The translations under genes and the position numbers were made by a program. From Polynucleobacter wuianus (GTDB taxonomy: Bacteria > Pseudomonadota > Gammaproteobacteria > Burkholderiales > Burkholderiaceae), in assembly GCF_001659725.1 (NCBI RefSeq), contig NZ_CP015922.1, positions 1,978,163 to 2,010,162 of the forward strand: a DNA stretch of 32,000 nt. Direction: 5' to 3'. Positions within the stretch are counted from its first letter, which is position 1; every line of letters starts with the position of its first letter. This document shows positions 1-32,000 of the stretch, in pieces. Under the pieces are notes generated by a model. It saw only the letters and a list, made by a program, of their open reading frames with translations, was not told where the DNA came from and made no database searches.

Positions 1-300
1 AGCTAATATAGCTGTGAGCGTCACGAGCAAGCCCTGCCTACACAGCAACTTGCGAACTTACGAATAGTCGGCACTTCAGCATTCGTAATTGTTGCGTTTT
101 ATTTCGACGGCACATAAAAGGAGACAGCAAAACCGCCCTTACCTTTAACGAGGTTGTGCTTGAAGTGTTGTGGTGAAAGACTCATCAAAAGAACTTTTAC
201 ACATTACTGAGCCTGTTGCTTGTGGCTCAGTGTGACTTAGATCTATCAAAAGTATTCACAAAACAATTATTCCCATTCATAAAATAATCAAAGAAGAAAG

Positions 301-360
301 AAATGTGTGAGCAGAAGCGAAAGCGAATGCGACACACAAGCGAACTGCGTTCGCTTATAC
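301..360 (+). repeat. Conserved non-coding 'L' element, copy A (AAATGTGTGAGC..GCGAAAGCGAA..hairpin AGCGAAC-TGC-GTTCGCT..TTATAC)
   Basis: Collinear with 13446-13496: same 12-mer AAATGTGTGAGC, same GAAAGCGAA, then a hairpin with a different stem sequence (GGACGAA-TGCAG-TTCGTCC in copy B), then CTTATA. Both copies lie upstream of a small recombinase gene. Confidence 0.6.
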
Positions 361-379
361 ATAACCCTACAAAATCACA

Positions 380-868
380 CTACATATATTCATCTACATC
401 AAGTATCACAGGACTATCTTTGCTACTCATCACATTAAAAGCAATTACAAGAGTTTTCTGTTCATTAAGTATTTGAAACAACAAATCTAAGCGTTCTTTT
501 TGATTGGCATTCAATTCAGAGTCATTCATTTGACGCTGGATTTGATAGAGGCGATGAAAAAAACTTACAGTAAATCCAAACTCTTTCCACTTATCTAAAA
601 GAATTATCTGTAGCTCATCTAATTTTTTTCTATCATCTTCCGTAAAACCCAAACGCTCACTTCTCAATATAGTGTCTGAGTTTGAAAATAGAGAGTCTTG
701 TAAGGACGCAAATATGTCCTCTACATGCTTGATAGCATCAATATCTTCATCACTTAAATCCAATAAGACTGAGCTTGTGAAATTAACTATGTTTTCAGCC
801 TTATCTTTTAAGTCAGCGTTATCGCTTTGAAAATTAAAGTCAGCTTCTGTCAAATACATTTCACTCAT
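380..868 (-). CDS. Hypothetical acidic protein (162 aa)
   Basis: Long ORF with no competing frame. No motif recognised and no obvious similarity to any cassette B protein. Confidence 0.5.
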   Translation of the reverse strand: MSEMYLTEADFNFQSDNADLKDKAENIVNFTSSVLLDLSDEDIDAIKHVEDIFASLQDSLFSNSDTILRSERLGFTEDDRKKLDELQIILLDKWKEFGFTVSFFHRLYQIQRQMNDSELNANQKERLDLLFQILNEQKTLVIAFNVMSSKDSPVILDVDEYM

Positions 869-915
869 ATAGTCCTTTTAGCTTTGATTTTGTAAGCGTA
901 GCACAGCAATACATC

Positions 916-930
916 AAATCCTTCGTATAA
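916..930 (+). repeat. 15-nt motif AAATCCTTCGTATAA (copy A); the exact reverse complement is at 13679-13693
   Basis: Exact 15-mer shared in opposite orientation between the two recombinase leader regions. Confidence 0.6.
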
Positions 931-1186
931 AGCGAAATTCTGACTAAGTGAATACGCAAGCAACAGAACGCTTAAATAACAGCGTGTAGGGCTTTGAATA
1001 CGGGCTTGTTATAGATGTGGCTTATTGACTACAGCGACATAAGAAAAGTAGGAAATTCTTATAACGAGCTACTTTGACTGCGTAAGTCATTGAATTATGG
1101 AAACTCTTTTATCAAATATTTTTGGTAGGAATTTTGCTAATAAGAAAACATACTAATAACAATAAATTCTTTTATGGAGCAAGAAA

Positions 1187-1753
1187 ATGGCACAAGCAAA
1201 AACATTAAATCAGTCGGAAATTGATATGGTATTGCGCTACATCAACACAAAACAGAAATACAGCATCAGAAACAGGGCGATGCTACTGACAAGCTGTTGG
1301 AGTGGAATGCGTGTGGGTGAAATTGCGGCGCTAAGAGTATGCGATGTGCGAAATGAAGATGGCACGATTAAAAGCGAGATACGCTTATCTGCCAGTCAAA
1401 CGAAGGGCAATAAAGGAAGGGTTGTATTTGTTAATGAAAAACTACGCACTGAATTAGCCACTTACTTAAAGCACTACTCACCTAAAGACACATCACTGCC
1501 TTTGTTTGCTACAGAAAAGTCAAAGGGGTTTTCTGCGAATACACTGACGCAATGGTTCTTTTGGCTCTATCGCAAAGCAGGCATTAAAGCCTCGTCACAT
1601 AGCGGACGCAGGACTTTCGCAACGAACTTAGCAAGCAATGGTGTGGGTATTAAGGTGCTACAGCACTTAATGGGACATAAGGACATACAGACAACTTCAA
1701 TTTATATCTTTGCGTCTGACGATATGATGCGTAAAGCTGTGGAGTTGGTATAA
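1187..1753 (+). CDS. Small (188 aa) catalytic-domain-only tyrosine recombinase, FimB/FimE size class (cassette A)
   Basis: Tyrosine-recombinase signature: GMRVGEIAALR (Arg I), HSGRRTF (H-x-x-R), LMGH, and a C-terminal Tyr in TTSIYIF. There is no N-terminal core-binding domain. About half of residues are identical by eye to the ORF at 13860-14426, which has the same length. Confidence 0.85.
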   Translation: MAQAKTLNQSEIDMVLRYINTKQKYSIRNRAMLLTSCWSGMRVGEIAALRVCDVRNEDGTIKSEIRLSASQTKGNKGRVVFVNEKLRTELATYLKHYSPKDTSLPLFATEKSKGFSANTLTQWFFWLYRKAGIKASSHSGRRTFATNLASNGVGIKVLQHLMGHKDIQTTSIYIFASDDMMRKAVELV

Positions 1754-1756
1754 AAA

Positions 1757-1784
1757 AAGCCCGCCTAAGTTAATAAGCGGGCTT
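1757..1784. terminator. Bidirectional hairpin terminator AAGCCCGC-N12-GCGGGCTT
   Basis: GC-rich 8-bp stem with A-run and T-run flanks, between the convergent genes 1187-1753 (+) and 1807-2124 (-). Confidence 0.55.
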
Positions 1785-1789
1785 AAAAG

Positions 1790-1813
1790 TTAAGCGTCAA
1801 AAAAATCTACGCT
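1790..1813 (-). repeat. Candidate recombinase core site 'a' (GCGT-N11-ACGC); reverse complement is AGCGTAGATTTTTTTGACGCTTAA
   Basis: The reverse complement matches site c (4758-4781) at 22 of 24 positions. It overlaps the stop codon of ORF 1807-2124. Confidence 0.6.
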
Positions 1814-2124
1814 TTAATTTGTTCATAACCTTCATAGTCAATCATAAAACGATCAACTAATTCGTTTATTTTTTCCTCTACTTCGTAAGCGTGACTACCT
1901 ATATCAACCCATCCATTATCAAACTGGTATTTGATTGTTGTAATGCGATAGTCATAATGTATAAGTTCAATCTTCCCATACATAAAAAAGCCATCGCTTT
2001 CAAAATACTTTAACAACGCTTCTTTATGCTTGATGTGTATGGGATAAATGTCACACACTACTTCAATACAAATGTCAGCATGTCTTACGATTGAGATTGG
2101 CGTTCCCTCAATAATGTATTCCAT
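1807..2124 (-). CDS. Hypothetical protein (105 aa), last gene of the cassette A operon
   Basis: Its ATG overlaps the TAA stop of the upstream AAA+ gene (TAATG), which suggests translational coupling. No recognised motif. Confidence 0.5.
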   Translation of the reverse strand: MEYIIEGTPISIVRHADICIEVVCDIYPIHIKHKEALLKYFESDGFFMYGKIELIHYDYRITTIKYQFDNGWVDIGSHAYEVEEKINELVDRFMIDYEGYEQIKA

Positions 2125-2792
2125 TATTCACCCTCTTTCATAAAATTTGCCTCATCGTTCCATGCTTCAATAATTTCATCTAAAGCACGATAGTAGGCAC
2201 GATTGTCATAATCGTTCTCAAACACTGTTTCCAACACTTCACGCAAGACACTGTCTTCTAAATCAACCCCTTCACCGCGTAATATGTGCTGTGCGCGGGG
2301 GAAGAAACGATCAGGCGGCGCAGGCAATACTTCAACTACTTCCGCCCTGCTTAACAATCCCCTATCTATCTTTTCAACTTCATTCGTTGTAAATATAAAC
2401 AGCTCTCTTTCTGCCATACTGTCCAAACACACTCGTAATGCGCCTTTAGCTTTAGGATCAAAATTAACTTCTTCTACTACTGTGTAGTTGTTCTTTTGTC
2501 CGTTAGCACTAAACAGTTTGTCAAATTGAACAGAGCGAAAAAACTTCTTTCGCACATCATTGGCGCTGTTCAATTCTTCGGCGTTAATGTAATTGACTTT
2601 CACATCCTCGCCGTCCAATGCTTTTGGTATTAAGTCTGCCAACAAACTCTTACCCGTCCCATACTCGCCGTGTAGCACTAACGGCAACATTGACTTGCCC
2701 TGCGTATAGCGTTTAATTTGCGTTTCCAGCTTGGGTGTTGCGAAAACAAACTCATCTACTGACTTAGGGCGATACTTGTAATTCGTATTCAT
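2124..2792 (-). CDS. Clamp-loader-clade (RFC / T4 gp44-like) AAA+ ATPase, cassette A
   Basis: N-terminal KYRPKSVDEF box (RFC box II-like), Walker A GEYGTGKS, Walker B-like VVEEV, sensor-1 IFTTN, and LLSRAEV at the SRC-motif position. The start is placed at the internal ATG (MNTNYKYRPK) rather than at the start of the ORF track entry. Confidence 0.8.
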   Translation of the reverse strand: MNTNYKYRPKSVDEFVFATPKLETQIKRYTQGKSMLPLVLHGEYGTGKSLLADLIPKALDGEDVKVNYINAEELNSANDVRKKFFRSVQFDKLFSANGQKNNYTVVEEVNFDPKAKGALRVCLDSMAERELFIFTTNEVEKIDRGLLSRAEVVEVLPAPPDRFFPRAQHILRGEGVDLEDSVLREVLETVFENDYDNRAYYRALDEIIEAWNDEANFMKEGE

Positions 2793-2861
2793 ATATACTA
2801 TCCTTATGTTGTGGGCTGAGTGCGCTAACACCCAGCCCAAGTTTCAAAACACTTTTGTAAG

Positions 2862-3674
2862 TTAAGCCGCTAACAATTCGCCTACTGTTTCAGTAGGCGT
2901 TTTGCTTTTTACAGCCGACTTTGCGTTAGCAAGTGCGCTGTCTTTGCGCTTAGCATTAGCACCCTTTTTAGTAATCGCCTGCTGATTACTAATAAATAAC
3001 GCTAATTGCTGTTTTGCCCACTTAGTCATGCCTGCCGAATACGCTGGCACAGCGCCCAGTGCTTTAATGTTTCCCTGCTTGTCAGCTTTACCAATAACAA
3101 AAACAAAGTCTTTGTCATAAGTGTTTGCTACTACGCTGTTGGGAACTTTAAATGTCGCTAACGGGTTATCTGCTAAGTTAGCTAATGTGTCATCTACTAA
3201 AGACATGTTGTTAGCAATATTTGTTTCTTTTGCTACAACAACTGCCGACTTAGTAAAGCGCTTCTTACACTGTTCAACTCCGCCACAGTCCTCTACAAAC
3301 TGCGCTAACTGCTTAGCACTAATGCCTTGCTGTATAGCCGCCTGTAAAGTTCTGCTGTAGTTCATACTGCGCTGTCTATCAGTGCGAAATACATAGCGCA
3401 CAAACAGGGTTAATGCCAGCGTATTAGTTTGAACACGCACCTTGCTTGCTTCCAACTTAGTTTTTAACTGCTTAACAGTTTCAGCTAAAGTTGTTTTGCT
3501 ACTACTTGCTTGTTCATACATATCCAGCACTTCCGCCAAAATCTCATACAAACGCTGATTACTGCGTGCGTATTCATTTTGCTCAAAGCTCTCACGCTGT
3601 TTTACTAAAGCATCCGCTTTTTCAACAATTGATTGTGCGGACAATACTGTTTTGCTACTTGTTTGCTTAGCCAT
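2862..3674 (-). CDS. Conserved cassette protein of unknown function (270 aa), paralog of 15340-16131
   Basis: Shared block FVRYVFRTDRQRSMNYSRTLQAAIQQGI versus LIRFVFQSDRKRAHVYGYAIKAAISHGV. Similar length, same position upstream of the AAA+ gene, and an AAGGA Shine-Dalgarno sequence. Confidence 0.7.
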   Translation of the reverse strand: MAKQTSSKTVLSAQSIVEKADALVKQRESFEQNEYARSNQRLYEILAEVLDMYEQASSSKTTLAETVKQLKTKLEASKVRVQTNTLALTLFVRYVFRTDRQRSMNYSRTLQAAIQQGISAKQLAQFVEDCGGVEQCKKRFTKSAVVVAKETNIANNMSLVDDTLANLADNPLATFKVPNSVVANTYDKDFVFVIGKADKQGNIKALGAVPAYSAGMTKWAKQQLALFISNQQAITKKGANAKRKDSALANAKSAVKSKTPTETVGELLAA

Positions 3675-3747
3675 GATGTTTCCTTTATATAAAAATGGCG
3701 TTGATAAAAGAGTGCGCTTGCGAAATGCTTACGCACTTACTACAAAC

Positions 3748-3770
3748 AGGCGTAAAAAAAATTTACGCTT
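3748..3770 (-). repeat. Candidate recombinase or operator site 'b' (GCGT-N11-ACGC) in the divergent promoter region
   Basis: The reverse complement AAGCGTAAATTTTTTTTACGCCT matches site d at 20 of 22 positions. An extra half-site, CTTACGC, lies at 3729-3735. Confidence 0.55.
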
Positions 3771-3910
3771 GTTTTACTGCTACTACAAAACTTTGCTATT
3801 TGTTAAAGAGGGTTGAACTGTGTTGCGTTGTTCAATCTATGTATCTATTGTAAGATTTATTAACATGAATTATTATTACGACATAATCTATCTATACTTG
3901 TTAATATTAA

Positions 3911-4750
3911 ATGGCTAATTTAGGACGAAAACCCCTCCCACGCCTTATGTCATTGGAGGCAAACTATGAACAGACTGGAATTTCAGTTAAATCTGATTTG
4001 CGATATGACTTGGTTTGTGACTACCTAAAAGCAAGCCCCAGCTATGAAGCTGTAATCCGTAAATTAGCTAAGCAAAAATCGCCCTACCCATTACCAAAAG
4101 ACTTTAAGGCTGTAGCGCAAGTCGTAAGTGACTTTGGTCCAATCTACAAAATGCGAGAAGCAGACTGGTGGGGCAAGATAGGTATGCGTTTATATGGGAT
4201 AAGTGCCCCTTTACCCAAAGTCAATGTTGTAGGTGTTTTAGACTCAACCAAAAAGCAACTAACAAATAAATGGGTGGGGGTTAATTCAGTAGTGGCTGAA
4301 TTGCCACTCAATCTAACCCTGCCGCAAGCACTTAAACAACTACGCAAGCAATTAGAGGGTTATGGTTTTTCAGCCACCCTGCCAAAACAAGTGGCGCCCT
4401 TATACCAACTTTCAAATAGTAAATTGCGTATAGACACATTACAGAATGGATTAACCGCATTACGGCTATATAAGAAGGATGTGCCACTATGGAAAATAGG
4501 TAATCACCTAAGGCTTATCCCAGCACAGTCATTTATTGAGTCAGAAGCGAATGACATATTAGAGGCTGACTTAGCAGATAGAAAAGAATTGCTTAGCATT
4601 GCGGCAAGCAGGCTTATTCGTTGTGCGGCTTTGGTAGCAGAAAATGCGGCAAGAGGGAGATTCCCATCAAATAAGGGCTTTAGTGAAGCAATTACAACCC
4701 CTTATAAGCGCAAGGCAGGACGACCAACTGGGACAAAGAAGATTAAGTGA
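3911..4750 (+). CDS. Conserved cassette protein of unknown function (279 aa) with a basic AT-hook-like tail, paralog of 14418-15200
   Basis: Shared LKASPSYEA / LKASPWYAEA near the N-terminus and AENAARGRFP / ANATVGRFP near the C-terminus. The tail is KRKAGRPTGTKKIK. It is divergently transcribed from the 270-aa gene. Confidence 0.7.
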   Translation: MANLGRKPLPRLMSLEANYEQTGISVKSDLRYDLVCDYLKASPSYEAVIRKLAKQKSPYPLPKDFKAVAQVVSDFGPIYKMREADWWGKIGMRLYGISAPLPKVNVVGVLDSTKKQLTNKWVGVNSVVAELPLNLTLPQALKQLRKQLEGYGFSATLPKQVAPLYQLSNSKLRIDTLQNGLTALRLYKKDVPLWKIGNHLRLIPAQSFIESEANDILEADLADRKELLSIAASRLIRCAALVAENAARGRFPSNKGFSEAITTPYKRKAGRPTGTKKIK

Positions 4751-4757
4751 AAGTATG

Positions 4758-4781
4758 AGCGTAGATTATTTTTACGCTTAA
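4758..4781 (+). repeat. Candidate recombinase core site 'c': AGCGTAGATTATTTTTACGCTTAA
   Basis: Inverted repeat of site a (22/24) and direct repeat of site d (22/24). It starts 8 nt after the stop of ORF 3911-4750. Confidence 0.6.
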
Positions 4782-4809
4782 AGACAATATAATTAACAAT
4801 CAAAATATT

Positions 4810-5742
4810 ATGAATAAATTACGCAAACCATCTAAGACAAAGAAAAGTAAATTCAAATTTATTGATTTATTCGCAGGGATTGGCGGCTTTCACCTCGCCT
4901 TTCACAATGAAGGCGGCGAATGTGTCTTTGCGTCTGAAAAAGATGTGTTCGCCAGAAAGACTTATAAAGAAAACTTTAAGTCCCTATCGCCAAATTTGTT
5001 TAGTGATGATATGTTTGATAACCCTTTGTTTAATGATGACATAACAAATATTGATCCAAACGAGATACCTGATCACGACATTCTTTGTGCGGGTTTTCCA
5101 TGTCAGCCATTTTCACAAGCTGGACATAAAAAAGGCTTTAATGAAGAGCGTGAGTCTCGAGGCAATATGTTTTTTCATATTAGAGACATATTACAAACCA
5201 AGCGTCCCAAAGCATTCTTTTTAGAAAATGTTAGACACTTACAAAATCACGATACTGGAAGAACCTTTGATGTAATAAAACAAATTCTTCAGGTTGAACT
5301 TGAATATGACATTTACTACAAGATAGTTAAAGCATCAGACTATGGACTGCCACAGCACAGACCGAGAATTTTTATTATAGGCTTTCGTAAAGAAGATCAA
5401 TATAGGGAACCATTCCAATTTCCAGATAAAAAAGAATTGAAATTTAATATGTCTGATGTTTGGGGCGGCGAATGTTCTCGCGAAATAGGATTTACATTGC
5501 GTGTTGGTGGCAAAGGGTCAGGTATAGACGATAGAAGAAATTGGGATGCTTACTTAGTAGATGGTGAAATAAGAAGACTCGGTATTGAGCAGGGGAAGAA
5601 AATGATGGGATACCCTGATGACTTTAAGTTTCCTGTAGCTAAAGGACAGGCAATGAAACAGCTTGGTAATAGCGTTGCTGTAGATGCTATACAGGAGGTT
5701 GCTAAGTCAATTATCAAATATATTAAAAGTTCTAAAAATTAG
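4810..5742 (+). CDS. DNA (cytosine-5)-methyltransferase, type II
   Basis: All canonical m5C motifs are present: I FAGIGGF, IV GFPCQPFS, VI ENV, VIII QHRPRIF, X GNSV. Confidence 0.95.
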   Translation: MNKLRKPSKTKKSKFKFIDLFAGIGGFHLAFHNEGGECVFASEKDVFARKTYKENFKSLSPNLFSDDMFDNPLFNDDITNIDPNEIPDHDILCAGFPCQPFSQAGHKKGFNEERESRGNMFFHIRDILQTKRPKAFFLENVRHLQNHDTGRTFDVIKQILQVELEYDIYYKIVKASDYGLPQHRPRIFIIGFRKEDQYREPFQFPDKKELKFNMSDVWGGECSREIGFTLRVGGKGSGIDDRRNWDAYLVDGEIRRLGIEQGKKMMGYPDDFKFPVAKGQAMKQLGNSVAVDAIQEVAKSIIKYIKSSKN

Positions 5743-5765
5743 CGGCTTGATGTATCCTGCTCTTA

Positions 5766-6818
5766 ATGAGCAGAATACAAAATTTAACAATGAATCGTGG
5801 CGAATGGAGTGAAGCGTATGCGCTTCTTTCTCTTATTGCTAATGCTGATTTTGTTTTGTCGGATAAATCCTTAGCAGACGAAAATTCAACACAATTTAAA
5901 GTTAAATCCATTCTTATTCCCTCCAATACTCCCAATAAGTTTGTCAGTCTCGTTGTTCAAGACCAATCCGTTATTGCCAACTATGATGGGCAACAGAGTT
6001 CGACTCCTTTAACTGACATTGAAAGTGTTGCTAAAGCTCTTTTTCAAAAAATCTCATCCTCTTCTTCTACAACCTTCAGCTTTAATGAACTTGATACTTT
6101 ATGGACTAAATTTTTTAATCCACAAATAAAGGCTACAAGATCAGAAAAGAGTGATATTAAATTAGAGATTCTTGATACAAGCACACAACTTAAATCAATT
6201 AAAGGCTTTAGTATCAAAAGCAATTTGGGCGGGGCAACTTCTTTACTAAACGCTTCACAATCTACAAATTTCTTATACGAAGCGCCACACAAGATAAGCG
6301 TCCCAAACATCACCCCAAAAAAGTTAGGTAAATTTGTTAAGCCATTGCCATTGAAATATCTTGGCTCTGTTAATGAGACATACAAATTGAATCTAAATAA
6401 AGTAGATCAAAACTTAGAAAGTCTTATTAGTCACTTATTAGTTGAATACTATGGGGCAAGCAACAGAGAAAAATTTGTAAAAGATTTATTAGCTATTGTT
6501 GCCAATAAGAATCCGCTTAGTCTTTCTAACACAAGTGATTACAAGATAATCATGTCTAAGTTTTTAAGAGCTACAGCATTTGGTATGGTCCCAAGAGACT
6601 TATGGGATGGTGCTTTATCAGCAAGTGGTGGAATGATTATTGTTAAGGCTGACGGAAAATTAGCCAGCTTCTATTTAGATGATTCTCATTCTAACGCTAA
6701 CCTTGATAACTATTTGCTTGAACATAGTTTTTTTGACACGGCAAGCACAACAAGACATGACTTTGGTAAAGTTTTCGATGATAAGTTCTTCAAATTTAAT
6801 TTGCTGATAAGGCTTTAA
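5766..6818 (+). CDS. Type II restriction endonuclease, HpaII-like family (family assignment from memory, tentative)
   Basis: Lies immediately downstream of the m5C methyltransferase. Blocks GEWSE, KSDIKLEI, GFSIKSNLGGATSLLNASQSTNF, DTASTTRHDFG and a C-terminal LLIRL resemble my recollection of HpaII-family enzymes. The pair is visibly AT-richer than its neighbours. Confidence 0.7.
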   Translation: MSRIQNLTMNRGEWSEAYALLSLIANADFVLSDKSLADENSTQFKVKSILIPSNTPNKFVSLVVQDQSVIANYDGQQSSTPLTDIESVAKALFQKISSSSSTTFSFNELDTLWTKFFNPQIKATRSEKSDIKLEILDTSTQLKSIKGFSIKSNLGGATSLLNASQSTNFLYEAPHKISVPNITPKKLGKFVKPLPLKYLGSVNETYKLNLNKVDQNLESLISHLLVEYYGASNREKFVKDLLAIVANKNPLSLSNTSDYKIIMSKFLRATAFGMVPRDLWDGALSASGGMIIVKADGKLASFYLDDSHSNANLDNYLLEHSFFDTASTTRHDFGKVFDDKFFKFNLLIRL

Positions 6819-8033
6819 CTAAGCCAATTTCTCGGCGCTCATCATTGCGGTTAGCTTGCTATAGTGGCGCTCTATCATCACAACGCTTGTCCCCATCTGC
6901 TTCGCTAATGTGTGTATATCAATCCCATCAGCCAGCGCCAAAGTAGCGTAGGTATGTCGCAGGCTGTATAGCGTTCTATTTTGCCCACCAGCATCTTTCA
7001 TCAGCCCACTCTTTTTCATTAAGTTTCTAAAGATGTTTTCCATCAGATGTGGCATTTCGCCAGACTGAAGCGTAAAGACTCTTCTGTCCAGTTTTGCTTG
7101 GATTAGCTCGTTTAAGTCCATAAAGGGCAACTTGTGCCACCGCATTAACTCCTCCAAAACCTCTAAAACAGCGTTTTTAGCGATTAAATACCTTGCGCCT
7201 GTCTTGCCACTTACCCATATACGCAAATACCTCTTAGAGCCTATAAAGTGCCACTGTAAGTGTTTCCATCGCAAAGGCATTGACTCAGTGCTGTGTCTTA
7301 CGCCCGTATTAACCAAAAACTTTACATAAGCACAACAGAGGTAGCGTATTTCTGTAGATTGTTTATGCCACACATCTATCTGCCACTTAGGCATATAGGC
7401 ATACATCTGCTCCAACTCCTCTACCGTAAAAGCTGGGCGTGATTTGCCACGCTCCCCCGTAATATCTAACGGCACAATCATTTTGTTAAGTGGAATATAG
7501 CCTCTCGCCTTTGCCAGCGTCATCACTCTGTTGTAAGCCATTGCGTGATGCTTCTTTGTCATCTGCTTGGCATTCTTACCCATCTCCGCCAATCTCCAAG
7601 CCTCAAAGTCAGCTACTTCCTCGTCATCAATCTTTGCGACATCAAAGTTGCCAAAAAATGGGATTAAATACTTTTCTAAAATGAACAAATAGTCTTTGTA
7701 TTTGCGCTCAGTGCGTGGCGTTGTTGCCGTCCTCGCCATTCTGGTAATTTCTTCTCTTGCTAACTGCTTGAAACTTCTTGTAGAAGTAGCCAATCCAGCC
7801 TCTGTTCTAATTTTGACTGTCTCGTAGATGGAGATAGCCTGCTGTTTAGCCTGCGCCAAGTCTTCAGTTCCCGTTGAGGCTGAGTGCCACTTCCCATTAA
7901 CCAACTTGAAACGACAGTGCCACTGATGGGTATTAGGGCGCCTAAACACAGTAATTCTGCTATCAAGCAACTTCACTGCTTTAGGAGCGTAAATTATTTT
8001 TACGCTTGAAAATAACTGATTTAGATTTGACAT
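6819..8033 (-). CDS. int: Tyrosine integrase (P4-like, island-type), integrase 1
   Basis: GVRHSTE (Arg I), LRHTYATLAL (H-x-x-R), and the IERHYSKL tyrosine. It is a paralog of 9825-11096 (shared QWxxRF..KWH..STG, IWVSGKTG, LAKQMGTSV). The start is set at ATG 8033; the ORF track begins at an upstream TTG. It lies next to a tRNA fragment. Confidence 0.9.
   Translation of the reverse strand: MSNLNQLFSSVKIIYAPKAVKLLDSRITVFRRPNTHQWHCRFKLVNGKWHSASTGTEDLAQAKQQAISIYETVKIRTEAGLATSTRSFKQLAREEITRMARTATTPRTERKYKDYLFILEKYLIPFFGNFDVAKIDDEEVADFEAWRLAEMGKNAKQMTKKHHAMAYNRVMTLAKARGYIPLNKMIVPLDITGERGKSRPAFTVEELEQMYAYMPKWQIDVWHKQSTEIRYLCCAYVKFLVNTGVRHSTESMPLRWKHLQWHFIGSKRYLRIWVSGKTGARYLIAKNAVLEVLEELMRWHKLPFMDLNELIQAKLDRRVFTLQSGEMPHLMENIFRNLMKKSGLMKDAGGQNRTLYSLRHTYATLALADGIDIHTLAKQMGTSVVMIERHYSKLTAMMSAEKLA
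7986..8009 (+). repeat. Candidate recombinase core site 'd': AGCGTAAATTATTTTTACGCTTGA, inside the integrase 5' coding region
   Basis: A 22/24 direct repeat of site c with the same GCGT-N11-ACGC geometry. It overlaps roughly codons 9-16 of integrase 1. Confidence 0.55.
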
Positions 8034-8232
8034 TACAAACAACCCTTAAGCGTTGCTTGCTATTGTGTTTTCAGTTTTAGATTTGGGCTACCGCTTTTGT
8101 AATACCCTGTGAATGCCACCCGCTTGCGGGGTGAAGCTACAAATTGCCGTGTAGCGTGGTGTTTATTGAGCACCAAAATAGAGCTATGCTTAAAACAATG
8201 TTTAAGCACTGTTTTGACACGGACACTGTGCT

Positions 8233-8271
8233 TTATGATTCCGTCGCTCTAACCAGCTGAGCTAATTCGCC
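8233..8271 (-). pseudogene. 5' half of a tRNA(CAU) gene (Met or Ile2), truncated after the anticodon loop; copy 1
   Basis: The minus strand reads GGCGAAT-TA-GCTC-AGCTGGTTA-GAGC-G-ACGGA-ATCATAA (acceptor, D-arm, anticodon stem and loop). It is then followed by AGCACA rather than TCCGT, and no T-arm or 3' acceptor follows. It is part of the 48-bp direct repeat 8227-8274 = 31282-31329. Confidence 0.75.
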
Positions 8272-8388
8272 GAACTCGCTATTTTAGCGTAATTTAGCCT
8301 AGAGAGCTATTTCGAGCCGCCTAAATCCTTCTTCTCTTAAAAAACGGTGTTTTTACGGTAAATCTACGGTACACACCTTGTTTACAGA

Positions 8389-8408
8389 ATTTGTCGTTTT
8401 AAACGACA
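8389..8408. repeat. Palindrome P1 (TGTCGTTTTAAACGACA) and left 19-bp direct repeat of the mini-element
   Basis: ATTTGTCGTTTTAAACGAC at 8389-8407 is identical to 11099-11117. Confidence 0.75.
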
Positions 8409-8411
8409 TAT

Positions 8412-8840
8412 TTAGGAAGCGGCGATTTTTGTTTTATCTTCAGACTTGTACTGGGTTCCGCATTGCTCACAAGATTTGAGGCTATTTCTCCAAATGGGCC
8501 CTTGCTGCTCAGATCCGCATTTTTGGCAAACCAACTTCCAGCCCTTTGTAATGCTTTTAATTTTGTACTTGGCAAAAATTAATAGATTGGCAACCAATGA
8601 AGACTGCTGGACATGCTCATATGAACCCCATGGGGAACTAATCTGCCCTCCATTTTTATTTTGATTAATCCAATAATTTCTAGTCAATTTACTAGTGTCA
8701 TCTGACTCTTGAGCAAGAATATTTGTGGAATAAATTATTGTGTATTCCTTATTCGCATCCTCAAGTTCAATTTCCAAGTCTTTATTGCTTAGGTATTGTT
8801 CAACCTGCTTTCTAATTGCTTCCGAATTTTCAGTACTCAT
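8412..8840 (-). CDS. Hypothetical zinc-ribbon protein (142 aa)
   Basis: Two CxxC pairs (CQKCG ... CEQCG) near the C-terminus. Its ATG overlaps the TGA of the upstream exonuclease gene (ATGA). Confidence 0.55.
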   Translation of the reverse strand: MSTENSEAIRKQVEQYLSNKDLEIELEDANKEYTIIYSTNILAQESDDTSKLTRNYWINQNKNGGQISSPWGSYEHVQQSSLVANLLIFAKYKIKSITKGWKLVCQKCGSEQQGPIWRNSLKSCEQCGTQYKSEDKTKIAAS

Positions 8841-9730
8841 TCGCCAATCCCACACATTCTTATAAAGTCATTTTCGGTAAGAATTTCAATATTAACCCCT
8901 TCGGCAATCAACTCCTCTGCCTTTCTTTGCTTAGTACTCTTATCATGCCCAGCTAAAGTGGAAAGATCTTGAATTCCCACGACCAGATAATCAGTTTTCT
9001 TTGTGACGCCTGAGCCAATCTTGAACCCAAACTGACTGGCATGTGTTGCGGCACCATCCCTAGTCATTGTCACAAGAGCACCCGTGAAAACAATTATCTT
9101 GCCAAAAAACATTCCCTCTTCTTTTGGGCGATAGTCAGATGCCTTAAAGCCATGATGAAAGGGGTGTGGATTTTCTATCTGAAACTGAATGCCTTTCAGC
9201 AAAACTTCTTTGGTTATTAAACAGTCAGCAATGGCGCGATGTGCGCCCTCAATAGAAATATTAAGTTCCTGCGCAACAGTTGCTAATTTGTGATTAGTTA
9301 GATTCGGAAATGTCCTTTTTGCCAAGGCCAGAACATCTTTTAAAGGACGATGCTCTTCAGTGTGAACATTTAAAAACTTGCTATCAAAGCCTGCGTTATA
9401 TGCCCATATCTGTAAATCGCCAGCAAACTGAAAGAATGCTTCTACCGCCTCTGGATTGCTAGGTGCACCCTCAAGCATTTCATCCGTAATGCCAGTTAAC
9501 TCAACAATAAATGGATCAAGCCTGTCAGGCTCAACATCTTCTTCATCGAACTCTTCATCCTCATCACCAAAGTATGTATAGACATCATCGGGCTTTGTGA
9601 AAGTCTGAAATTGATCTATTACTTCACCAGTATCAAGATCTACTTTAATTGCACCAATTTCAATAATTTGATCGCTACCACCATCTAAACCAGTAGTTTC
9701 TAGATCAACGATGATTGCGAGATTTCCCAT
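8837..9730 (-). CDS. DnaQ-like DEDDh 3'-5' exonuclease fused to a C-terminal BRCT domain
   Basis: Exo I IVDLETTGL, Exo II NAGFDSKFL, Exo III HRAIADC. The BRCT-like region is KIIVFTGAL..MTRDGA..GFKIGSGVTKKTDYLVVG. Confidence 0.85.
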   Translation of the reverse strand: MGNLAIIVDLETTGLDGGSDQIIEIGAIKVDLDTGEVIDQFQTFTKPDDVYTYFGDEDEEFDEEDVEPDRLDPFIVELTGITDEMLEGAPSNPEAVEAFFQFAGDLQIWAYNAGFDSKFLNVHTEEHRPLKDVLALAKRTFPNLTNHKLATVAQELNISIEGAHRAIADCLITKEVLLKGIQFQIENPHPFHHGFKASDYRPKEEGMFFGKIIVFTGALVTMTRDGAATHASQFGFKIGSGVTKKTDYLVVGIQDLSTLAGHDKSTKQRKAEELIAEGVNIEILTENDFIRMCGIGE

Positions 9731-9824
9731 GTGACAACTTTACTATAGGGATAAGAAAAAATTAAAACTTATCTTGCCCAACCCTGCACACCGAAATTAA
9801 GCTATGTTTTTCAGCTAGAGAAAC

Positions 9825-11096
9825 ATGCCCAAAGAAACAGAAGTGCTTGCCCTTTTCTTTCAAAGCACCTCTACCCCTGAAAAATCACCCCAACTTAAAT
9901 ATCTAGAAAACCTAGCTACTGGCAAGCTAGTACACATGAGGGATGGCAACATTACCCTCTATAAGCGAGAGCGCAGTAAGCAATGGCAAATGCGCTTTCG
10001 GCTTTATGACAAGAAGTGGCACAGAGTTAGTACTGGCTATGAGGATCTGGAATACGCCAAGAAGAAAGCTGGCGATATATATGACAGAGCCCGCTTTATG
10101 GAAGAGCTGGGATTGCCACCACTTAATAAGCGATTTGACTCTGCAGCTGAGGCTACAAAAGTAGAGTTACAGAGTGATTTAGATAATGGCGTTGGTAAAA
10201 AAATCTATGTAGATTACATATCCGTTATAGATAACTATCTAACCCCATTCTTTGGCAAAAAGCATTTAACCAATATCAACCATCAAGATATTGCTGAGTA
10301 TGAAGTTTGGCGAGCAGAAAAGATGAAACGCAAACTCATGCACTCAACCATGATGACCCACTTCTCCGCTTACAACAGGGTATTTGATCTAGCAATTAAA
10401 AGAGGCTGGCTTAGTGACAAACACCCAGTTCCAAGGTTAGGCACTAAAGGTGAAAAGAGCACTCCGAGACCTGCCTTCACTAGAAAAGAAATTGACTACT
10501 TACTGGAGTTCTTAAAAACATGGAGTCAAGGTGGCAAAACCCAAGAAGCTCACCTTGGCAGACTATTACTACGAGATTACATAGAAATACTAATGGCGAC
10601 AGGCATGAGACATGGAACAGAAGCATTCAATATCCAATGGCGACACCTAGAGTGGCATACAGATAAGAGTGTTCGATACCTGCGAATATGGGTAAGCGGT
10701 AAAACAGGTCCACGCTGGCTGATTGCAAGACATGAAGCGGTTCCCGTCATCGAACGCTTAAAAAGCCGGTTTACCGAATGGGATCATTTAACCCTCGACC
10801 AATTACTAGAAGAAAAGAGTGATGAGTTCTTGTGGCGACATCCCAATGGGGAGCGTCCTTATGACTTTGTCAGTAGCTTTAAGTGGCTCATGAAGGACTC
10901 AGGCTTATTGCTATCAACTACGGGGGCTAAACGCACTATGTACAGCTTTAGACACACATACGCTACGTTTAGCTTAGTGGAATGGGGCATGGATATACAT
11001 ACGCTAGCCAAACAGATGGGCACTTCCGTACAAATGCTAGAGCGGTTCTATAGCAAGCTCACCGCTACGCTTGCTGCAGAAAAGTTGGCAGGATAA
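9825..11096 (+). CDS. int: Tyrosine integrase, integrase 2 (paralog of integrase 1)
   Basis: GMRHGTE, FRHTYATF, LERFYSKL, and IWVSGKTGPRWLIA shared with integrase 1. The stop lies 2 nt before the right 19-bp direct repeat. Confidence 0.9.
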   Translation: MPKETEVLALFFQSTSTPEKSPQLKYLENLATGKLVHMRDGNITLYKRERSKQWQMRFRLYDKKWHRVSTGYEDLEYAKKKAGDIYDRARFMEELGLPPLNKRFDSAAEATKVELQSDLDNGVGKKIYVDYISVIDNYLTPFFGKKHLTNINHQDIAEYEVWRAEKMKRKLMHSTMMTHFSAYNRVFDLAIKRGWLSDKHPVPRLGTKGEKSTPRPAFTRKEIDYLLEFLKTWSQGGKTQEAHLGRLLLRDYIEILMATGMRHGTEAFNIQWRHLEWHTDKSVRYLRIWVSGKTGPRWLIARHEAVPVIERLKSRFTEWDHLTLDQLLEEKSDEFLWRHPNGERPYDFVSSFKWLMKDSGLLLSTTGAKRTMYSFRHTYATFSLVEWGMDIHTLAKQMGTSVQMLERFYSKLTATLAAEKLAG

Positions 11097-11098
11097 AT

Positions 11099-11117
11099 AT
11101 TTGTCGTTTTAAACGAC
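11099..11117. repeat. Palindrome P2 and right 19-bp direct repeat of the mini-element
   Basis: ATTTGTCGTTTTAAACGAC, identical to 8389-8407. Confidence 0.75.
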
Positions 11118-11549
11118 TCGCACATGAATAAATGCAATGAACGCAAAGAAACTAAAAACTACCTCGGTTGATTCCAAGCTGCCTGCACAAGTTAGATTTG
11201 AGCAAAGCCTACAAAATGCCATTCATTGTCAGGAGTCCATCTTAAGCATTGGATATTTGCAATACTTAGCTGAATATAAAACCCATAACCCCATTAGTCA
11301 TTCACGCATCACCTACAAAGTGATCCATAGAAATACAGGATGCTCTGTACTCATCAAATTAACCAGGGTTTTAAATGCTGGCTCAGGACTACGCAAACGC
11401 CAAAGAATCAACAGAACTACAAAACGAATATCAGTGAAATGGATGCCAAGACTCAAGACGAGGTATTGATTTACGCATTACCTGTCAGCCAGACAATTTG
11501 TCAACCTATTAAAAGAGTAATCACCAGATCAAACCGCGATTTTGAATCG

Positions 11550-11945
11550 TTATAGCGGTTTGGGCGTTTCGCCTCTTAAGTAGTCCCGAAACATTTTTAA
11601 CTCTTGCGGCGATTTATTAGTAATAGTGGGTCCTGTTGTAGCCGGCGACTTAGGTTGCAAAGGCGCAATCGTTTTAGCTTGAGCAACGGGCTTAGCTACT
11701 TTTTGCTGTGCAGCCTGTACTGGCCTAGCAACCGGGACAGGTATTGCTCTTTGCGGCAAACTCACCGCCTTGGGTTTAGGTGTCTTTGGGGCTTTGGGTG
11801 TCTTACTCTTGGGCTTACTGGCTTGCGCCGCCTTTTGTTTAGCCTGTGTGCTAGCTTGTTGGCTAATGGCACTCCAGGTGTTATTCATAATGACTCGCAA
11901 TAATCCTAGCTGATCTTCTGCATTGGCAATCTCATACACTCTCAT
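11550..11945 (-). CDS. Hypothetical protein with a Pro/Ala/Lys-rich low-complexity region (131 aa)
   Basis: Long ORF with a structured-looking N-terminus followed by KPKSKTPKAPKTPKPK-type repeats. No family recognised. Confidence 0.5.
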   Translation of the reverse strand: MRVYEIANAEDQLGLLRVIMNNTWSAISQQASTQAKQKAAQASKPKSKTPKAPKTPKPKAVSLPQRAIPVPVARPVQAAQQKVAKPVAQAKTIAPLQPKSPATTGPTITNKSPQELKMFRDYLRGETPKPL

Positions 11946-11973
11946 GGCCTTCTCCTTTCCTTATATTTATCGA

Positions 11974-11994
11974 ATCGTCTAGGATTTAGACGAT
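11974..11994 (-). repeat. Hairpin H1 (ATCGTCTA-GGATT-TAGACGAT)
   Basis: Same CGTCTA...TAGACG arms as 16872-16896 and 25785-25801. The loop is the reverse complement of the H2 loop. Confidence 0.5.
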
Positions 11995-11996
11995 CC

Positions 11997-12149
11997 CCAC
12001 CTAAACTTCTGTCGGCAAATGCACCACATTGTTTGCACCATACTGCCCTTGCAATAGGAAATAAGCGGCTTGACTGTTATCTGCAACTACTTGAGTTTGT
12101 ACTACCCAGCCTTGGGGCTGTATGCGTACATAGGCTACATATGTTTTCA
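11997..12149 (-). CDS. Possible small ORF (50 aa, MKTYVAYVRIQPQGW...)
   Basis: My own translation; the ORF is too short to appear in the track. The Shine-Dalgarno sequence is weak. Confidence 0.3.
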
Positions 12150-12206
12150 TCTAATCTATCCATAGAAGAAGCACTAATACTATGATCAGTATTAGTGCTT
12201 GGCTGT

Positions 12207-12644
12207 TCACTTACCAAACCCAGCACGTACAGCGCCGCTAGCTTGCTCTATTTGGGTGTCTAACTCTCCCGCCTCCACCGCACCCTTAATGATCTCTAAG
12301 GCTTTGATAAGCTCATCTGCAGTAGCAACTTCAACAGCCGTTTTGCCTTTTGCAAACTAAATTACGCGACTTCCATAGCGCACGTTTAAACAAACCTTGC
12401 CGTCACTAGACACAAACCACCACTGACGTACACGCTTTTGATGCTCTACGGTTTTACGTGACCCGTCATAGTCTTTAACTGATTTAAATTTCTTAACAGT
12501 AAAAGTACTGCCTTCACGCTGGGCTTTAGCTAACTGGATCTGCTCCCATACTTTTGTAGAGAGCTTATTGCGTCGCTGCAAAATGGGTGGAATAGACGTT
12601 GGCTTTTTGGAATTAACCATTTTCAAACTGTTTAATGTGCTCAT
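12207..12644 (-). pseudogene. Conserved hypothetical gene interrupted by a single in-frame TAG (95 aa + stop + 49 aa)
   Basis: After the TAG at 12357-12359 the same frame stays open for 49 more codons: FAKGKTAVEVATADELIKALEIIKGAVEAGELDTQIEQASGAVRAGFGK, then stop. Confidence 0.55.
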
Positions 12645-12789
12645 TTCATTTCTCCTTTGTAGTTAATGGGCACACTTAATTTATGGTCAGAGTTTTTGGT
12701 TGGACAACCTCTTTTTGCCAATATCTGCCAGAACCAAAGGATTTACGCCAGATCTACTCTTCTTTTATTAGGTTTTGCTAAATACTTTC

Positions 12790-13173
12790 ATGAACTACAA
12801 GAAGAAACGATTAACTGACGCACAATTTAAGATTAATAACGATCAAAAATATGACTCGAAAATCACTGATAACTTCTTAAGGGAGTGCGGACTAAACCCG
12901 CAAACCTTTACAATCATGGCAAAAGAGTTAGTTCAGGCTCGCTTAGCGGCAGTGGATTTACTCAAAAATTACTCAAATCTTTTAAACAAACATCAAACCA
13001 AGGCACTCAATAAATTCAAAGGCAAAACAGCTAACAAAAAGAAATGCAATCAACTTAGCCCTACTTTGGCTTATCCAATACTCAATCTAGCTACCAAAAT
13101 CAAAAGACAGGCTCATAAACAAGAAGTGCAAGCAAGGCAAACTATTCAGGAACTAAGGTACAACCAACCTTAA
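12790..13173 (+). CDS. Hypothetical basic protein (about 127 aa)
   Basis: ORF only. The ATG at 12790 is preferred over the upstream TTG. No motif recognised. Confidence 0.4.
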   Translation: MNYKKKRLTDAQFKINNDQKYDSKITDNFLRECGLNPQTFTIMAKELVQARLAAVDLLKNYSNLLNKHQTKALNKFKGKTANKKKCNQLSPTLAYPILNLATKIKRQAHKQEVQARQTIQELRYNQP

Positions 13174-13445
13174 CAAACAGGTACAAACGCGGGTTGTAAT
13201 ACGTCGGCTAATGAGCCCGCACTTGGCATAACTGCTCTAAAGGTTATGCGCTACAAGTAGGCCGCAGGATTCCTAGGTTTTCTAGGTTTGAAGTTTTAAT
13301 TCATCTGTCTTCAATAAATCTTTTTAGAGTCGTGTTGCTGGGGAATACTTAGTACCAATCTACACGTAGCGGCGGCTATAGTACTTTTATAGTGCTATAG
13401 CCGTCGTTTGACAGAAGAATCTATTGCCCAATCAGCTAAAAGACA

Positions 13446-13496
13446 AAATGTGTGAGCGAAAGCGAAACACAGGACGAATGCAGTTCGTCCTTATAT
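13446..13496 (+). repeat. Conserved non-coding 'L' element, copy B
   Basis: See 301-360: same sequence blocks in the same order, hairpin GGACGAA-TGCAG-TTCGTCC. Confidence 0.6.
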
Positions 13497-13678
13497 GTGC
13501 CCTAGCAATATGGGGTATAGAAGCAAAATCACCACCCTGAATCTGTAAGTACTTCATATAAATTTTCCGCAGCTCTATTTTTACAGGGCACAGGACCCAT
13601 TCGGATATCAAATCATTCGTTTAAACAGCGATCTACTTCACTCGCATACATGGGTAGTCGAGTGCTAAATATATGTGC

Positions 13679-13693
13679 TTATACGAAGGATTT
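13679..13693 (-). repeat. 15-nt motif copy B (TTATACGAAGGATTT, the reverse complement of 916-930)
   Basis: Exact inverted match to the cassette A leader. Confidence 0.6.
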
Positions 13694-13714
13694 AGCCGTG
13701 GCATTTAAGCCACG

Positions 13715-13746
13715 AAATGTAATAGAAGTATGAAACTATTACATTT
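13715..13746. other. Perfect 11-bp-stem hairpin AAATGTAATAG-N10-CTATTACATTT in the recombinase B leader
   Basis: Read directly from the sequence. A positionally equivalent hairpin with a different sequence, ATAAGAA-N10-TTCTTAT, lies at 1039-1062 in copy A. Confidence 0.55.
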
Positions 13747-13859
13747 AGAGCTAAGTCATTGATTAATGGAAAGATCTTTGTAGGCAGATTTCGGTTGCTC
13801 AAACCAAACCTAAGAAAACATACTGTAGTTGCTTATTTATTACATTTTGGGAGCTACAT

Positions 13860-14426
13860 ATGTCACAAGCAAAAACATTAAACACAACAGAACTACGCAG
13901 AGTGCTAGATCACATCGCTACACGCAAGCATTCAGCCCGCAATCGATGTGCCCTGCTTTTAACCCATTACGCTGGAATGCGTGTCGGAGAAGTTGCAGCA
14001 CTTCGCATTTGCGACGTTTTAAACGACAGCGGAACGATTAAAGATGAAATCCGCTTAAAGCCAGAGCAAACCAAGGGCAAATACGCTAGAACTGTATATA
14101 TCAATGCCCGTATGCAAAAAGAGATAGTCCAGTACATCAAACTAATCCGCATTACAGATACCAATAAGCCTTTGTTCTACACCCAAAAACGAGCTGGGTT
14201 TTCAGCAAACACACTTACGCAGTACTTTCACTTCCTATATAGACGTGCGGGACTTGAAGGTTGCAGCTCTCATTCAGGAAGAAGGTCATTCCTAACTTCG
14301 TTGGCAAATAAAGGCACAGCCATACATATATTGAAATCCTTGGCAGGCCATCGCAATATTAGTACGACCGCTGGATATTTGTACTCCAGCCCAGACCAAA
14401 TGAAGGCCGCCGTAGAGCTAGTTTAA
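13860..14426 (+). CDS. Small (188 aa) catalytic-domain-only tyrosine recombinase (cassette B)
   Basis: GMRVGEVAALR, HSGRRSF, LAGH, TTAGYLY. It is a paralog of 1187-1753. Its 3' end overlaps the convergent gene 14418-15200 by 9 nt. Confidence 0.85.
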   Translation: MSQAKTLNTTELRRVLDHIATRKHSARNRCALLLTHYAGMRVGEVAALRICDVLNDSGTIKDEIRLKPEQTKGKYARTVYINARMQKEIVQYIKLIRITDTNKPLFYTQKRAGFSANTLTQYFHFLYRRAGLEGCSSHSGRRSFLTSLANKGTAIHILKSLAGHRNISTTAGYLYSSPDQMKAAVELV

Positions 14427-15200
14427 TAACTCTCTTGCTTCTGGAAGATAGTCGCTAGTGTCCGGAAATCTGCCAACAGTTGCATTAGCGATTAACTTTT
14501 TTGTATTTTCTAGGTTATACATCAGCGCACCATGCAACTTAGATCTATCGGCATCTGTCACTCTATTTGTTATCTCAGGACTACCCAATAGCCCATGCTT
14601 TTGAGCAAACTGATATGCAATAAAACCTTCTTTGACTGATTCTTTTTGATAATCAGAATAAATTTCAAGGTCCCTTTTGATAACTTCGTAACCAAACTTT
14701 TGCCCCAGTTGGAATATTTTTGCATTGGCAGTAGTGTTATCAAAGATGCTAAATTTTCTACGCTCCTGGTAGGCTTCTTGCATCCTCAAGATTTCATCAA
14801 ACTGTCTTCTCAATATTTTTATATCCAAGTGCAACGGCACTTCAAGCAGAAGTATTGGCGGCTCATTCGGGTCTTTAGCCTGTTTAAATTTGTAGTCCAA
14901 ATCCACTGGCTTAATTTCAGTAAAAGGAATTCTCTCCTTGAAAATTTTGTAGCCCGTAGCTTTCCACCACTTCTCAAAAGTCAGATTACTCAGATCGCCA
15001 AATAACTTGCAAGTATCAGCAATTGCCTGATTCTTAAACTCTCTAGTCTTCTGAGCTTCAGCATACCAAGGCGATGCTTTAAGCACATCAAACCATGACT
15101 CATATATAGAGTGCTTGGCTTTAGAAGCCGATACCTCAAGGCTAAAGCCGTAGATGTCATCTTCTACTGGAAAGCCTTTATAAAAATGCAACTCGTCCAT
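14418..15200 (-). CDS. Conserved cassette protein of unknown function (260 aa), paralog of 3911-4750
   Basis: Shared LKASPWYAEA and ATVGRFP blocks. It is divergent from the 263-aa gene. Confidence 0.7.
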   Translation of the reverse strand: MDELHFYKGFPVEDDIYGFSLEVSASKAKHSIYESWFDVLKASPWYAEAQKTREFKNQAIADTCKLFGDLSNLTFEKWWKATGYKIFKERIPFTEIKPVDLDYKFKQAKDPNEPPILLLEVPLHLDIKILRRQFDEILRMQEAYQERRKFSIFDNTTANAKIFQLGQKFGYEVIKRDLEIYSDYQKESVKEGFIAYQFAQKHGLLGSPEITNRVTDADRSKLHGALMYNLENTKKLIANATVGRFPDTSDYLPEARELLN

Positions 15201-15339
15201 ACATTCCTTCAGAAAAAGCTCTTCGAGGCGAATTCTTAAGTCGATCTTCTCGACCGAACCCCACTTTTCAAACGAAAATTTTTCTATCGCGAATAAGCAA
15301 ATTTATTCGTGATTTTTTCTTAACTTAAAGGAGCATACC

Positions 15340-16131
15340 ATGGCAACAACTAAGCAATTTATTCCATCCATTCAAAACAATGTCTTTGCTAAAAAGATTA
15401 TTCAGTCTTTAAATAAACTCTCTGAGCTTCGCCAAGAGTGGGAACAAACAACGTACAAGAAGGCAACTGATGGCTTGTACTCCTTGCTCACTCACTGCTT
15501 TAAAACTTACGACTCAAATTTCGTTAATGCTACTGACGCAGATCGTAAAACCTTGCGCTTAGAGCTAATGAATCGTCTGAAAAAAGAACGTATCAAGGTA
15601 GTTCCATCCACAACAACACTAACGATGTTAATTCGTTTCGTGTTTCAGTCTGACCGCAAACGTGCTCACGTATATGGTTACGCAATCAAAGCTGCTATCT
15701 CTCATGGCGTTACTCCAGATAACTTTACCCATTGGTTGATTACCAATCATGGCATCGAGGAAGTAAAAGCAGAACTAAAAGAGTCTGATGAGACTAAGAA
15801 GAAAAAAGCTGCTTTCAAAGAGGCTAAAGATTTAGTAGATGCTGATATCGAAGAGAAAACTGCCAATCCAATCATGCAGTTTGCTCTAAAGGGAATCAAG
15901 GGTACGCACGGCATTCTGCTTGTAAAGGCAACGCCAGATGGTGAAGTAGGCGTTGTTGGCGTAGTGACCGACCCTAAAGAGTCTTTGGTAAAGGCCGTCG
16001 TCAAACAAATGGCCCAGGAAAAGACTGCGGACATGGCTGTTGATAAGGCCGTATCAAACGAGTCTCACGATCTGTTAGCTCAGATGAAAAAAGAGGCCGC
16101 AAATCACCCGCAGCTTCGTAAAGCCGCTTAA
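15340..16131 (+). CDS. Conserved cassette protein of unknown function (263 aa), paralog of 2862-3674
   Basis: Shared FVFQSDRKRAHVYGYAIKAAISHGV block and a strong AAGGAG Shine-Dalgarno sequence. Confidence 0.7.
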   Translation: MATTKQFIPSIQNNVFAKKIIQSLNKLSELRQEWEQTTYKKATDGLYSLLTHCFKTYDSNFVNATDADRKTLRLELMNRLKKERIKVVPSTTTLTMLIRFVFQSDRKRAHVYGYAIKAAISHGVTPDNFTHWLITNHGIEEVKAELKESDETKKKKAAFKEAKDLVDADIEEKTANPIMQFALKGIKGTHGILLVKATPDGEVGVVGVVTDPKESLVKAVVKQMAQEKTADMAVDKAVSNESHDLLAQMKKEAANHPQLRKAA

Positions 16132-16150
16132 TTAAAAAGGAGAAAGAATC

Positions 16151-16861
16151 ATGCGTGTAGCAGACAAACATAAACCAAAGAACCTCGACGAGGTGATTTA
16201 CCCAAATCAAACAGTAAAGGAGCGCATCATGGCTCATGCTACTGGCGGGTTAACTGGCAACCTGATGTTATGGGGTCCCAATGGAACCTCCAAGTCAACC
16301 GTTGCTAATTTACTCCCAGTAGCAATTAGCGGTGAGAATGCCTTCGTTGAAACTAAGTCTCTCAATGTATTGATGGATCACCCTCAATTTGAAGAGATTA
16401 TTTCGAAGTCTTGCCTTTTAACGACATTTACTGATAGCCATCAGTACTACATCGTTTCCCATGAGCTTGATAACTACAAAATCAAAGCCCATGAGTTTTG
16501 GGTATTGATGGACAAGTACAGCACACAAATGAAGGTCATCATCACAACCAATGACCCAATGAAGGTGCATCCGAGCATTCGTTCACGCTGCACACCAGTG
16601 CACTTTCCTGCCGTGCAGCCGCATCAAGTGCTTAAACGTGCTCAATACATTTTGCAACAAGAAGGAGTACACCTTACAGATGCGGCTGTAATGCACTATT
16701 TGAGCGCAGTTCAGCATCATGGCGATCTGCGTAAGTACTTTGAAAAGCTAGATGACCTCATCTTCTTACAAAGTAAAGGTACGCCATTTCCACCAGTACC
16801 AACGGGAACTCAGGCCGCCAATCGCCTTTCTGTAGTGCCTGTTATCAAGAAAGCTGCATAA
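16151..16861 (+). CDS. Clamp-loader-clade AAA+ ATPase, cassette B
   Basis: DKHKPKNLDEVI box, Walker A GPNGTSKS, Walker B-like IVSHELD, sensor-1 IITTN, and a canonical SRC motif (IRSRCTPVHF). Confidence 0.8.
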   Translation: MRVADKHKPKNLDEVIYPNQTVKERIMAHATGGLTGNLMLWGPNGTSKSTVANLLPVAISGENAFVETKSLNVLMDHPQFEEIISKSCLLTTFTDSHQYYIVSHELDNYKIKAHEFWVLMDKYSTQMKVIITTNDPMKVHPSIRSRCTPVHFPAVQPHQVLKRAQYILQQEGVHLTDAAVMHYLSAVQHHGDLRKYFEKLDDLIFLQSKGTPFPPVPTGTQAANRLSVVPVIKKAA

Positions 16862-16871
16862 CTTAAATCAC

Positions 16872-16896
16872 GGAACGTCTAAATCCTAGACGTTCC
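16872..16896 (+). repeat. Hairpin H2 (GGAACGTCTA-AATCC-TAGACGTTCC)
   Basis: Perfect 10-bp stem with no T-run after it. Arms are shared with H1 and H3. Confidence 0.55.
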
Positions 16897-16913
16897 TCCA
16901 TTGGAGATCAGAT

Positions 16914-17213
16914 ATGAAAAACGCCCCTTATACAAAAATCAATGCCTCACCTACAGAGTTTGCTCATGTAGCTAATACCACCGCAATTCAAGTAATCAAT
17001 GCGAAATATCGTAATTCCACGATCAATGGAGTGCTGGAACTCGCTAATGGCAAGGACTCATTTCAAATTCACGGGTCTAAGCTCTGTGCGAAGGCAAAGT
17101 TAGGGTGGTTTGGAATGGAGTTTAAAAAGGGTTTTCGCCTAATTGAGCTAAACATGGCTCAGGTGAAGGTATTGCAAAACTACACCGGCAATGTCATTGC
17201 CAAACTCGCTTAA
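16914..17213 (+). CDS. Hypothetical protein (99 aa)
   Basis: ORF in an operon position after the AAA+ gene. No similarity by eye to the 105-aa protein of cassette A. Confidence 0.45.
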   Translation: MKNAPYTKINASPTEFAHVANTTAIQVINAKYRNSTINGVLELANGKDSFQIHGSKLCAKAKLGWFGMEFKKGFRLIELNMAQVKVLQNYTGNVIAKLA

Positions 17214-17223
17214 GGAGACTGCC

Positions 17224-17706
17224 ATGACAAAACTATGGATTGTGGCTTGCGATAGCGATGGGCATGTATTAGGGGTTTTTGACAATCAAAAAGCTGCTAA
17301 TGATTGCAATGAATATTGGCATGAATACCATGAGTTAACCACAACTGAAATTGATATTACTAAAACAATGTCCGAATTTGTTGGAGTTAAAACAGAGCAC
17401 GATATTGCTACCATAAGCCGCTATTACGAAGTAAAAGATGCATTGCATAAAGAGACTTCAAAGTTTCGTGATGAGTTCTTGGTTGCCAAACGCAATTATC
17501 AAAACTCAATGATCTCGTTTGTAGAAAAATACGATGTTAAGGATAATGTAGACTTTAGCGACTTTTTAAGCGAGCAATTTAGCGCCCTAGAAAGTATTCA
17601 CGTCAAAAACTCAGGCGCAAATTATGTAGATATTGAAATGGTTTTAGAGTGGATCATTCGTAGTCATCTAAATTTTGTAAAGCTAGAGGAAATGCTTGAA
17701 CAGTAA
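17224..17706 (+). CDS. Hypothetical acidic protein (160 aa)
   Basis: The internal ATG at 17224 is preceded by AAGGAG at good spacing, so it is preferred over the track start at 17191. Confidence 0.5.
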   Translation: MTKLWIVACDSDGHVLGVFDNQKAANDCNEYWHEYHELTTTEIDITKTMSEFVGVKTEHDIATISRYYEVKDALHKETSKFRDEFLVAKRNYQNSMISFVEKYDVKDNVDFSDFLSEQFSALESIHVKNSGANYVDIEMVLEWIIRSHLNFVKLEEMLEQ

Positions 17707-17711
17707 TGAAA

Positions 17712-17742
17712 ATAGCCTTGGTTTATATCAAGGCTATTTTTT
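17712..17742 (+). terminator. Rho-independent terminator ATAGCCTTG-N8-CAAGGCTAT followed by TTTTT
   Basis: 9-bp stem and a T-run directly after the last cassette B gene. Confidence 0.65.
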
Positions 17743-17812
17743 AGTGCGATCCATTACCACTCCGAGACTCCATTTAACGACCGCTTACGACCCAAGGGAG
17801 ACCTTGGAGGAC
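17741..17812 (+). repeat. Junction repeat X1 (TTAGTGCGATCCATTACCACTCCGAGA.. with a tail ..TAACGACCGCTTACGACCCAAGGGAGACC)
   Basis: The core recurs at 25925-25954 and 29979-30005. The tail resembles the Y repeats at 21087-21150 and 23949-24070. Confidence 0.6.
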
Positions 17813-17843
17813 AAGTCCAGTAACTCATCCCCCTAGTGTGTTA

Positions 17844-18344
17844 CTACCTTGACCGATCCATCCACATATAGTTCTGCTGCATCATTTGGTTCATCATGTT
17901 CTGCTGCATACCCATGTATTGATCCATCATGTATTGGCGTTGCTTTAACTGCTCAGGTGTTAATTTAGAGTAATAGGGGCCCATACCATTCCAACCCATC
18001 ATGTGTCCACCCATCATGCCGCCGTTACCACCACAACAACCCATCATTCCCGAACCCCACATGCCTTGCATCATATTCATGTTGCCCTGCATTGTGCTCC
18101 AGTGAGCCTGCATCAGCTTTTGCCTTTCTTGCGGATCTTGAGTTGCACGGATCTGATCCATCTGCTGTTGCATCTTTTTAAAGTTCTCTTGAATTTGAGC
18201 GGCTTGCTTATCAAACTCCGCTACATCAACATTTTTTTGTTGTGTCTGTGAGGCTTTAGTGCCCGCCCCTGCTGTTTGCGCCAAAACGGGCGCACTTAGT
18301 AAAACACCTAAACTTAAAATCGCAACCCATCCTAGCTTTTTCAT
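17844..18344 (-). CDS. Periplasmic Met/Gln/Gly-rich metal-binding protein, ZraP/CpxP-like
   Basis: Signal peptide MKKLGWVAILSLGVLLSAPVLA, an LTPEQLKQ (LTxxQ-type) motif, and a GMMGCCGGNGGMMGGHMMGW tract reminiscent of the ZraP C-terminus. The start is set at 18344, which has an AAGGAG Shine-Dalgarno sequence. Confidence 0.6.
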   Translation of the reverse strand: MKKLGWVAILSLGVLLSAPVLAQTAGAGTKASQTQQKNVDVAEFDKQAAQIQENFKKMQQQMDQIRATQDPQERQKLMQAHWSTMQGNMNMMQGMWGSGMMGCCGGNGGMMGGHMMGWNGMGPYYSKLTPEQLKQRQYMMDQYMGMQQNMMNQMMQQNYMWMDRSR

Positions 18345-18385
18345 TTTAGTACTCCTTGAGTTAACTGCTTGATATGAACTAACAC

Positions 18386-20566
18386 CTAGCTTCTTAATAA
18401 CCGCAATCCATTTGCCACTACTAGCAAGCTCGCACCCATATCCGCAAATACCGCCATCCACATCGTGGCTTGCCCTGTAAAGGTAAGCACAAGGAAAATA
18501 GCTTTAATGCCAAGAGCAAGAACAATGTTTTGAGTCAGAATTAGAGCGGTTGATTTGGATAGCCGAATAAAGGTAGCAATCTTGCGTAAATCATCATCCA
18601 TTAGCGCAACATCAGCAGTCTCTATCGCAGTATCGGTTCCAGCCGCCCCCATCGCAAATCCAATACTTGCTCTTGCTAAAGCGGGGGCATCATTAATGCC
18701 ATCTCCAACCATGCCTACCTTTACATTGGGATCCTTTTTTAGGCGACTGTCAATTATTTTGAGCTTATCTTCAGGCAATAAATTACCCATAATCTCATCG
18801 ACACCCACCTGTTTACCTATTGCCTTAGCGGTGTGCTGATTGTCACCAGTGAGCATGATGGTAGTCACGCCTAATTGGTGAAGCTCATCAATAGCCTGCT
18901 TGCTTGTTTCTCTAACAGTATCGGCCACCGCAATAATGGCTAAAACCTCTGTTTGGTTGGTAAGCAATACGGCCGTTTTGCCTTGCTGCTCTAGTGGTAA
19001 TAAACGATTCTCAATATCATCAGAGCACAAACCCAATTCTTCAATCAGTCGATGATTGCCAAGGTAATACAAATTATCCTCAATAACGCCTTTGACACCG
19101 CGACCCAGAATCGCCTCAAAGCTATCTACAGTCTTTAAATCATTCTTTTGCTCTTGATTAGCATGGGCAATTGCTAGAGATACGGGATGATCAGATCGCG
19201 CTGCAAGACTGATGGCAATTTCGTGAATATGCTTGTCATTGCTACTTAATGCAAAAAAGTCCGTTTGTGCAGGCTTCCCGTAGGTTAGTGTCCCTGTCTT
19301 ATCTACTGCTAAGACCTTCATGCTCCGTCCTGCTTCTAAAAAAGCGCCTCCTTTAATTAAGATGCCTTTTCTTGCAGCGGCTGCTAAGCCACTCACAATC
19401 GTTACTGGTGTTGAGATCACCAAAGCACAAGGGCAGGCAATCACTAACATGACTAATGCTTTATAGATCCACTCTTGCCATGACTGCGCCATTAACAATG
19501 GAGGCAAAACAGCGACTAACACCGCAAGCAAAAAAACAGCTGGCGTATAGATCTTGGCGAATTGATCAACAAAACGCTGGGTGGGCGCACGACTTCCTTG
19601 CGCTGCTTCAACTGCATGAATAATTCGAGCTAGCGTTGAATGAGTCGCTTCTGCAGTAACTTTGTATTCGAACGATCCTGTCTGATTGATCGTTCCTGCA
19701 AATACCTCATCGCCAACTATCTTATCGACGGGTAGGCTCTCACCCGTGATTGGCGCTTGATTTACTGCCGAGTTACCACTTATTAATATGCCGTCTAAAG
19801 CTATTCGCTCTCCAGGACGCACTCGAACTAAAGCACCTAAAGCGATAGCCTTTACATCCGTTAGCACCCAAGAGCCATCGGCTTGCTGAACGGTTGCGGT
19901 TTCAGGGGTGAGGTCTAATAATCCACGAATCGCATTACGAGCACGATCTAATGACTTGGCTTCAATTACTTCAGCTAGAGTAAATAAGAACATCACCATG
20001 GCGGCTTCTGGCCAACTTCCAATCGCCATCGCGCCTGTGACTGCAATTGACATTAAGGCATTGATATTGAGATTGCCATTCTTTAATGCAATCCAGCCCT
20101 TTTTATAGATGGTCAGGCCACCTGAAGCAATTGAGGCGATTACTAGAGCAATGACAATCCACTGATTACCAAGTTGCAGCAATTCCATGATTTCAGCCAA
20201 GGTTGCAGTGATACCTGCAACAGCCAATGGCCACCAATTTTTTTTAGGTATAGGCTCAATCGAGCTGTCCTTTGTAGAAGTCTGACCACTTTGTAGCACC
20301 GCCTGCATTCCAATTGAACCCAAAGCGGACTCGATAGCGTCAAGTGAGTTGAGATTGTGACCAACCGTGAGTATCCTTTGCATTAAGTTAAAGTCCAGCG
20401 ACTCAATGCCGCTTACACTAACTAGCTTTTTGCGAATAAGCGCCTCTTCAGTTGGGCAGTCCATATTTTCAATGCGATAGATGGCCTTATTCTTGCTCCG
20501 TATCTCAGAAGCCTTTGTCACAGGGGTTGATGTAGAACAACTACAGGAGGTATTGCATTCGCTCAT
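18386..20566 (-). CDS. cadA: Heavy-metal (Cd/Zn/Pb-type) P1B-type ATPase
   Basis: N-terminal metal-binding region NMDCPTEE plus a Cys-rich leader, transmembrane CPC motif (ACPCALVISTP), DKTGTLT phosphorylation site, and GDGINDAPAL hinge. Confidence 0.95.
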   Translation of the reverse strand: MSECNTSCSCSTSTPVTKASEIRSKNKAIYRIENMDCPTEEALIRKKLVSVSGIESLDFNLMQRILTVGHNLNSLDAIESALGSIGMQAVLQSGQTSTKDSSIEPIPKKNWWPLAVAGITATLAEIMELLQLGNQWIVIALVIASIASGGLTIYKKGWIALKNGNLNINALMSIAVTGAMAIGSWPEAAMVMFLFTLAEVIEAKSLDRARNAIRGLLDLTPETATVQQADGSWVLTDVKAIALGALVRVRPGERIALDGILISGNSAVNQAPITGESLPVDKIVGDEVFAGTINQTGSFEYKVTAEATHSTLARIIHAVEAAQGSRAPTQRFVDQFAKIYTPAVFLLAVLVAVLPPLLMAQSWQEWIYKALVMLVIACPCALVISTPVTIVSGLAAAARKGILIKGGAFLEAGRSMKVLAVDKTGTLTYGKPAQTDFFALSSNDKHIHEIAISLAARSDHPVSLAIAHANQEQKNDLKTVDSFEAILGRGVKGVIEDNLYYLGNHRLIEELGLCSDDIENRLLPLEQQGKTAVLLTNQTEVLAIIAVADTVRETSKQAIDELHQLGVTTIMLTGDNQHTAKAIGKQVGVDEIMGNLLPEDKLKIIDSRLKKDPNVKVGMVGDGINDAPALARASIGFAMGAAGTDTAIETADVALMDDDLRKIATFIRLSKSTALILTQNIVLALGIKAIFLVLTFTGQATMWMAVFADMGASLLVVANGLRLLRS

Positions 20567-20597
20567 AGCGGAAACCTAAATGATGAAGACATAGAAC

Positions 20598-20628
20598 ATT
20601 TAACACCCTATAGTAACTATAGAGTCAA
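20598..20628 (-). promoter_or_regulatory. MerR-type promoter/operator for the ATPase: TTGACT - 19-bp spacer containing a CTATAG-TTA-CTATAG dyad - TTAAAT
   Basis: The minus strand reads TTGACTCTATAGTTACTATAGGGTGTTAAAT. A 19-bp spacer with a central dyad is the hallmark of MerR-family activated promoters. Confidence 0.8.
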
Positions 20629-20664
20629 GGGATTAGAATAAAAATGTAAAAACTTGGAGGTCAA

Positions 20665-21063
20665 ATGAGAATTGGTGAACTAGCAACAGCCACAGGCACT
20701 CAAGTGGAAACTATTCGGTTTTATGAGCAAGAGGGTTTGTTAGCAAAACCGGCTCGATCTGAGGGTAACTTCCGAATCTACGGGGATCAGCACCTGCAAC
20801 GCCTTACATTTATTCGCCACTGCCGCTCGCTGGACATGACCTTAAGTGAAATTCGTCAATTACTTCGCTTAAAAGATTTGCCCGATGAAAACTGTGATGC
20901 AGTAAATGAATTGCTTGATGCCCATATTGAAGGTGTAAGCAATCGAATTAATGAGCTACGCCAACTTGAGCGACAATTAAAGCTGCTCAGAAAACAATGT
21001 CATGCGAATCAGGACTCAGCACACTGCGGGATCTTAAATAAATTATCGCTACCCGTGAAGTAA
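20665..21063 (+). CDS. cadR: MerR-family metal-responsive regulator (CadR/ZntR/PbrR-like)
   Basis: N-terminal helix-turn-helix MRIGELATATGTQVETIRFYEQEGLL and C-terminal Cys pair (CHANQDSAHCG). It is divergent from the ATPase gene. Confidence 0.9.
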   Translation: MRIGELATATGTQVETIRFYEQEGLLAKPARSEGNFRIYGDQHLQRLTFIRHCRSLDMTLSEIRQLLRLKDLPDENCDAVNELLDAHIEGVSNRINELRQLERQLKLLRKQCHANQDSAHCGILNKLSLPVK

Positions 21064-21086
21064 AAAAGAGGTGACACTACCGCCTC

Positions 21087-21150
21087 TTATTGGCCGATTT
21101 GAGACTATGAAGTCAATTGCAACTAACGGTCGCATCTCGACCCAAAGCAG
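21087..21150 (+). repeat. Junction repeat Y1 (TTATTGGCCGATTTGAGAC .. TAACGGTCGCATCTCGACCCAAAG)
   Basis: Related copies at 23949-24070 and (head only) 25367-25378. The tail is similar to the X1 tail. Confidence 0.55.
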
Positions 21151-21162
21151 TCATAAAAAGAA

Positions 21163-21182
21163 AAACCACCCGAAGGTGGTTT
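21163..21182 (-). terminator. Rho-independent terminator (AAACCACC-TTCG-GGTGGTTT plus T-run on the minus strand)
   Basis: GC-rich stem, TTCG loop and T-run downstream of the minus-strand operon that ends at 21213. Confidence 0.7.
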
Positions 21183-21212
21183 AGATTGAATGTAGATACG
21201 CCTATGAACTTT

Positions 21213-21608
21213 TTAACTCGAGATCAGAGGTTGCACAAAAGCAAACCAACCCCCGGTTAAATAAAGCAATAAGCTCAGGCTATAAACGATTAATGAAGCC
21301 TTGCGCGTTCTCATGCAGGCATCTCTTAATGTGGGATCAGTTGGGCATGGAGCAAATCTACCGCGCCATTGCATATAACCACTAATAGAGAGCATCACTC
21401 CCGCAAAAATAAATACTTCTACCTTGTGCTCGCTAATCCATACAATCTTTGGAAAGATGGAAATAAAGGTGGATAAAGTAGCACCCGCACCTAATGCCAC
21501 TAAAAGTGCTGGAATAGCGCAACAGATCAAAGTGCTTGAACTGGCAAAGAGCGTCGCAACACTGGTAAGGAGATTGCTTTTGGGTGCGATCATTTTTTCA
21601 GGAATCAT
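21213..21608 (-). CDS. MerT-like membrane metal transporter (131 aa)
   Basis: Transmembrane CC motif LICCAIPALLVALGAG resembles MerT CCLGPLVLVALG. A second Cys pair is CPTDPTLRDAC. There is an ATGA overlap with the upstream HMA gene. Confidence 0.6.
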   Translation of the reverse strand: MIPEKMIAPKSNLLTSVATLFASSSTLICCAIPALLVALGAGATLSTFISIFPKIVWISEHKVEVFIFAGVMLSISGYMQWRGRFAPCPTDPTLRDACMRTRKASLIVYSLSLLLYLTGGWFAFVQPLISS

Positions 21609-21931
21609 TTGTTAGCCACTAGTTCTGCTTTGAGTTCTGCAACACTTTTAGGTACTGACTCTACTTTGACGATGTCATACCCTGCATCCTTGACTTCCTC
21701 AATAATGGCCTTTTGATCCAAAGCCATGCCGTCTTTTGGCTCAACAACGACGGTCTTTTGTTTGAGATCCACATAGACGGCCTTGGTTGATAGCATTTTA
21801 GAAATTCGCTTTTCAATACCTTGAGCACAAAAAGCGCAGACCATGCCATTGACGGTTGCTTTCATACTGGTTACTGCAAATGCTGGGGATAAAGTGAGGG
21901 CTAAGAGCGTTGCTATAAAAATCTTTTTCAT
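21605..21931 (-). CDS. Periplasmic heavy-metal-associated (HMA) domain protein, MerP-like
   Basis: Signal peptide plus the GMVCAFCAQGIEK (MxCxxC) motif. Confidence 0.8.
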   Translation of the reverse strand: MKKIFIATLLALTLSPAFAVTSMKATVNGMVCAFCAQGIEKRISKMLSTKAVYVDLKQKTVVVEPKDGMALDQKAIIEEVKDAGYDIVKVESVPKSVAELKAELVANK

Positions 21932-21953
21932 TTGGGAATCCTTGTTAGTTCAT

Positions 21954-22592
21954 TTAGTAGACATACATAAAGCTCAGGCGGGGTTGGCCATGAAGGTTCG
22001 CCCCTGCCTCTACAAAAATACGGTTATGGATCAGCCGAAGCATAGGCGTGACTTCATACTGGGTTGATACCATCGACATTCTTCTAGCTTCCACGATCAA
22101 CCATGGCTGGGTCTCATCGTAGTTGGCTTCATAGAAAGAAAAGCCAGCTCTTGCCGAAACTACATTATTGGTAATGCCATCAGCCACATAGATGCGAGCA
22201 TTAGCTGAAGCATACAAACGAGTAGTCTCATAATCAGCCTGAATGCCAGGGGATACCGTAGCTTTAGTGCCGCTAAAGTAGTTACCTGTAGTCTCACCAA
22301 CGCCGCCGATAAACCAAATATTGGCTTGTGCTTCTGGCATATTCCAACGCTTAACTAATCGAGTGTAGGTGAGCTCATTATTAAGCTGAGTTTGCGAATA
22401 GTTATTCGTTTGCATATAGGTCGAAGTCACACCAATAGCATCTCTAGGAGTCAAGGCGTAGTTGGCTGTTTGCTCTCGAAAGGTTTTACTAAAATCACCC
22501 ATCGTCATCCAGCTATCCTTAAATCCCATTGGCGCGGCTTGAGCGCTAAGGCTGAGCAAAAGACTGCCTATGAATACAAGCCATACCCTCAT
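21954..22592 (-). CDS. Putative outer-membrane beta-barrel protein (212 aa)
   Basis: Signal peptide (..SLSAQA/AP), alternating beta-strand pattern, and a C-terminal aromatic residue (..SFMYVY). Confidence 0.55.
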   Translation of the reverse strand: MRVWLVFIGSLLLSLSAQAAPMGFKDSWMTMGDFSKTFREQTANYALTPRDAIGVTSTYMQTNNYSQTQLNNELTYTRLVKRWNMPEAQANIWFIGGVGETTGNYFSGTKATVSPGIQADYETTRLYASANARIYVADGITNNVVSARAGFSFYEANYDETQPWLIVEARRMSMVSTQYEVTPMLRLIHNRIFVEAGANLHGQPRLSFMYVY

Positions 22593-22870
22593 GGCGCCTT
22601 CTCCAGGGCAACTACTTCTAGCGCCCCATCACTGATTTTGACCTGAAAGCGTACCTGATCACCTGCTTTATAGCCCTTAAGATTTAACTTGGGCGCAGTA
22701 TCAAAAAGCATAGTCATAGCATCCATATCAATGCTTTGAATCCGCTCATGCTTAAGCACAATACGATGACGCTCAGGCTCTACTTTGACTATTTGCGCTT
22801 TGGTCCAATCAGGCGCCGCCCAAGACAGTGAAGTGATGAGAAATAAAATACCAAATACAAATTTTTTCAT
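22589..22870 (-). CDS. CusF-like periplasmic copper/silver-binding protein
   Basis: Signal peptide. The block VKVEPERHRIVLKHERIQSIDMDAMTMLF matches the CusF-type pattern (..ITIxHxxIxxLxWPAMTMxF). Confidence 0.7.
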   Translation of the reverse strand: MKKFVFGILFLITSLSWAAPDWTKAQIVKVEPERHRIVLKHERIQSIDMDAMTMLFDTAPKLNLKGYKAGDQVRFQVKISDGALEVVALEKAP

Positions 22871-22941
22871 GTTTCCCCCAAAGGAAAGTTAATTAGATAA
22901 ACAACTCCATCCAAATTTTGGACGGACTACTGCTAGGGGGA

Positions 22942-23292
22942 TTACAAAATGGGTGGCTTGATGGGTAGAGCTAAGAGTGCGCCATATACGAATAATGGCT
23001 CTTGCTGTGCAAATTGATACGAGAGTTGCTTAAAATTCATCGCTATGGATGGCAACGCAAATGCAAATGCCATACACAAGGAGCAGGCATTACAAGTGGG
23101 TTTGTCATGTTGCTCAGATTGAGGGTCTTGCTTGCTAGAGCTTTGCATCATCTCGCAATGACTGGCATCGCTATCAGCTATCATTTCCATGGAATGCGTT
23201 GGCTGAGCCATACTAAAACCCATACTCTCAGACGCAAAAGAGCGAATGGGCAATAGGACAACTAACAGGATAAGTAGGCAAACGCGAAGCAT
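22942..23292 (-). CDS. Exported His/Cys/Met-rich small protein (116 aa)
   Basis: Signal peptide, HSMEM, HCEMM and a CNACSLC cluster. First gene of the minus-strand metal operon. Confidence 0.5.
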   Translation of the reverse strand: MLRVCLLILLVVLLPIRSFASESMGFSMAQPTHSMEMIADSDASHCEMMQSSSKQDPQSEQHDKPTCNACSLCMAFAFALPSIAMNFKQLSYQFAQQEPLFVYGALLALPIKPPIL

Positions 23293-23351
23293 GTTGTGAT
23301 TCTAGCTACTTTTGTAAAAGCCTGCTTTCCCAATGGCACAAATGAAAAACG

Positions 23352-23474
23352 CTATTTTTTACTAAAAAAGAGATATTTCGTTAAAGCGGCAATTGAAAGG
23401 ACAAGGACAATCAAAACTAAGATTCCAATCAACCCCATTCCACCCATCATTGAGCCATCCATAAATTGATTCAT
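23352..23474 (-). CDS. Possible 40-aa membrane peptide (MNQFMDGSMMGGMG plus one transmembrane helix)
   Basis: My own translation. A GGAGGG Shine-Dalgarno sequence lies 6 nt upstream. Too short for the ORF track. Confidence 0.3.
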   Translation of the reverse strand: MNQFMDGSMMGGMGLIGILVLIVLVLSIAALTKYLFFSKK

Positions 23475-23578
23475 ATCACCCTCCATTAGGCTAAGCACCT
23501 AGTTTCATCCTATGCCTATCTAGGCAGCATGTCTAGGTTTCTATAAACTGAACTGCAACTTATCATTTAGAGGCTCAA

Positions 23579-23929
23579 ATGGCTTGGATCATTACTAAAT
23601 ATCTTCTAACCGCAGGAATGGTTGTATTCATTTCTGAGGTTGCCAAGAGAAGTGACAGATTGGGCGGATTTATTGCGGCATTGCCCGTAATGACTCTTTT
23701 AACTCTTTTAACTCTTTTATGGCTTTATTTAGAAAACCAGCCTGAAGAGAAGATAGCTAATCACGCTTATTACACCTTCTGGTATGTGATTCCAACATTG
23801 CCTATGTTTCTATTATTTCCATACTTACTTCCAAAGCTGGGGTTCTGGATAACCATGGGTGTATGCGTAGTGGTAACGGTTATTTGCTTTGGATTATTTG
23901 CCCTTGTGATGAAGGGTTTTGGGATCTAA
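23579..23929 (+). CDS. Small multi-pass membrane protein (116 aa, DUF3147-like from memory)
   Basis: Hydrophobic throughout. Contains an in-frame 9-bp x3 repeat. Confidence 0.6.
   Translation: MAWIITKYLLTAGMVVFISEVAKRSDRLGGFIAALPVMTLLTLLTLLWLYLENQPEEKIANHAYYTFWYVIPTLPMFLLFPYLLPKLGFWITMGVCVVVTVICFGLFALVMKGFGI
23694..23720 (+). repeat. Perfect tandem repeat (ACTCTTTTA)x3, in frame, encoding (TLL)x3
   Basis: Read directly from the sequence. Confidence 0.9.
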
Positions 23930-23948
23930 CTTCTCTGAGTAAGGGCCG

Positions 23949-24070
23949 TTACTGGCCGATTTGAGATTCCCAAAACAATAAATTAGCCTGATCTCAGCGT
24001 CTGCAGTTGGCCGCATAGTAACCATTCGACTGAACTAAGTCCCACTGGCGCTGTCCGACCCACAAGAGAC
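23949..24070 (+). repeat. Junction repeat Y2 (TTACTGGCCGATTTGAGAT ... GTCCGACCCACAAGAGAC)
   Basis: The head and tail match Y1, with extra internal sequence. Confidence 0.5.
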
Positions 24071-24199
24071 TGATGGTGGCCTGGGGCGGAATCAAACTAG
24101 GATCGAGGATGCCCAATCCAGTTGCCAAAATACCCTAAGCAGACCAACAAGCTATATTTGCACTTTTTTATTAAATGAGATCCATTCTCAATGATGTAT

Positions 24200-24218
24200 A
24201 TAATGAGAATCATTCTTA
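24200..24218. promoter_or_regulatory. Fur box (TATAATGAGAATCATTCTT)
   Basis: 15 of 19 matches to the consensus GATAATGATAATCATTATC, 21 nt upstream of the ATG at 24239. A weaker related element lies at about 24174-24194. Confidence 0.7.
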
Positions 24219-24238
24219 TTTGATAAAGATCTCATTTT

Positions 24239-24571
24239 ATGAAAAATACCGTTGCTTACACCCTATTTTGTCTAATGATTGGGGTTACTACCTTGGCAAG
24301 CGCTAACCCGTCAGAAATTACAATCAAGATTCAAAAGGGGCGCTTCTCACCCTCTCAAATTGAGATCCCCGCTGACACCAAAGTAAGACTGGTCATTCAG
24401 AACTTAGATGACACCCCAGAAGAATTTGAAAGTCACGACCTTAATCGTGAGGTGCTCATTAAAGCTAACGGCAGCGCCTCTTTTTATATTGGCCCACTCT
24501 CAACAGGACTCTACAAGTTCGAGGGTGAGTTTAGCCCTGAGACAGCTCAAGGCGTGGTGATTGTCAAATGA
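24239..24571 (+). CDS. Periplasmic cupredoxin-like protein (110 aa)
   Basis: Signal peptide. The pattern PSQIEIPADTKVRLVIQNLDDTPEEFESHDL is typical of cupredoxin-like domains linked to iron-uptake loci. Confidence 0.6.
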   Translation: MKNTVAYTLFCLMIGVTTLASANPSEITIKIQKGRFSPSQIEIPADTKVRLVIQNLDDTPEEFESHDLNREVLIKANGSASFYIGPLSTGLYKFEGEFSPETAQGVVIVK

Positions 24572-25335
24572 AATGGATTGTCTTTACCTTTCTTAAGTGG
24601 GTAGGAGTATCCATCTTTTTATTAACTGCCACAGTTACACATGCCGCCGAATATCTCAGTGGGCCCGCTGACTACATCTATAGTCCTAGAGTAGAAGAGG
24701 GAGAAAGAGAGATCGATACGAAGTTTGGAACCCAAACCCCAAGAACTGCTGGAGACCCAAGACAATCAGGCGCCTCCATTGGCTTTGGATATGGGGTGAC
24801 TTCTTGGTGGTTTACCGAGATCTATGGAAAAAATACTTGGGATGGTAATAACTCACAATTTGACGCTATCGAGTGGGAAAATAAATTCCAACTCACCGAA
24901 ACGGGGAAATATTTTGTAGATGTGGGATTCTTGCTTGAACTGGAGCGCCCACAAAATCGTAATGAGGGTTACGAAGCTAAGTACGGCTTTTTACTGCAAA
25001 AGGATTGGAATAAGTGGCAGGCAAACCTAAATCTACTCATGCAAGGTCATTACACTGGCACCGAAAATCAGGGCACCTATTTTGGCTACCAAGGGCAGTT
25101 AAAGTACCGATTACAACCCGAGCTTGAGCTGGGAGCGCAATTGTTTTCCTGGCTTGGGCAGCTTAATAGCTGGAATACCAATCAACAGCAGCAAACCAGT
25201 GTTGGTCCAGCCATATTTGGGAAAACCAAACTAGGACGAAAAGAGGCGCTTGTCTACAACTTTGCCTACCTTTGGGGAACAACTACGGCATCTCCAAAGA
25301 ACACAATTCGGATGCAGGTGGAGTATGAGTTCTAA
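24568..25335 (+). CDS. Putative outer-membrane beta-barrel protein (255 aa)
   Basis: Signal peptide (..VTHA/AE), a C-terminal ..VEYEF, and an ATGA overlap with the upstream gene. Confidence 0.55.
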   Translation: MKWIVFTFLKWVGVSIFLLTATVTHAAEYLSGPADYIYSPRVEEGEREIDTKFGTQTPRTAGDPRQSGASIGFGYGVTSWWFTEIYGKNTWDGNNSQFDAIEWENKFQLTETGKYFVDVGFLLELERPQNRNEGYEAKYGFLLQKDWNKWQANLNLLMQGHYTGTENQGTYFGYQGQLKYRLQPELELGAQLFSWLGQLNSWNTNQQQQTSVGPAIFGKTKLGRKEALVYNFAYLWGTTTASPKNTIRMQVEYEF

Positions 25336-25366
25336 TTTATTAAACCTATAAAGTTAATGGCGTCTC

Positions 25367-25378
25367 TTATTGGCCGAT
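25367..25378 (+). repeat. Junction repeat Y3 (head only, TTATTGGCCGAT)
   Basis: Matches the heads of Y1 and Y2. It lies immediately before palindrome P3. Confidence 0.4.
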
Positions 25379-25390
25379 AACGGACATATG

Positions 25391-25409
25391 ATGTCGTTTA
25401 AAACGGCAT
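25391..25409. repeat. Palindrome P3 (ATGTCGTTTAAAACGGCAT, degenerate)
   Basis: Same family as P1, P2, P4 and P5, with one arm mismatch. Confidence 0.6.
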
Positions 25410-25415
25410 TACAAA

Positions 25416-25589
25416 TCACGGCCCTTTATTGCGCCTATTTCTCTGCTCAAACTCAATAGCTTCTTCCAGTAAAGCCTTTCGGCGCTCTTCTGCTTTATGG
25501 CGCTTGATTAAGTCTTTTCCTGTAAGCACCTGTTGATCCTTAAGCAAGGACTCTAGCGTAGGCTTACTCTTCCCAGGGGAATCGTTCAC
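25416..25589 (-). CDS. Possible 57-aa ORF with a GTG start, overlapping the end of the 68-aa gene
   Basis: My own translation. GGAGGAG lies 7 nt upstream of the GTG. The product is rich in K/R/E (..KRHKAEERRKALLEEAIEFEQRNRRNKGP). Confidence 0.3.
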   Translation of the reverse strand: MNDSPGKSKPTLESLLKDQQVLTGKDLIKRHKAEERRKALLEEAIEFEQRNRRNKGP

Positions 25590-25770
25590 GGCTTAGCTCC
25601 TCCATGATTTCACGCTTGCTAGCGCCATTACGTCTATTTGTACTGTACTTTGCCCAATGCTCACGGTCGGCAATGATTTCAGCCCGATCCTTTTTGATGT
25701 TTTCAGCAAGCGAGGTTAGCTTTTCGGCCTTCACTTTGCCCACAAATTCTAGATTAGATTTATCAGTCAT
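25564..25770 (-). CDS. Hypothetical small protein (68 aa)
   Basis: ORF only. Confidence 0.45.
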   Translation of the reverse strand: MTDKSNLEFVGKVKAEKLTSLAENIKKDRAEIIADREHWAKYSTNRRNGASKREIMEELSRERFPWEE

Positions 25771-25784
25771 GAATAAATTCTAAT

Positions 25785-25801
25785 CGTCTAGTTTTTAGAC
25801 G
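25785..25801 (-). repeat. Hairpin H3 (CGTCTA-GTTTT-TAGACG; the minus strand reads GGAACGTCTAAAAACTAGACG)
   Basis: Arms and the GGAA flank are shared with H2. Confidence 0.5.
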
Positions 25802-25856
25802 TTCCGGAAAAATTGTAGACGAAATGTATAGGCGCAGATATTTGACCGCGTTTACC

Positions 25857-25954
25857 TAAAAGCGACGCTTCATTACACACCCATCAAATACCGCTATAAC
25901 TTATGGAAATACCTAGCGATTACATTAGTGCGACCTATTACCGCTCCGAGAGTC
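25857..25954 (+). repeat. Composite junction repeat (degenerate half-P + ATTACACAC..CAAATA.. spacer + X2 core)
   Basis: Collinear with 29905-30005. Confidence 0.55.
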
Positions 25955-25963
25955 TAAAAGAAA

Positions 25964-25981
25964 AACCGCCCGAAGGCGGCT
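25964..25981 (-). terminator. Rho-independent terminator (GCCGCC-TTCG-GGCGGT plus T-run on the minus strand)
   Basis: Lies downstream of the minus-strand gene that ends at 26003. Confidence 0.7.
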
Positions 25982-26002
25982 CAATTTAAGACAAATAAAC
26001 TC

Positions 26003-27538
26003 TTACAAGCCAACTGTATAGGTTGCCATGACAGTGGTTGTACCAACTGCCTGATACATCTCTTGGCGGTAGATACCGGTTACGCCTAAGCGTTGATTCT
26101 TTTCGATGTCATAGTAAGCACCTAAAGTTGCTGTTGCTCTGTTCTTGACTGGATTGGGATTGAAGTTCACTGGGGTTAATCCAGTAACACCAGTAGCTGA
26201 GTAAGTACCTGTATTGAAATTCGTATCACTCTCAATACCAGCGCTGGCAAATAAAGTGGTTTGAGCGATACCTTTATATCTCACGCCAACACCAGCTAGT
26301 GCTGTTGTAGCGTTAGTGTTGAGCGCTGAGTAAGTGAGTGGTGCTGTTACAGAACTGGTTGAAGCTTCTGTGTAACCACCCATATTGTTTTGGGTATAAC
26401 GAACACCAGCATATGGTGATACAACAATTTGATCAGCAAAGCCAAAGCCATACTTAGCTACTACTTGGGCGCCTTGACTGTTTAATTGGGATGAACCAGA
26501 ACCCGCTTCACTTGTTCCAACTACTTGTCTAGTGATCGTGGTGTTCTTTTGACCATAAGCAGCAGATACCTTAACTTCTGTACCGGTGCCATCTTGACGT
26601 TCATTCCAAGCACCGAATAGTCCAATGAGTGGTGTGTTGTTGCCAAGGTTTACTGTAGAACCCGCATTGTTTACGGATAAGTTCTGATCAGCATACGCAC
26701 CAATACGATAGTTTGGATGTGGACGATAAGCAGCAATCAGCAAGGCGCTAGTGTTATTCAAGCCATTTGCTGCCGAGACTGCTGTGTTACGACCACCAGC
26801 ACTTACGCAGACATTATTTGCACCAAACACATCGCAGTCATAAGCAAAACTATTAGCTAATACTGAGTTTTGGAGTGTGTAGATGTTTTGTAGAGCTGAT
26901 GCGGCATTAACTAAAGATTGTTGAGTATCGGCGGTGGAGGGGCCTGAAAATATTGAATAGATGAGATTATTAAATAGAACCCAATCGTAGGCAGGTCCAT
27001 AGCTGGACATATCAAGCGTAAAGTAACGGATGCCATCTAATTTGAACCCAATATACCCATAATTATGGTAGTTCAAATTCCCGTTTGAGTTCGTCGTTAT
27101 AGTACCTAAAAGTGCATTACTCGAGTTGTAAGCTTTAATGGTCAAAGGAACATCAGCACCGCCAAATTGAATCGCAAAACCGTTTACTTTTAATGCGGGT
27201 AAAAAAGTGAACTTCATTTGTTGTGCACTACCTGAGCCACCTCCGTCTCCGTTCGTCACTCCATTACTACCGAAAAGACTTTGAATATATATATTCCCAC
27301 TTGGACTATTAATGGATACATTTCCTAGGGAAAAGGGCTGAGTAAGAGGGGTATTTGAAGCGGTCGTACTTGAAAAATCAATCAATGTGTAAGAGCCACC
27401 GATCACACTAGTAGCCGTGGCAGGATCAGCTAGATTACCTGGGGCTGGGTTTGCATATTGAAGTATATCTGTCGCAGTAGCCTGACCGTTTAGAAAGAAA
27501 ACCAATGCAACCGAACTGGCGATTTTCTTTAATTTCAT
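26003..27538 (-). CDS. Autotransporter-like outer-membrane protein (511 aa)
   Basis: Signal peptide MKLKKIASSVALVFFLNGQATA, with the start set at 27538 (AAGGAA Shine-Dalgarno sequence). The passenger region is Gly/Ser/Asn/Thr-rich. The C-terminal roughly 270 aa have an alternating beta-barrel pattern. The terminal residue is Leu rather than the usual Phe or Trp. Confidence 0.6.
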   Translation of the reverse strand: MKLKKIASSVALVFFLNGQATATDILQYANPAPGNLADPATATSVIGGSYTLIDFSSTTASNTPLTQPFSLGNVSINSPSGNIYIQSLFGSNGVTNGDGGGSGSAQQMKFTFLPALKVNGFAIQFGGADVPLTIKAYNSSNALLGTITTNSNGNLNYHNYGYIGFKLDGIRYFTLDMSSYGPAYDWVLFNNLIYSIFSGPSTADTQQSLVNAASALQNIYTLQNSVLANSFAYDCDVFGANNVCVSAGGRNTAVSAANGLNNTSALLIAAYRPHPNYRIGAYADQNLSVNNAGSTVNLGNNTPLIGLFGAWNERQDGTGTEVKVSAAYGQKNTTITRQVVGTSEAGSGSSQLNSQGAQVVAKYGFGFADQIVVSPYAGVRYTQNNMGGYTEASTSSVTAPLTYSALNTNATTALAGVGVRYKGIAQTTLFASAGIESDTNFNTGTYSATGVTGLTPVNFNPNPVKNRATATLGAYYDIEKNQRLGVTGIYRQEMYQAVGTTTVMATYTVGL

Positions 27539-27808
27539 AAGATTTCCTTTGGAAAAATAAATTTCATTTTCATGAGCGCATATGTTGAACCAACATTGCA
27601 AACCATGGTTTTCAGCCATGCATCTTATGTGCTTGTTATAAATAAAAAAATGCCCCAAAAGACGATGTCCCGAAGTACCGTGTCTATAAGGACAGTGTCC
27701 TTAAGTACATATTCAGATGACTCATGGCGATTAGAGATATAAAAAGGTGATCTGGGATGCATGAACACATAAAATAAAAGTATTCACTGCCAGAAATAAT
27801 CATCTCTC

Positions 27809-29248
27809 ATGAATAGCTTTGTTTTAGTCCTAATCATTCCCACCCTGCTCACCATCGTATCGGCAAGCACTCTTTATTTTTCTTTCAAAGGAAAAGTAGA
27901 TACATCAGGTCGATATTTCTTGTTATCAGAATTTCTTTGGTTATTGACATTGCTATTTGTCATAGCATTAAATATTGAGCCCAGTCTTATAAGCACCCCA
28001 TCTTTTTTTACTCTGTCAGTTACCACCCTACTGTCCGAAGCGGCTATCCTACTAAGCATCAAAGCTTTGACCAAGAAAATTCAGATTCAAGAATTTATTC
28101 GCTGGACTGTCGCTATATTGGCTTACTGCGGCTTTATTGAATATGTGCGAGAAAGTTTCGGGGCTCCATTTCCATTACTCTTTTTCTCAACTTTTTCAAT
28201 CTGCGTTACCTCTTATACCTACCTTATCTGCAAACGGATTGATAGCAACGGCCTTGAATCTAATCTTTTTATCAAATGGATCACGTATACAGAGGTTGGT
28301 CTAACAGTAATTCATGTGTTGCGATTTACCAGTTTTTTCACAAACGCTGCTATGACACCATTTAACCCCCCTTCACTAGCTATTGTCTTTTTCTCAATTT
28401 GGTTTTCGGTTAGCTTAATTCGTTATTTTTCTTACCTTGCATTACGAGTCAGCTGGGTAGATCCTAGAACTGCTAATGAAAATCCTTTGAATCAAAATTT
28501 AGTCAAATTGACCAATGAAAAAGATCAATTCTTACGGGGCTTAATATCATCCAATAGAGCCTTGGGTATCAGCGCACTAGCAAATTCATTGGCACATCAA
28601 TTAAGCCAACCCATTACTGGCATCCTCTTACAAACTGAATCTGTTAAGTGCGATTTAGTCGATCTAGGCGGTCAGGAAAAATCGGTATCCGCACTAAATG
28701 CCGTGACTGATCAGCTAGAGAAGGTATCCGACCTAGTAACAAATTTGAGGAAACTATTTGGCGCTCAAGAACTTGAATTTAGACATTTCAATATTCAAGG
28801 CGCTTGCAATGAAGTGCTAGAAATTATCAAACCAACACTTCAATCAAAAAATATTTCCCTTGAGACAACCTATACAGACAACCCAAATGTTGTCGGCAAT
28901 TCAATCCAAATACAACAAGTGCTGATTAACATTTTCAATAATGCAATGGATGCCATTGAAAATGCTAGGGACCATCGCAGAAAGATAGATCTCACCATTT
29001 CTCAAAATCAATCCCTGGCAATCATAGCCATAAAAGATACTGGCAGTGGCATATCTAACAGTATCACACCATCTATGTTTGAGTTATATCAGAGCACAAA
29101 ACCTGAAGGTCTAGGCATTGGTTTGTGGCTTTGCAAAACGATTATTGATAAACACCATGGCAGCATTACCGCCCTAAATCTTCCAACAGGTGGGGCAATC
29201 ATTGAAATTCAAATACCAATATCTCAAGACTTAAATGAAAATAACTAA
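27809..29248 (+). CDS. Sensor histidine kinase with a multi-pass membrane N-terminal domain
   Basis: H-box LAHQLSQPITGI, N-box NIFNNAMDA, G1 DTGSGI, G2 GLGIGLWLC. About six or seven N-terminal transmembrane segments. Confidence 0.9.
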   Translation: MNSFVLVLIIPTLLTIVSASTLYFSFKGKVDTSGRYFLLSEFLWLLTLLFVIALNIEPSLISTPSFFTLSVTTLLSEAAILLSIKALTKKIQIQEFIRWTVAILAYCGFIEYVRESFGAPFPLLFFSTFSICVTSYTYLICKRIDSNGLESNLFIKWITYTEVGLTVIHVLRFTSFFTNAAMTPFNPPSLAIVFFSIWFSVSLIRYFSYLALRVSWVDPRTANENPLNQNLVKLTNEKDQFLRGLISSNRALGISALANSLAHQLSQPITGILLQTESVKCDLVDLGGQEKSVSALNAVTDQLEKVSDLVTNLRKLFGAQELEFRHFNIQGACNEVLEIIKPTLQSKNISLETTYTDNPNVVGNSIQIQQVLINIFNNAMDAIENARDHRRKIDLTISQNQSLAIIAIKDTGSGISNSITPSMFELYQSTKPEGLGIGLWLCKTIIDKHHGSITALNLPTGGAIIEIQIPISQDLNENN

Positions 29249-29251
29249 TCT

Positions 29252-29893
29252 ATGAAGAACTCCAAAGTAATTATTGTTGATGACGAGCCCATTGTTCGTT
29301 CTGGCTTAGAAAATTGGTTATCACGCAGCTTCAAAGTCATTAGTTTTGAATCTGCTGAGTCATTCTTAGATGCTTATAAGCAATTTGAATTTGAAGATGG
29401 GATACCTACCTGCATTTTGTTAGATTTTCAGATGCCTGGGATGAATGGCGTTGAACTACAAAAAAATTTGAGAGTAATGAACGTTGAATTTCCCATCATT
29501 TTTATGAGTGGCAATGCACAGCAATCGGACATTATTGATGCTTGGCGAGGGGGTGCTGTGGACTTTATTCTCAAGCCATTTACACCAACTCAAGTCAAAG
29601 ATGCATTAGTAAAGCAATTTAATGCTATTTCTCAATCTAGTATTAACCCATCACCCTCAGATGCCAAAGAACACATTCATATTCCAATTACTAAGCGTGA
29701 AGCGGAAGTTCTACTTCTTCTTGGCAGCGGTCAGCAACAGTCTGAAGTAGCGCAAGCACTAGGCATTTCACAGAGAACGGTAAAAATGTACCGATCAAAT
29801 TTAAGAGATAAGCTAGATCTCAATACTCTTGGCGAACTGATTAAATATTGTCAACAATACGAAAACTCAATTACAAAAATAACTGGTAAGTAA
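29252..29893 (+). CDS. Response regulator, LuxR/FixJ family
   Basis: Receiver domain (IIVDDE, LLDFQMPGMNG, LKPF) plus a C-terminal LuxR-type helix-turn-helix (ITKREAEVLLLL..QRTVKMYRSNL). Confidence 0.92.
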   Translation: MKNSKVIIVDDEPIVRSGLENWLSRSFKVISFESAESFLDAYKQFEFEDGIPTCILLDFQMPGMNGVELQKNLRVMNVEFPIIFMSGNAQQSDIIDAWRGGAVDFILKPFTPTQVKDALVKQFNAISQSSINPSPSDAKEHIHIPITKREAEVLLLLGSGQQQSEVAQALGISQRTVKMYRSNLRDKLDLNTLGELIKYCQQYENSITKITGK

Positions 29894-29904
29894 CTGATCT
29901 TCCA

Positions 29905-30005
29905 TGTCGTTTTAAACGACACTCTATTACACACTCACCAAAATAAGCACTACACCCTAGTATTGCCTGGGAAAATTATTAGTGCGATCTATTACTACTC
30001 CGAGA
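29905..30005 (+). repeat. Composite junction repeat: palindrome P4 (TGTCGTTTTAAACGACA) + spacer + X3 core (TTAGTGCGATCTATTACTACTCCGAGA)
   Basis: Collinear with 25857-25954. P4 is at 29905-29921 and X3 at 29979-30005. Confidence 0.65.
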
Positions 30006-30012
30006 TAAAAAT

Positions 30013-31005
30013 TTAAACGGCTGTTAAATTTTTATACTTAATTTGACTACCAGTAATCTCCACAATATCGCCAATTTGAGCAGTAAAACCCTGCGATTTA
30101 ATTTTTTCAGCAATTGCACTCACCATGCCAATATTTGGAGATATTTTGATTAGGTGATAAAGCTGAAGACCTATGGTCGTCAATAAGCAGACTGGCTGAA
30201 TTTTTAGAACTCTTTTAGGGTCTGGATTTGTAACTAATATTAATCTTTCATTTGAAACAATTGCCAAAGTGAAGGCATCTTTTGAGCTGCTTTTCCAGTT
30301 CTTTTCTAAACCAAAAGAATCAACACCAGACAGCAACCCTAATTCCTGCAAGTTGAGCAACTTATCAAAAGTAATATTGTTTGCACTGAGTATTTGCTCG
30401 TCACCTTTATAAATAAACCCCTCAAATACAAATGCCATTAGCGACTCAATTAAAGAAGCTTCGTCTTTACTAAGGTGCTTTAAAAAATCAAGAGTTCTTA
30501 AGGAATAGGTGCCGGGACCTTTTGACTCACCAGCCAAGACCTTTCCCCATAAGCTAGTTAGCTCTTCCGAGGAAACGGAAGACGCCCCCTCCCTCCACCT
30601 TAGGAGCCAATCACCATCAATTGATTTTTCCGATGGCTCTTGAGCATCCTGCAACAATTCTTGCTCAGCATAGCTAATTGCTTTATTTACACTGACTTCT
30701 TTTCTTATTTCTTCAGCTTTTATTGTCTGAATTGACTTGTTGCTGATAAAGCCGATGGTTAATTGATTGTCAGATCTACTTTCAACATCAACGATTTCAC
30801 CGCTTGGCAACAGAGCCTTCTCACCCCTTTTGATCGCAAGTGCATCTAACTCAACCTGAGCCATCTGAAGCATTTCCGCCTTTCGGACATCAATCATTGC
30901 CTGCCCTTCTCTTCTGATCTGCCAGGGCTTCAATAGAGAGCCAACACCCTTGTCGATCAGGCTATCCCATAACTTGATGACCAATTGCTCTCCAAGTAGC
31001 GCCAT
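30013..31005 (-). CDS. Hypothetical protein, DUF2806-like (330 aa; family assignment from memory)
   Basis: The N-terminal ..GSLLKPWQIRREGQAMIDVRKAEM.. resembles the DUF2806 signature as I recall it. It is a single gene between palindromes P4 and P5. Confidence 0.6.
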   Translation of the reverse strand: MALLGEQLVIKLWDSLIDKGVGSLLKPWQIRREGQAMIDVRKAEMLQMAQVELDALAIKRGEKALLPSGEIVDVESRSDNQLTIGFISNKSIQTIKAEEIRKEVSVNKAISYAEQELLQDAQEPSEKSIDGDWLLRWREGASSVSSEELTSLWGKVLAGESKGPGTYSLRTLDFLKHLSKDEASLIESLMAFVFEGFIYKGDEQILSANNITFDKLLNLQELGLLSGVDSFGLEKNWKSSSKDAFTLAIVSNERLILVTNPDPKRVLKIQPVCLLTTIGLQLYHLIKISPNIGMVSAIAEKIKSQGFTAQIGDIVEITGSQIKYKNLTAV

Positions 31006-31089
31006 ACACCCCTCATATCAGTCCTATCTAATTGATTCAGTTTATAGCTTAGTCCTCGATTTAAATAGAGATGGGGAATTTGGATTTTT

Positions 31090-31110
31090 GATGTCGTTTT
31101 GAACGACATC
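31090..31110. repeat. Palindrome P5 (GATGTCGTT-TTG-AACGACATC)
   Basis: Same family as P1-P4, with 9-bp arms. Confidence 0.65.
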
Positions 31111-31287
31111 TTCCATCCACCACCCTCCGATAGAAGCCATATGCTAGAAGGGTTTTTGCCAGCGGAGCCTTATTCTTCGGCACTTTGCGGGTGGTGTGTC
31201 ACACGGTGTGTGCTACGGTGAAAACCTTGGTTTTCTAAGTGCTTGATTTTATTGGGAAAAGGGTTGAAAACCTCAGAACCTTGTGCT

Positions 31288-31326
31288 TTATGATTCCGTC
31301 GCTCTAACCAGCTGAGCTAATTCGCC
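31288..31326 (-). pseudogene. 5' half of a tRNA(CAU) gene, copy 2
   Basis: Identical to 8233-8271. The 48-bp repeat here is 31282-31329. No T-arm or 3' acceptor lies downstream. Confidence 0.75.
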
Positions 31327-31394
31327 GAAGGTGTGATTGTAGCAAATCCGCCCCATTCTGTAACGGCTCAGCCTAGAAACCGTAATATAGATAC

Positions 31395-31715
31395 ATGAAG
31401 ATTCAACTCCTAAAAGTACTCATTTGGGCAATTTTGGGCACTTATTTGCCCCATAATGCACTTGCAGCACAAATCTTTATTACTAACTACCCGTCTGAAG
31501 CCAACGCCAAGGTCTTTGTTACCAAGTACCAATCCGAGGCGAATTGCATTGTTTATGAAACCCAATATTCCAGCGATAACGAGCCAGGCGTTTGGTTTTA
31601 TACAAAATACAAAAGTGATGCTCGAGCAACGATTTACTACACCCAATATAAATCCGATGCTGATCTTGTGCTGTATTTCACGAAATACAAAAGTGATGCT
31701 CGTTGTCGCTACTGA
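31395..31715 (+). CDS. Secreted repeat protein (106 aa) with five T(K/Q)Y(K/Q/S)S(D/E)A-type repeats
   Basis: Signal peptide, then the repeats TNYPSEANAKVFV, TKYQSEANCIVYE, TQYSSDNEPGVWFY, TKYKSDARATIYY, TQYKSDADLVLYF and TKYKSDARCRY. An exact 20-nt DNA repeat, AAATACAAAAGTGATGCTCG, occurs twice. Confidence 0.65.
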   Translation: MKIQLLKVLIWAILGTYLPHNALAAQIFITNYPSEANAKVFVTKYQSEANCIVYETQYSSDNEPGVWFYTKYKSDARATIYYTQYKSDADLVLYFTKYKSDARCRY

Positions 31716-31729
31716 TTAGCAATTAACTC

Positions 31730-32000
31730 ATGAAACTTATTTCTATTTCCTCGGGAAAGGTTCTGCCTTTATTTGGAAACCACCACCCCAATTACAAGTC
31801 TGTGGTTTCAGCAATTCACAAGAAGAGCATTAGTAATTTGCAAAATCCGATTGCTATTGAGATCAACACTCTTGGGGTAAAAGGGGATGAACAAGCCGAC
31901 CTAAGTGTGCATGGCGGTATCGAAAAAGCAATCTATGTTTATCCGTCAGAGCACTACGAGTTTTGGAATGCTTTATTAACTCGGGAAACAAAAAAACCTA
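31730..32000 (+). CDS. MOSC domain-containing protein (YiiM-like), 5' partial at the window edge
   Basis: GDEQADLSVHGGIEKAIYVYPSEHYEFW matches the MOSC N-terminal signature. The ORF runs off the window. Confidence 0.75.
   Translation, partial: MKLISISSGKVLPLFGNHHPNYKSVVSAIHKKSISNLQNPIAIEINTLGVKGDEQADLSVHGGIEKAIYVYPSEHYEFWNALLTRETKKP

Follow-up and report, generated by a model that had tools for sequence, protein, structure and literature searches.

Tycheposons, cargo-carrying integrative elements of Prochlorococcus, measure 10-25 kb. A tyrosine integrase that faces inward occupies one of their ends and a small hallmark module the opposite one, with the cargo lying between them; partial repeats of a tRNA form their borders, tandem stacks occur at a single tRNA, and the hosts are streamlined planktonic bacteria (bioRxiv 10.1101/2020.12.28.424599). 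The islands described here are tycheposon-like in all these respects, hosts included, but the hallmark replication genes of tycheposons (primase, helicase, polymerase) are all missing from them, and their own hallmark is composed of an RFC-like AAA+ ATPase, two unannotated proteins, a DUF6641 protein and a second, minimal tyrosine recombinase. They apparently form a large, undescribed family of tRNA-gene-integrating islands of freshwater bacteria with defence or metal-resistance genes as cargo, and the four-gene cassette considered below is its conserved backbone. Each island is an integrative element of 10-23 kb with its own tyrosine integrase of about 400 aa; crossover takes place in the anticodon loop of the target, which is a gene for tRNA-Met, -Phe, -Lys or -Arg. 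A 5′ or 3′ tRNA half is duplicated per island, and islands stack in tandem.

The window, a 32,000-nt stretch of a Polynucleobacter genome, is the reverse complement of JACVPT010000003.1 (GCA_018881695.1) and contains two such cassettes, A and B, which the original prediction regarded as two old paralogs. They are instead parts of two separate, independently integrated islands of one family, arranged in tandem at a single tRNA-Met gene, and origin by duplication was rejected since A and B lie on separate att-bounded islands. Island A is delimited by a 62-nt exact direct repeat and the intact tRNA-Met(CAT), which together with the left end of the island is situated about 3 kb before window position 1. 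The boundaries are as follows.

1..8232, unstranded: part of island A within the window (whole island 11.2 kb, HpaII-type R-M cargo)
8227..8294, minus strand: middle att repeat, the 5′ half of tRNA-Met(CAT) as far as the anticodon loop, together with the 23 nt that precede the tRNA
8295..31281, unstranded: island B, about 23 kb, bounded by repeats 8227-8288 and 31282-31343
31282..31343, minus strand: right att repeat, displaced tRNA-Met 5′ half

Genes of the two islands are listed next.

1187..1753, plus strand: small tyrosine recombinase A, 188 aa, catalytic domain only (PF00589, 3e-29)
1807..2124, minus strand: 105-aa ORF of island A, its start overlapping the AAA+ stop codon
2124..2792, minus strand: RFC-like AAA+ ATPase A, 222 aa, limited to AAA+ domains I and II
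2862..3674, minus strand: p270, unannotated family, 270 aa
3911..4750, plus strand: p279, unannotated family, 279 aa, AT-hook-like C-terminal tail (KRKAGRPTG)
4810-5742, plus strand: island A cargo, C5 DNA methylase (PF00145, 1e-76)
5766-6818, plus strand: island A cargo, HpaII-type restriction endonuclease (PF09561, 3e-61)
6819..8033, minus strand: integrase A, 404 aa, facing inward (PF00589 plus N-terminal domain; gene call in locus L114)
9825..11096, plus strand: integrase B, 423 aa, same HMM family as integrase A
12357..12644, minus strand: DUF6641 protein, backbone gene of island B (PF20346, 1e-7)
13860..14426, plus strand: small tyrosine recombinase B, 188 aa, homolog of recombinase A
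14418..15200, minus strand: p260, p279-family protein of island B, 260 aa, without AT-hook tail
15340..16131, plus strand: p263, p270-family protein of island B, 263 aa
16151..16861, plus strand: RFC-like AAA+ ATPase B, 236 aa (NF001679, 7e-17)
17844..25335, unstranded: copper/heavy-metal cargo of island B (P-type ATPase, MerR-family regulator, HMA-domain proteins, CusF, cupredoxin)

The four homologous gene pairs proposed originally are borne out by BLASTP, with identities of 54% for the small recombinases (189 aa, E 2e-74), 29% for the AAA+ proteins (205 aa, E 6e-24), 25% for p270 and p263 (165 aa, E 9e-19) and 28% for p279 and p260 (123 aa, E 2e-5), this last and weakest homology gaining support from a single iterative HMM family (83 members) for which both copies served as seeds. 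The divergent arrangement of the 279/260 and 270/263 genes (gaps of 236 nt in A and 139 nt in B) with the AAA+ gene downstream of the latter (69 and 19 nt, respectively) was also described correctly for both copies, as was the position of copy A beside an R-M pair and an integrase, since profiles identify the C5 methylase, the HpaII endonuclease and the integrase. Seen from the three-gene block (p279, p270 and the RFC-like AAA+), the recombinase is on one side in A and on the other in B, so that the block is inverted relative to the recombinase, and in B the 3′ end of the p260 gene overlaps the recombinase gene by 9 nt. The 105-aa ORF is extra in copy A, is found in some relatives and missing from others, and has zero matches in family profile searches.

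Across about 95 non-redundant loci, drawn from genomes and from lake metagenomes, the backbone genes recur together in a fixed order. The canonical order is the DUF6641 gene (minus strand), a non-coding element, the small recombinase gene (plus), the three-gene block, cargo, the gene of the ~400-aa integrase (minus) and a tRNA half; the DUF6641 gene precedes the recombinase gene in every locus with a long enough contig, and R-M systems, other defence genes or metal resistance ride as cargo between block and integrase. Backbone families, integrase and tRNA-half repeat occur together in 14 of 14 genome loci and in 83 metagenome loci, and five distant p270 relatives, picked without regard to context, have the same island neighbours. 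This recurrence sustains the view of the four genes as a non-random unit, and the adjoining integrase and tRNA-half repeat sustain that of the core of an undescribed integrative element. They are not one indivisible unit, for the cassette consists of two modules, the recombinase module and the three-gene block: recombinase, upstream site and integrase are present and the block is absent in three islands, recombinase with its site occurs apart from the other three genes on about 300 plasmids, and the AAA+ is undetectable in a few further islands. The block stays beside the recombinase whatever the cargo type, metal-resistance island B included, and may have either orientation relative to it.

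The recombinase module finds its closest parallels in Cre/loxP of P1, ResD/rfsF of F and XerCD/dif, where the recombinase gene lies directly 3′ of a single palindromic core site, as the small recombinase gene does of its candidate site. The elements upstream of recombinases A and B comprise the following.

913..1186, plus strand: non-coding element preceding the recombinase A gene, shared in conserved form with B and all relatives
1039-1062: lox-like palindrome ATAAGAA-N10-TTCTTAT in element A
1082-1093: box GTAAGTCATTGA in element A
1141-1154: box TAAGAAAACATACT in element A
13600..13859, plus strand: conserved non-coding element upstream of recombinase B
13697-13714: hairpin in element B
13715-13746: palindrome AAATGTAATAG-N10-CTATTACATTT in element B
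13751-13762: first box of element B
13811-13824: box TAAGAAAACATACT in element B

This pattern followed by the small recombinase gene was found in 83 of 83 metagenome loci, and all 77 of 77 sequences possess a perfect palindrome no more than 75 nt ahead of the GTAAGTCATTGA box, represented by 32 covarying variants. Its arms of 7-15 bp and asymmetric 4-12-bp spacer, with a 13-6-13 layout in numerous relatives, agree with multimer-resolution sites, and within the window each island has a single copy of such a recombinase-type site. The same design accompanies homologs on plasmids, exemplified by A. baumannii pTG31302, where 1.4 kb separates RepB from the recombinase homolog, which is preceded by a 13-6-13 palindrome and a third half-site; gene-plus-site organization shared with plasmids suggests a resolvase. 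Catalytic residues R42, K73, H138, R141, H164 and Y173 are invariant among about 100 homologs. Unlike the multimer-resolution enzymes (270-340 aa), the 188-aa protein is confined to the catalytic domain, its matches to XerD and XerA being restricted to their C-terminal halves with no N-terminal domain in recombinase A, and its gene belongs to an integrated island encoding a full-size integrase as well. Judging by sequence, the small recombinase is probably a plain resolvase-type enzyme, which is the outcome that the original prediction had set against its own proposal. It would bind the single candidate lox-like palindrome, which lies about 125-150 nt ahead of the recombinase start codon, and would reduce tandem copies, or dimers of the putative circle formed on excision, to monomers. 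The palindrome could alternatively serve as an RNA or DNA hairpin or an operator, and its covariation fits each option.

Within the three-gene block only the AAA+ protein matches known families. Its best NCBIfam, PHROGs and PDB matches are clamp loaders (archaeal/eukaryotic RFC small subunit, T4 gp44, bacterial gamma/tau and delta′), namely the RFC small subunit NF001679 (4e-14) and clamp loader phrog_168 (5e-22) for copy A and the RFC small subunit 1iqp (4e-11, best PDB match) for copy B. It has RFC box II (KYRP), and Walker A, Walker B, sensor-1 (TTN) and the SRC-type arginine finger are invariant in about 75 homologs; copy B combines the SRC motif with a Walker A of GPNGTSKS, where the usual G is replaced by S. 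The profile and PDB matches place the protein in the RFC/clamp-loader clade, and the trans-acting arginine finger suggests that the ATPase works as an oligomer. Unlike clamp loaders, the island protein ends after the lid and has no collar domain, the part that holds clamp loaders together; it scores 52-61 bits against a family cut-off of 303, no clamp or polymerase gene is nearby, and its partner is an unrelated helical protein. This partner, p270, gave zero matches in Pfam, NCBIfam, PHROG, PADLOC and PDB, and p279 no family or PDB match in profile searches. AF2 models of p270 (mean pLDDT 84) and p279 (mean pLDDT 88, pTM 0.77) predict confident folds, for which Foldseek returned zero matches in PDB and, for p270, in BFVD. 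In these profile and structure searches, which the original prediction had recommended, no known Rep or Par family was matched. The 152 homologs of p279 are all just "hypothetical protein", and the p270 family numbers 1126 clusters at 50% identity. A conserved arginine-rich block (helix) is present in p270, and its C-terminus is LAA, a tripeptide shared by 30 of 76 distinct family sequences (AA in 41 of 76); being ssrA-like, this end would make p270 an unstable, timed factor. Repeats in the p270 gene are accounted for by recurring SSKT/VVAK codons, and copy B does not have them.

Our leading interpretation of the cassette, held tentatively and at slightly less than even chances, is that of a resolvase module joined to a block for replication or maintenance; for the block itself, a replication or maintenance module acting after excision appears most likely. 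p279, being divergently transcribed, probably binds DNA, the p270-AAA+ operon would supply an ATP-driven complex acting on DNA, and the three together may support the excised island in the manner of an initiator-plus-loader pair. By analogy only, lambdoid O/P modules also have adjacent co-oriented genes (about 270 and 220 codons) and a ClpX-type tag at the C-terminus of the first protein; lambda O is degraded by ClpXP, and the second protein of O/P type is an AAA+ loader in many phages. The island proteins resemble O, P, DnaC and DnaD neither in sequence nor in fold, however, and several facts count against replication: the island backbone has no helicase, primase, polymerase or known Rep fold, no convincing iterons were found, three islands are devoid of the block and a few of the AAA+, and the AAA+ itself lacks a collar. 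Moreover, p270 and AAA+ have zero relatives among 72,556 plasmids and p270 none among 50,697 phage records, which is unexpected for a general replication module.

Less expected, and in our estimate unlikely, is that the block controls recombination as an ATP-driven remodeller or adaptor setting directionality, timing or target choice of the integrase or recombinase, and might also provide the missing excisionase function. FtsK acts so for XerCD, and MuB, TnsC and IstB for transposases. No excisionase or directionality factor is recognizable among all island ORFs searched, two recombinase genes always flank the block, and the small recombinase, having no core-binding domain, may need a partner protein. 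Island A also contains an island-specific palindrome, "m", at the following places.

1794..1812, unstranded: GCGT-N11-ACGC, where the recombinase gene and the AAA+ operon converge, beside a canonical terminator-like hairpin (1757-1784)
3750..3768, unstranded: p270/p279 divergent intergenic region
4759..4777, unstranded: between p279 and the R-M cargo
7987-8005: inside the first codons of integrase A

With "m" present in the block as well as near both att ends, these regions could be connected by a single DNA-binding factor. Recombinase without block, on plasmids and in three islands, speaks against such control, as does the closer affinity of the AAA+ to RFC (4e-14 to 7e-17) than to IstB, DnaC or Orc (1e-3 or worse), and we know of no tyrosine integrase requiring an AAA+ partner.

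The block may be supposed to represent an undescribed defence system against phages or mobile elements, usually carried by islands, given that R-M systems adjoin it in many loci, an ATPase with unknown proteins is a frequent design of defence systems, a few islands do without it and locus L112 carries a PycTM gene. We consider this quite improbable: PADLOC models gave zero significant matches, the fixed backbone position is independent of cargo, and all five sampled distant p270 relatives belong to islands of this family and not to prophages, plasmids or other defence islands. The defence-island component offered originally as an alternative finds no support in the PADLOC search or the fixed backbone position. 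It is very unlikely that the islands are phage satellites whose block hijacks a helper phage through interference with replication or clamp loading or as an induction trigger; phrog_168, the best PHROG match of the AAA+, is a phage family, and size range and tRNA integration resemble PICIs and PICI-like tycheposons, but the backbone ORFs searched match no capsid, terminase, packaging or primase family, p270 and the recombinase-upstream element are absent from 2.9 million IMG/VR viral contigs, and BFVD holds no structural match to p270.

That the small recombinase is an invertase of FimB/FimE type flipping the block, with the two layouts as switch states, is hardly credible, for despite equal architecture (tyrosine recombinases of about 190-200 aa without N-terminal core-binding domain), weak invertase-family matches (1e-9 to 1e-11; 38-42 bits against a cut-off of 221), both block orientations and inverted "m" palindromes at 1794 and 4759 flanking the block of island A, there is one candidate palindromic site per island and no invertible segment, A-like blocks (at least 74% identity to copy A) all share one orientation, the recombinase/p260 overlap in island B leaves no room for a recombination site, breakpoints of deletion variants are not at "m", and the opposite orientation accompanies only proteins diverged to 25-40% identity, making the inversion ancient. 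The integrase A gene is itself mosaic, its homology to the nearest relative (locus L018) ending at 7341.

Each of the four genes in the cassette of island A has a homolog in the cassette of island B, as the original prediction claimed, and BLASTP identities for the pairs amount to 54% for the 188-aa tyrosine recombinases (E 2e-74), 29% for the AAA+ proteins related to replication factor C (RFC) (E 6e-24), 25% for p270 (270 aa) and its counterpart p263 (263 aa; E 9e-19), and 28% over 123 aa for p279 (279 aa) and p260 (260 aa; E 2e-5). Gene order and orientation were likewise read correctly for both cassettes, and copy A is indeed accompanied by a restriction-modification (R-M) pair and an integrase: a C5 methylase, an HpaII-type endonuclease and then the integrase at 6819-8033(-). 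What had been missed is that the three-gene block encoding p279, p270 and the AAA+ protein is inverted relative to the recombinase gene between the two copies, the layouts being rec> <AAA <p270 p279> in copy A and rec> <p260 p263> AAA> in copy B. In island B, the recombinase and p260 genes converge and share 9 nt at their 3′ ends (14418-14426). Beyond integrase A follow a zinc-ribbon ORF, a DnaQ-like exonuclease with BRCT domain, a second integrase (9825-11096), a gene for a DUF6641 protein and copy B, downstream of which copper/heavy-metal genes, an autotransporter and a two-component system are located.

The DNA to the left of the window was read from JACVPT010000003.1 (GCA_018881695.1), which carries the window's reverse complement (locus L114). 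An intact tRNA-Met(CAT) lies there about 3 kb left of the window, and island A (11.2 kb) is bounded by an exact 62-nt repeat composed of 23 nt upstream of the tRNA and the tRNA 5′ half up to the anticodon loop. The repeat copies at 8227-8288 and 31282-31343 represent the 5′ half of tRNA(CAT), and a check for tRNA genes found no intact one in either. Since the intact tRNA-Met stands left of the window and the same repeat bounds island A, the locus is a tandem array in the order tRNA-Met, island A, att copy, island B (about 23 kb), att copy. The cassettes, taken earlier for paralogs, thus belong to two separately integrated islands, as the att repeats and the tandem array indicate, and are not products of duplication.

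Among the islands examined, crossover always falls within the anticodon loop, and either half of the tRNA may be the replaced one. The 5′ half together with upstream DNA is duplicated at tRNA-Met in the window (8227-8294, 31282-31343; L114 16649-16748) and at tRNA-Phe in the loci L001 and L005, and in Polynucleobacter corsicus an entire island of 10 kb is enclosed between 46-nt repeats of the tRNA-Phe 5′ half. In other islands (L007, L022, L002, L014), the duplicated part is the 3′ half of tRNA-Phe, tRNA-Lys or tRNA-Arg. With the 5′ half replaced, the DNA upstream of the tRNA must come from the island as well, an unusual situation. Integrase A is mosaic in comparison with its counterpart at 5726-6937 of L018, the closest relative of the window: the two islands share 92% identity over their whole length up to window position 7341, beyond which DNA homology is no longer detectable, leaving the N-terminal ~230 codons of the integrase outside the homologous stretch. 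Such mosaicism suggests that the part of the integrase which recognises the target was swapped. Island A also contains a third tyrosine recombinase of 341 aa with SAM_5 and catalytic domains (L114 14544-15569, ~870-1,900 nt before window position 1), inserted between DUF6641 and small terminal ORFs and absent from the closest relatives L001 and L018.

A profile search with p270 retrieved 14 genome loci, all of them with a p270 relative and, given contig reach and tblastn detection, with the recombinase, the AAA+ protein, a p279-like gene, a same-family integrase and, in most cases, DUF6641 as well. Their labelled hosts include Polynucleobacter species, Methylophilaceae/Methylopumilus, Methylomonas and several metagenome-assembled genomes with doubtful labels. 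Lake metagenomes searched with a DNA pattern from the non-coding region upstream of the recombinase yielded 83 further loci, in every one of which the pattern is followed by a small recombinase gene. Iterative HMMs applied to all loci gave a canonical map: DUF6641(-), non-coding element, recombinase(+), the block in either orientation (AAA- p270- p279+ or p279- p270+ AAA+), cargo, integrase(-) and tRNA half. Around five distant p270 representatives, picked regardless of context, a p279-like gene is located upstream in all five and an AAA+ gene downstream in four (it is absent in P0349), while recombinase, DUF6641 and integrase are present wherever the contig is long enough. The final alignment-based homolog search again returned only close relatives. 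The proposed co-occurrence of the families was thereby borne out at the 14 genome loci, the 83 metagenome loci and around the five distant relatives, and the cassette forms the backbone of a family of tRNA-targeting integrative islands. The notion of a single four-gene unit has to be modified in one respect, as this backbone consists of two separable modules: three islands possess recombinase and integrase without the block, and a few others have no detectable AAA+ gene.

The recombinases match PF00589 (3e-29 and 2e-25) and belong to the tyrosine recombinase superfamily, with six catalytic residues, R42, K73, H138, R141, H164 and Y173, invariant in ~100 homologs. They comprise the catalytic domain only, aligning to XerD, XerA and XerC from residue ~100 of the latter onward, and Pfam detected no SAM-like N-terminal core-binding domain in the 188-aa protein, which sets it apart from the Xer/phage-integrase architecture. 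Integron integrase models gave 36-61 bits against cut-offs of 265 and 435, which does not support an IntI-type identity. Members of the recombinase family also occur on ~300 Acinetobacter, Piscirickettsia and Legionella plasmids, which lack the other three cassette genes; some of the Legionella plasmids have genes for 3′-5′ exonucleases close by. The best plasmid homolog (45% identity) is encoded on pAB510d of Azospirillum sp. B510 (L117, 428862-441431), where a 253-aa gene behind it converges on it and overlaps it, with a larger, divergent gene beyond, a layout recalling island B; a nearby 560-aa ORF has a weak match to the p270 HMM (4e-6).

Conservation over the 200-270 nt preceding the recombinase gene exceeds that of the proteins, and the stretch includes the near-invariant boxes GTAAGTCATTGA and TAAGAAAACATACT. 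Just before GTAAGTCATTGA, a perfect palindrome is present in 77 of 77 sequences, occurring in 32 distinct variants whose arms measure 6-15 bp and whose spacers measure 4-12 bp; many have the 13-6-13 format, e.g., CAGGTTAAGAAAA-TGTAAC-TTTTCTTAACCTG, with arms kept and spacer varying. Each island has one copy in the window:
1039-1062, palindrome upstream of the recombinase gene, island A
13715-13746, palindrome upstream of the recombinase gene, island B

In multimer-resolution modules, one palindromic core site, its spacer asymmetric, immediately precedes the recombinase gene, and the island palindromes fit this layout. The A. baumannii plasmid pTG31302 offers a parallel: its recombinase gene, 1.4 kb from RepB, is preceded at 56 nt by a perfect 13-6-13 palindrome, which a third half-site follows, an arrangement of the same design as the island site and unrelated to it in sequence. 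We read the palindrome as the predicted core site of the recombinase itself, as with Cre/loxP or ResD/rfsF, and this reading points to a resolvase-type role. It is also possible that the palindrome serves as an operator or as an RNA or DNA hairpin. An Rfam scan of the region found no structured RNA, RNAalifold supported one hairpin only and folding energies are similar on both strands; a DNA site is judged more likely than a structured RNA.

The AAA+ proteins fall into the clamp-loader clade (RFC small subunit, 4e-14 and 7e-17; phrog_168, ~1e-22; PDB 1iqp, 4e-11) and contain RFC box II, Walker A and B, sensor-1 TTN and an arginine finger, the latter invariant in 75 of 75 homologs (SRC in copy B, SRA in copy A). 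They do not reach the RFC/clamp-loader family cut-off (52-61 bits vs 303). With 222 and 236 aa they end after the lid domain and have no collar domain (domain III), and their alignments to profiles of 320-327 positions stop near position 205. The copy B protein (16151-16861) has Walker A GPNGTSKS versus GxxGTGK[ST] in the family, a serine at the second glycine that occurs in 2 of 74 homologs; its other motifs, SRC included, are intact.

As in the original prediction, neither p270 nor p279 could be assigned to a characterised family by profile and predicted-structure searches. Both gave no match in Pfam, NCBIfam, PHROGs, PADLOC or, by profile search, PDB sequences. AlphaFold2 produced confident models (mean pLDDT 84 and pTM 0.55 for p270; 88 and 0.77 for p279), for which Foldseek found nothing better than E ~0.7 in the PDB and, for the p270 model, no match in BFVD. 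At 50% identity the p270 family falls into at least 1126 clusters, its members all being stand-alone proteins ~260-280 aa long, and no Pfam domain was found in 38 distant members. It is marked by a conserved arginine-rich block (R93, F96, R100, R102, Y106) and by a C-terminus ending in LAA in 30 of 76 distinct sequences and in AA in 41 of 76, which we take to resemble an ssrA-type degron recognised by ClpX; p263 and the copy B AAA+ protein both end in KAA. The QQLALF sequence of p270 was considered as a beta-clamp-binding motif and discarded; it lies within a predicted long helix and is unconserved in distant members. Repeats inside the p270 gene of copy A, considered as iterons, are repeated codons missing from copy B. 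In the p279 family, WW and FP motifs are invariant, and an AT-hook-like tail is confined to the A-type subfamily. The small island ORFs matched neither excisionases nor any other family.

In the mechanism considered most likely, the recombinase and its upstream site would resolve multimeric forms of the excised circle, or tandem copies, and the p279/p270/AAA+ block would act as a replication or maintenance module after excision. Several features speak for the latter. The ATPase is of replication-associated ancestry and has an intact oligomeric active site; order and sizes of the genes recall an initiator with a loader behind it; p270 ends in a degron-like tail; the block adjoins a resolvase-like module, a place that a Rep gene occupies beside the plasmid homologs; and in tycheposons, the cargo-carrying integrative elements of Prochlorococcus, the replication module has a corresponding position. 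Against it stand the absence of helicase, primase, Rep fold and iterons, the lack of relatives of p270 and the AAA+ protein in 72,556 plasmids and of p270 in 50,697 phage records, and the islands that have no block. A more specific version, in which the block represents a hitherto unknown type of machine for replication initiation or DNA loading, built of a collar-less ATPase derived from clamp loaders and two new-fold proteins, with no Rep, helicase or primase of its own, seems to us improbable; were it true, the islands would constitute a new class of integrative replicons widespread in freshwater bacterioplankton, given the size of the p270 family. Among rival explanations, the block may control recombination directionality or the choice of target. 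It may alternatively be an undescribed defence system; the best match in PADLOC-DB v2, however, was TRIP13 over a 47-residue stretch of the AAA+ protein (5e-5), with none for p270 and p279, which does not amount to a known system. A phage-satellite function is at odds with PHROGs searches, where no packaging, capsid-redirection or pri-rep match of the PICI type was found, and with the absence of p270 and of the recombinase-upstream element from 2.9 million IMG/VR viral contigs. The rival with the most evidence against it is an invertible switch: the recombinases score 38-42 bits against the cut-off of 221 for the FimB/FimE model NF007370, only one palindromic site per island is present in the window instead of two inverted sites around an invertible segment, and blocks close to copy A are all arranged AAA- p270- p279+, so that the inversion is ancient and no active switch.

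With tycheposons the islands share a site-specific integrase that faces inward from one of the ends, att repeats made of partial tRNAs, tandem arrays and a cargo module, whereas the hallmark primase, helicase and polymerase have no Pfam, NCBIfam or PHROG match in any island backbone ORF. Judged by layout, we rate them as tycheposon-like integrative islands with a new backbone, a freshwater parallel to the elements of marine Prochlorococcus. Polynucleobacter, Methylopumilus and related bacteria rank with the most abundant ones in fresh water, and plasmids or prophages are few in them. For lake bacterioplankton, the family provides a concrete vehicle of R-M, other defence and metal-resistance genes that is easily searched with the proteins p270, p279 and DUF6641 and an invariant DNA box of 14 nt. 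It also yields two large protein families with confidently predicted folds that nothing known matches, and, in the 188-aa tyrosine recombinase, a minimal enzyme whose predicted lox-like site exists in many versions differing in spacer and arms. A literature search found no paper describing the gene set or DUF6641, and none combining clamp loader, genomic island and tyrosine recombinase. 'Additive' tRNA-flanked islands with mostly unknown genes are described in Methylophilaceae (PMC10872708) and may belong to the same family.

Across the family, cargo includes HpaII-type and other type II R-M systems, type I R-M, metal resistance and a PycTM gene. The cargo of island B spans 17844-31005 in three parts, namely genes for copper and heavy metals (P-type ATPase, MerR-type regulator, HMA proteins, CusF, cupredoxin and DUF2946), an autotransporter with histidine kinase and LuxR-type response regulator, and a DUF2806 protein. 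At the left end of island B, between att repeat and integrase, the zinc-ribbon ORF overlaps the DnaQ-like DEDD exonuclease fused to BRCT (8412-8855 and 8837-9730, minus strand).

A 19-nt palindrome, GCGT-N11-ACGC with AT-rich N11 and hereafter 'm', is specific to these islands. It lies ~50-220 nt inside both island ends in inverted orientation, with further copies downstream of the recombinase gene, between the p270 and p279 genes and behind p279. Besides many other loci, it was located at the following positions:
1794-1812, 'm', window
3750-3768, 'm', window
4759-4777, 'm', window
7987-8005, 'm', window
16495-16513, 'm', L114

A role as an integron- or pdif-like cassette boundary was rejected, as the deletion variants L028, L067, L102 and L049 are not broken at 'm'; an indel of a 105-aa ORF contacts it on one side only. 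A plain terminator is unlikely given the weak stem, the lack of a U-run and the copy in a divergent promoter region. A canonical terminator adjoins the copy at 1794, and in island A this terminator-like hairpin and 'm' separate the recombinase gene from the AAA+ operon converging on it. The palindrome may be a binding site for the integrase or p279.

A different, 15-nt palindrome, GTCGTTTTAAACGAC, is found at gene ends in island B:
8393-8407, 15-nt palindrome
11103-11117, 15-nt palindrome
25393-25407, 15-nt palindrome
29906-29920, 15-nt palindrome
31093-31107, 15-nt palindrome

It was rejected as a motif of island B's own because it also occurs in the chromosomal flanks of the Polynucleobacter loci L001, L005, L007 and L009; it looks like a repeat spread through the genus and may be REP-like, a terminator or a signal for uptake. 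The end positions that 'm' takes in island A are occupied by this palindrome in island B.

Follow-up and report, generated by a model that had tools for sequence, protein, structure and literature searches.

The analyzed segment (positions 8389-11117) belongs to a window of 32,000 nucleotides, i.e., the whole stretch of Polynucleobacter wuianus DNA under study. The segment begins and ends with exact copies of a 19-bp sequence, ATTTGTCGTTTTAAACGAC, and contains three genes encoding a tyrosine integrase (Int2), an exonuclease with a BRCT domain and a zinc-ribbon protein (ZnR). It is part of a 23-kb island, designated island B (8275-31329), adjoined in tandem by a related 11-kb island A that ends at position 8274. 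The features of the locus are as follows:

8227..8274, no strand assigned: att repeat where islands A and B meet; it represents the 5' half of tRNA-Met(CAU) in minus-strand reading, with 48 bp identical to 31282-31329
8275..8388, no strand assigned: left att arm of island B, 114 bp, ending at the first 19-mer
8389..8407, plus strand: first copy of the 19-mer, the arm copy of a palindromic site (pal, described below), on the left att arm of island B
8412..8840, minus strand: zinc-ribbon partner protein ZnR, 142 aa, CxxC pairs C105/C108 and C124/C127
8837..9730, minus strand: 297-aa DnaQ-like 3'-5' exonuclease of the DEDDh type, BRCT domain at the C-terminus; Pfam RNase_T, E 1e-30
9731..9824, no strand assigned: divergent promoter region and inner edge of the cargo slot; homology to the cargo-only relatives L042-44 stops at 9757 and homology to G066 and L090 (int2 promoter) restarts at about 9760-9774
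9825..11096, plus strand: Int2, tyrosine integrase of island B, 423 aa; Pfam Phage_integrase and a SAM-like domain; phrog_1, E 1e-32
11099..11117, plus strand: second copy of the 19-mer, pal behind int2, starting 2 nt after the Int2 stop; the same placement was found in G066 and L083
25393..25407, no strand assigned: pal copy at a cargo-module junction of island B
29906..29920, no strand assigned: pal copy at a cargo-module junction of island B
31093..31107, no strand assigned: right-arm pal of island B; the distance to the right att repeat is about 180 bp
31282..31329, no strand assigned: right att repeat of island B (5' half of tRNA-Met); the chromosomal flank starts at 31330

The initial annotation had described the composition of this segment accurately. 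The 19-mers are exact direct repeats (chance expectation 0.01) in non-random positions, at module junctions, and the second one starts at 11099, 2 nt past the TAA stop codon of Int2 (11094-11096). The genes between them are those of Int2, the DEDDh exonuclease-BRCT protein and the 142-aa protein with two CxxC pairs, and the exonuclease stop codon and the ZnR start codon share an ATGA overlap, as had been noted.

Insertion of island B at tRNA-Met(CAU)

The 5' half of the tRNA-Met gene is present three times, and repeats of 42-48 bp delimit islands A and B. The intact gene is located at -3074..-2998 in window coordinates, about 3 kb upstream of the window start. No tRNA or Rfam feature was detected in the region 8200-8280 using ARAGORN and Rfam, and the half-gene was identified by its match to intact tRNA-Met: 42 bp of the repeat at 8227..8274 match exactly, or 62 bp when counted from 8233. 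The shared extensions of the tRNA-half repeats are 62, 48 and 42 bp, a pattern expected of a tandem attL, hybrid and attR. In addition, an empty tRNA-Met site was found in five relatives (G022, G086, G089, G054 and G094), in which the tRNA is joined within 4-5 nt to the right flank (matching 31330 onward) and pal is absent. Because of this repeat pattern and the empty sites, genome comparison was taken to show that island B was integrated by a tyrosine-integrase crossover inside the 42-bp stretch of the tRNA gene.

Int2 is the sole large integrase of island B and is 40% identical to Int1. Its orthologues in G066, L046, L083 and L090 (92-95% identity) all adjoin the tRNA-Met arm, and Int2 is syntenic with the island backbone in relatives; in G066, an identity of 93% continues unbroken across the second 19-mer. 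The backbone of island B encodes a small recombinase of 188 aa, an AAA+ protein resembling clamp loaders and two further proteins of unknown function. Insertion at a tRNA gene, partial-tRNA direct repeats and empty sites in relatives are features of tycheposon-like islands, and so are the att-proximal tyrosine recombinase and the tandem arrays and remnants found here: Int1 and Int2 abut the shared att repeat, and att remnants of tRNA-Phe occur in arrays of relatives.

The cargo slot and the mobility of the three genes

The left att arm is conserved in five further loci, namely G066 and L090 (about 95% identity), G104 (82%), L083 and L046, and the homology ends at the palindrome. Across these six loci, the sequence to the left of the arm pal is conserved, and that to the right falls into four unrelated classes. 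The slot that extends from the arm pal to the int2 promoter carries unrelated cargo in G066, G104 and L090. In G066, int2, pal and the backbone are retained at 93% identity and four other genes fill the slot; in L090, a different cargo of 0.95 kb was found. The slot cargo has pal on either side in both of these relatives, which would be explained by module exchange at pal; their inner copy is located 74 bp upstream of the int2 start, where pal is absent in the window. In G104, the arm and its pal are present, the cargo is different and the integrase is absent. The nuclease pair was found without Int2 at L042-44, where it adjoins a tRNA-Phe half-gene and is 92.7% identical to exactly 8412-9757. 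The pal-bracketed three-gene arrangement occurs again in strain MWH-Aus1W21 (80% nucleotide identity, collinear with the flanks) and, in part, in L046; it is therefore a stable, possibly exchangeable block. G016 was considered as a precise empty site of this unit and rejected, as its boundary lacks pal and the homology begins within the next gene.

These comparisons bear on the main proposal of the initial annotation, namely that the segment is an autonomous 2.7-kb mini integrative element with the 19-mers as attL and attR and Int2 as its private integrase. The exactness of the direct repeats, the position of the integrase flush with one of them, the second occurrence of the bracketed block in MWH-Aus1W21 and the recurrence of pal-bracketed integrases in other islands agree with it. 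However, about 100 other junctions carry the site without an integrase, the G066 homology crosses the second repeat into the backbone, and the cargo and Int2 each occur without the other (L042-44 versus G066 and L090), so the three genes do not behave as one moving unit. The island, moreover, is bounded by tRNA halves and has no large integrase besides Int2, whose orthologues always adjoin the tRNA-Met arm. An empty site with a single 19-mer was searched for and none was found. Since the empty sites join tRNA-Met straight to the right flank, a self-contained 2.7-kb element is not supported, the real boundaries being the tRNA-Met half-gene repeats; the proposal is largely refuted and can be considered highly improbable. 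A search for the three genes together elsewhere found them in MWH-Aus1W21, where the block is collinear with its flanks, and partly in L046.

The palindromic site at module junctions and att arms

The 19-mer is one member of a family-specific, polar palindromic site of 17-21 bp with the form (T/A)(T/A)T-GTCGTTTWAAACGAC-AT. Its 15-bp palindromic core was also found at 14013, 25393, 29906 and 31093 (1-2 mismatches allowed). Thus, the 19-mers cannot be regarded as element-specific ends: the site occurs at four more places in the window, and it is found between other cargo modules as well as on each att arm. The initial annotation had named a dispersed repeat unrelated to the element boundaries as its refutation. 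The site does recur, with seven copies in the genome (at most one mismatch; 6/7 in island B) and clustered copies in 35 of the 101 genus genomes, but it marks module junctions and att arms.

A total of 101 distinct pal sites gave a polar consensus, and about 100 distinct sites were counted in 18 related loci. The sites are intergenic in 83% of cases versus 18% for random positions, and ends of homology blocks within 15 bp of pal are seven times commoner than for random positions. The orientation of pal is uniform within arrays and its geometry is 7-1-7 or 5-7-5. In islands A and B, each att arm bears a pal, some 120-220 bp away from the core, and its sequence is island-specific, with island A carrying a different palindrome at the same positions. 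The att remnants are built as pal, tRNA fragment, pal. Whole modules bounded by pal are common to one tRNA-Met array and one tRNA-Phe array, and G021 and G023 differ by a shuffled module order with pal at each junction. Taken together, comparative analysis of the loci showed pal to be a repeated mark of module junctions and of the two att arms.

The integrase gene is often accompanied by the site. It lies between two pal copies in the related islands G066, G019, G083 and G055 and in strain MWH-Aus1W21, and a related palindrome was found 6-13 nt 3' of the stop codon in 10/30 genus integrase loci. A role of pal as a terminator was ruled out, since its stem is AT-rich, its centre is 1 nt and a T-run is absent; true GC-rich terminators come after pal in G019, G083 and G008. 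No clean correlation was found between pal type and large-integrase lineage. An association with the small-recombinase lineage was suggestive and was rejected because of arrays in genomes without that lineage. The complete genome G104 contains about 10 pal copies and neither island recombinase.

Copies within the small recombinase gene (14013) and within one AAA+ gene were rejected as functional sites; they are probably a coding coincidence because they are restricted to near-identical orthologues. A pal copy encoding CRFKRH within clade-X integrases is conserved in at least four integrases. The search of viral contigs revealed two chance matches to pal and nothing else. A likeness of pal to the tRNA-Met core (about 13/19 positions by eye) was judged not meaningful.

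All these characteristics allow us to assume that 8389-11117 is probably the integrase-bearing, tRNA-proximal end of the modular 23-kb island B, one of two tandem islands, and that it combines a portable nuclease operon with pal sites. Reading from the att repeat, the 114-bp arm with its pal is followed by a cargo slot, by the int2 promoter with int2 and by the second pal. The slot is here filled by the 1.35-kb exonuclease-BRCT operon with its obligate zinc-ribbon partner. In this scheme, pal would be a putative protein-binding site used in recombination, at which cargo modules may be inserted or exchanged. Several observations count against this reading. The recurrence of pal-bracketed integrases leaves room for a mobile integrase module, the pal-bracketed three-gene block recurs in MWH-Aus1W21 and in part in L046, the pal type does not track the large-integrase lineage, and G104 has pal without the island recombinases.

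It was also considered that pal may be a protein-binding site where no crossover takes place, i.e., an arm or accessory site of the att complex or the global operator of an island regulator. Modules would then end at pal because the copies at operon ends provide short patches of identity for occasional homologous recombination. The position of pal on both arms of both islands, with its spacing from the core and its island-specific sequence, is consistent with such a role, as are its copies just 3' of the int stop codons, distinct from the true terminators, those close to the promoters or 5' ends of int genes, and the existence of one pal-array genome without an island recombinase. On the other hand, G066 and L090 both have a pal at either end of the cargo in this one slot, complete pal-to-pal modules occur in arrays with differing att cores, the modules of G021 and G023 are shuffled with pal at every junction, and strict arm-site specificity predicts a tracking of the large-integrase lineage that was not seen. 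We consider a binding role without crossover to be possible but rather unlikely. Global operator sets are represented by the KorB operators of RK2 and the stoperators of cluster A mycobacteriophages. Like pal, each of these sets is a short sequence repeated many times over an element, consistently oriented, at promoters and at the ends of operons; unlike them, pal flanks att cores, coincides with homology breakpoints and persists in arrays without island regulator genes.

A more far-reaching possibility, which we put forward tentatively and regard as doubtful, is that pal could be the crossover site of a genus-wide cassette-capture system in tRNA-anchored islands. A dedicated recombinase, perhaps the catalytic-domain-only one of 188 aa, would insert, excise and shuffle multi-gene modules; the nuclease/ZnR operon would be one cassette, and the integrase would itself be a module between pal copies, open to exchange and decisive for which tRNA is targeted. 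If true, such a system would be integron-like in function, with unrelated sites and enzymes. Integron cassette arrays and the pdif (XerC/D) modules of Acinetobacter plasmids have a conserved, short site of the recombination type between their gene modules. In those systems, as here, the site has a fixed orientation and separates modules that are shuffled between hosts. However, the modules described here are multi-gene, of mixed orientation and presumably have their own promoters. Identity with integrons was ruled out: pal is a perfect palindrome of 15-17 bp and not an attC site of 57-141 bp, the GTTRRRY core is absent, and integron-integrase models gave a best E value of 3.5e-5, far under the cut-offs, with no IntI-type integrase. 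Xer/dif (pdif) sites were also excluded, as pal does not have the 28-bp 11-6-11 structure, differs in sequence and is uniformly instead of alternately oriented.

A further account would treat pal-(cargo)-int2-pal as an integration module that is swapped between island backbones: recombination of one pal with another would move it, and the recipient backbone would then be directed to tRNA-Met. Two kinds of integrase are found on B-lineage backbones, namely Int2 at tRNA-Met and a clade 46% identical to it at tRNA-Phe, and MWH-Aus1W21 has both; the integrase-module homology between G008 and G019 stops at pal on either side; and islands vary in where the integrase lies with respect to the backbone and in which direction it points. 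Nevertheless, the homology of the window with G066 and with MWH-Aus1W21 extends beyond the second pal, no pal was found at which one and the same backbone occurs in two versions, one having the module and one lacking it, and the G016 boundary has no pal. The swapping of such a module therefore appears unlikely.

In ICE/CIME accretion, known from the Streptococcus ICESt1/ICESt3 family, integrase-less att-flanked modules pile up next to an element that has an integrase, in a tandem array at a single tRNA-linked site. Tandem integrase-less modules are a shared trait, but most junctions here are a short pal without the full att core, and, unlike CIMEs, pal-ended modules sit in arrays with different tRNA cores. 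Few freshwater bacterial genera are as abundant as Polynucleobacter, whose genomes are small and whose ecological differences reside mostly in flexible islands. The presence of pal at nearly all cargo junctions and on both att arms offers a testable handle on the assembly and shuffling of these islands, and pal could serve as a simple sequence marker for the limits of cargo modules in genomes and metagenomes.

Among the closest described systems are the tycheposons of Prochlorococcus (10.1101/2020.12.28.424599) and the additive flexible genomic islands of Methylophilaceae (PMC10872708), which are tyrosine-recombinase elements at tRNA genes of streamlined aquatic bacteria. They share with the islands studied here the insertion into tRNA genes including tRNA-Met, partial tRNA repeats, tandem arrays with degraded remnants, and adaptive or defence cargo. 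Unlike in those elements, the 5' half of the tRNA gene serves here as att repeat, and a polar palindrome recurs at the junctions of modules and on each att arm; a search of both papers by term revealed no mention of palindromes or of a pal-like site. By description, tycheposons are further set apart by primase/helicase modules (10.1101/2020.12.28.424599), as opposed to a small recombinase and a clamp-loader-like AAA+ backbone. On the basis of these sequence features, the islands are classified as tycheposon-like, with the palindromic junction site as a variant feature.

The exonuclease-BRCT and zinc-ribbon pair

The exonuclease has the DEDDh residues D9, E11, D116, H164 and D169, and none of them varies among 18 homologues. 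The BRCT match is weak in Pfam (E 0.0023, under the gathering score) and is backed by PDB matches to the BRCT domains of RFC1 (2k6g, E 4.5e-5) and LigA (E 1e-4); BRCT hits were recorded for most of the homologues. The protein resembles mycobacterial DnaQ (Rv3711c), PRK06195 and phrog_192, all being DEDDh proofreading-type proteins of about 300 aa with a C-terminal BRCT domain. It matched phrog_192 over the full length (E 2.7e-46) and scored 103 bits against NCBIfam PRK06195, below the curated cut-off of 373. Mycobacterial DnaQ has a C-terminal beta-clamp-binding motif (10.1101/2023.10.24.563508); no QxxLF-type or Q[Y/L]ALF-type clamp-binding motif was seen by eye in the C-terminus of the exonuclease (...FIRMCGIGE). 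Unlike Rv3711c and PRK06195, the exonuclease is found on mobile elements and has a family-specific zinc-ribbon subunit as its partner, either as a separate protein or by fusion.

The 15 close homologues of ZnR are each encoded directly after the exonuclease with a 4-nt overlap, and one natural exonuclease-ZnR fusion protein (P0141) was found. The ZnR family is small, with merely 35 clusters among 1.84 billion proteins; it was absent from the plasmid and phage collections, and no significant fold match was found in PDB and BFVD. No defined anti-phage system was matched by the pair using PADLOC: ZnR gave nothing, and the exonuclease gave generic DEDDh and PDC-S48 N-terminal-domain hits. Judging by this conservation, the two genes are one genuine conserved unit, a separate portable operon of 1.35 kb carried by mobile elements. 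The domains and gene context suggest that the products may form a two-subunit 3'-5' DNA exonuclease for nicked or 5'-phosphorylated DNA, which would serve the DNA transactions of the element or defence; it would represent a compact, previously uncharacterised predicted nuclease. The pair also occurs without Int2 and beside unrelated integrases. At least five unrelated integrative elements carry it, at their integrase or att end, and it is thus a reasonable candidate for an element life-cycle function or a defence module.

The tRNA-Met site and its tandem islands

The initial annotation correctly reported an exact 19-bp sequence, ATTTGTCGTTTTAAACGAC, at both 8389–8407 and 11099–11117 (expectation from shuffles: 0.01), with the second copy beginning 2 nt past the stop codon of the integrase gene int2. 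Both are B-type copies of a short polar palindromic site, hereafter pal. Three genes are located between them, two of which, encoding the exonuclease and the zinc-ribbon protein ZnR, are joined by an ATGA overlap.

Genes between the two 19-bp copies
8412–8840, minus strand: ZnR, 142 aa, with two CxxC pairs
8837–9730, minus strand: DEDDh exonuclease, 297 aa, Pfam RNase_T (E 1e-30), with a C-terminal BRCT domain
9825–11096, plus strand: Int2, tyrosine integrase, 423 aa

The exonuclease residues D9, E11, D116, H164 and D169 are invariant. The Pfam match of the BRCT domain is weak (E 0.0023) and is backed by the BRCT domains of RFC1 and LigA in the PDB, as well as by the recorded matches of homologues.

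The genome is a single contig of 2.23 Mb with 45% G+C, and close homologues carry the name Polynucleobacter. Some 3 kb to the left of the window is an intact tRNA-Met(CAU) gene, the 5' half of which is found again at 8233 and 31288. By exact extension, the gene has 62 bp in common with the first copy and 42 bp with the second, and the two fragments have 48 bp in common (8227–8274 and 31282–31329). This is the pattern that two related elements, whose integrases Int1 and Int2 are 40% identical, would be expected to leave on integrating in tandem: attL, a hybrid site and attR.

Tandem islands at tRNA-Met(CAU)
Island A, tRNA-Met gene to 8274: small recombinase, AAA+ protein, HpaII-type restriction-modification pair, Int1 (6819–8042)
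Island B, 8275–31329: the three genes, the same kind of backbone as in island A, copper-resistance genes, an autotransporter and a two-component system

Empty sites were found in five genomes of the genus (G022, G086, G089, G054 and G094). In these, the tRNA-Met half is followed within 4–5 nt by sequence matching 31330 onward, and no palindrome was found between the half and the right flank. All 34 kb are thus inserted DNA, and the palindrome belongs to the island.

The integrase end in related genomes

The 114-bp arm left of the first 19-bp copy is kept in five other loci, namely those of G066 and G104, the contigs L090 and L046, and L083 (Polynucleobacter sp. MWH-Aus1W21, CP061287.1). To the right of this copy, the compared loci have four unrelated continuations. 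In G066, the arm and pal precede a 3.7-kb set of four unrelated genes; a degenerate pal then lies 74 bp before int2, whose product is an Int2 orthologue (94%), and a further pal leads into the backbone. L090 contains tRNA-Met, the arm and pal, followed by a different cargo of 0.95 kb; after a perfect pal come the int2 promoter and Int2 (92.5%). In G104, the arm and pal lead into a 27-kb array of other modules with pal between them, and no homologue of the large or small island recombinase was found anywhere in this complete genome. The array adjoins tRNA-Met and includes about 10 pal-delimited modules with transporters, sulfatase-like genes and ParA-like genes.

The segment had been read as a self-contained mini integrative element flanked by direct repeats. 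The observed repeats, genes and their placement hold, and that reading is borne out in part. The segment is not self-contained: the 93% identity between G066 and the window over 9774–15245 passes unbroken through the second 19-bp copy into the backbone. Nor do the three genes move as one unit, since Int2 occurs with other cargo in G066 and L090, and the cargo occurs without Int2 in contigs L042–44. There, a tRNA-Phe 5' half is 170 bp away from the two cargo genes (92.7% identity to exactly 8412–9757), and neither pal nor Int2 is present. The three-gene block itself recurs in MWH-Aus1W21 and L046, in the window order of arm, pal, ZnR, exonuclease and Int2 (80–81% nucleotide identity). In MWH-Aus1W21, the second pal is 6 nt past the int2 stop codon, and the region is collinear with the flanking backbone.

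This comparison indicates that Int2 belongs with the island and its tRNA-Met arm, and that cargo is housed between the arm pal and the promoter of int2, in a slot for which the nuclease pair (exonuclease-BRCT and ZnR) is one of several alternative fillings. The window lacks the inner pal of the slot, and so the next pal, after int2, seemed to be the partner repeat. The segment is the end of a modular tRNA-Met island that bears the integrase and cargo. Its 19-bp repeats represent the junction site of the island, and the nuclease pair forms a portable operon in its own right. New in this analysis are the B-type site and how it is distributed across the genus, the slot for cargo, the empty sites and the unity of the nuclease pair.

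Two large integrases of different clades are present in the MWH-Aus1W21 island: the tRNA-Met end has the Int2 orthologue, and a clade-X integrase is found on the other side of the backbone. This may reflect fusion or retargeting of the island.

Like tycheposons and additive flexible islands, the Polynucleobacter islands are tRNA-anchored, tyrosine-recombinase-driven, tandem and cargo-rich, and they also resemble the products of ICE/CIME accretion. What sets them apart is an att site formed by a tRNA 5' half, a different backbone and a polar palindrome repeated along the island. A term search of two tycheposon papers (10.1101/2020.12.28.424599, Prochlorococcus; PMC10872708, Methylophilaceae) revealed no mention of a palindrome.

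Distribution and possible role of the palindromic site

The 15-bp core GTCGTTTWAAACGAC occurs seven times in the genome at no more than one mismatch, including six copies in the window (8393, 11103, 14013 within a gene, 25393, 29906 and 31093). The seventh, at 2212514, is located 205 bp downstream of tRNA-Phe, on the border of another flexible region; this region and the final module of the G021 array are 97% identical. The 18-bp sequence TTTGTCGTTTWAAACGAC was found in 35 of 101 genomes of the genus, nearly always clustered (2–8 copies within 5–30 kb) in a single orientation. The consensus of 101 distinct sites from 18 loci, (T/A)(T/A)T-GTCGTTT-W-AAACGAC-A-T, is polar: position -2 is T in 58% and A in 32%, while mirror position +16 is T in 62% and A in 7%. 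Sites are intergenic in 83% of cases versus 18% for random positions. The presence of pal accompanies the Int1/Int2 integrase family (counts 27, 8, 21 and 45; odds ratio 7.2, the significance being inflated by kinship among genomes). No correspondence was found between palindrome type and large-integrase lineage.

Three identifications were rejected: an integron attC and a Xer dif site, whose defining features are absent, and a phage motif, as 2.9 million viral contigs gave just two chance matches.

In island B, copies of pal are located roughly 120 bp inward of the left att repeat (8393) and roughly 180 bp inward of the right one (31093). The equivalent positions in island A are taken by a different palindrome, AGCGTAnATTnTTTTTACGCT, with one copy some 165 bp from the tRNA gene and the other, at 7986, some 220 bp from the common repeat; a further copy is at 4758. 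This presence on both att arms, at arm-type-like distances and with an island-specific sequence, would suit a site that is only bound. So would the related palindrome that 10 of 30 integrase loci have 6–13 nt past the stop codon of int (a real terminator, where present, is separate from it), the same palindrome near the int start in four loci, and pal arrays that occur without island recombinases. However, 9.9% of homology-block ends fall within 15 bp of pal, compared with 1.4% of random positions, and this enrichment supports recombination. In addition, two genomes have a complete 4.3-kb module (Kup and a two-component pair) with pal at either end, which belongs to a tRNA-Met array in one genome and to a tRNA-Phe array in the other; module order is rearranged between G021 and G023 with pal at each junction; the int2-slot cargo has pal on both sides in G066 and L090; and an integrase module common to G008 and G019 has a palindrome at both ends. 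That pal is itself a crossover site is the likeliest single reading, though at less than even odds; a binding role alone is less likely, and the remaining probability goes to pal being both or neither.

The tRNA-Phe arrays of relatives contain 390–450-bp units of pal, tRNA-Phe 3' half and pal (L012 12243–12646; L014 7201–7602 and 19055–19422; L013 13582–14047), which are att remnants with one pal per arm. A second palindrome of related design, GTCCTTTWAAAGGAC, lies about 30 bp inside the B-type pal in these units, and this same variant is found after the stop codon of int in both G019 and G083. The 100 bp right of the 29906 pal (29904–30004) recur beside pal in G104 and G066 (75–79% identity, five copies in total) and are a conserved module-end sequence.

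In one integrase clade (L063 of G016, L067 of G095, L065 of G055, and L083 position 1219; 80–97% mutual identity), a perfect pal lies within the coding sequence of the N-terminal arm-binding domain and reads TGT CGT TTT AAA CGA CAT (CRFKRH). In G055, this pal and one past the stop codon enclose nearly the whole integrase gene. Island A has a counterpart of the int2 segment: two direct copies of its own palindrome (4758–4778 and 7986–8006) surround the HpaII-type methylase, the endonuclease and Int1, and the endonuclease stop codon abuts that of int1. The restriction-modification pair is thus placed as if inserted between int1 and its 3' palindrome.

The exonuclease-BRCT and zinc-ribbon pair

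ZnR has 15 close homologue clusters, and in every context read its gene directly follows the exonuclease-BRCT gene with a 4-nt overlap. An exhaustive profile search of 1.84 billion proteins yielded just 35 clusters. One of these, the metagenome protein P0141 (452 aa), naturally joins exonuclease-BRCT (residues 1–290) and the ZnR domain (315–449) in a single chain. The overlapping adjacency and this fusion indicate that the two proteins work together as a unit. The AlphaFold model of ZnR (pLDDT 82.5) gave nothing significant in the PDB or BFVD.

At least five different integrative elements have the pair at their integrase or att end. These include the Int2 islands, one element in which a P4-like integrase occurs with a Mob_Pre relaxase, two PriCT_2/AAA_25 primase elements whose integrases differ, and one with a 302-aa integrase, in which the pair lies beside HIT and NOV_C genes. 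Farther exonuclease-BRCT homologues (62–69% identity) lack ZnR and are likewise located in small integrative elements.

The nearest relatives of the exonuclease are PolC/DnaQ proofreading domains, and those of the BRCT domain are the DNA-binding BRCT domains of RFC1 and LigA. The pair is predicted to be a 3'-5' exonuclease for nicked or 5'-phosphorylated DNA with a zinc-ribbon subunit. A characterised protein of exonuclease-BRCT architecture, mycobacterial DnaQ, is an alternative proofreader bound to the beta-clamp (10.1101/2023.10.24.563508); the window exonuclease scores below the curated family threshold and has no evident clamp motif. For the pair, PADLOC returned only generic DEDDh matches. 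It might serve the element's own DNA; a place as defence or counter-defence cargo is conceivable, with somewhat lower probability.

A 120–121-aa ORF without a family match lies beside exonuclease-BRCT homologues in several unrelated contexts (L042/L043, L085, L086 and L087) and may be a second recurrent partner of exonuclease-BRCT.

Follow-up and report, generated by a model that had tools for sequence, protein, structure and literature searches.

The window analysed here, 32,000 nucleotides of Polynucleobacter chromosome DNA, contains two cassettes, A and B, in which the same gene families stand in opposite arrangements beside a small tyrosine recombinase. This raises the question of what cassette B is and whether its arrangement is one state of an invertible switch, as the first-pass annotation had implied. 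On balance, we favour the reading that cassette B serves as the conserved backbone module of a cargo-carrying island that inserts at a tRNA gene and works by the mechanism proposed below.

Two tandem islands and a recurrent four-gene core

Two islands lie in tandem at tRNA-Met(CAT), and each of them carries one cassette (Table 1). Island 2, with cassette B, extends from about 8.27 to 31.33 kb of the window, and its sister, island 1, carries cassette A. A 62-nt direct repeat, D3, has copies at 8227-8288 and 31282-31343. The intact tRNA-Met is located about 3 kb to the left of the window (L037:5741-5817), and an exact 35-mer was found at three of three places, i.e., in the intact tRNA-Met and in both 5'-half copies. 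In L002, an island of the island 2 type was found again in another context, also between two tRNA-Met 5'-half copies, and the 423-aa integrase is kept alongside cassette B both there and in L004. The large integrases would carry out integration into the tRNA gene. Island 1 has a compact look and two integrases.

Table 1. Coordinates of features in the window
Feature	Position	Strand	Remark
Cassette A	1035..4750		paralogous module, island 1
Leader dyad, cassette A	1035-1066		
Recombinase, cassette A	1187-1753	+	
105-aa, AAA+ and 270-aa genes, cassette A		-	
Variant palindromes AGCGT-N..-ACGCT, cassette A	1792, 3750, 4758; fourth at 7986		
279-aa gene, cassette A	3911-4750	+	
tRNA-Met(CAT) 5' half, copy	8237..8271	-	junction of islands 1 and 2; within D3
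Large tyrosine integrase, 423 aa	9825..11096	+	island 2; Pfam Phage_integrase and SAM-like domains
DUF6641 gene	12357..12644	-	PF20346 annotation; conserved neighbour on leader side of recombinase
Two short hairpins, GTGTGAGC..ACACA and GGACGAA-TGCAG-TTCGTCC	13450..13490		outer edge of conserved recombinase module
13-6-13 inverted repeat, AAATGTAATAGAA-GTATGA-AACTATTACATTT	13715..13746		candidate core site of 188-aa recombinase
Leader boxes TAAGTCATTGATT..TGGAAAGATC, TTTCGGTTGCTC, TAAGAAAACATACT	13752..13824	+	from the leader alignment
Recombinase, 188 aa	13860-14426	+	tyrosine type, Xer-like; catalytic domain only
P260 (260-aa orphan)	14418-15200	-	core member with most variation
Dyad, 12-bp stem, then T-run	15286..15313	+	27 nt 5' of P263 start; candidate operator or attenuator
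P263 (263-aa orphan)	15340-16131	+	helical
AAA+ ATPase	16151-16861	+	RFC-small-subunit-like; domains I and II, no collar domain
Junction palindrome GGAACGTCTAAATCCTAGACGTTCC	16872..16896		between AAA+ gene and cargo genes
Accessory gene pair (99 aa; 160/171 aa)	16914..17706	+	occupies cargo slot
99-aa gene	16914-17213	+	accessory, cargo slot
Last gene of cassette B	171 aa (start 17191) or 160 aa (start 17224, gene callers); ends 17706	+	
Intrinsic-terminator-like hairpin and T-run	17709..17740	+	end of P263-AAA-cargo operon
27-bp direct repeat, first of three	17741..17767	+	others at 25925 and 29979; backbone/cargo joints
tRNA-Met 5' half, second copy	31292..31326	-	right end of island 2

The gene order and coordinates reported for cassette B by the first-pass annotation agree with the ORF coordinates. 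Also confirmed were the 9-nt tail-to-tail overlap of the recombinase and 260-aa genes (14418-14426), the terminator at the cassette's end and the dyad CGAATAA-N6-TTATTCG at 15289-15308, which is part of a longer hairpin. The paralogy proposed for the two cassettes was examined by formal alignment, and three pairs were significantly similar by BLASTP: the recombinases (54% identity, E 1e-70), the AAA+ proteins (29%, E 6e-20) and the 270-aa protein of A with the 263-aa protein of B (25%, E 3e-15). The fourth pair, 279 aa in A and 260 aa in B, aligned with 28% identity over 123 aa only (E 0.07) and was confirmed by the family profile; both proteins belong to one family with the invariant motifs L.xSPxY, FGD, WW..G and NA..G.FP (profile alignments A4 and A5). 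The genes that follow the AAA+ gene do indeed differ between the copies, since the 105-aa protein of A and the 99- and 160/171-aa proteins of B share no similarity (BLASTP).

The four genes recur together in islands of freshwater Betaproteobacteria. This core, consisting of the 188-aa recombinase, P260 (~260 aa), P263 (~263 aa) and the AAA+ ATPase, was also found in some 45 further loci from genomes and metagenomes, and in most loci of either arrangement a DUF6641 homologue is located 1 to 1.5 kb from the recombinase. It is hardly credible that both cassettes are functionless remnants of degraded elements and owe their common order to inherited synteny. The compact island 1 with its two integrases and the many orphan genes in the islands would fit such decay, but every reading frame is intact in both copies, nearly all of the more than 700 clusters of the P263 family at E <= 1e-10 are full length, and the persistence of catalytic and ATPase motifs across more than 20 lineages at 30 to 60% identity implies purifying selection.

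Tycheposons were defined as islands that target tRNA genes and consist of an integrase, cargo and, optionally, a small replication module (bioRxiv 10.1101/2020.12.28.424599), and freshwater Methylophilaceae were reported to have tRNA-linked additive islands and tycheposons (PMC10872708). The islands studied here resemble the tycheposons of Prochlorococcus, also reported in "Ca. Methylopumilus" and OM43, as cargo islands that enter tRNA genes, including tRNA-Met, site specifically, leave partial-tRNA repeats behind and accumulate in tandem. In both, tyrosine integrases are found close to one end, variable cargo accompanies a small conserved module, and genes for conjugation and capsids are lacking. 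However, the hallmark genes of tycheposons are an integrase, an excisionase and a primase, helicase or polymerase, whereas an Xer-like mini-recombinase, an RFC-like ATPase and two orphans make up the conserved module here. Nor does their description include modules delimited by palindromes ("palindrom" occurs 0 times in bioRxiv 10.1101/2020.12.28.424599).

The recombinase module and the orientation of the core

The 188-aa recombinase matched Pfam Phage_integrase (2e-25), with XerA and XerD as the best NCBIfam matches and XerA and XerH in the PDB, and its translation shows the R..K..HxxR..H..Y residues. Its leader is conserved, as the first-pass annotation had stated, in an alignment of 24 leaders from several genera. 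About 20 loci have the 13-6-13 dyad at a matching place in the leader, its arms changing symmetrically on both sides of the 6-bp spacer, and the dyad core had 32 matches in 1.1 Mb and 0 in shuffles; the leader box TAAGAAAACATACT resembles a third copy of the dyad arm. A second copy of the dyad within about 7 kb was found neither in cassette A or B nor in 16 other loci. Two sites were present in one locus only, L036, where the second copy, 3.3 kb off and with an unlike spacer, flanks a gene block; the two are direct repeats that do not flank the core.

Shared homology stops inside the dyad in six Methylophilaceae-type islands. In the B lineage, the homology between L158 and L159 ends at about 13512, i.e., just right of the two short hairpins and some 200 bp outside the dyad, not within it. 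A sequence like these hairpins is also located upstream of cassette A, at 301-356. The start coordinate chosen in the first-pass annotation (13446) coincides with the hairpins. The recombinases of L025 and L030 are 99% identical and their core proteins 28%, 50% and 35%; in L030 and L031 the recombinases are 82% identical and the core 99% and 96%. The exact limits of the shared DNA block are the leader dyad and the palindrome that follows the recombinase gene. As judged by these comparisons, recombinase and leader form a separately exchangeable module.

In the single-recombinase systems XerS/difSL, XerH/difH, Cre/loxP and ResD/rfsF, the site lies next to the recombinase gene. An Xer-affinity recombinase with a 6-bp-spacer dyad just 5' of its gene is likewise present here. 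The differences are that the 188-aa protein consists of the catalytic domain only, without an N-terminal core-binding domain, that the arms are 13 bp long and that the candidate site is on an integrated island and not at a chromosome terminus or on a plasmid. We propose that the small recombinase would act on the dyad in its own leader, like a single-recombinase Xer/dif or Cre/lox system, and would reduce multimers of the excised circle to monomers. The crossovers that it makes would, in addition, exchange adjoining DNA among islands. The resolvase-like recombinase, the adjacent site and the toxin-antitoxin cassettes have a plasmid-like maintenance flavour.

With the recombinase and its conserved leader as reference, the divergent unit of cassette B is inverted, as described previously. 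A search of other loci gave an order that was not random, with exactly two arrangements in 26 genome loci and further metagenome contigs. The frame around the P260|P263-AAA unit has an int404-family integrase on one side and the recombinase and DUF6641 on the other, and the unit occurs in it in both orientations. At least three changes of orientation were placed on the core tree and at least five on the recombinase tree. Among the matches listed, the eight places with an identical B AAA+ protein all had B order wherever the contig was long enough, and four further relatives at about 80% identity also had B order, giving 12 close relatives in total; all Methylophilaceae-type relatives hold one orientation. 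No closely related cores that differ in orientation were found, the closest cross-type pair having 51 to 62% protein identity. Orientation is stable within lineages and has changed a few times in evolution.

If the small recombinase flipped the P260|P263-AAA unit as a phase-variable segment, cassette A would be switchable and cassette B locked by loss of a junction site. The two orientations within one frame are in line with this, and the recombinase is like Fim-type invertases in size and domains (NCBIfam tyrosine-type DNA invertase, 1e-10). Moreover, near-palindromic elements lie on both sides of the unit in cassette A and many loci, and the recombinase/P260 junction is devoid of a palindrome in B, L011 and L023. 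However, no cassette except that of L036 has a second leader dyad nearby, orientation is uniform among the 12 close B relatives and among all Methylophilaceae-type relatives, identity between cross-type cores does not exceed 62% and the recombinase evolves independently of the unit (99% versus 28 to 50% in L025 and L030). In addition, inversion would have no obvious effect on expression because the unit has its own divergent promoter. We therefore regard such flipping as very improbable. Since no flanking recombinase sites and no orientation difference between near-identical copies were found, the invertible switch is not supported, and hence neither is a "locked" copy B: the missing palindrome at the recombinase/260-aa junction stands, but the lock presupposed the switch and is compatible with the data only under a hypothetical mechanism. 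The orientation difference between A and B is best understood as a fossil of module shuffling, which would reflect old, recurrent rearrangement between modules and no working on/off switch.

Palindromes and the cargo slot

Palindromes of 21 to 27 bp separate the island modules. They are sites at which small cassettes, toxin-antitoxin pairs among them, have come or gone, with indel breakpoints exactly at the palindromes and the palindrome duplicated. The palindrome family, of which the junction palindrome at 16872..16896 is a member, is enriched roughly 30- to 200-fold in the islands (3 to 8 per locus versus 0.03 to 0.09 expected), and a backbone gene was present on 46 of 120 metagenome contigs that had been fetched with nothing but the palindrome pattern. 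Covariation was seen in the unselected outer pairs, and 0 of 500 shuffles reached the observed value. The slot on the AAA+ side is one cargo slot. Indeed, the position after the AAA+ gene, previously suspected to be variable, was empty or held one to three unrelated small modules in closely related islands, and toxin-antitoxin-like cassettes in some. The 99-aa and 160/171-aa genes gave no family matches in Pfam, NCBIfam, PHROG or PADLOC, and homologues of the 99-aa gene are limited to some Polynucleobacter loci. The 27-bp repeat that follows had three matches versus 0 expected; L005 departs from the window exactly at 17767, and in L002 another cargo block is bracketed by two copies of the repeat.

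Short dyad-symmetric sites in which the outer arms are conserved and the centre varies are known from the pdif modules of Acinetobacter plasmids and the dRS3/NIME repeats of Neisseria, where they delimit separate gene modules and lie at points of rearrangement; pdif uses the host XerC/D, and dRS3 is genome-wide. The island palindromes are like them in bounding modules and differ in sequence and host, and they appear to occur only in a single island family, which has recombinases of its own.

Integrons (IntI, attI, attC) share with the islands a tyrosine recombinase gene with a leader site, small co-oriented cassettes that each end in an imperfect palindrome, toxin-antitoxin cassettes and gain or loss at the palindromes. 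It is conceivable, though in our view unlikely, that the islands are an integron-like capture platform in which the small recombinase or a large integrase recombines the palindromes, as folded or duplex sites, and thereby inserts, deletes or inverts "gene plus palindrome" cassettes, including the core. Besides the cassette array beside a tyrosine recombinase gene and a toxin-antitoxin content typical of chromosomal integrons, the exact indels with duplicated palindromes, the dyad preserved through covariation, the island specificity of the palindromes and their position on both sides of the invertible unit in most loci would fit such capture. On the other hand, the palindrome centre has 3 nt, and a fit to 6- to 8-bp staggered cleavage needs arms of 7 to 8 bp and a palindromic spacer of 7 to 9 bp. 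Deletions could also arise by ordinary recombination between identical 27-bp repeats, and the palindromes may be mere hairpin terminators or RNA-stability elements that travel with genes. Furthermore, the recombinase lacks the IntI-specific insertion domain, neither a free cassette circle nor an attC-like R/L box structure was seen (attC sites have 57 to 141 bp), the array is convergent with the recombinase gene and not divergent, and the palindromes separate backbone genes as well.

P260, P263 and the AAA+ ATPase

P260 had no match in Pfam, NCBIfam, PHROG or PADLOC, none in the PDB by fold or sequence and none in BFVD; its AF2 model has a pLDDT of 68. The P263 family comprises 1140 clusters at 50% identity (E <= 1e-3) and has no Pfam domain, and most members end in ..AA. 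The AF2 model of P263 (pLDDT 77) is all-helical with one beta hairpin and had no match in the PDB or BFVD. The AAA+ ATPase matched the phrog_168 clamp loader (2e-22), the NCBIfam RFC small subunit (7e-17) and PDB 1iqp RFCS (4e-11 over residues 5-202). Its family keeps Walker A, the Walker B glutamate, the sensor-1 Asn and the SRC arginine; Walker B position 1 is H, N, E or D, with no fixed D. The first-pass annotation had contrasted SRC in B with SRA in A; the difference is seen directly in the translations (IRSRC and LLSRA) but carries minor weight, as the Arg is invariant in the family and the next residue is C, F or A.

Similarity to the RFC small subunit, T4 gp44 and DnaX/delta' extends over AAA+ domains I and II of the ATPase and includes Walker A, the sensor-1 TTN and the SRC arginine finger. 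The ATPase differs from these clamp loaders in the absence of the collar (domain III), which assembles real clamp loaders, in being a stand-alone protein of 226 to 247 aa on a mobile island beside orphan genes, and in its variable first Walker B residue and proline-rich C-terminal tail. The P263 and AAA genes are 19 nt apart in cassette B and overlap in L018, L019 and L023, and the divergent loci L038 and L096 have P260, P263 and the recombinase without the ATPase. A replication initiator, primase, helicase or origin was not recognised, and neither excision nor a circular form was seen. The divergent promoter region of P260 and P263 is 15201-15339, and other loci have different dyads at the position upstream of P263.

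In the proposed mechanism, P263 and the ATPase would be co-transcribed, in some loci translationally coupled, and would together make up a DNA-transaction machine, powered by ATP, for the maintenance or replication of the excised element. This machine would be expressed together with P260 from the dyad-controlled divergent promoter, and the ATPase might engage the host sliding clamp via its conserved C-terminal tail, a possible counterpart of the clamp-binding motif QL[SD]LF. The P260/P263/AAA+ trio probably has a role in maintenance of the excised element.

The trio or the whole four-gene set could instead defend against phages or plasmids, as a system not described so far that is merely carried on these islands and has the RFC-like ATPase for its sensor or effector, a reading to which we give little credence. 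All three proteins are orphan or atypical, the high variability of P260 is of a kind often seen in specificity subunits, and the islands bear defence cargo. However, this cargo varies between related islands, whereas the genes accompany integrases, DUF6641 and the recombinase in essentially all loci, as expected of a backbone. Moreover, PADLOC returned nothing for the B proteins and marginal generic AAA+ matches only for the A ATPase, and Pfam and NCBIfam revealed no nuclease, toxin or other effector domain. As for the cargo itself, an HpaII R-M system adjoins cassette A, and a Type ISP system, an MmeI-like R-M system and a PIF1 helicase are present in the L035 and L036 islands.

Cassette B and its counterpart in island 1

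Cassette B of island 2 and cassette A of island 1 are two diverged copies of a four-gene core coding for a 188-aa Xer-like recombinase, the orphan proteins P260 and P263, and an RFC-like AAA+ ATPase; the last three are referred to here as the trio. The gene order and coordinates of cassette B in the first-pass annotation were recovered in the open reading frames. Indeed, the recombinase and P260 genes overlap tail-to-tail by 9 nt, the terminator proposed for the end of the cassette is seen as a hairpin with a T-run, and the dyad assigned to the divergent region is present in its place. Across loci, the dyads of the divergent promoter regions differ by lineage. A sigma-70 promoter scan of 13400-17900 gave fewer matches than shuffled sequences did.

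Features of cassettes A and B and palindromes of the islands (window coordinates)
Feature	Position	Strand	Remark
Recombinase gene, cassette B	13860-14426	+	ORF
260-aa gene (P260), cassette B	14418-15200	-	ORF
263-aa gene (P263), cassette B	15340-16131	+	ORF
AAA+ gene, cassette B	16151-16861	+	ORF
99-aa gene, cassette B	16914-17213	+	ORF
Last gene, cassette B	end 17706	+	160 aa, or 171 aa from earlier ATG
Hairpin with T-run closing cassette B	17709-17740		
Dyad in divergent region, cassette B	15289-15308		inside 12-bp-stem hairpin 15286-15313
Junction palindrome, cassette B	16872-16896		between AAA+ and 99-aa genes
Further island 2 palindromes	11974, 25783		
Degenerate TGTCGTTTTAAACGACA palindromes	8392, 11102, 25392, 29905, 31092		
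Recombinase gene, cassette A	1187-1753	+	
105-aa, AAA+ and 270-aa genes, cassette A		-	
279-aa gene, cassette A	3911-4750	+	

The A/B gene pairs claimed in the first-pass annotation were aligned by BLASTP. The recombinases (54% identity, E 1e-70), the AAA+ proteins (29%, E 6e-20) and the 270- and 263-aa proteins (25%, E 3e-15) were significantly similar. The 279- and 260-aa proteins were not when aligned alone (28% over 123 aa, E 0.07), and this pair was rescued by the family profile: a profile search recovered a single family containing both, and alignments of 17 and 30 sequences gave the invariant motifs L.xSPxY, FGD, WW..G and NA..G.FP common to both. Judged from these alignments, their homology, though weak pairwise, is real. 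No BLASTP similarity was found between the 105-aa protein of A and the 99- and 160/171-aa proteins of B.

The ATPase resembles RFC small subunits, T4 gp44 and DnaX in AAA+ domains I and II only; the aligned stretch is 10-205 in the 322-position RFC small-subunit model and 17-214 in the 327-aa chain 1iqp_A. Like the clamp loaders (RFC, gamma complex, gp44-62), it has Walker A, sensor 1 and an SRC arginine finger, but it stops after the lid and a proline-rich tail and thus lacks the collar domain (III) that holds the clamp-loader pentamer. Walker A (GPNGT[GS]K[ST]), the Walker B glutamate, the sensor-1 TTN and the invariant R of SR[CFA] are kept in 20 family members, and H, N, E or D occupies the first position of Walker B. 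The contrast between SRC in B and SRA in A exists as had been noted but carries little weight, since the residue after the invariant arginine varies among C, F and A. In 17 of the 20 ATPases, the lid domain is followed by the proline-rich C-terminal tail ..P.L.[VI][VI]-COOH (window 16770-16861), which is missing from the ATPase of cassette A. We take this tail to recall beta-clamp-binding motifs, and it might be a partner- or sliding-clamp-binding peptide; neither island 1 nor island 2 has a sliding-clamp gene.

P263 is an orphan family with 1140 clusters at 50% identity and E ≤ 1e-3 (744 at ≤ 1e-10). Its gene is separated from the ATPase gene by 19 nt here and overlaps it in three loci. In its AlphaFold model (pLDDT 77), P263 is made of helices, the C-terminal one long, and a single beta hairpin, and Foldseek found no PDB or BFVD match for it and no PDB match for the model of P260 (pLDDT 68), the most variable core component. 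Profile searches of PDB sequences and Foldseek with P260 and P263 gave no E value under 0.08, and ten long or distant P263 relatives contained no Pfam domain. Most P263-family proteins have ..AA as their last residues (LAA in many), and KKAA is the C-terminus of the B ATPase; these ends resemble ssrA/ClpXP degrons and may point to regulated instability.

Two arrangements of the core

Relatives of the 263-aa protein were found in 26 loci in a scan of one genome per species, spanning Polynucleobacter, Limnohabitans, Methylophilaceae, Oxalobacteraceae and Zwartia. Wherever the contig showed the neighbours, a divergent P260 homologue stood before the P263 gene and an AAA+ gene after it, and the 188-aa recombinase gene stood at either end of this core, inward-pointing in every case. 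Past the recombinase leader, most loci have a DUF6641 gene, and on the far side of the core is an integrase of the int404/int407 family. Inside this frame of fixed flanks, the unit made up of P260 and P263-AAA+ is inverted, with the order of cassette A in 15 genome loci and that of cassette B in about nine, and each order recurs in metagenome contigs. The first-pass annotation had claimed that the divergent unit is inverted relative to the recombinase and its leader, which is true in the frame set by the DUF6641 and int404/int407 flanks, and it had expected the order not to be random; homologous cassettes elsewhere show exactly two arrangements. Circular permutation as the source of the two orders was ruled out, because the strand of the recombinase gene relative to the AAA+ gene differs between them (opposite in the A order). 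Two divergent loci, L038 (9195-11618) and L096 (2965-5328), encode P260, P263 and the recombinase, and the interval between the last two has no AAA+ gene; the ATPase is therefore dispensable in some lineages.

If the core were an invertible switch, as had been implied, it should resemble Fim-type systems, in which an invertase consisting of a catalytic domain only acts on two inverted sites flanking a segment and both orientations exist between near-identical strains. Indeed, the 188-aa recombinase has the size of a catalytic domain only and matches the NCBIfam model of tyrosine-type DNA invertases with 1e-10, which is below the model cut-off. However, both orientations were not found between near-identical strains among the sequences compared: the B order was present, wherever the contig was long enough, in all 8 places shown for the identical B AAA+ protein, and also in 4 relatives at ~80%, and the closely related Methylophilaceae-type islands compared all had the A order. 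The closest cross-order core pair was 51-62% identical, no higher, and neighbour-joining trees required at least three order changes on the core tree and at least five on the recombinase tree. Two flanking sites were not found either, since a second leader dyad (the inverted repeat upstream of the recombinase gene) was absent within ~7 kb in A, B and 16 other loci, and none flanks any core. With a single orientation in close relatives and no second dyad flanking the core, the switch is not supported; the lineage-stable orders, the distant cross-order pairs and the lack of a flanking dyad argue that the difference between A and B is a rare evolutionary rearrangement. The idea that copy B is locked in one orientation is compatible with the data, since B, like L011 and L023, has no junction palindrome between the recombinase and P260 genes, but the mechanism which it presupposes has no support.

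Identity matrices show that recombinase and core have had separate histories. L025 (A order) and L030 (B order) have recombinases that are 99% identical, with identities of 28% for P260, 50% for P263 and 35% for the AAA+ protein, and L030 and L031 share P263 with 99%, the AAA+ protein with 96% and the recombinase with 82% identity.

The recombinase, its leader dyad and the junction palindromes

Residues 6-176 of the 188-aa recombinase match Pfam PF00589 (2e-25), the tyrosine recombinase superfamily, and the active-site residues are readable as R (GMRVGE), K (TKGK), HSGRR, GH and Y in AGYLY. Its best matches are Xer proteins, but the NCBIfam models XerA, XerD and XerC aligned in their C-terminal halves only and scored 60-87 bits against cut-offs of 220-335, far below the family cut-offs because the N-terminal domain is missing. 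XerC and XerD have ~300 aa in two domains, including the N-terminal core-binding domain, which the island recombinase lacks. The proximity of the recombinase gene to its putative site resembles the layout of XerS/difSL, XerH/difH and Cre/loxP.

In 24 aligned leaders, the DNA is more strongly conserved than the neighbouring proteins. The leader dyad is a 13-6-13 inverted repeat with the consensus ..AAGAAAA-N6-TTTTCTT.. (13715-13746 in B, 1035-1066 in A), keeps its position in ~20 loci and fits a dif-like site of two inverted arms and a 6-8 bp spacer. It is followed by the boxes TAAGTCATTGATT..TGGAAGATC, TTTCGGTCG.CC and AAGAAAACACACT, in this order. The arms vary symmetrically between lineages, and the 7-6-7 core of the dyad gave 32 matches in 1.1 Mb of fetched loci, nearly always one per locus, versus 0 in shuffles. 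The sole locus with two dyad cores is L036 (12565 and 15860, direct repeats 3.3 kb apart with differing spacers), in which they bracket six genes (five small ones and a WYL regulator) and not the core.

In six Methylophilaceae-type islands, the right arm of the dyad and the gene side are near-identical, whereas the left arm, the spacer and the left flank are unrelated, and in whole-locus comparisons a block of 93% identity spans exactly the region from the palindrome after the recombinase gene to the dyad. A homology block ending at the dyad is the footprint that would be expected from a site-specific crossover point. Counter to a breakpoint at the dyad, L158 and L159 of the B lineage diverge ~200 bp outside it; the stretch 13512-13714 is therefore probably part of the recombinase module and could house accessory sequences. 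Gene content also varies in a second slot, between DUF6641 and the recombinase leader (window 13173-13512 and 258-1035; L158 4980-5985; L159 7562-8175), which has genes for 132 aa (+) in B, 162 aa (-) in A, 157 aa (-) in L158 and 94 aa (+) in L159.

An inverted-repeat search around the cores revealed a family of near-perfect palindromes of 21-27 bp with the consensus (T)CAAG-CGTC-NNG-NNN-CNN-GACG-CTTG(A) and the core AAGCGTC-N9-GACGCTT. They are located immediately past gene ends, at nearly every module boundary of these islands, with a density of 3-8 per 14-kb locus (0.03-0.09 expected), and had no copy in 5.7 kb of core genome on the left side of island 1 or in the flanks of the metagenome contig L002. 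Since a T-run never follows them, a role as classic intrinsic terminators was ruled out as the sole explanation. Their five outer pairs, which had played no part in the selection of the palindromes, were complementary in 72.6% of cells (58.5% in shuffles), with 93 double-sided changes versus 42 expected (0/500 shuffles), and these values collapsed once the partner was slid. A metagenome scan with the pattern only returned 120 contigs, mostly short, 46 of which encode a backbone protein. Island 1 has the variant AGCGT(A/C)-N9-11-TACGCT at 1792-1814, 3750-3769, 4758-4779 and 7986-8007; the copies at 1792 and 4758 flank the cassette A core in inverted orientation, the copy at 3750 lies within the divergent promoter region of cassette A, and that at 7986 overlaps the annotated start of int407. 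Around the HpaII restriction-modification genes and int407, the variant copies form direct repeats (4754-4787 and 7982-8015).

Small modules are gained or lost at these palindromes. Among Methylophilaceae-type islands whose recombinases are 97-99% identical (loci L025, L027, L032, L036 and L050), the interval between the AAA+ and recombinase genes contains 0, 1, 1, at least 2 or 3 small modules, which include RelB/RelE-like and DUF4258/MqsA-like pairs, as identified by reading the translations. One palindrome follows each slot module, and in pairwise alignments every indel boundary lies inside a palindrome, with one copy in the shorter locus and two in the longer. The position after the AAA+ gene, suspected to be variable from the A/B comparison, is a cargo slot, and this can be generalised; what fills the slot is the 99-aa and 160-aa genes in B and the 105-aa gene in A, none of which belongs to the core. 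The P263 gene itself holds CGTCCAG-NNN-CTGGACG at about codons 55-60 in L014, L017-L024, L028 and L029, lineages whose junction palindromes have CGTCCAG arms. This palindrome encodes a conserved V-Q-Q-L-D (V-Q-x-L-D) motif whose codons happen to be self-complementary, and it may be either an internal site or a coincidence of such codons.

Tandem islands at a tRNA gene and the nature of their backbone

To the left of the window, recA, recX and sucCD are followed by an intact tRNA-Met(CAT) gene ~3 kb before the window start (L037:5741-5817), and 5'-half copies of tRNA-Met(CAT) are found at 8237-8271 and 31292-31326, within the repeats 8227-8288 and 31282-31343. The intact gene and the two half copies indicate two islands tandemly inserted at one tRNA. 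Such elements usually carry the 3' part of the tRNA gene; since the repeated part here is the 5' half, up to the anticodon loop, these islands carry the 5' part instead. A search of the window itself detected neither a tRNA nor, at gathering threshold, any Rfam family. Island 1 (~11.3 kb) consists of int341, DUF6641, a 162-aa gene, cassette A, an HpaII restriction-modification pair and int407, and island 2 (~23 kb) of an exonuclease, int423, DUF6641 and cassette B, followed by cadmium/zinc and copper resistance cargo. The HpaII-type pair (C5 methyltransferase and RE_HpaII) is complete at 4810-6818, directly after cassette A, as cargo of island 1. The 3' ends of int407 and int423 (6823-6926 and 10986-11089) are 71% complementary as an inverted repeat, so that the tandem islands encode related integrases that face each other across a shared att copy.

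In the best-supported reading, a tycheposon-like integrative island has cassette B as its backbone. Tycheposons (bioRxiv 10.1101/2020.12.28.424599; PMC10872708) target tRNA genes with full and partial tRNA copies, accrete in tandem and carry cargo, all of which the islands share, but the conserved module here is a different one; the hallmarks of tycheposons are an integrase of their own lineage, an excisionase, a primase and a helicase. The combination of a resolvase-like recombinase and its putative site with toxin-antitoxin cassettes is reminiscent of plasmid maintenance. What the data show directly is the anatomy, the recurrence, two orders that are stable within lineages, the exchange of modules and the cargo slot. 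By inference, the mini-recombinase would act on the leader dyad as a resolvase of excised circles, with crossovers that would also reshuffle neighbours, the trio would be an ATP-driven aid to the maintenance or replication of the excised element, and the palindromes would be functional junctions. Megablast of cassettes A and B against PLSDB gave no plasmid match, a PHROGs search matched integrase and clamp-loader families only, and the P263 family had no members on IMG/VR contigs. The trio yielded no initiator, primase, helicase, relaxase, nuclease or toxin domain, and the island backbone showed no primase, helicase or polymerase. PADLOC 2.0 matched no cassette B protein and gave marginal, generic AAA+ matches only for the cassette A ATPase. 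The rivals weighed were a phase switch, a defence system, an integron-like capture platform and decay.

We also considered a previously undescribed gene-shuffling platform, integron-like but lacking IntI and attC, in which island tyrosine recombinases, chiefly the 188-aa mini-Xer, would act on the palindromes and the leader dyad to insert, excise, exchange and occasionally invert modules of a gene plus palindrome, with the RFC-like ATPase and P263 serving, like the AAA+ transposon regulators TnsC, MuB and IstB, as accessory machinery for DNA loading or regulation. Like integrons, the islands gain and lose cassettes at sites (0-3 between the AAA+ and recombinase genes), which does not by itself establish membership. 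Unlike the recombinase, IntI has ~320 aa with an extra domain, and the 188-aa protein matches integron-integrase models weakly (7e-10 and 1e-4, far below the cut-offs); moreover, attC sites are 57-141 bp long with R''/L''/L'/R' boxes, whereas the junction elements are palindromes of 21-27 bp. Taken as a whole, we regard this platform as unlikely. We prefer to view the islands as tRNA-integrating cargo islands with a distinct conserved module, with a modest chance that their palindrome system is a new recombination platform. A literature search for DUF6641, clamp-loader-like proteins on mobile elements, the four-gene module and palindrome-delimited islands retrieved no description.

Few freshwater bacteria are as abundant as Polynucleobacter, Limnohabitans and Methylophilaceae, whose streamlined genomes have few classical plasmids or conjugative elements, which leaves their route of gene exchange to be explained. 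The analysis defines a conserved, wholly uncharacterised backbone of tRNA-linked islands that are assembled from modules joined at short palindromes. Its parts are a mini Xer-like recombinase and the putative site of that enzyme, two large families of orphan proteins, and a clamp-loader-type ATPase that has no collar. They provide concrete DNA sites and proteins with which the excision, maintenance and cargo turnover of the islands can be tested. Should the palindromes prove to be genuine recombination sites, they would represent a new gene-capture mechanism beside integrons.

All B proteins were found identical on a 319-kb contig of assembly GCA_018881695.1, and a record of Polynucleobacter wuianus has the identical 263-aa protein. 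L002 contains an island of the island 2 type bounded by the same pair of tRNA-half repeats; its copper block is relocated and other cargo follows cassette B. The non-palindromic 27-bp direct repeat TTAGTGCGAYCYATTACYRCTCCGAGA (17741-17767, 25925-25951 and 29979-30005; also L002 11591 and 15312) divides the backbone from successive cargo blocks, and the related contig L005 ceases to match the window precisely where the first copy ends, at 17767. This repeat could be a second type of junction or attachment site. The copper-gene block 21138-23959 is bracketed by two copies of a 31-nt direct repeat, TTAYTGGCCGATTTGAGA.. (21087-21117 and 23949-23979); in L002 the block sits elsewhere, beside the att copy.
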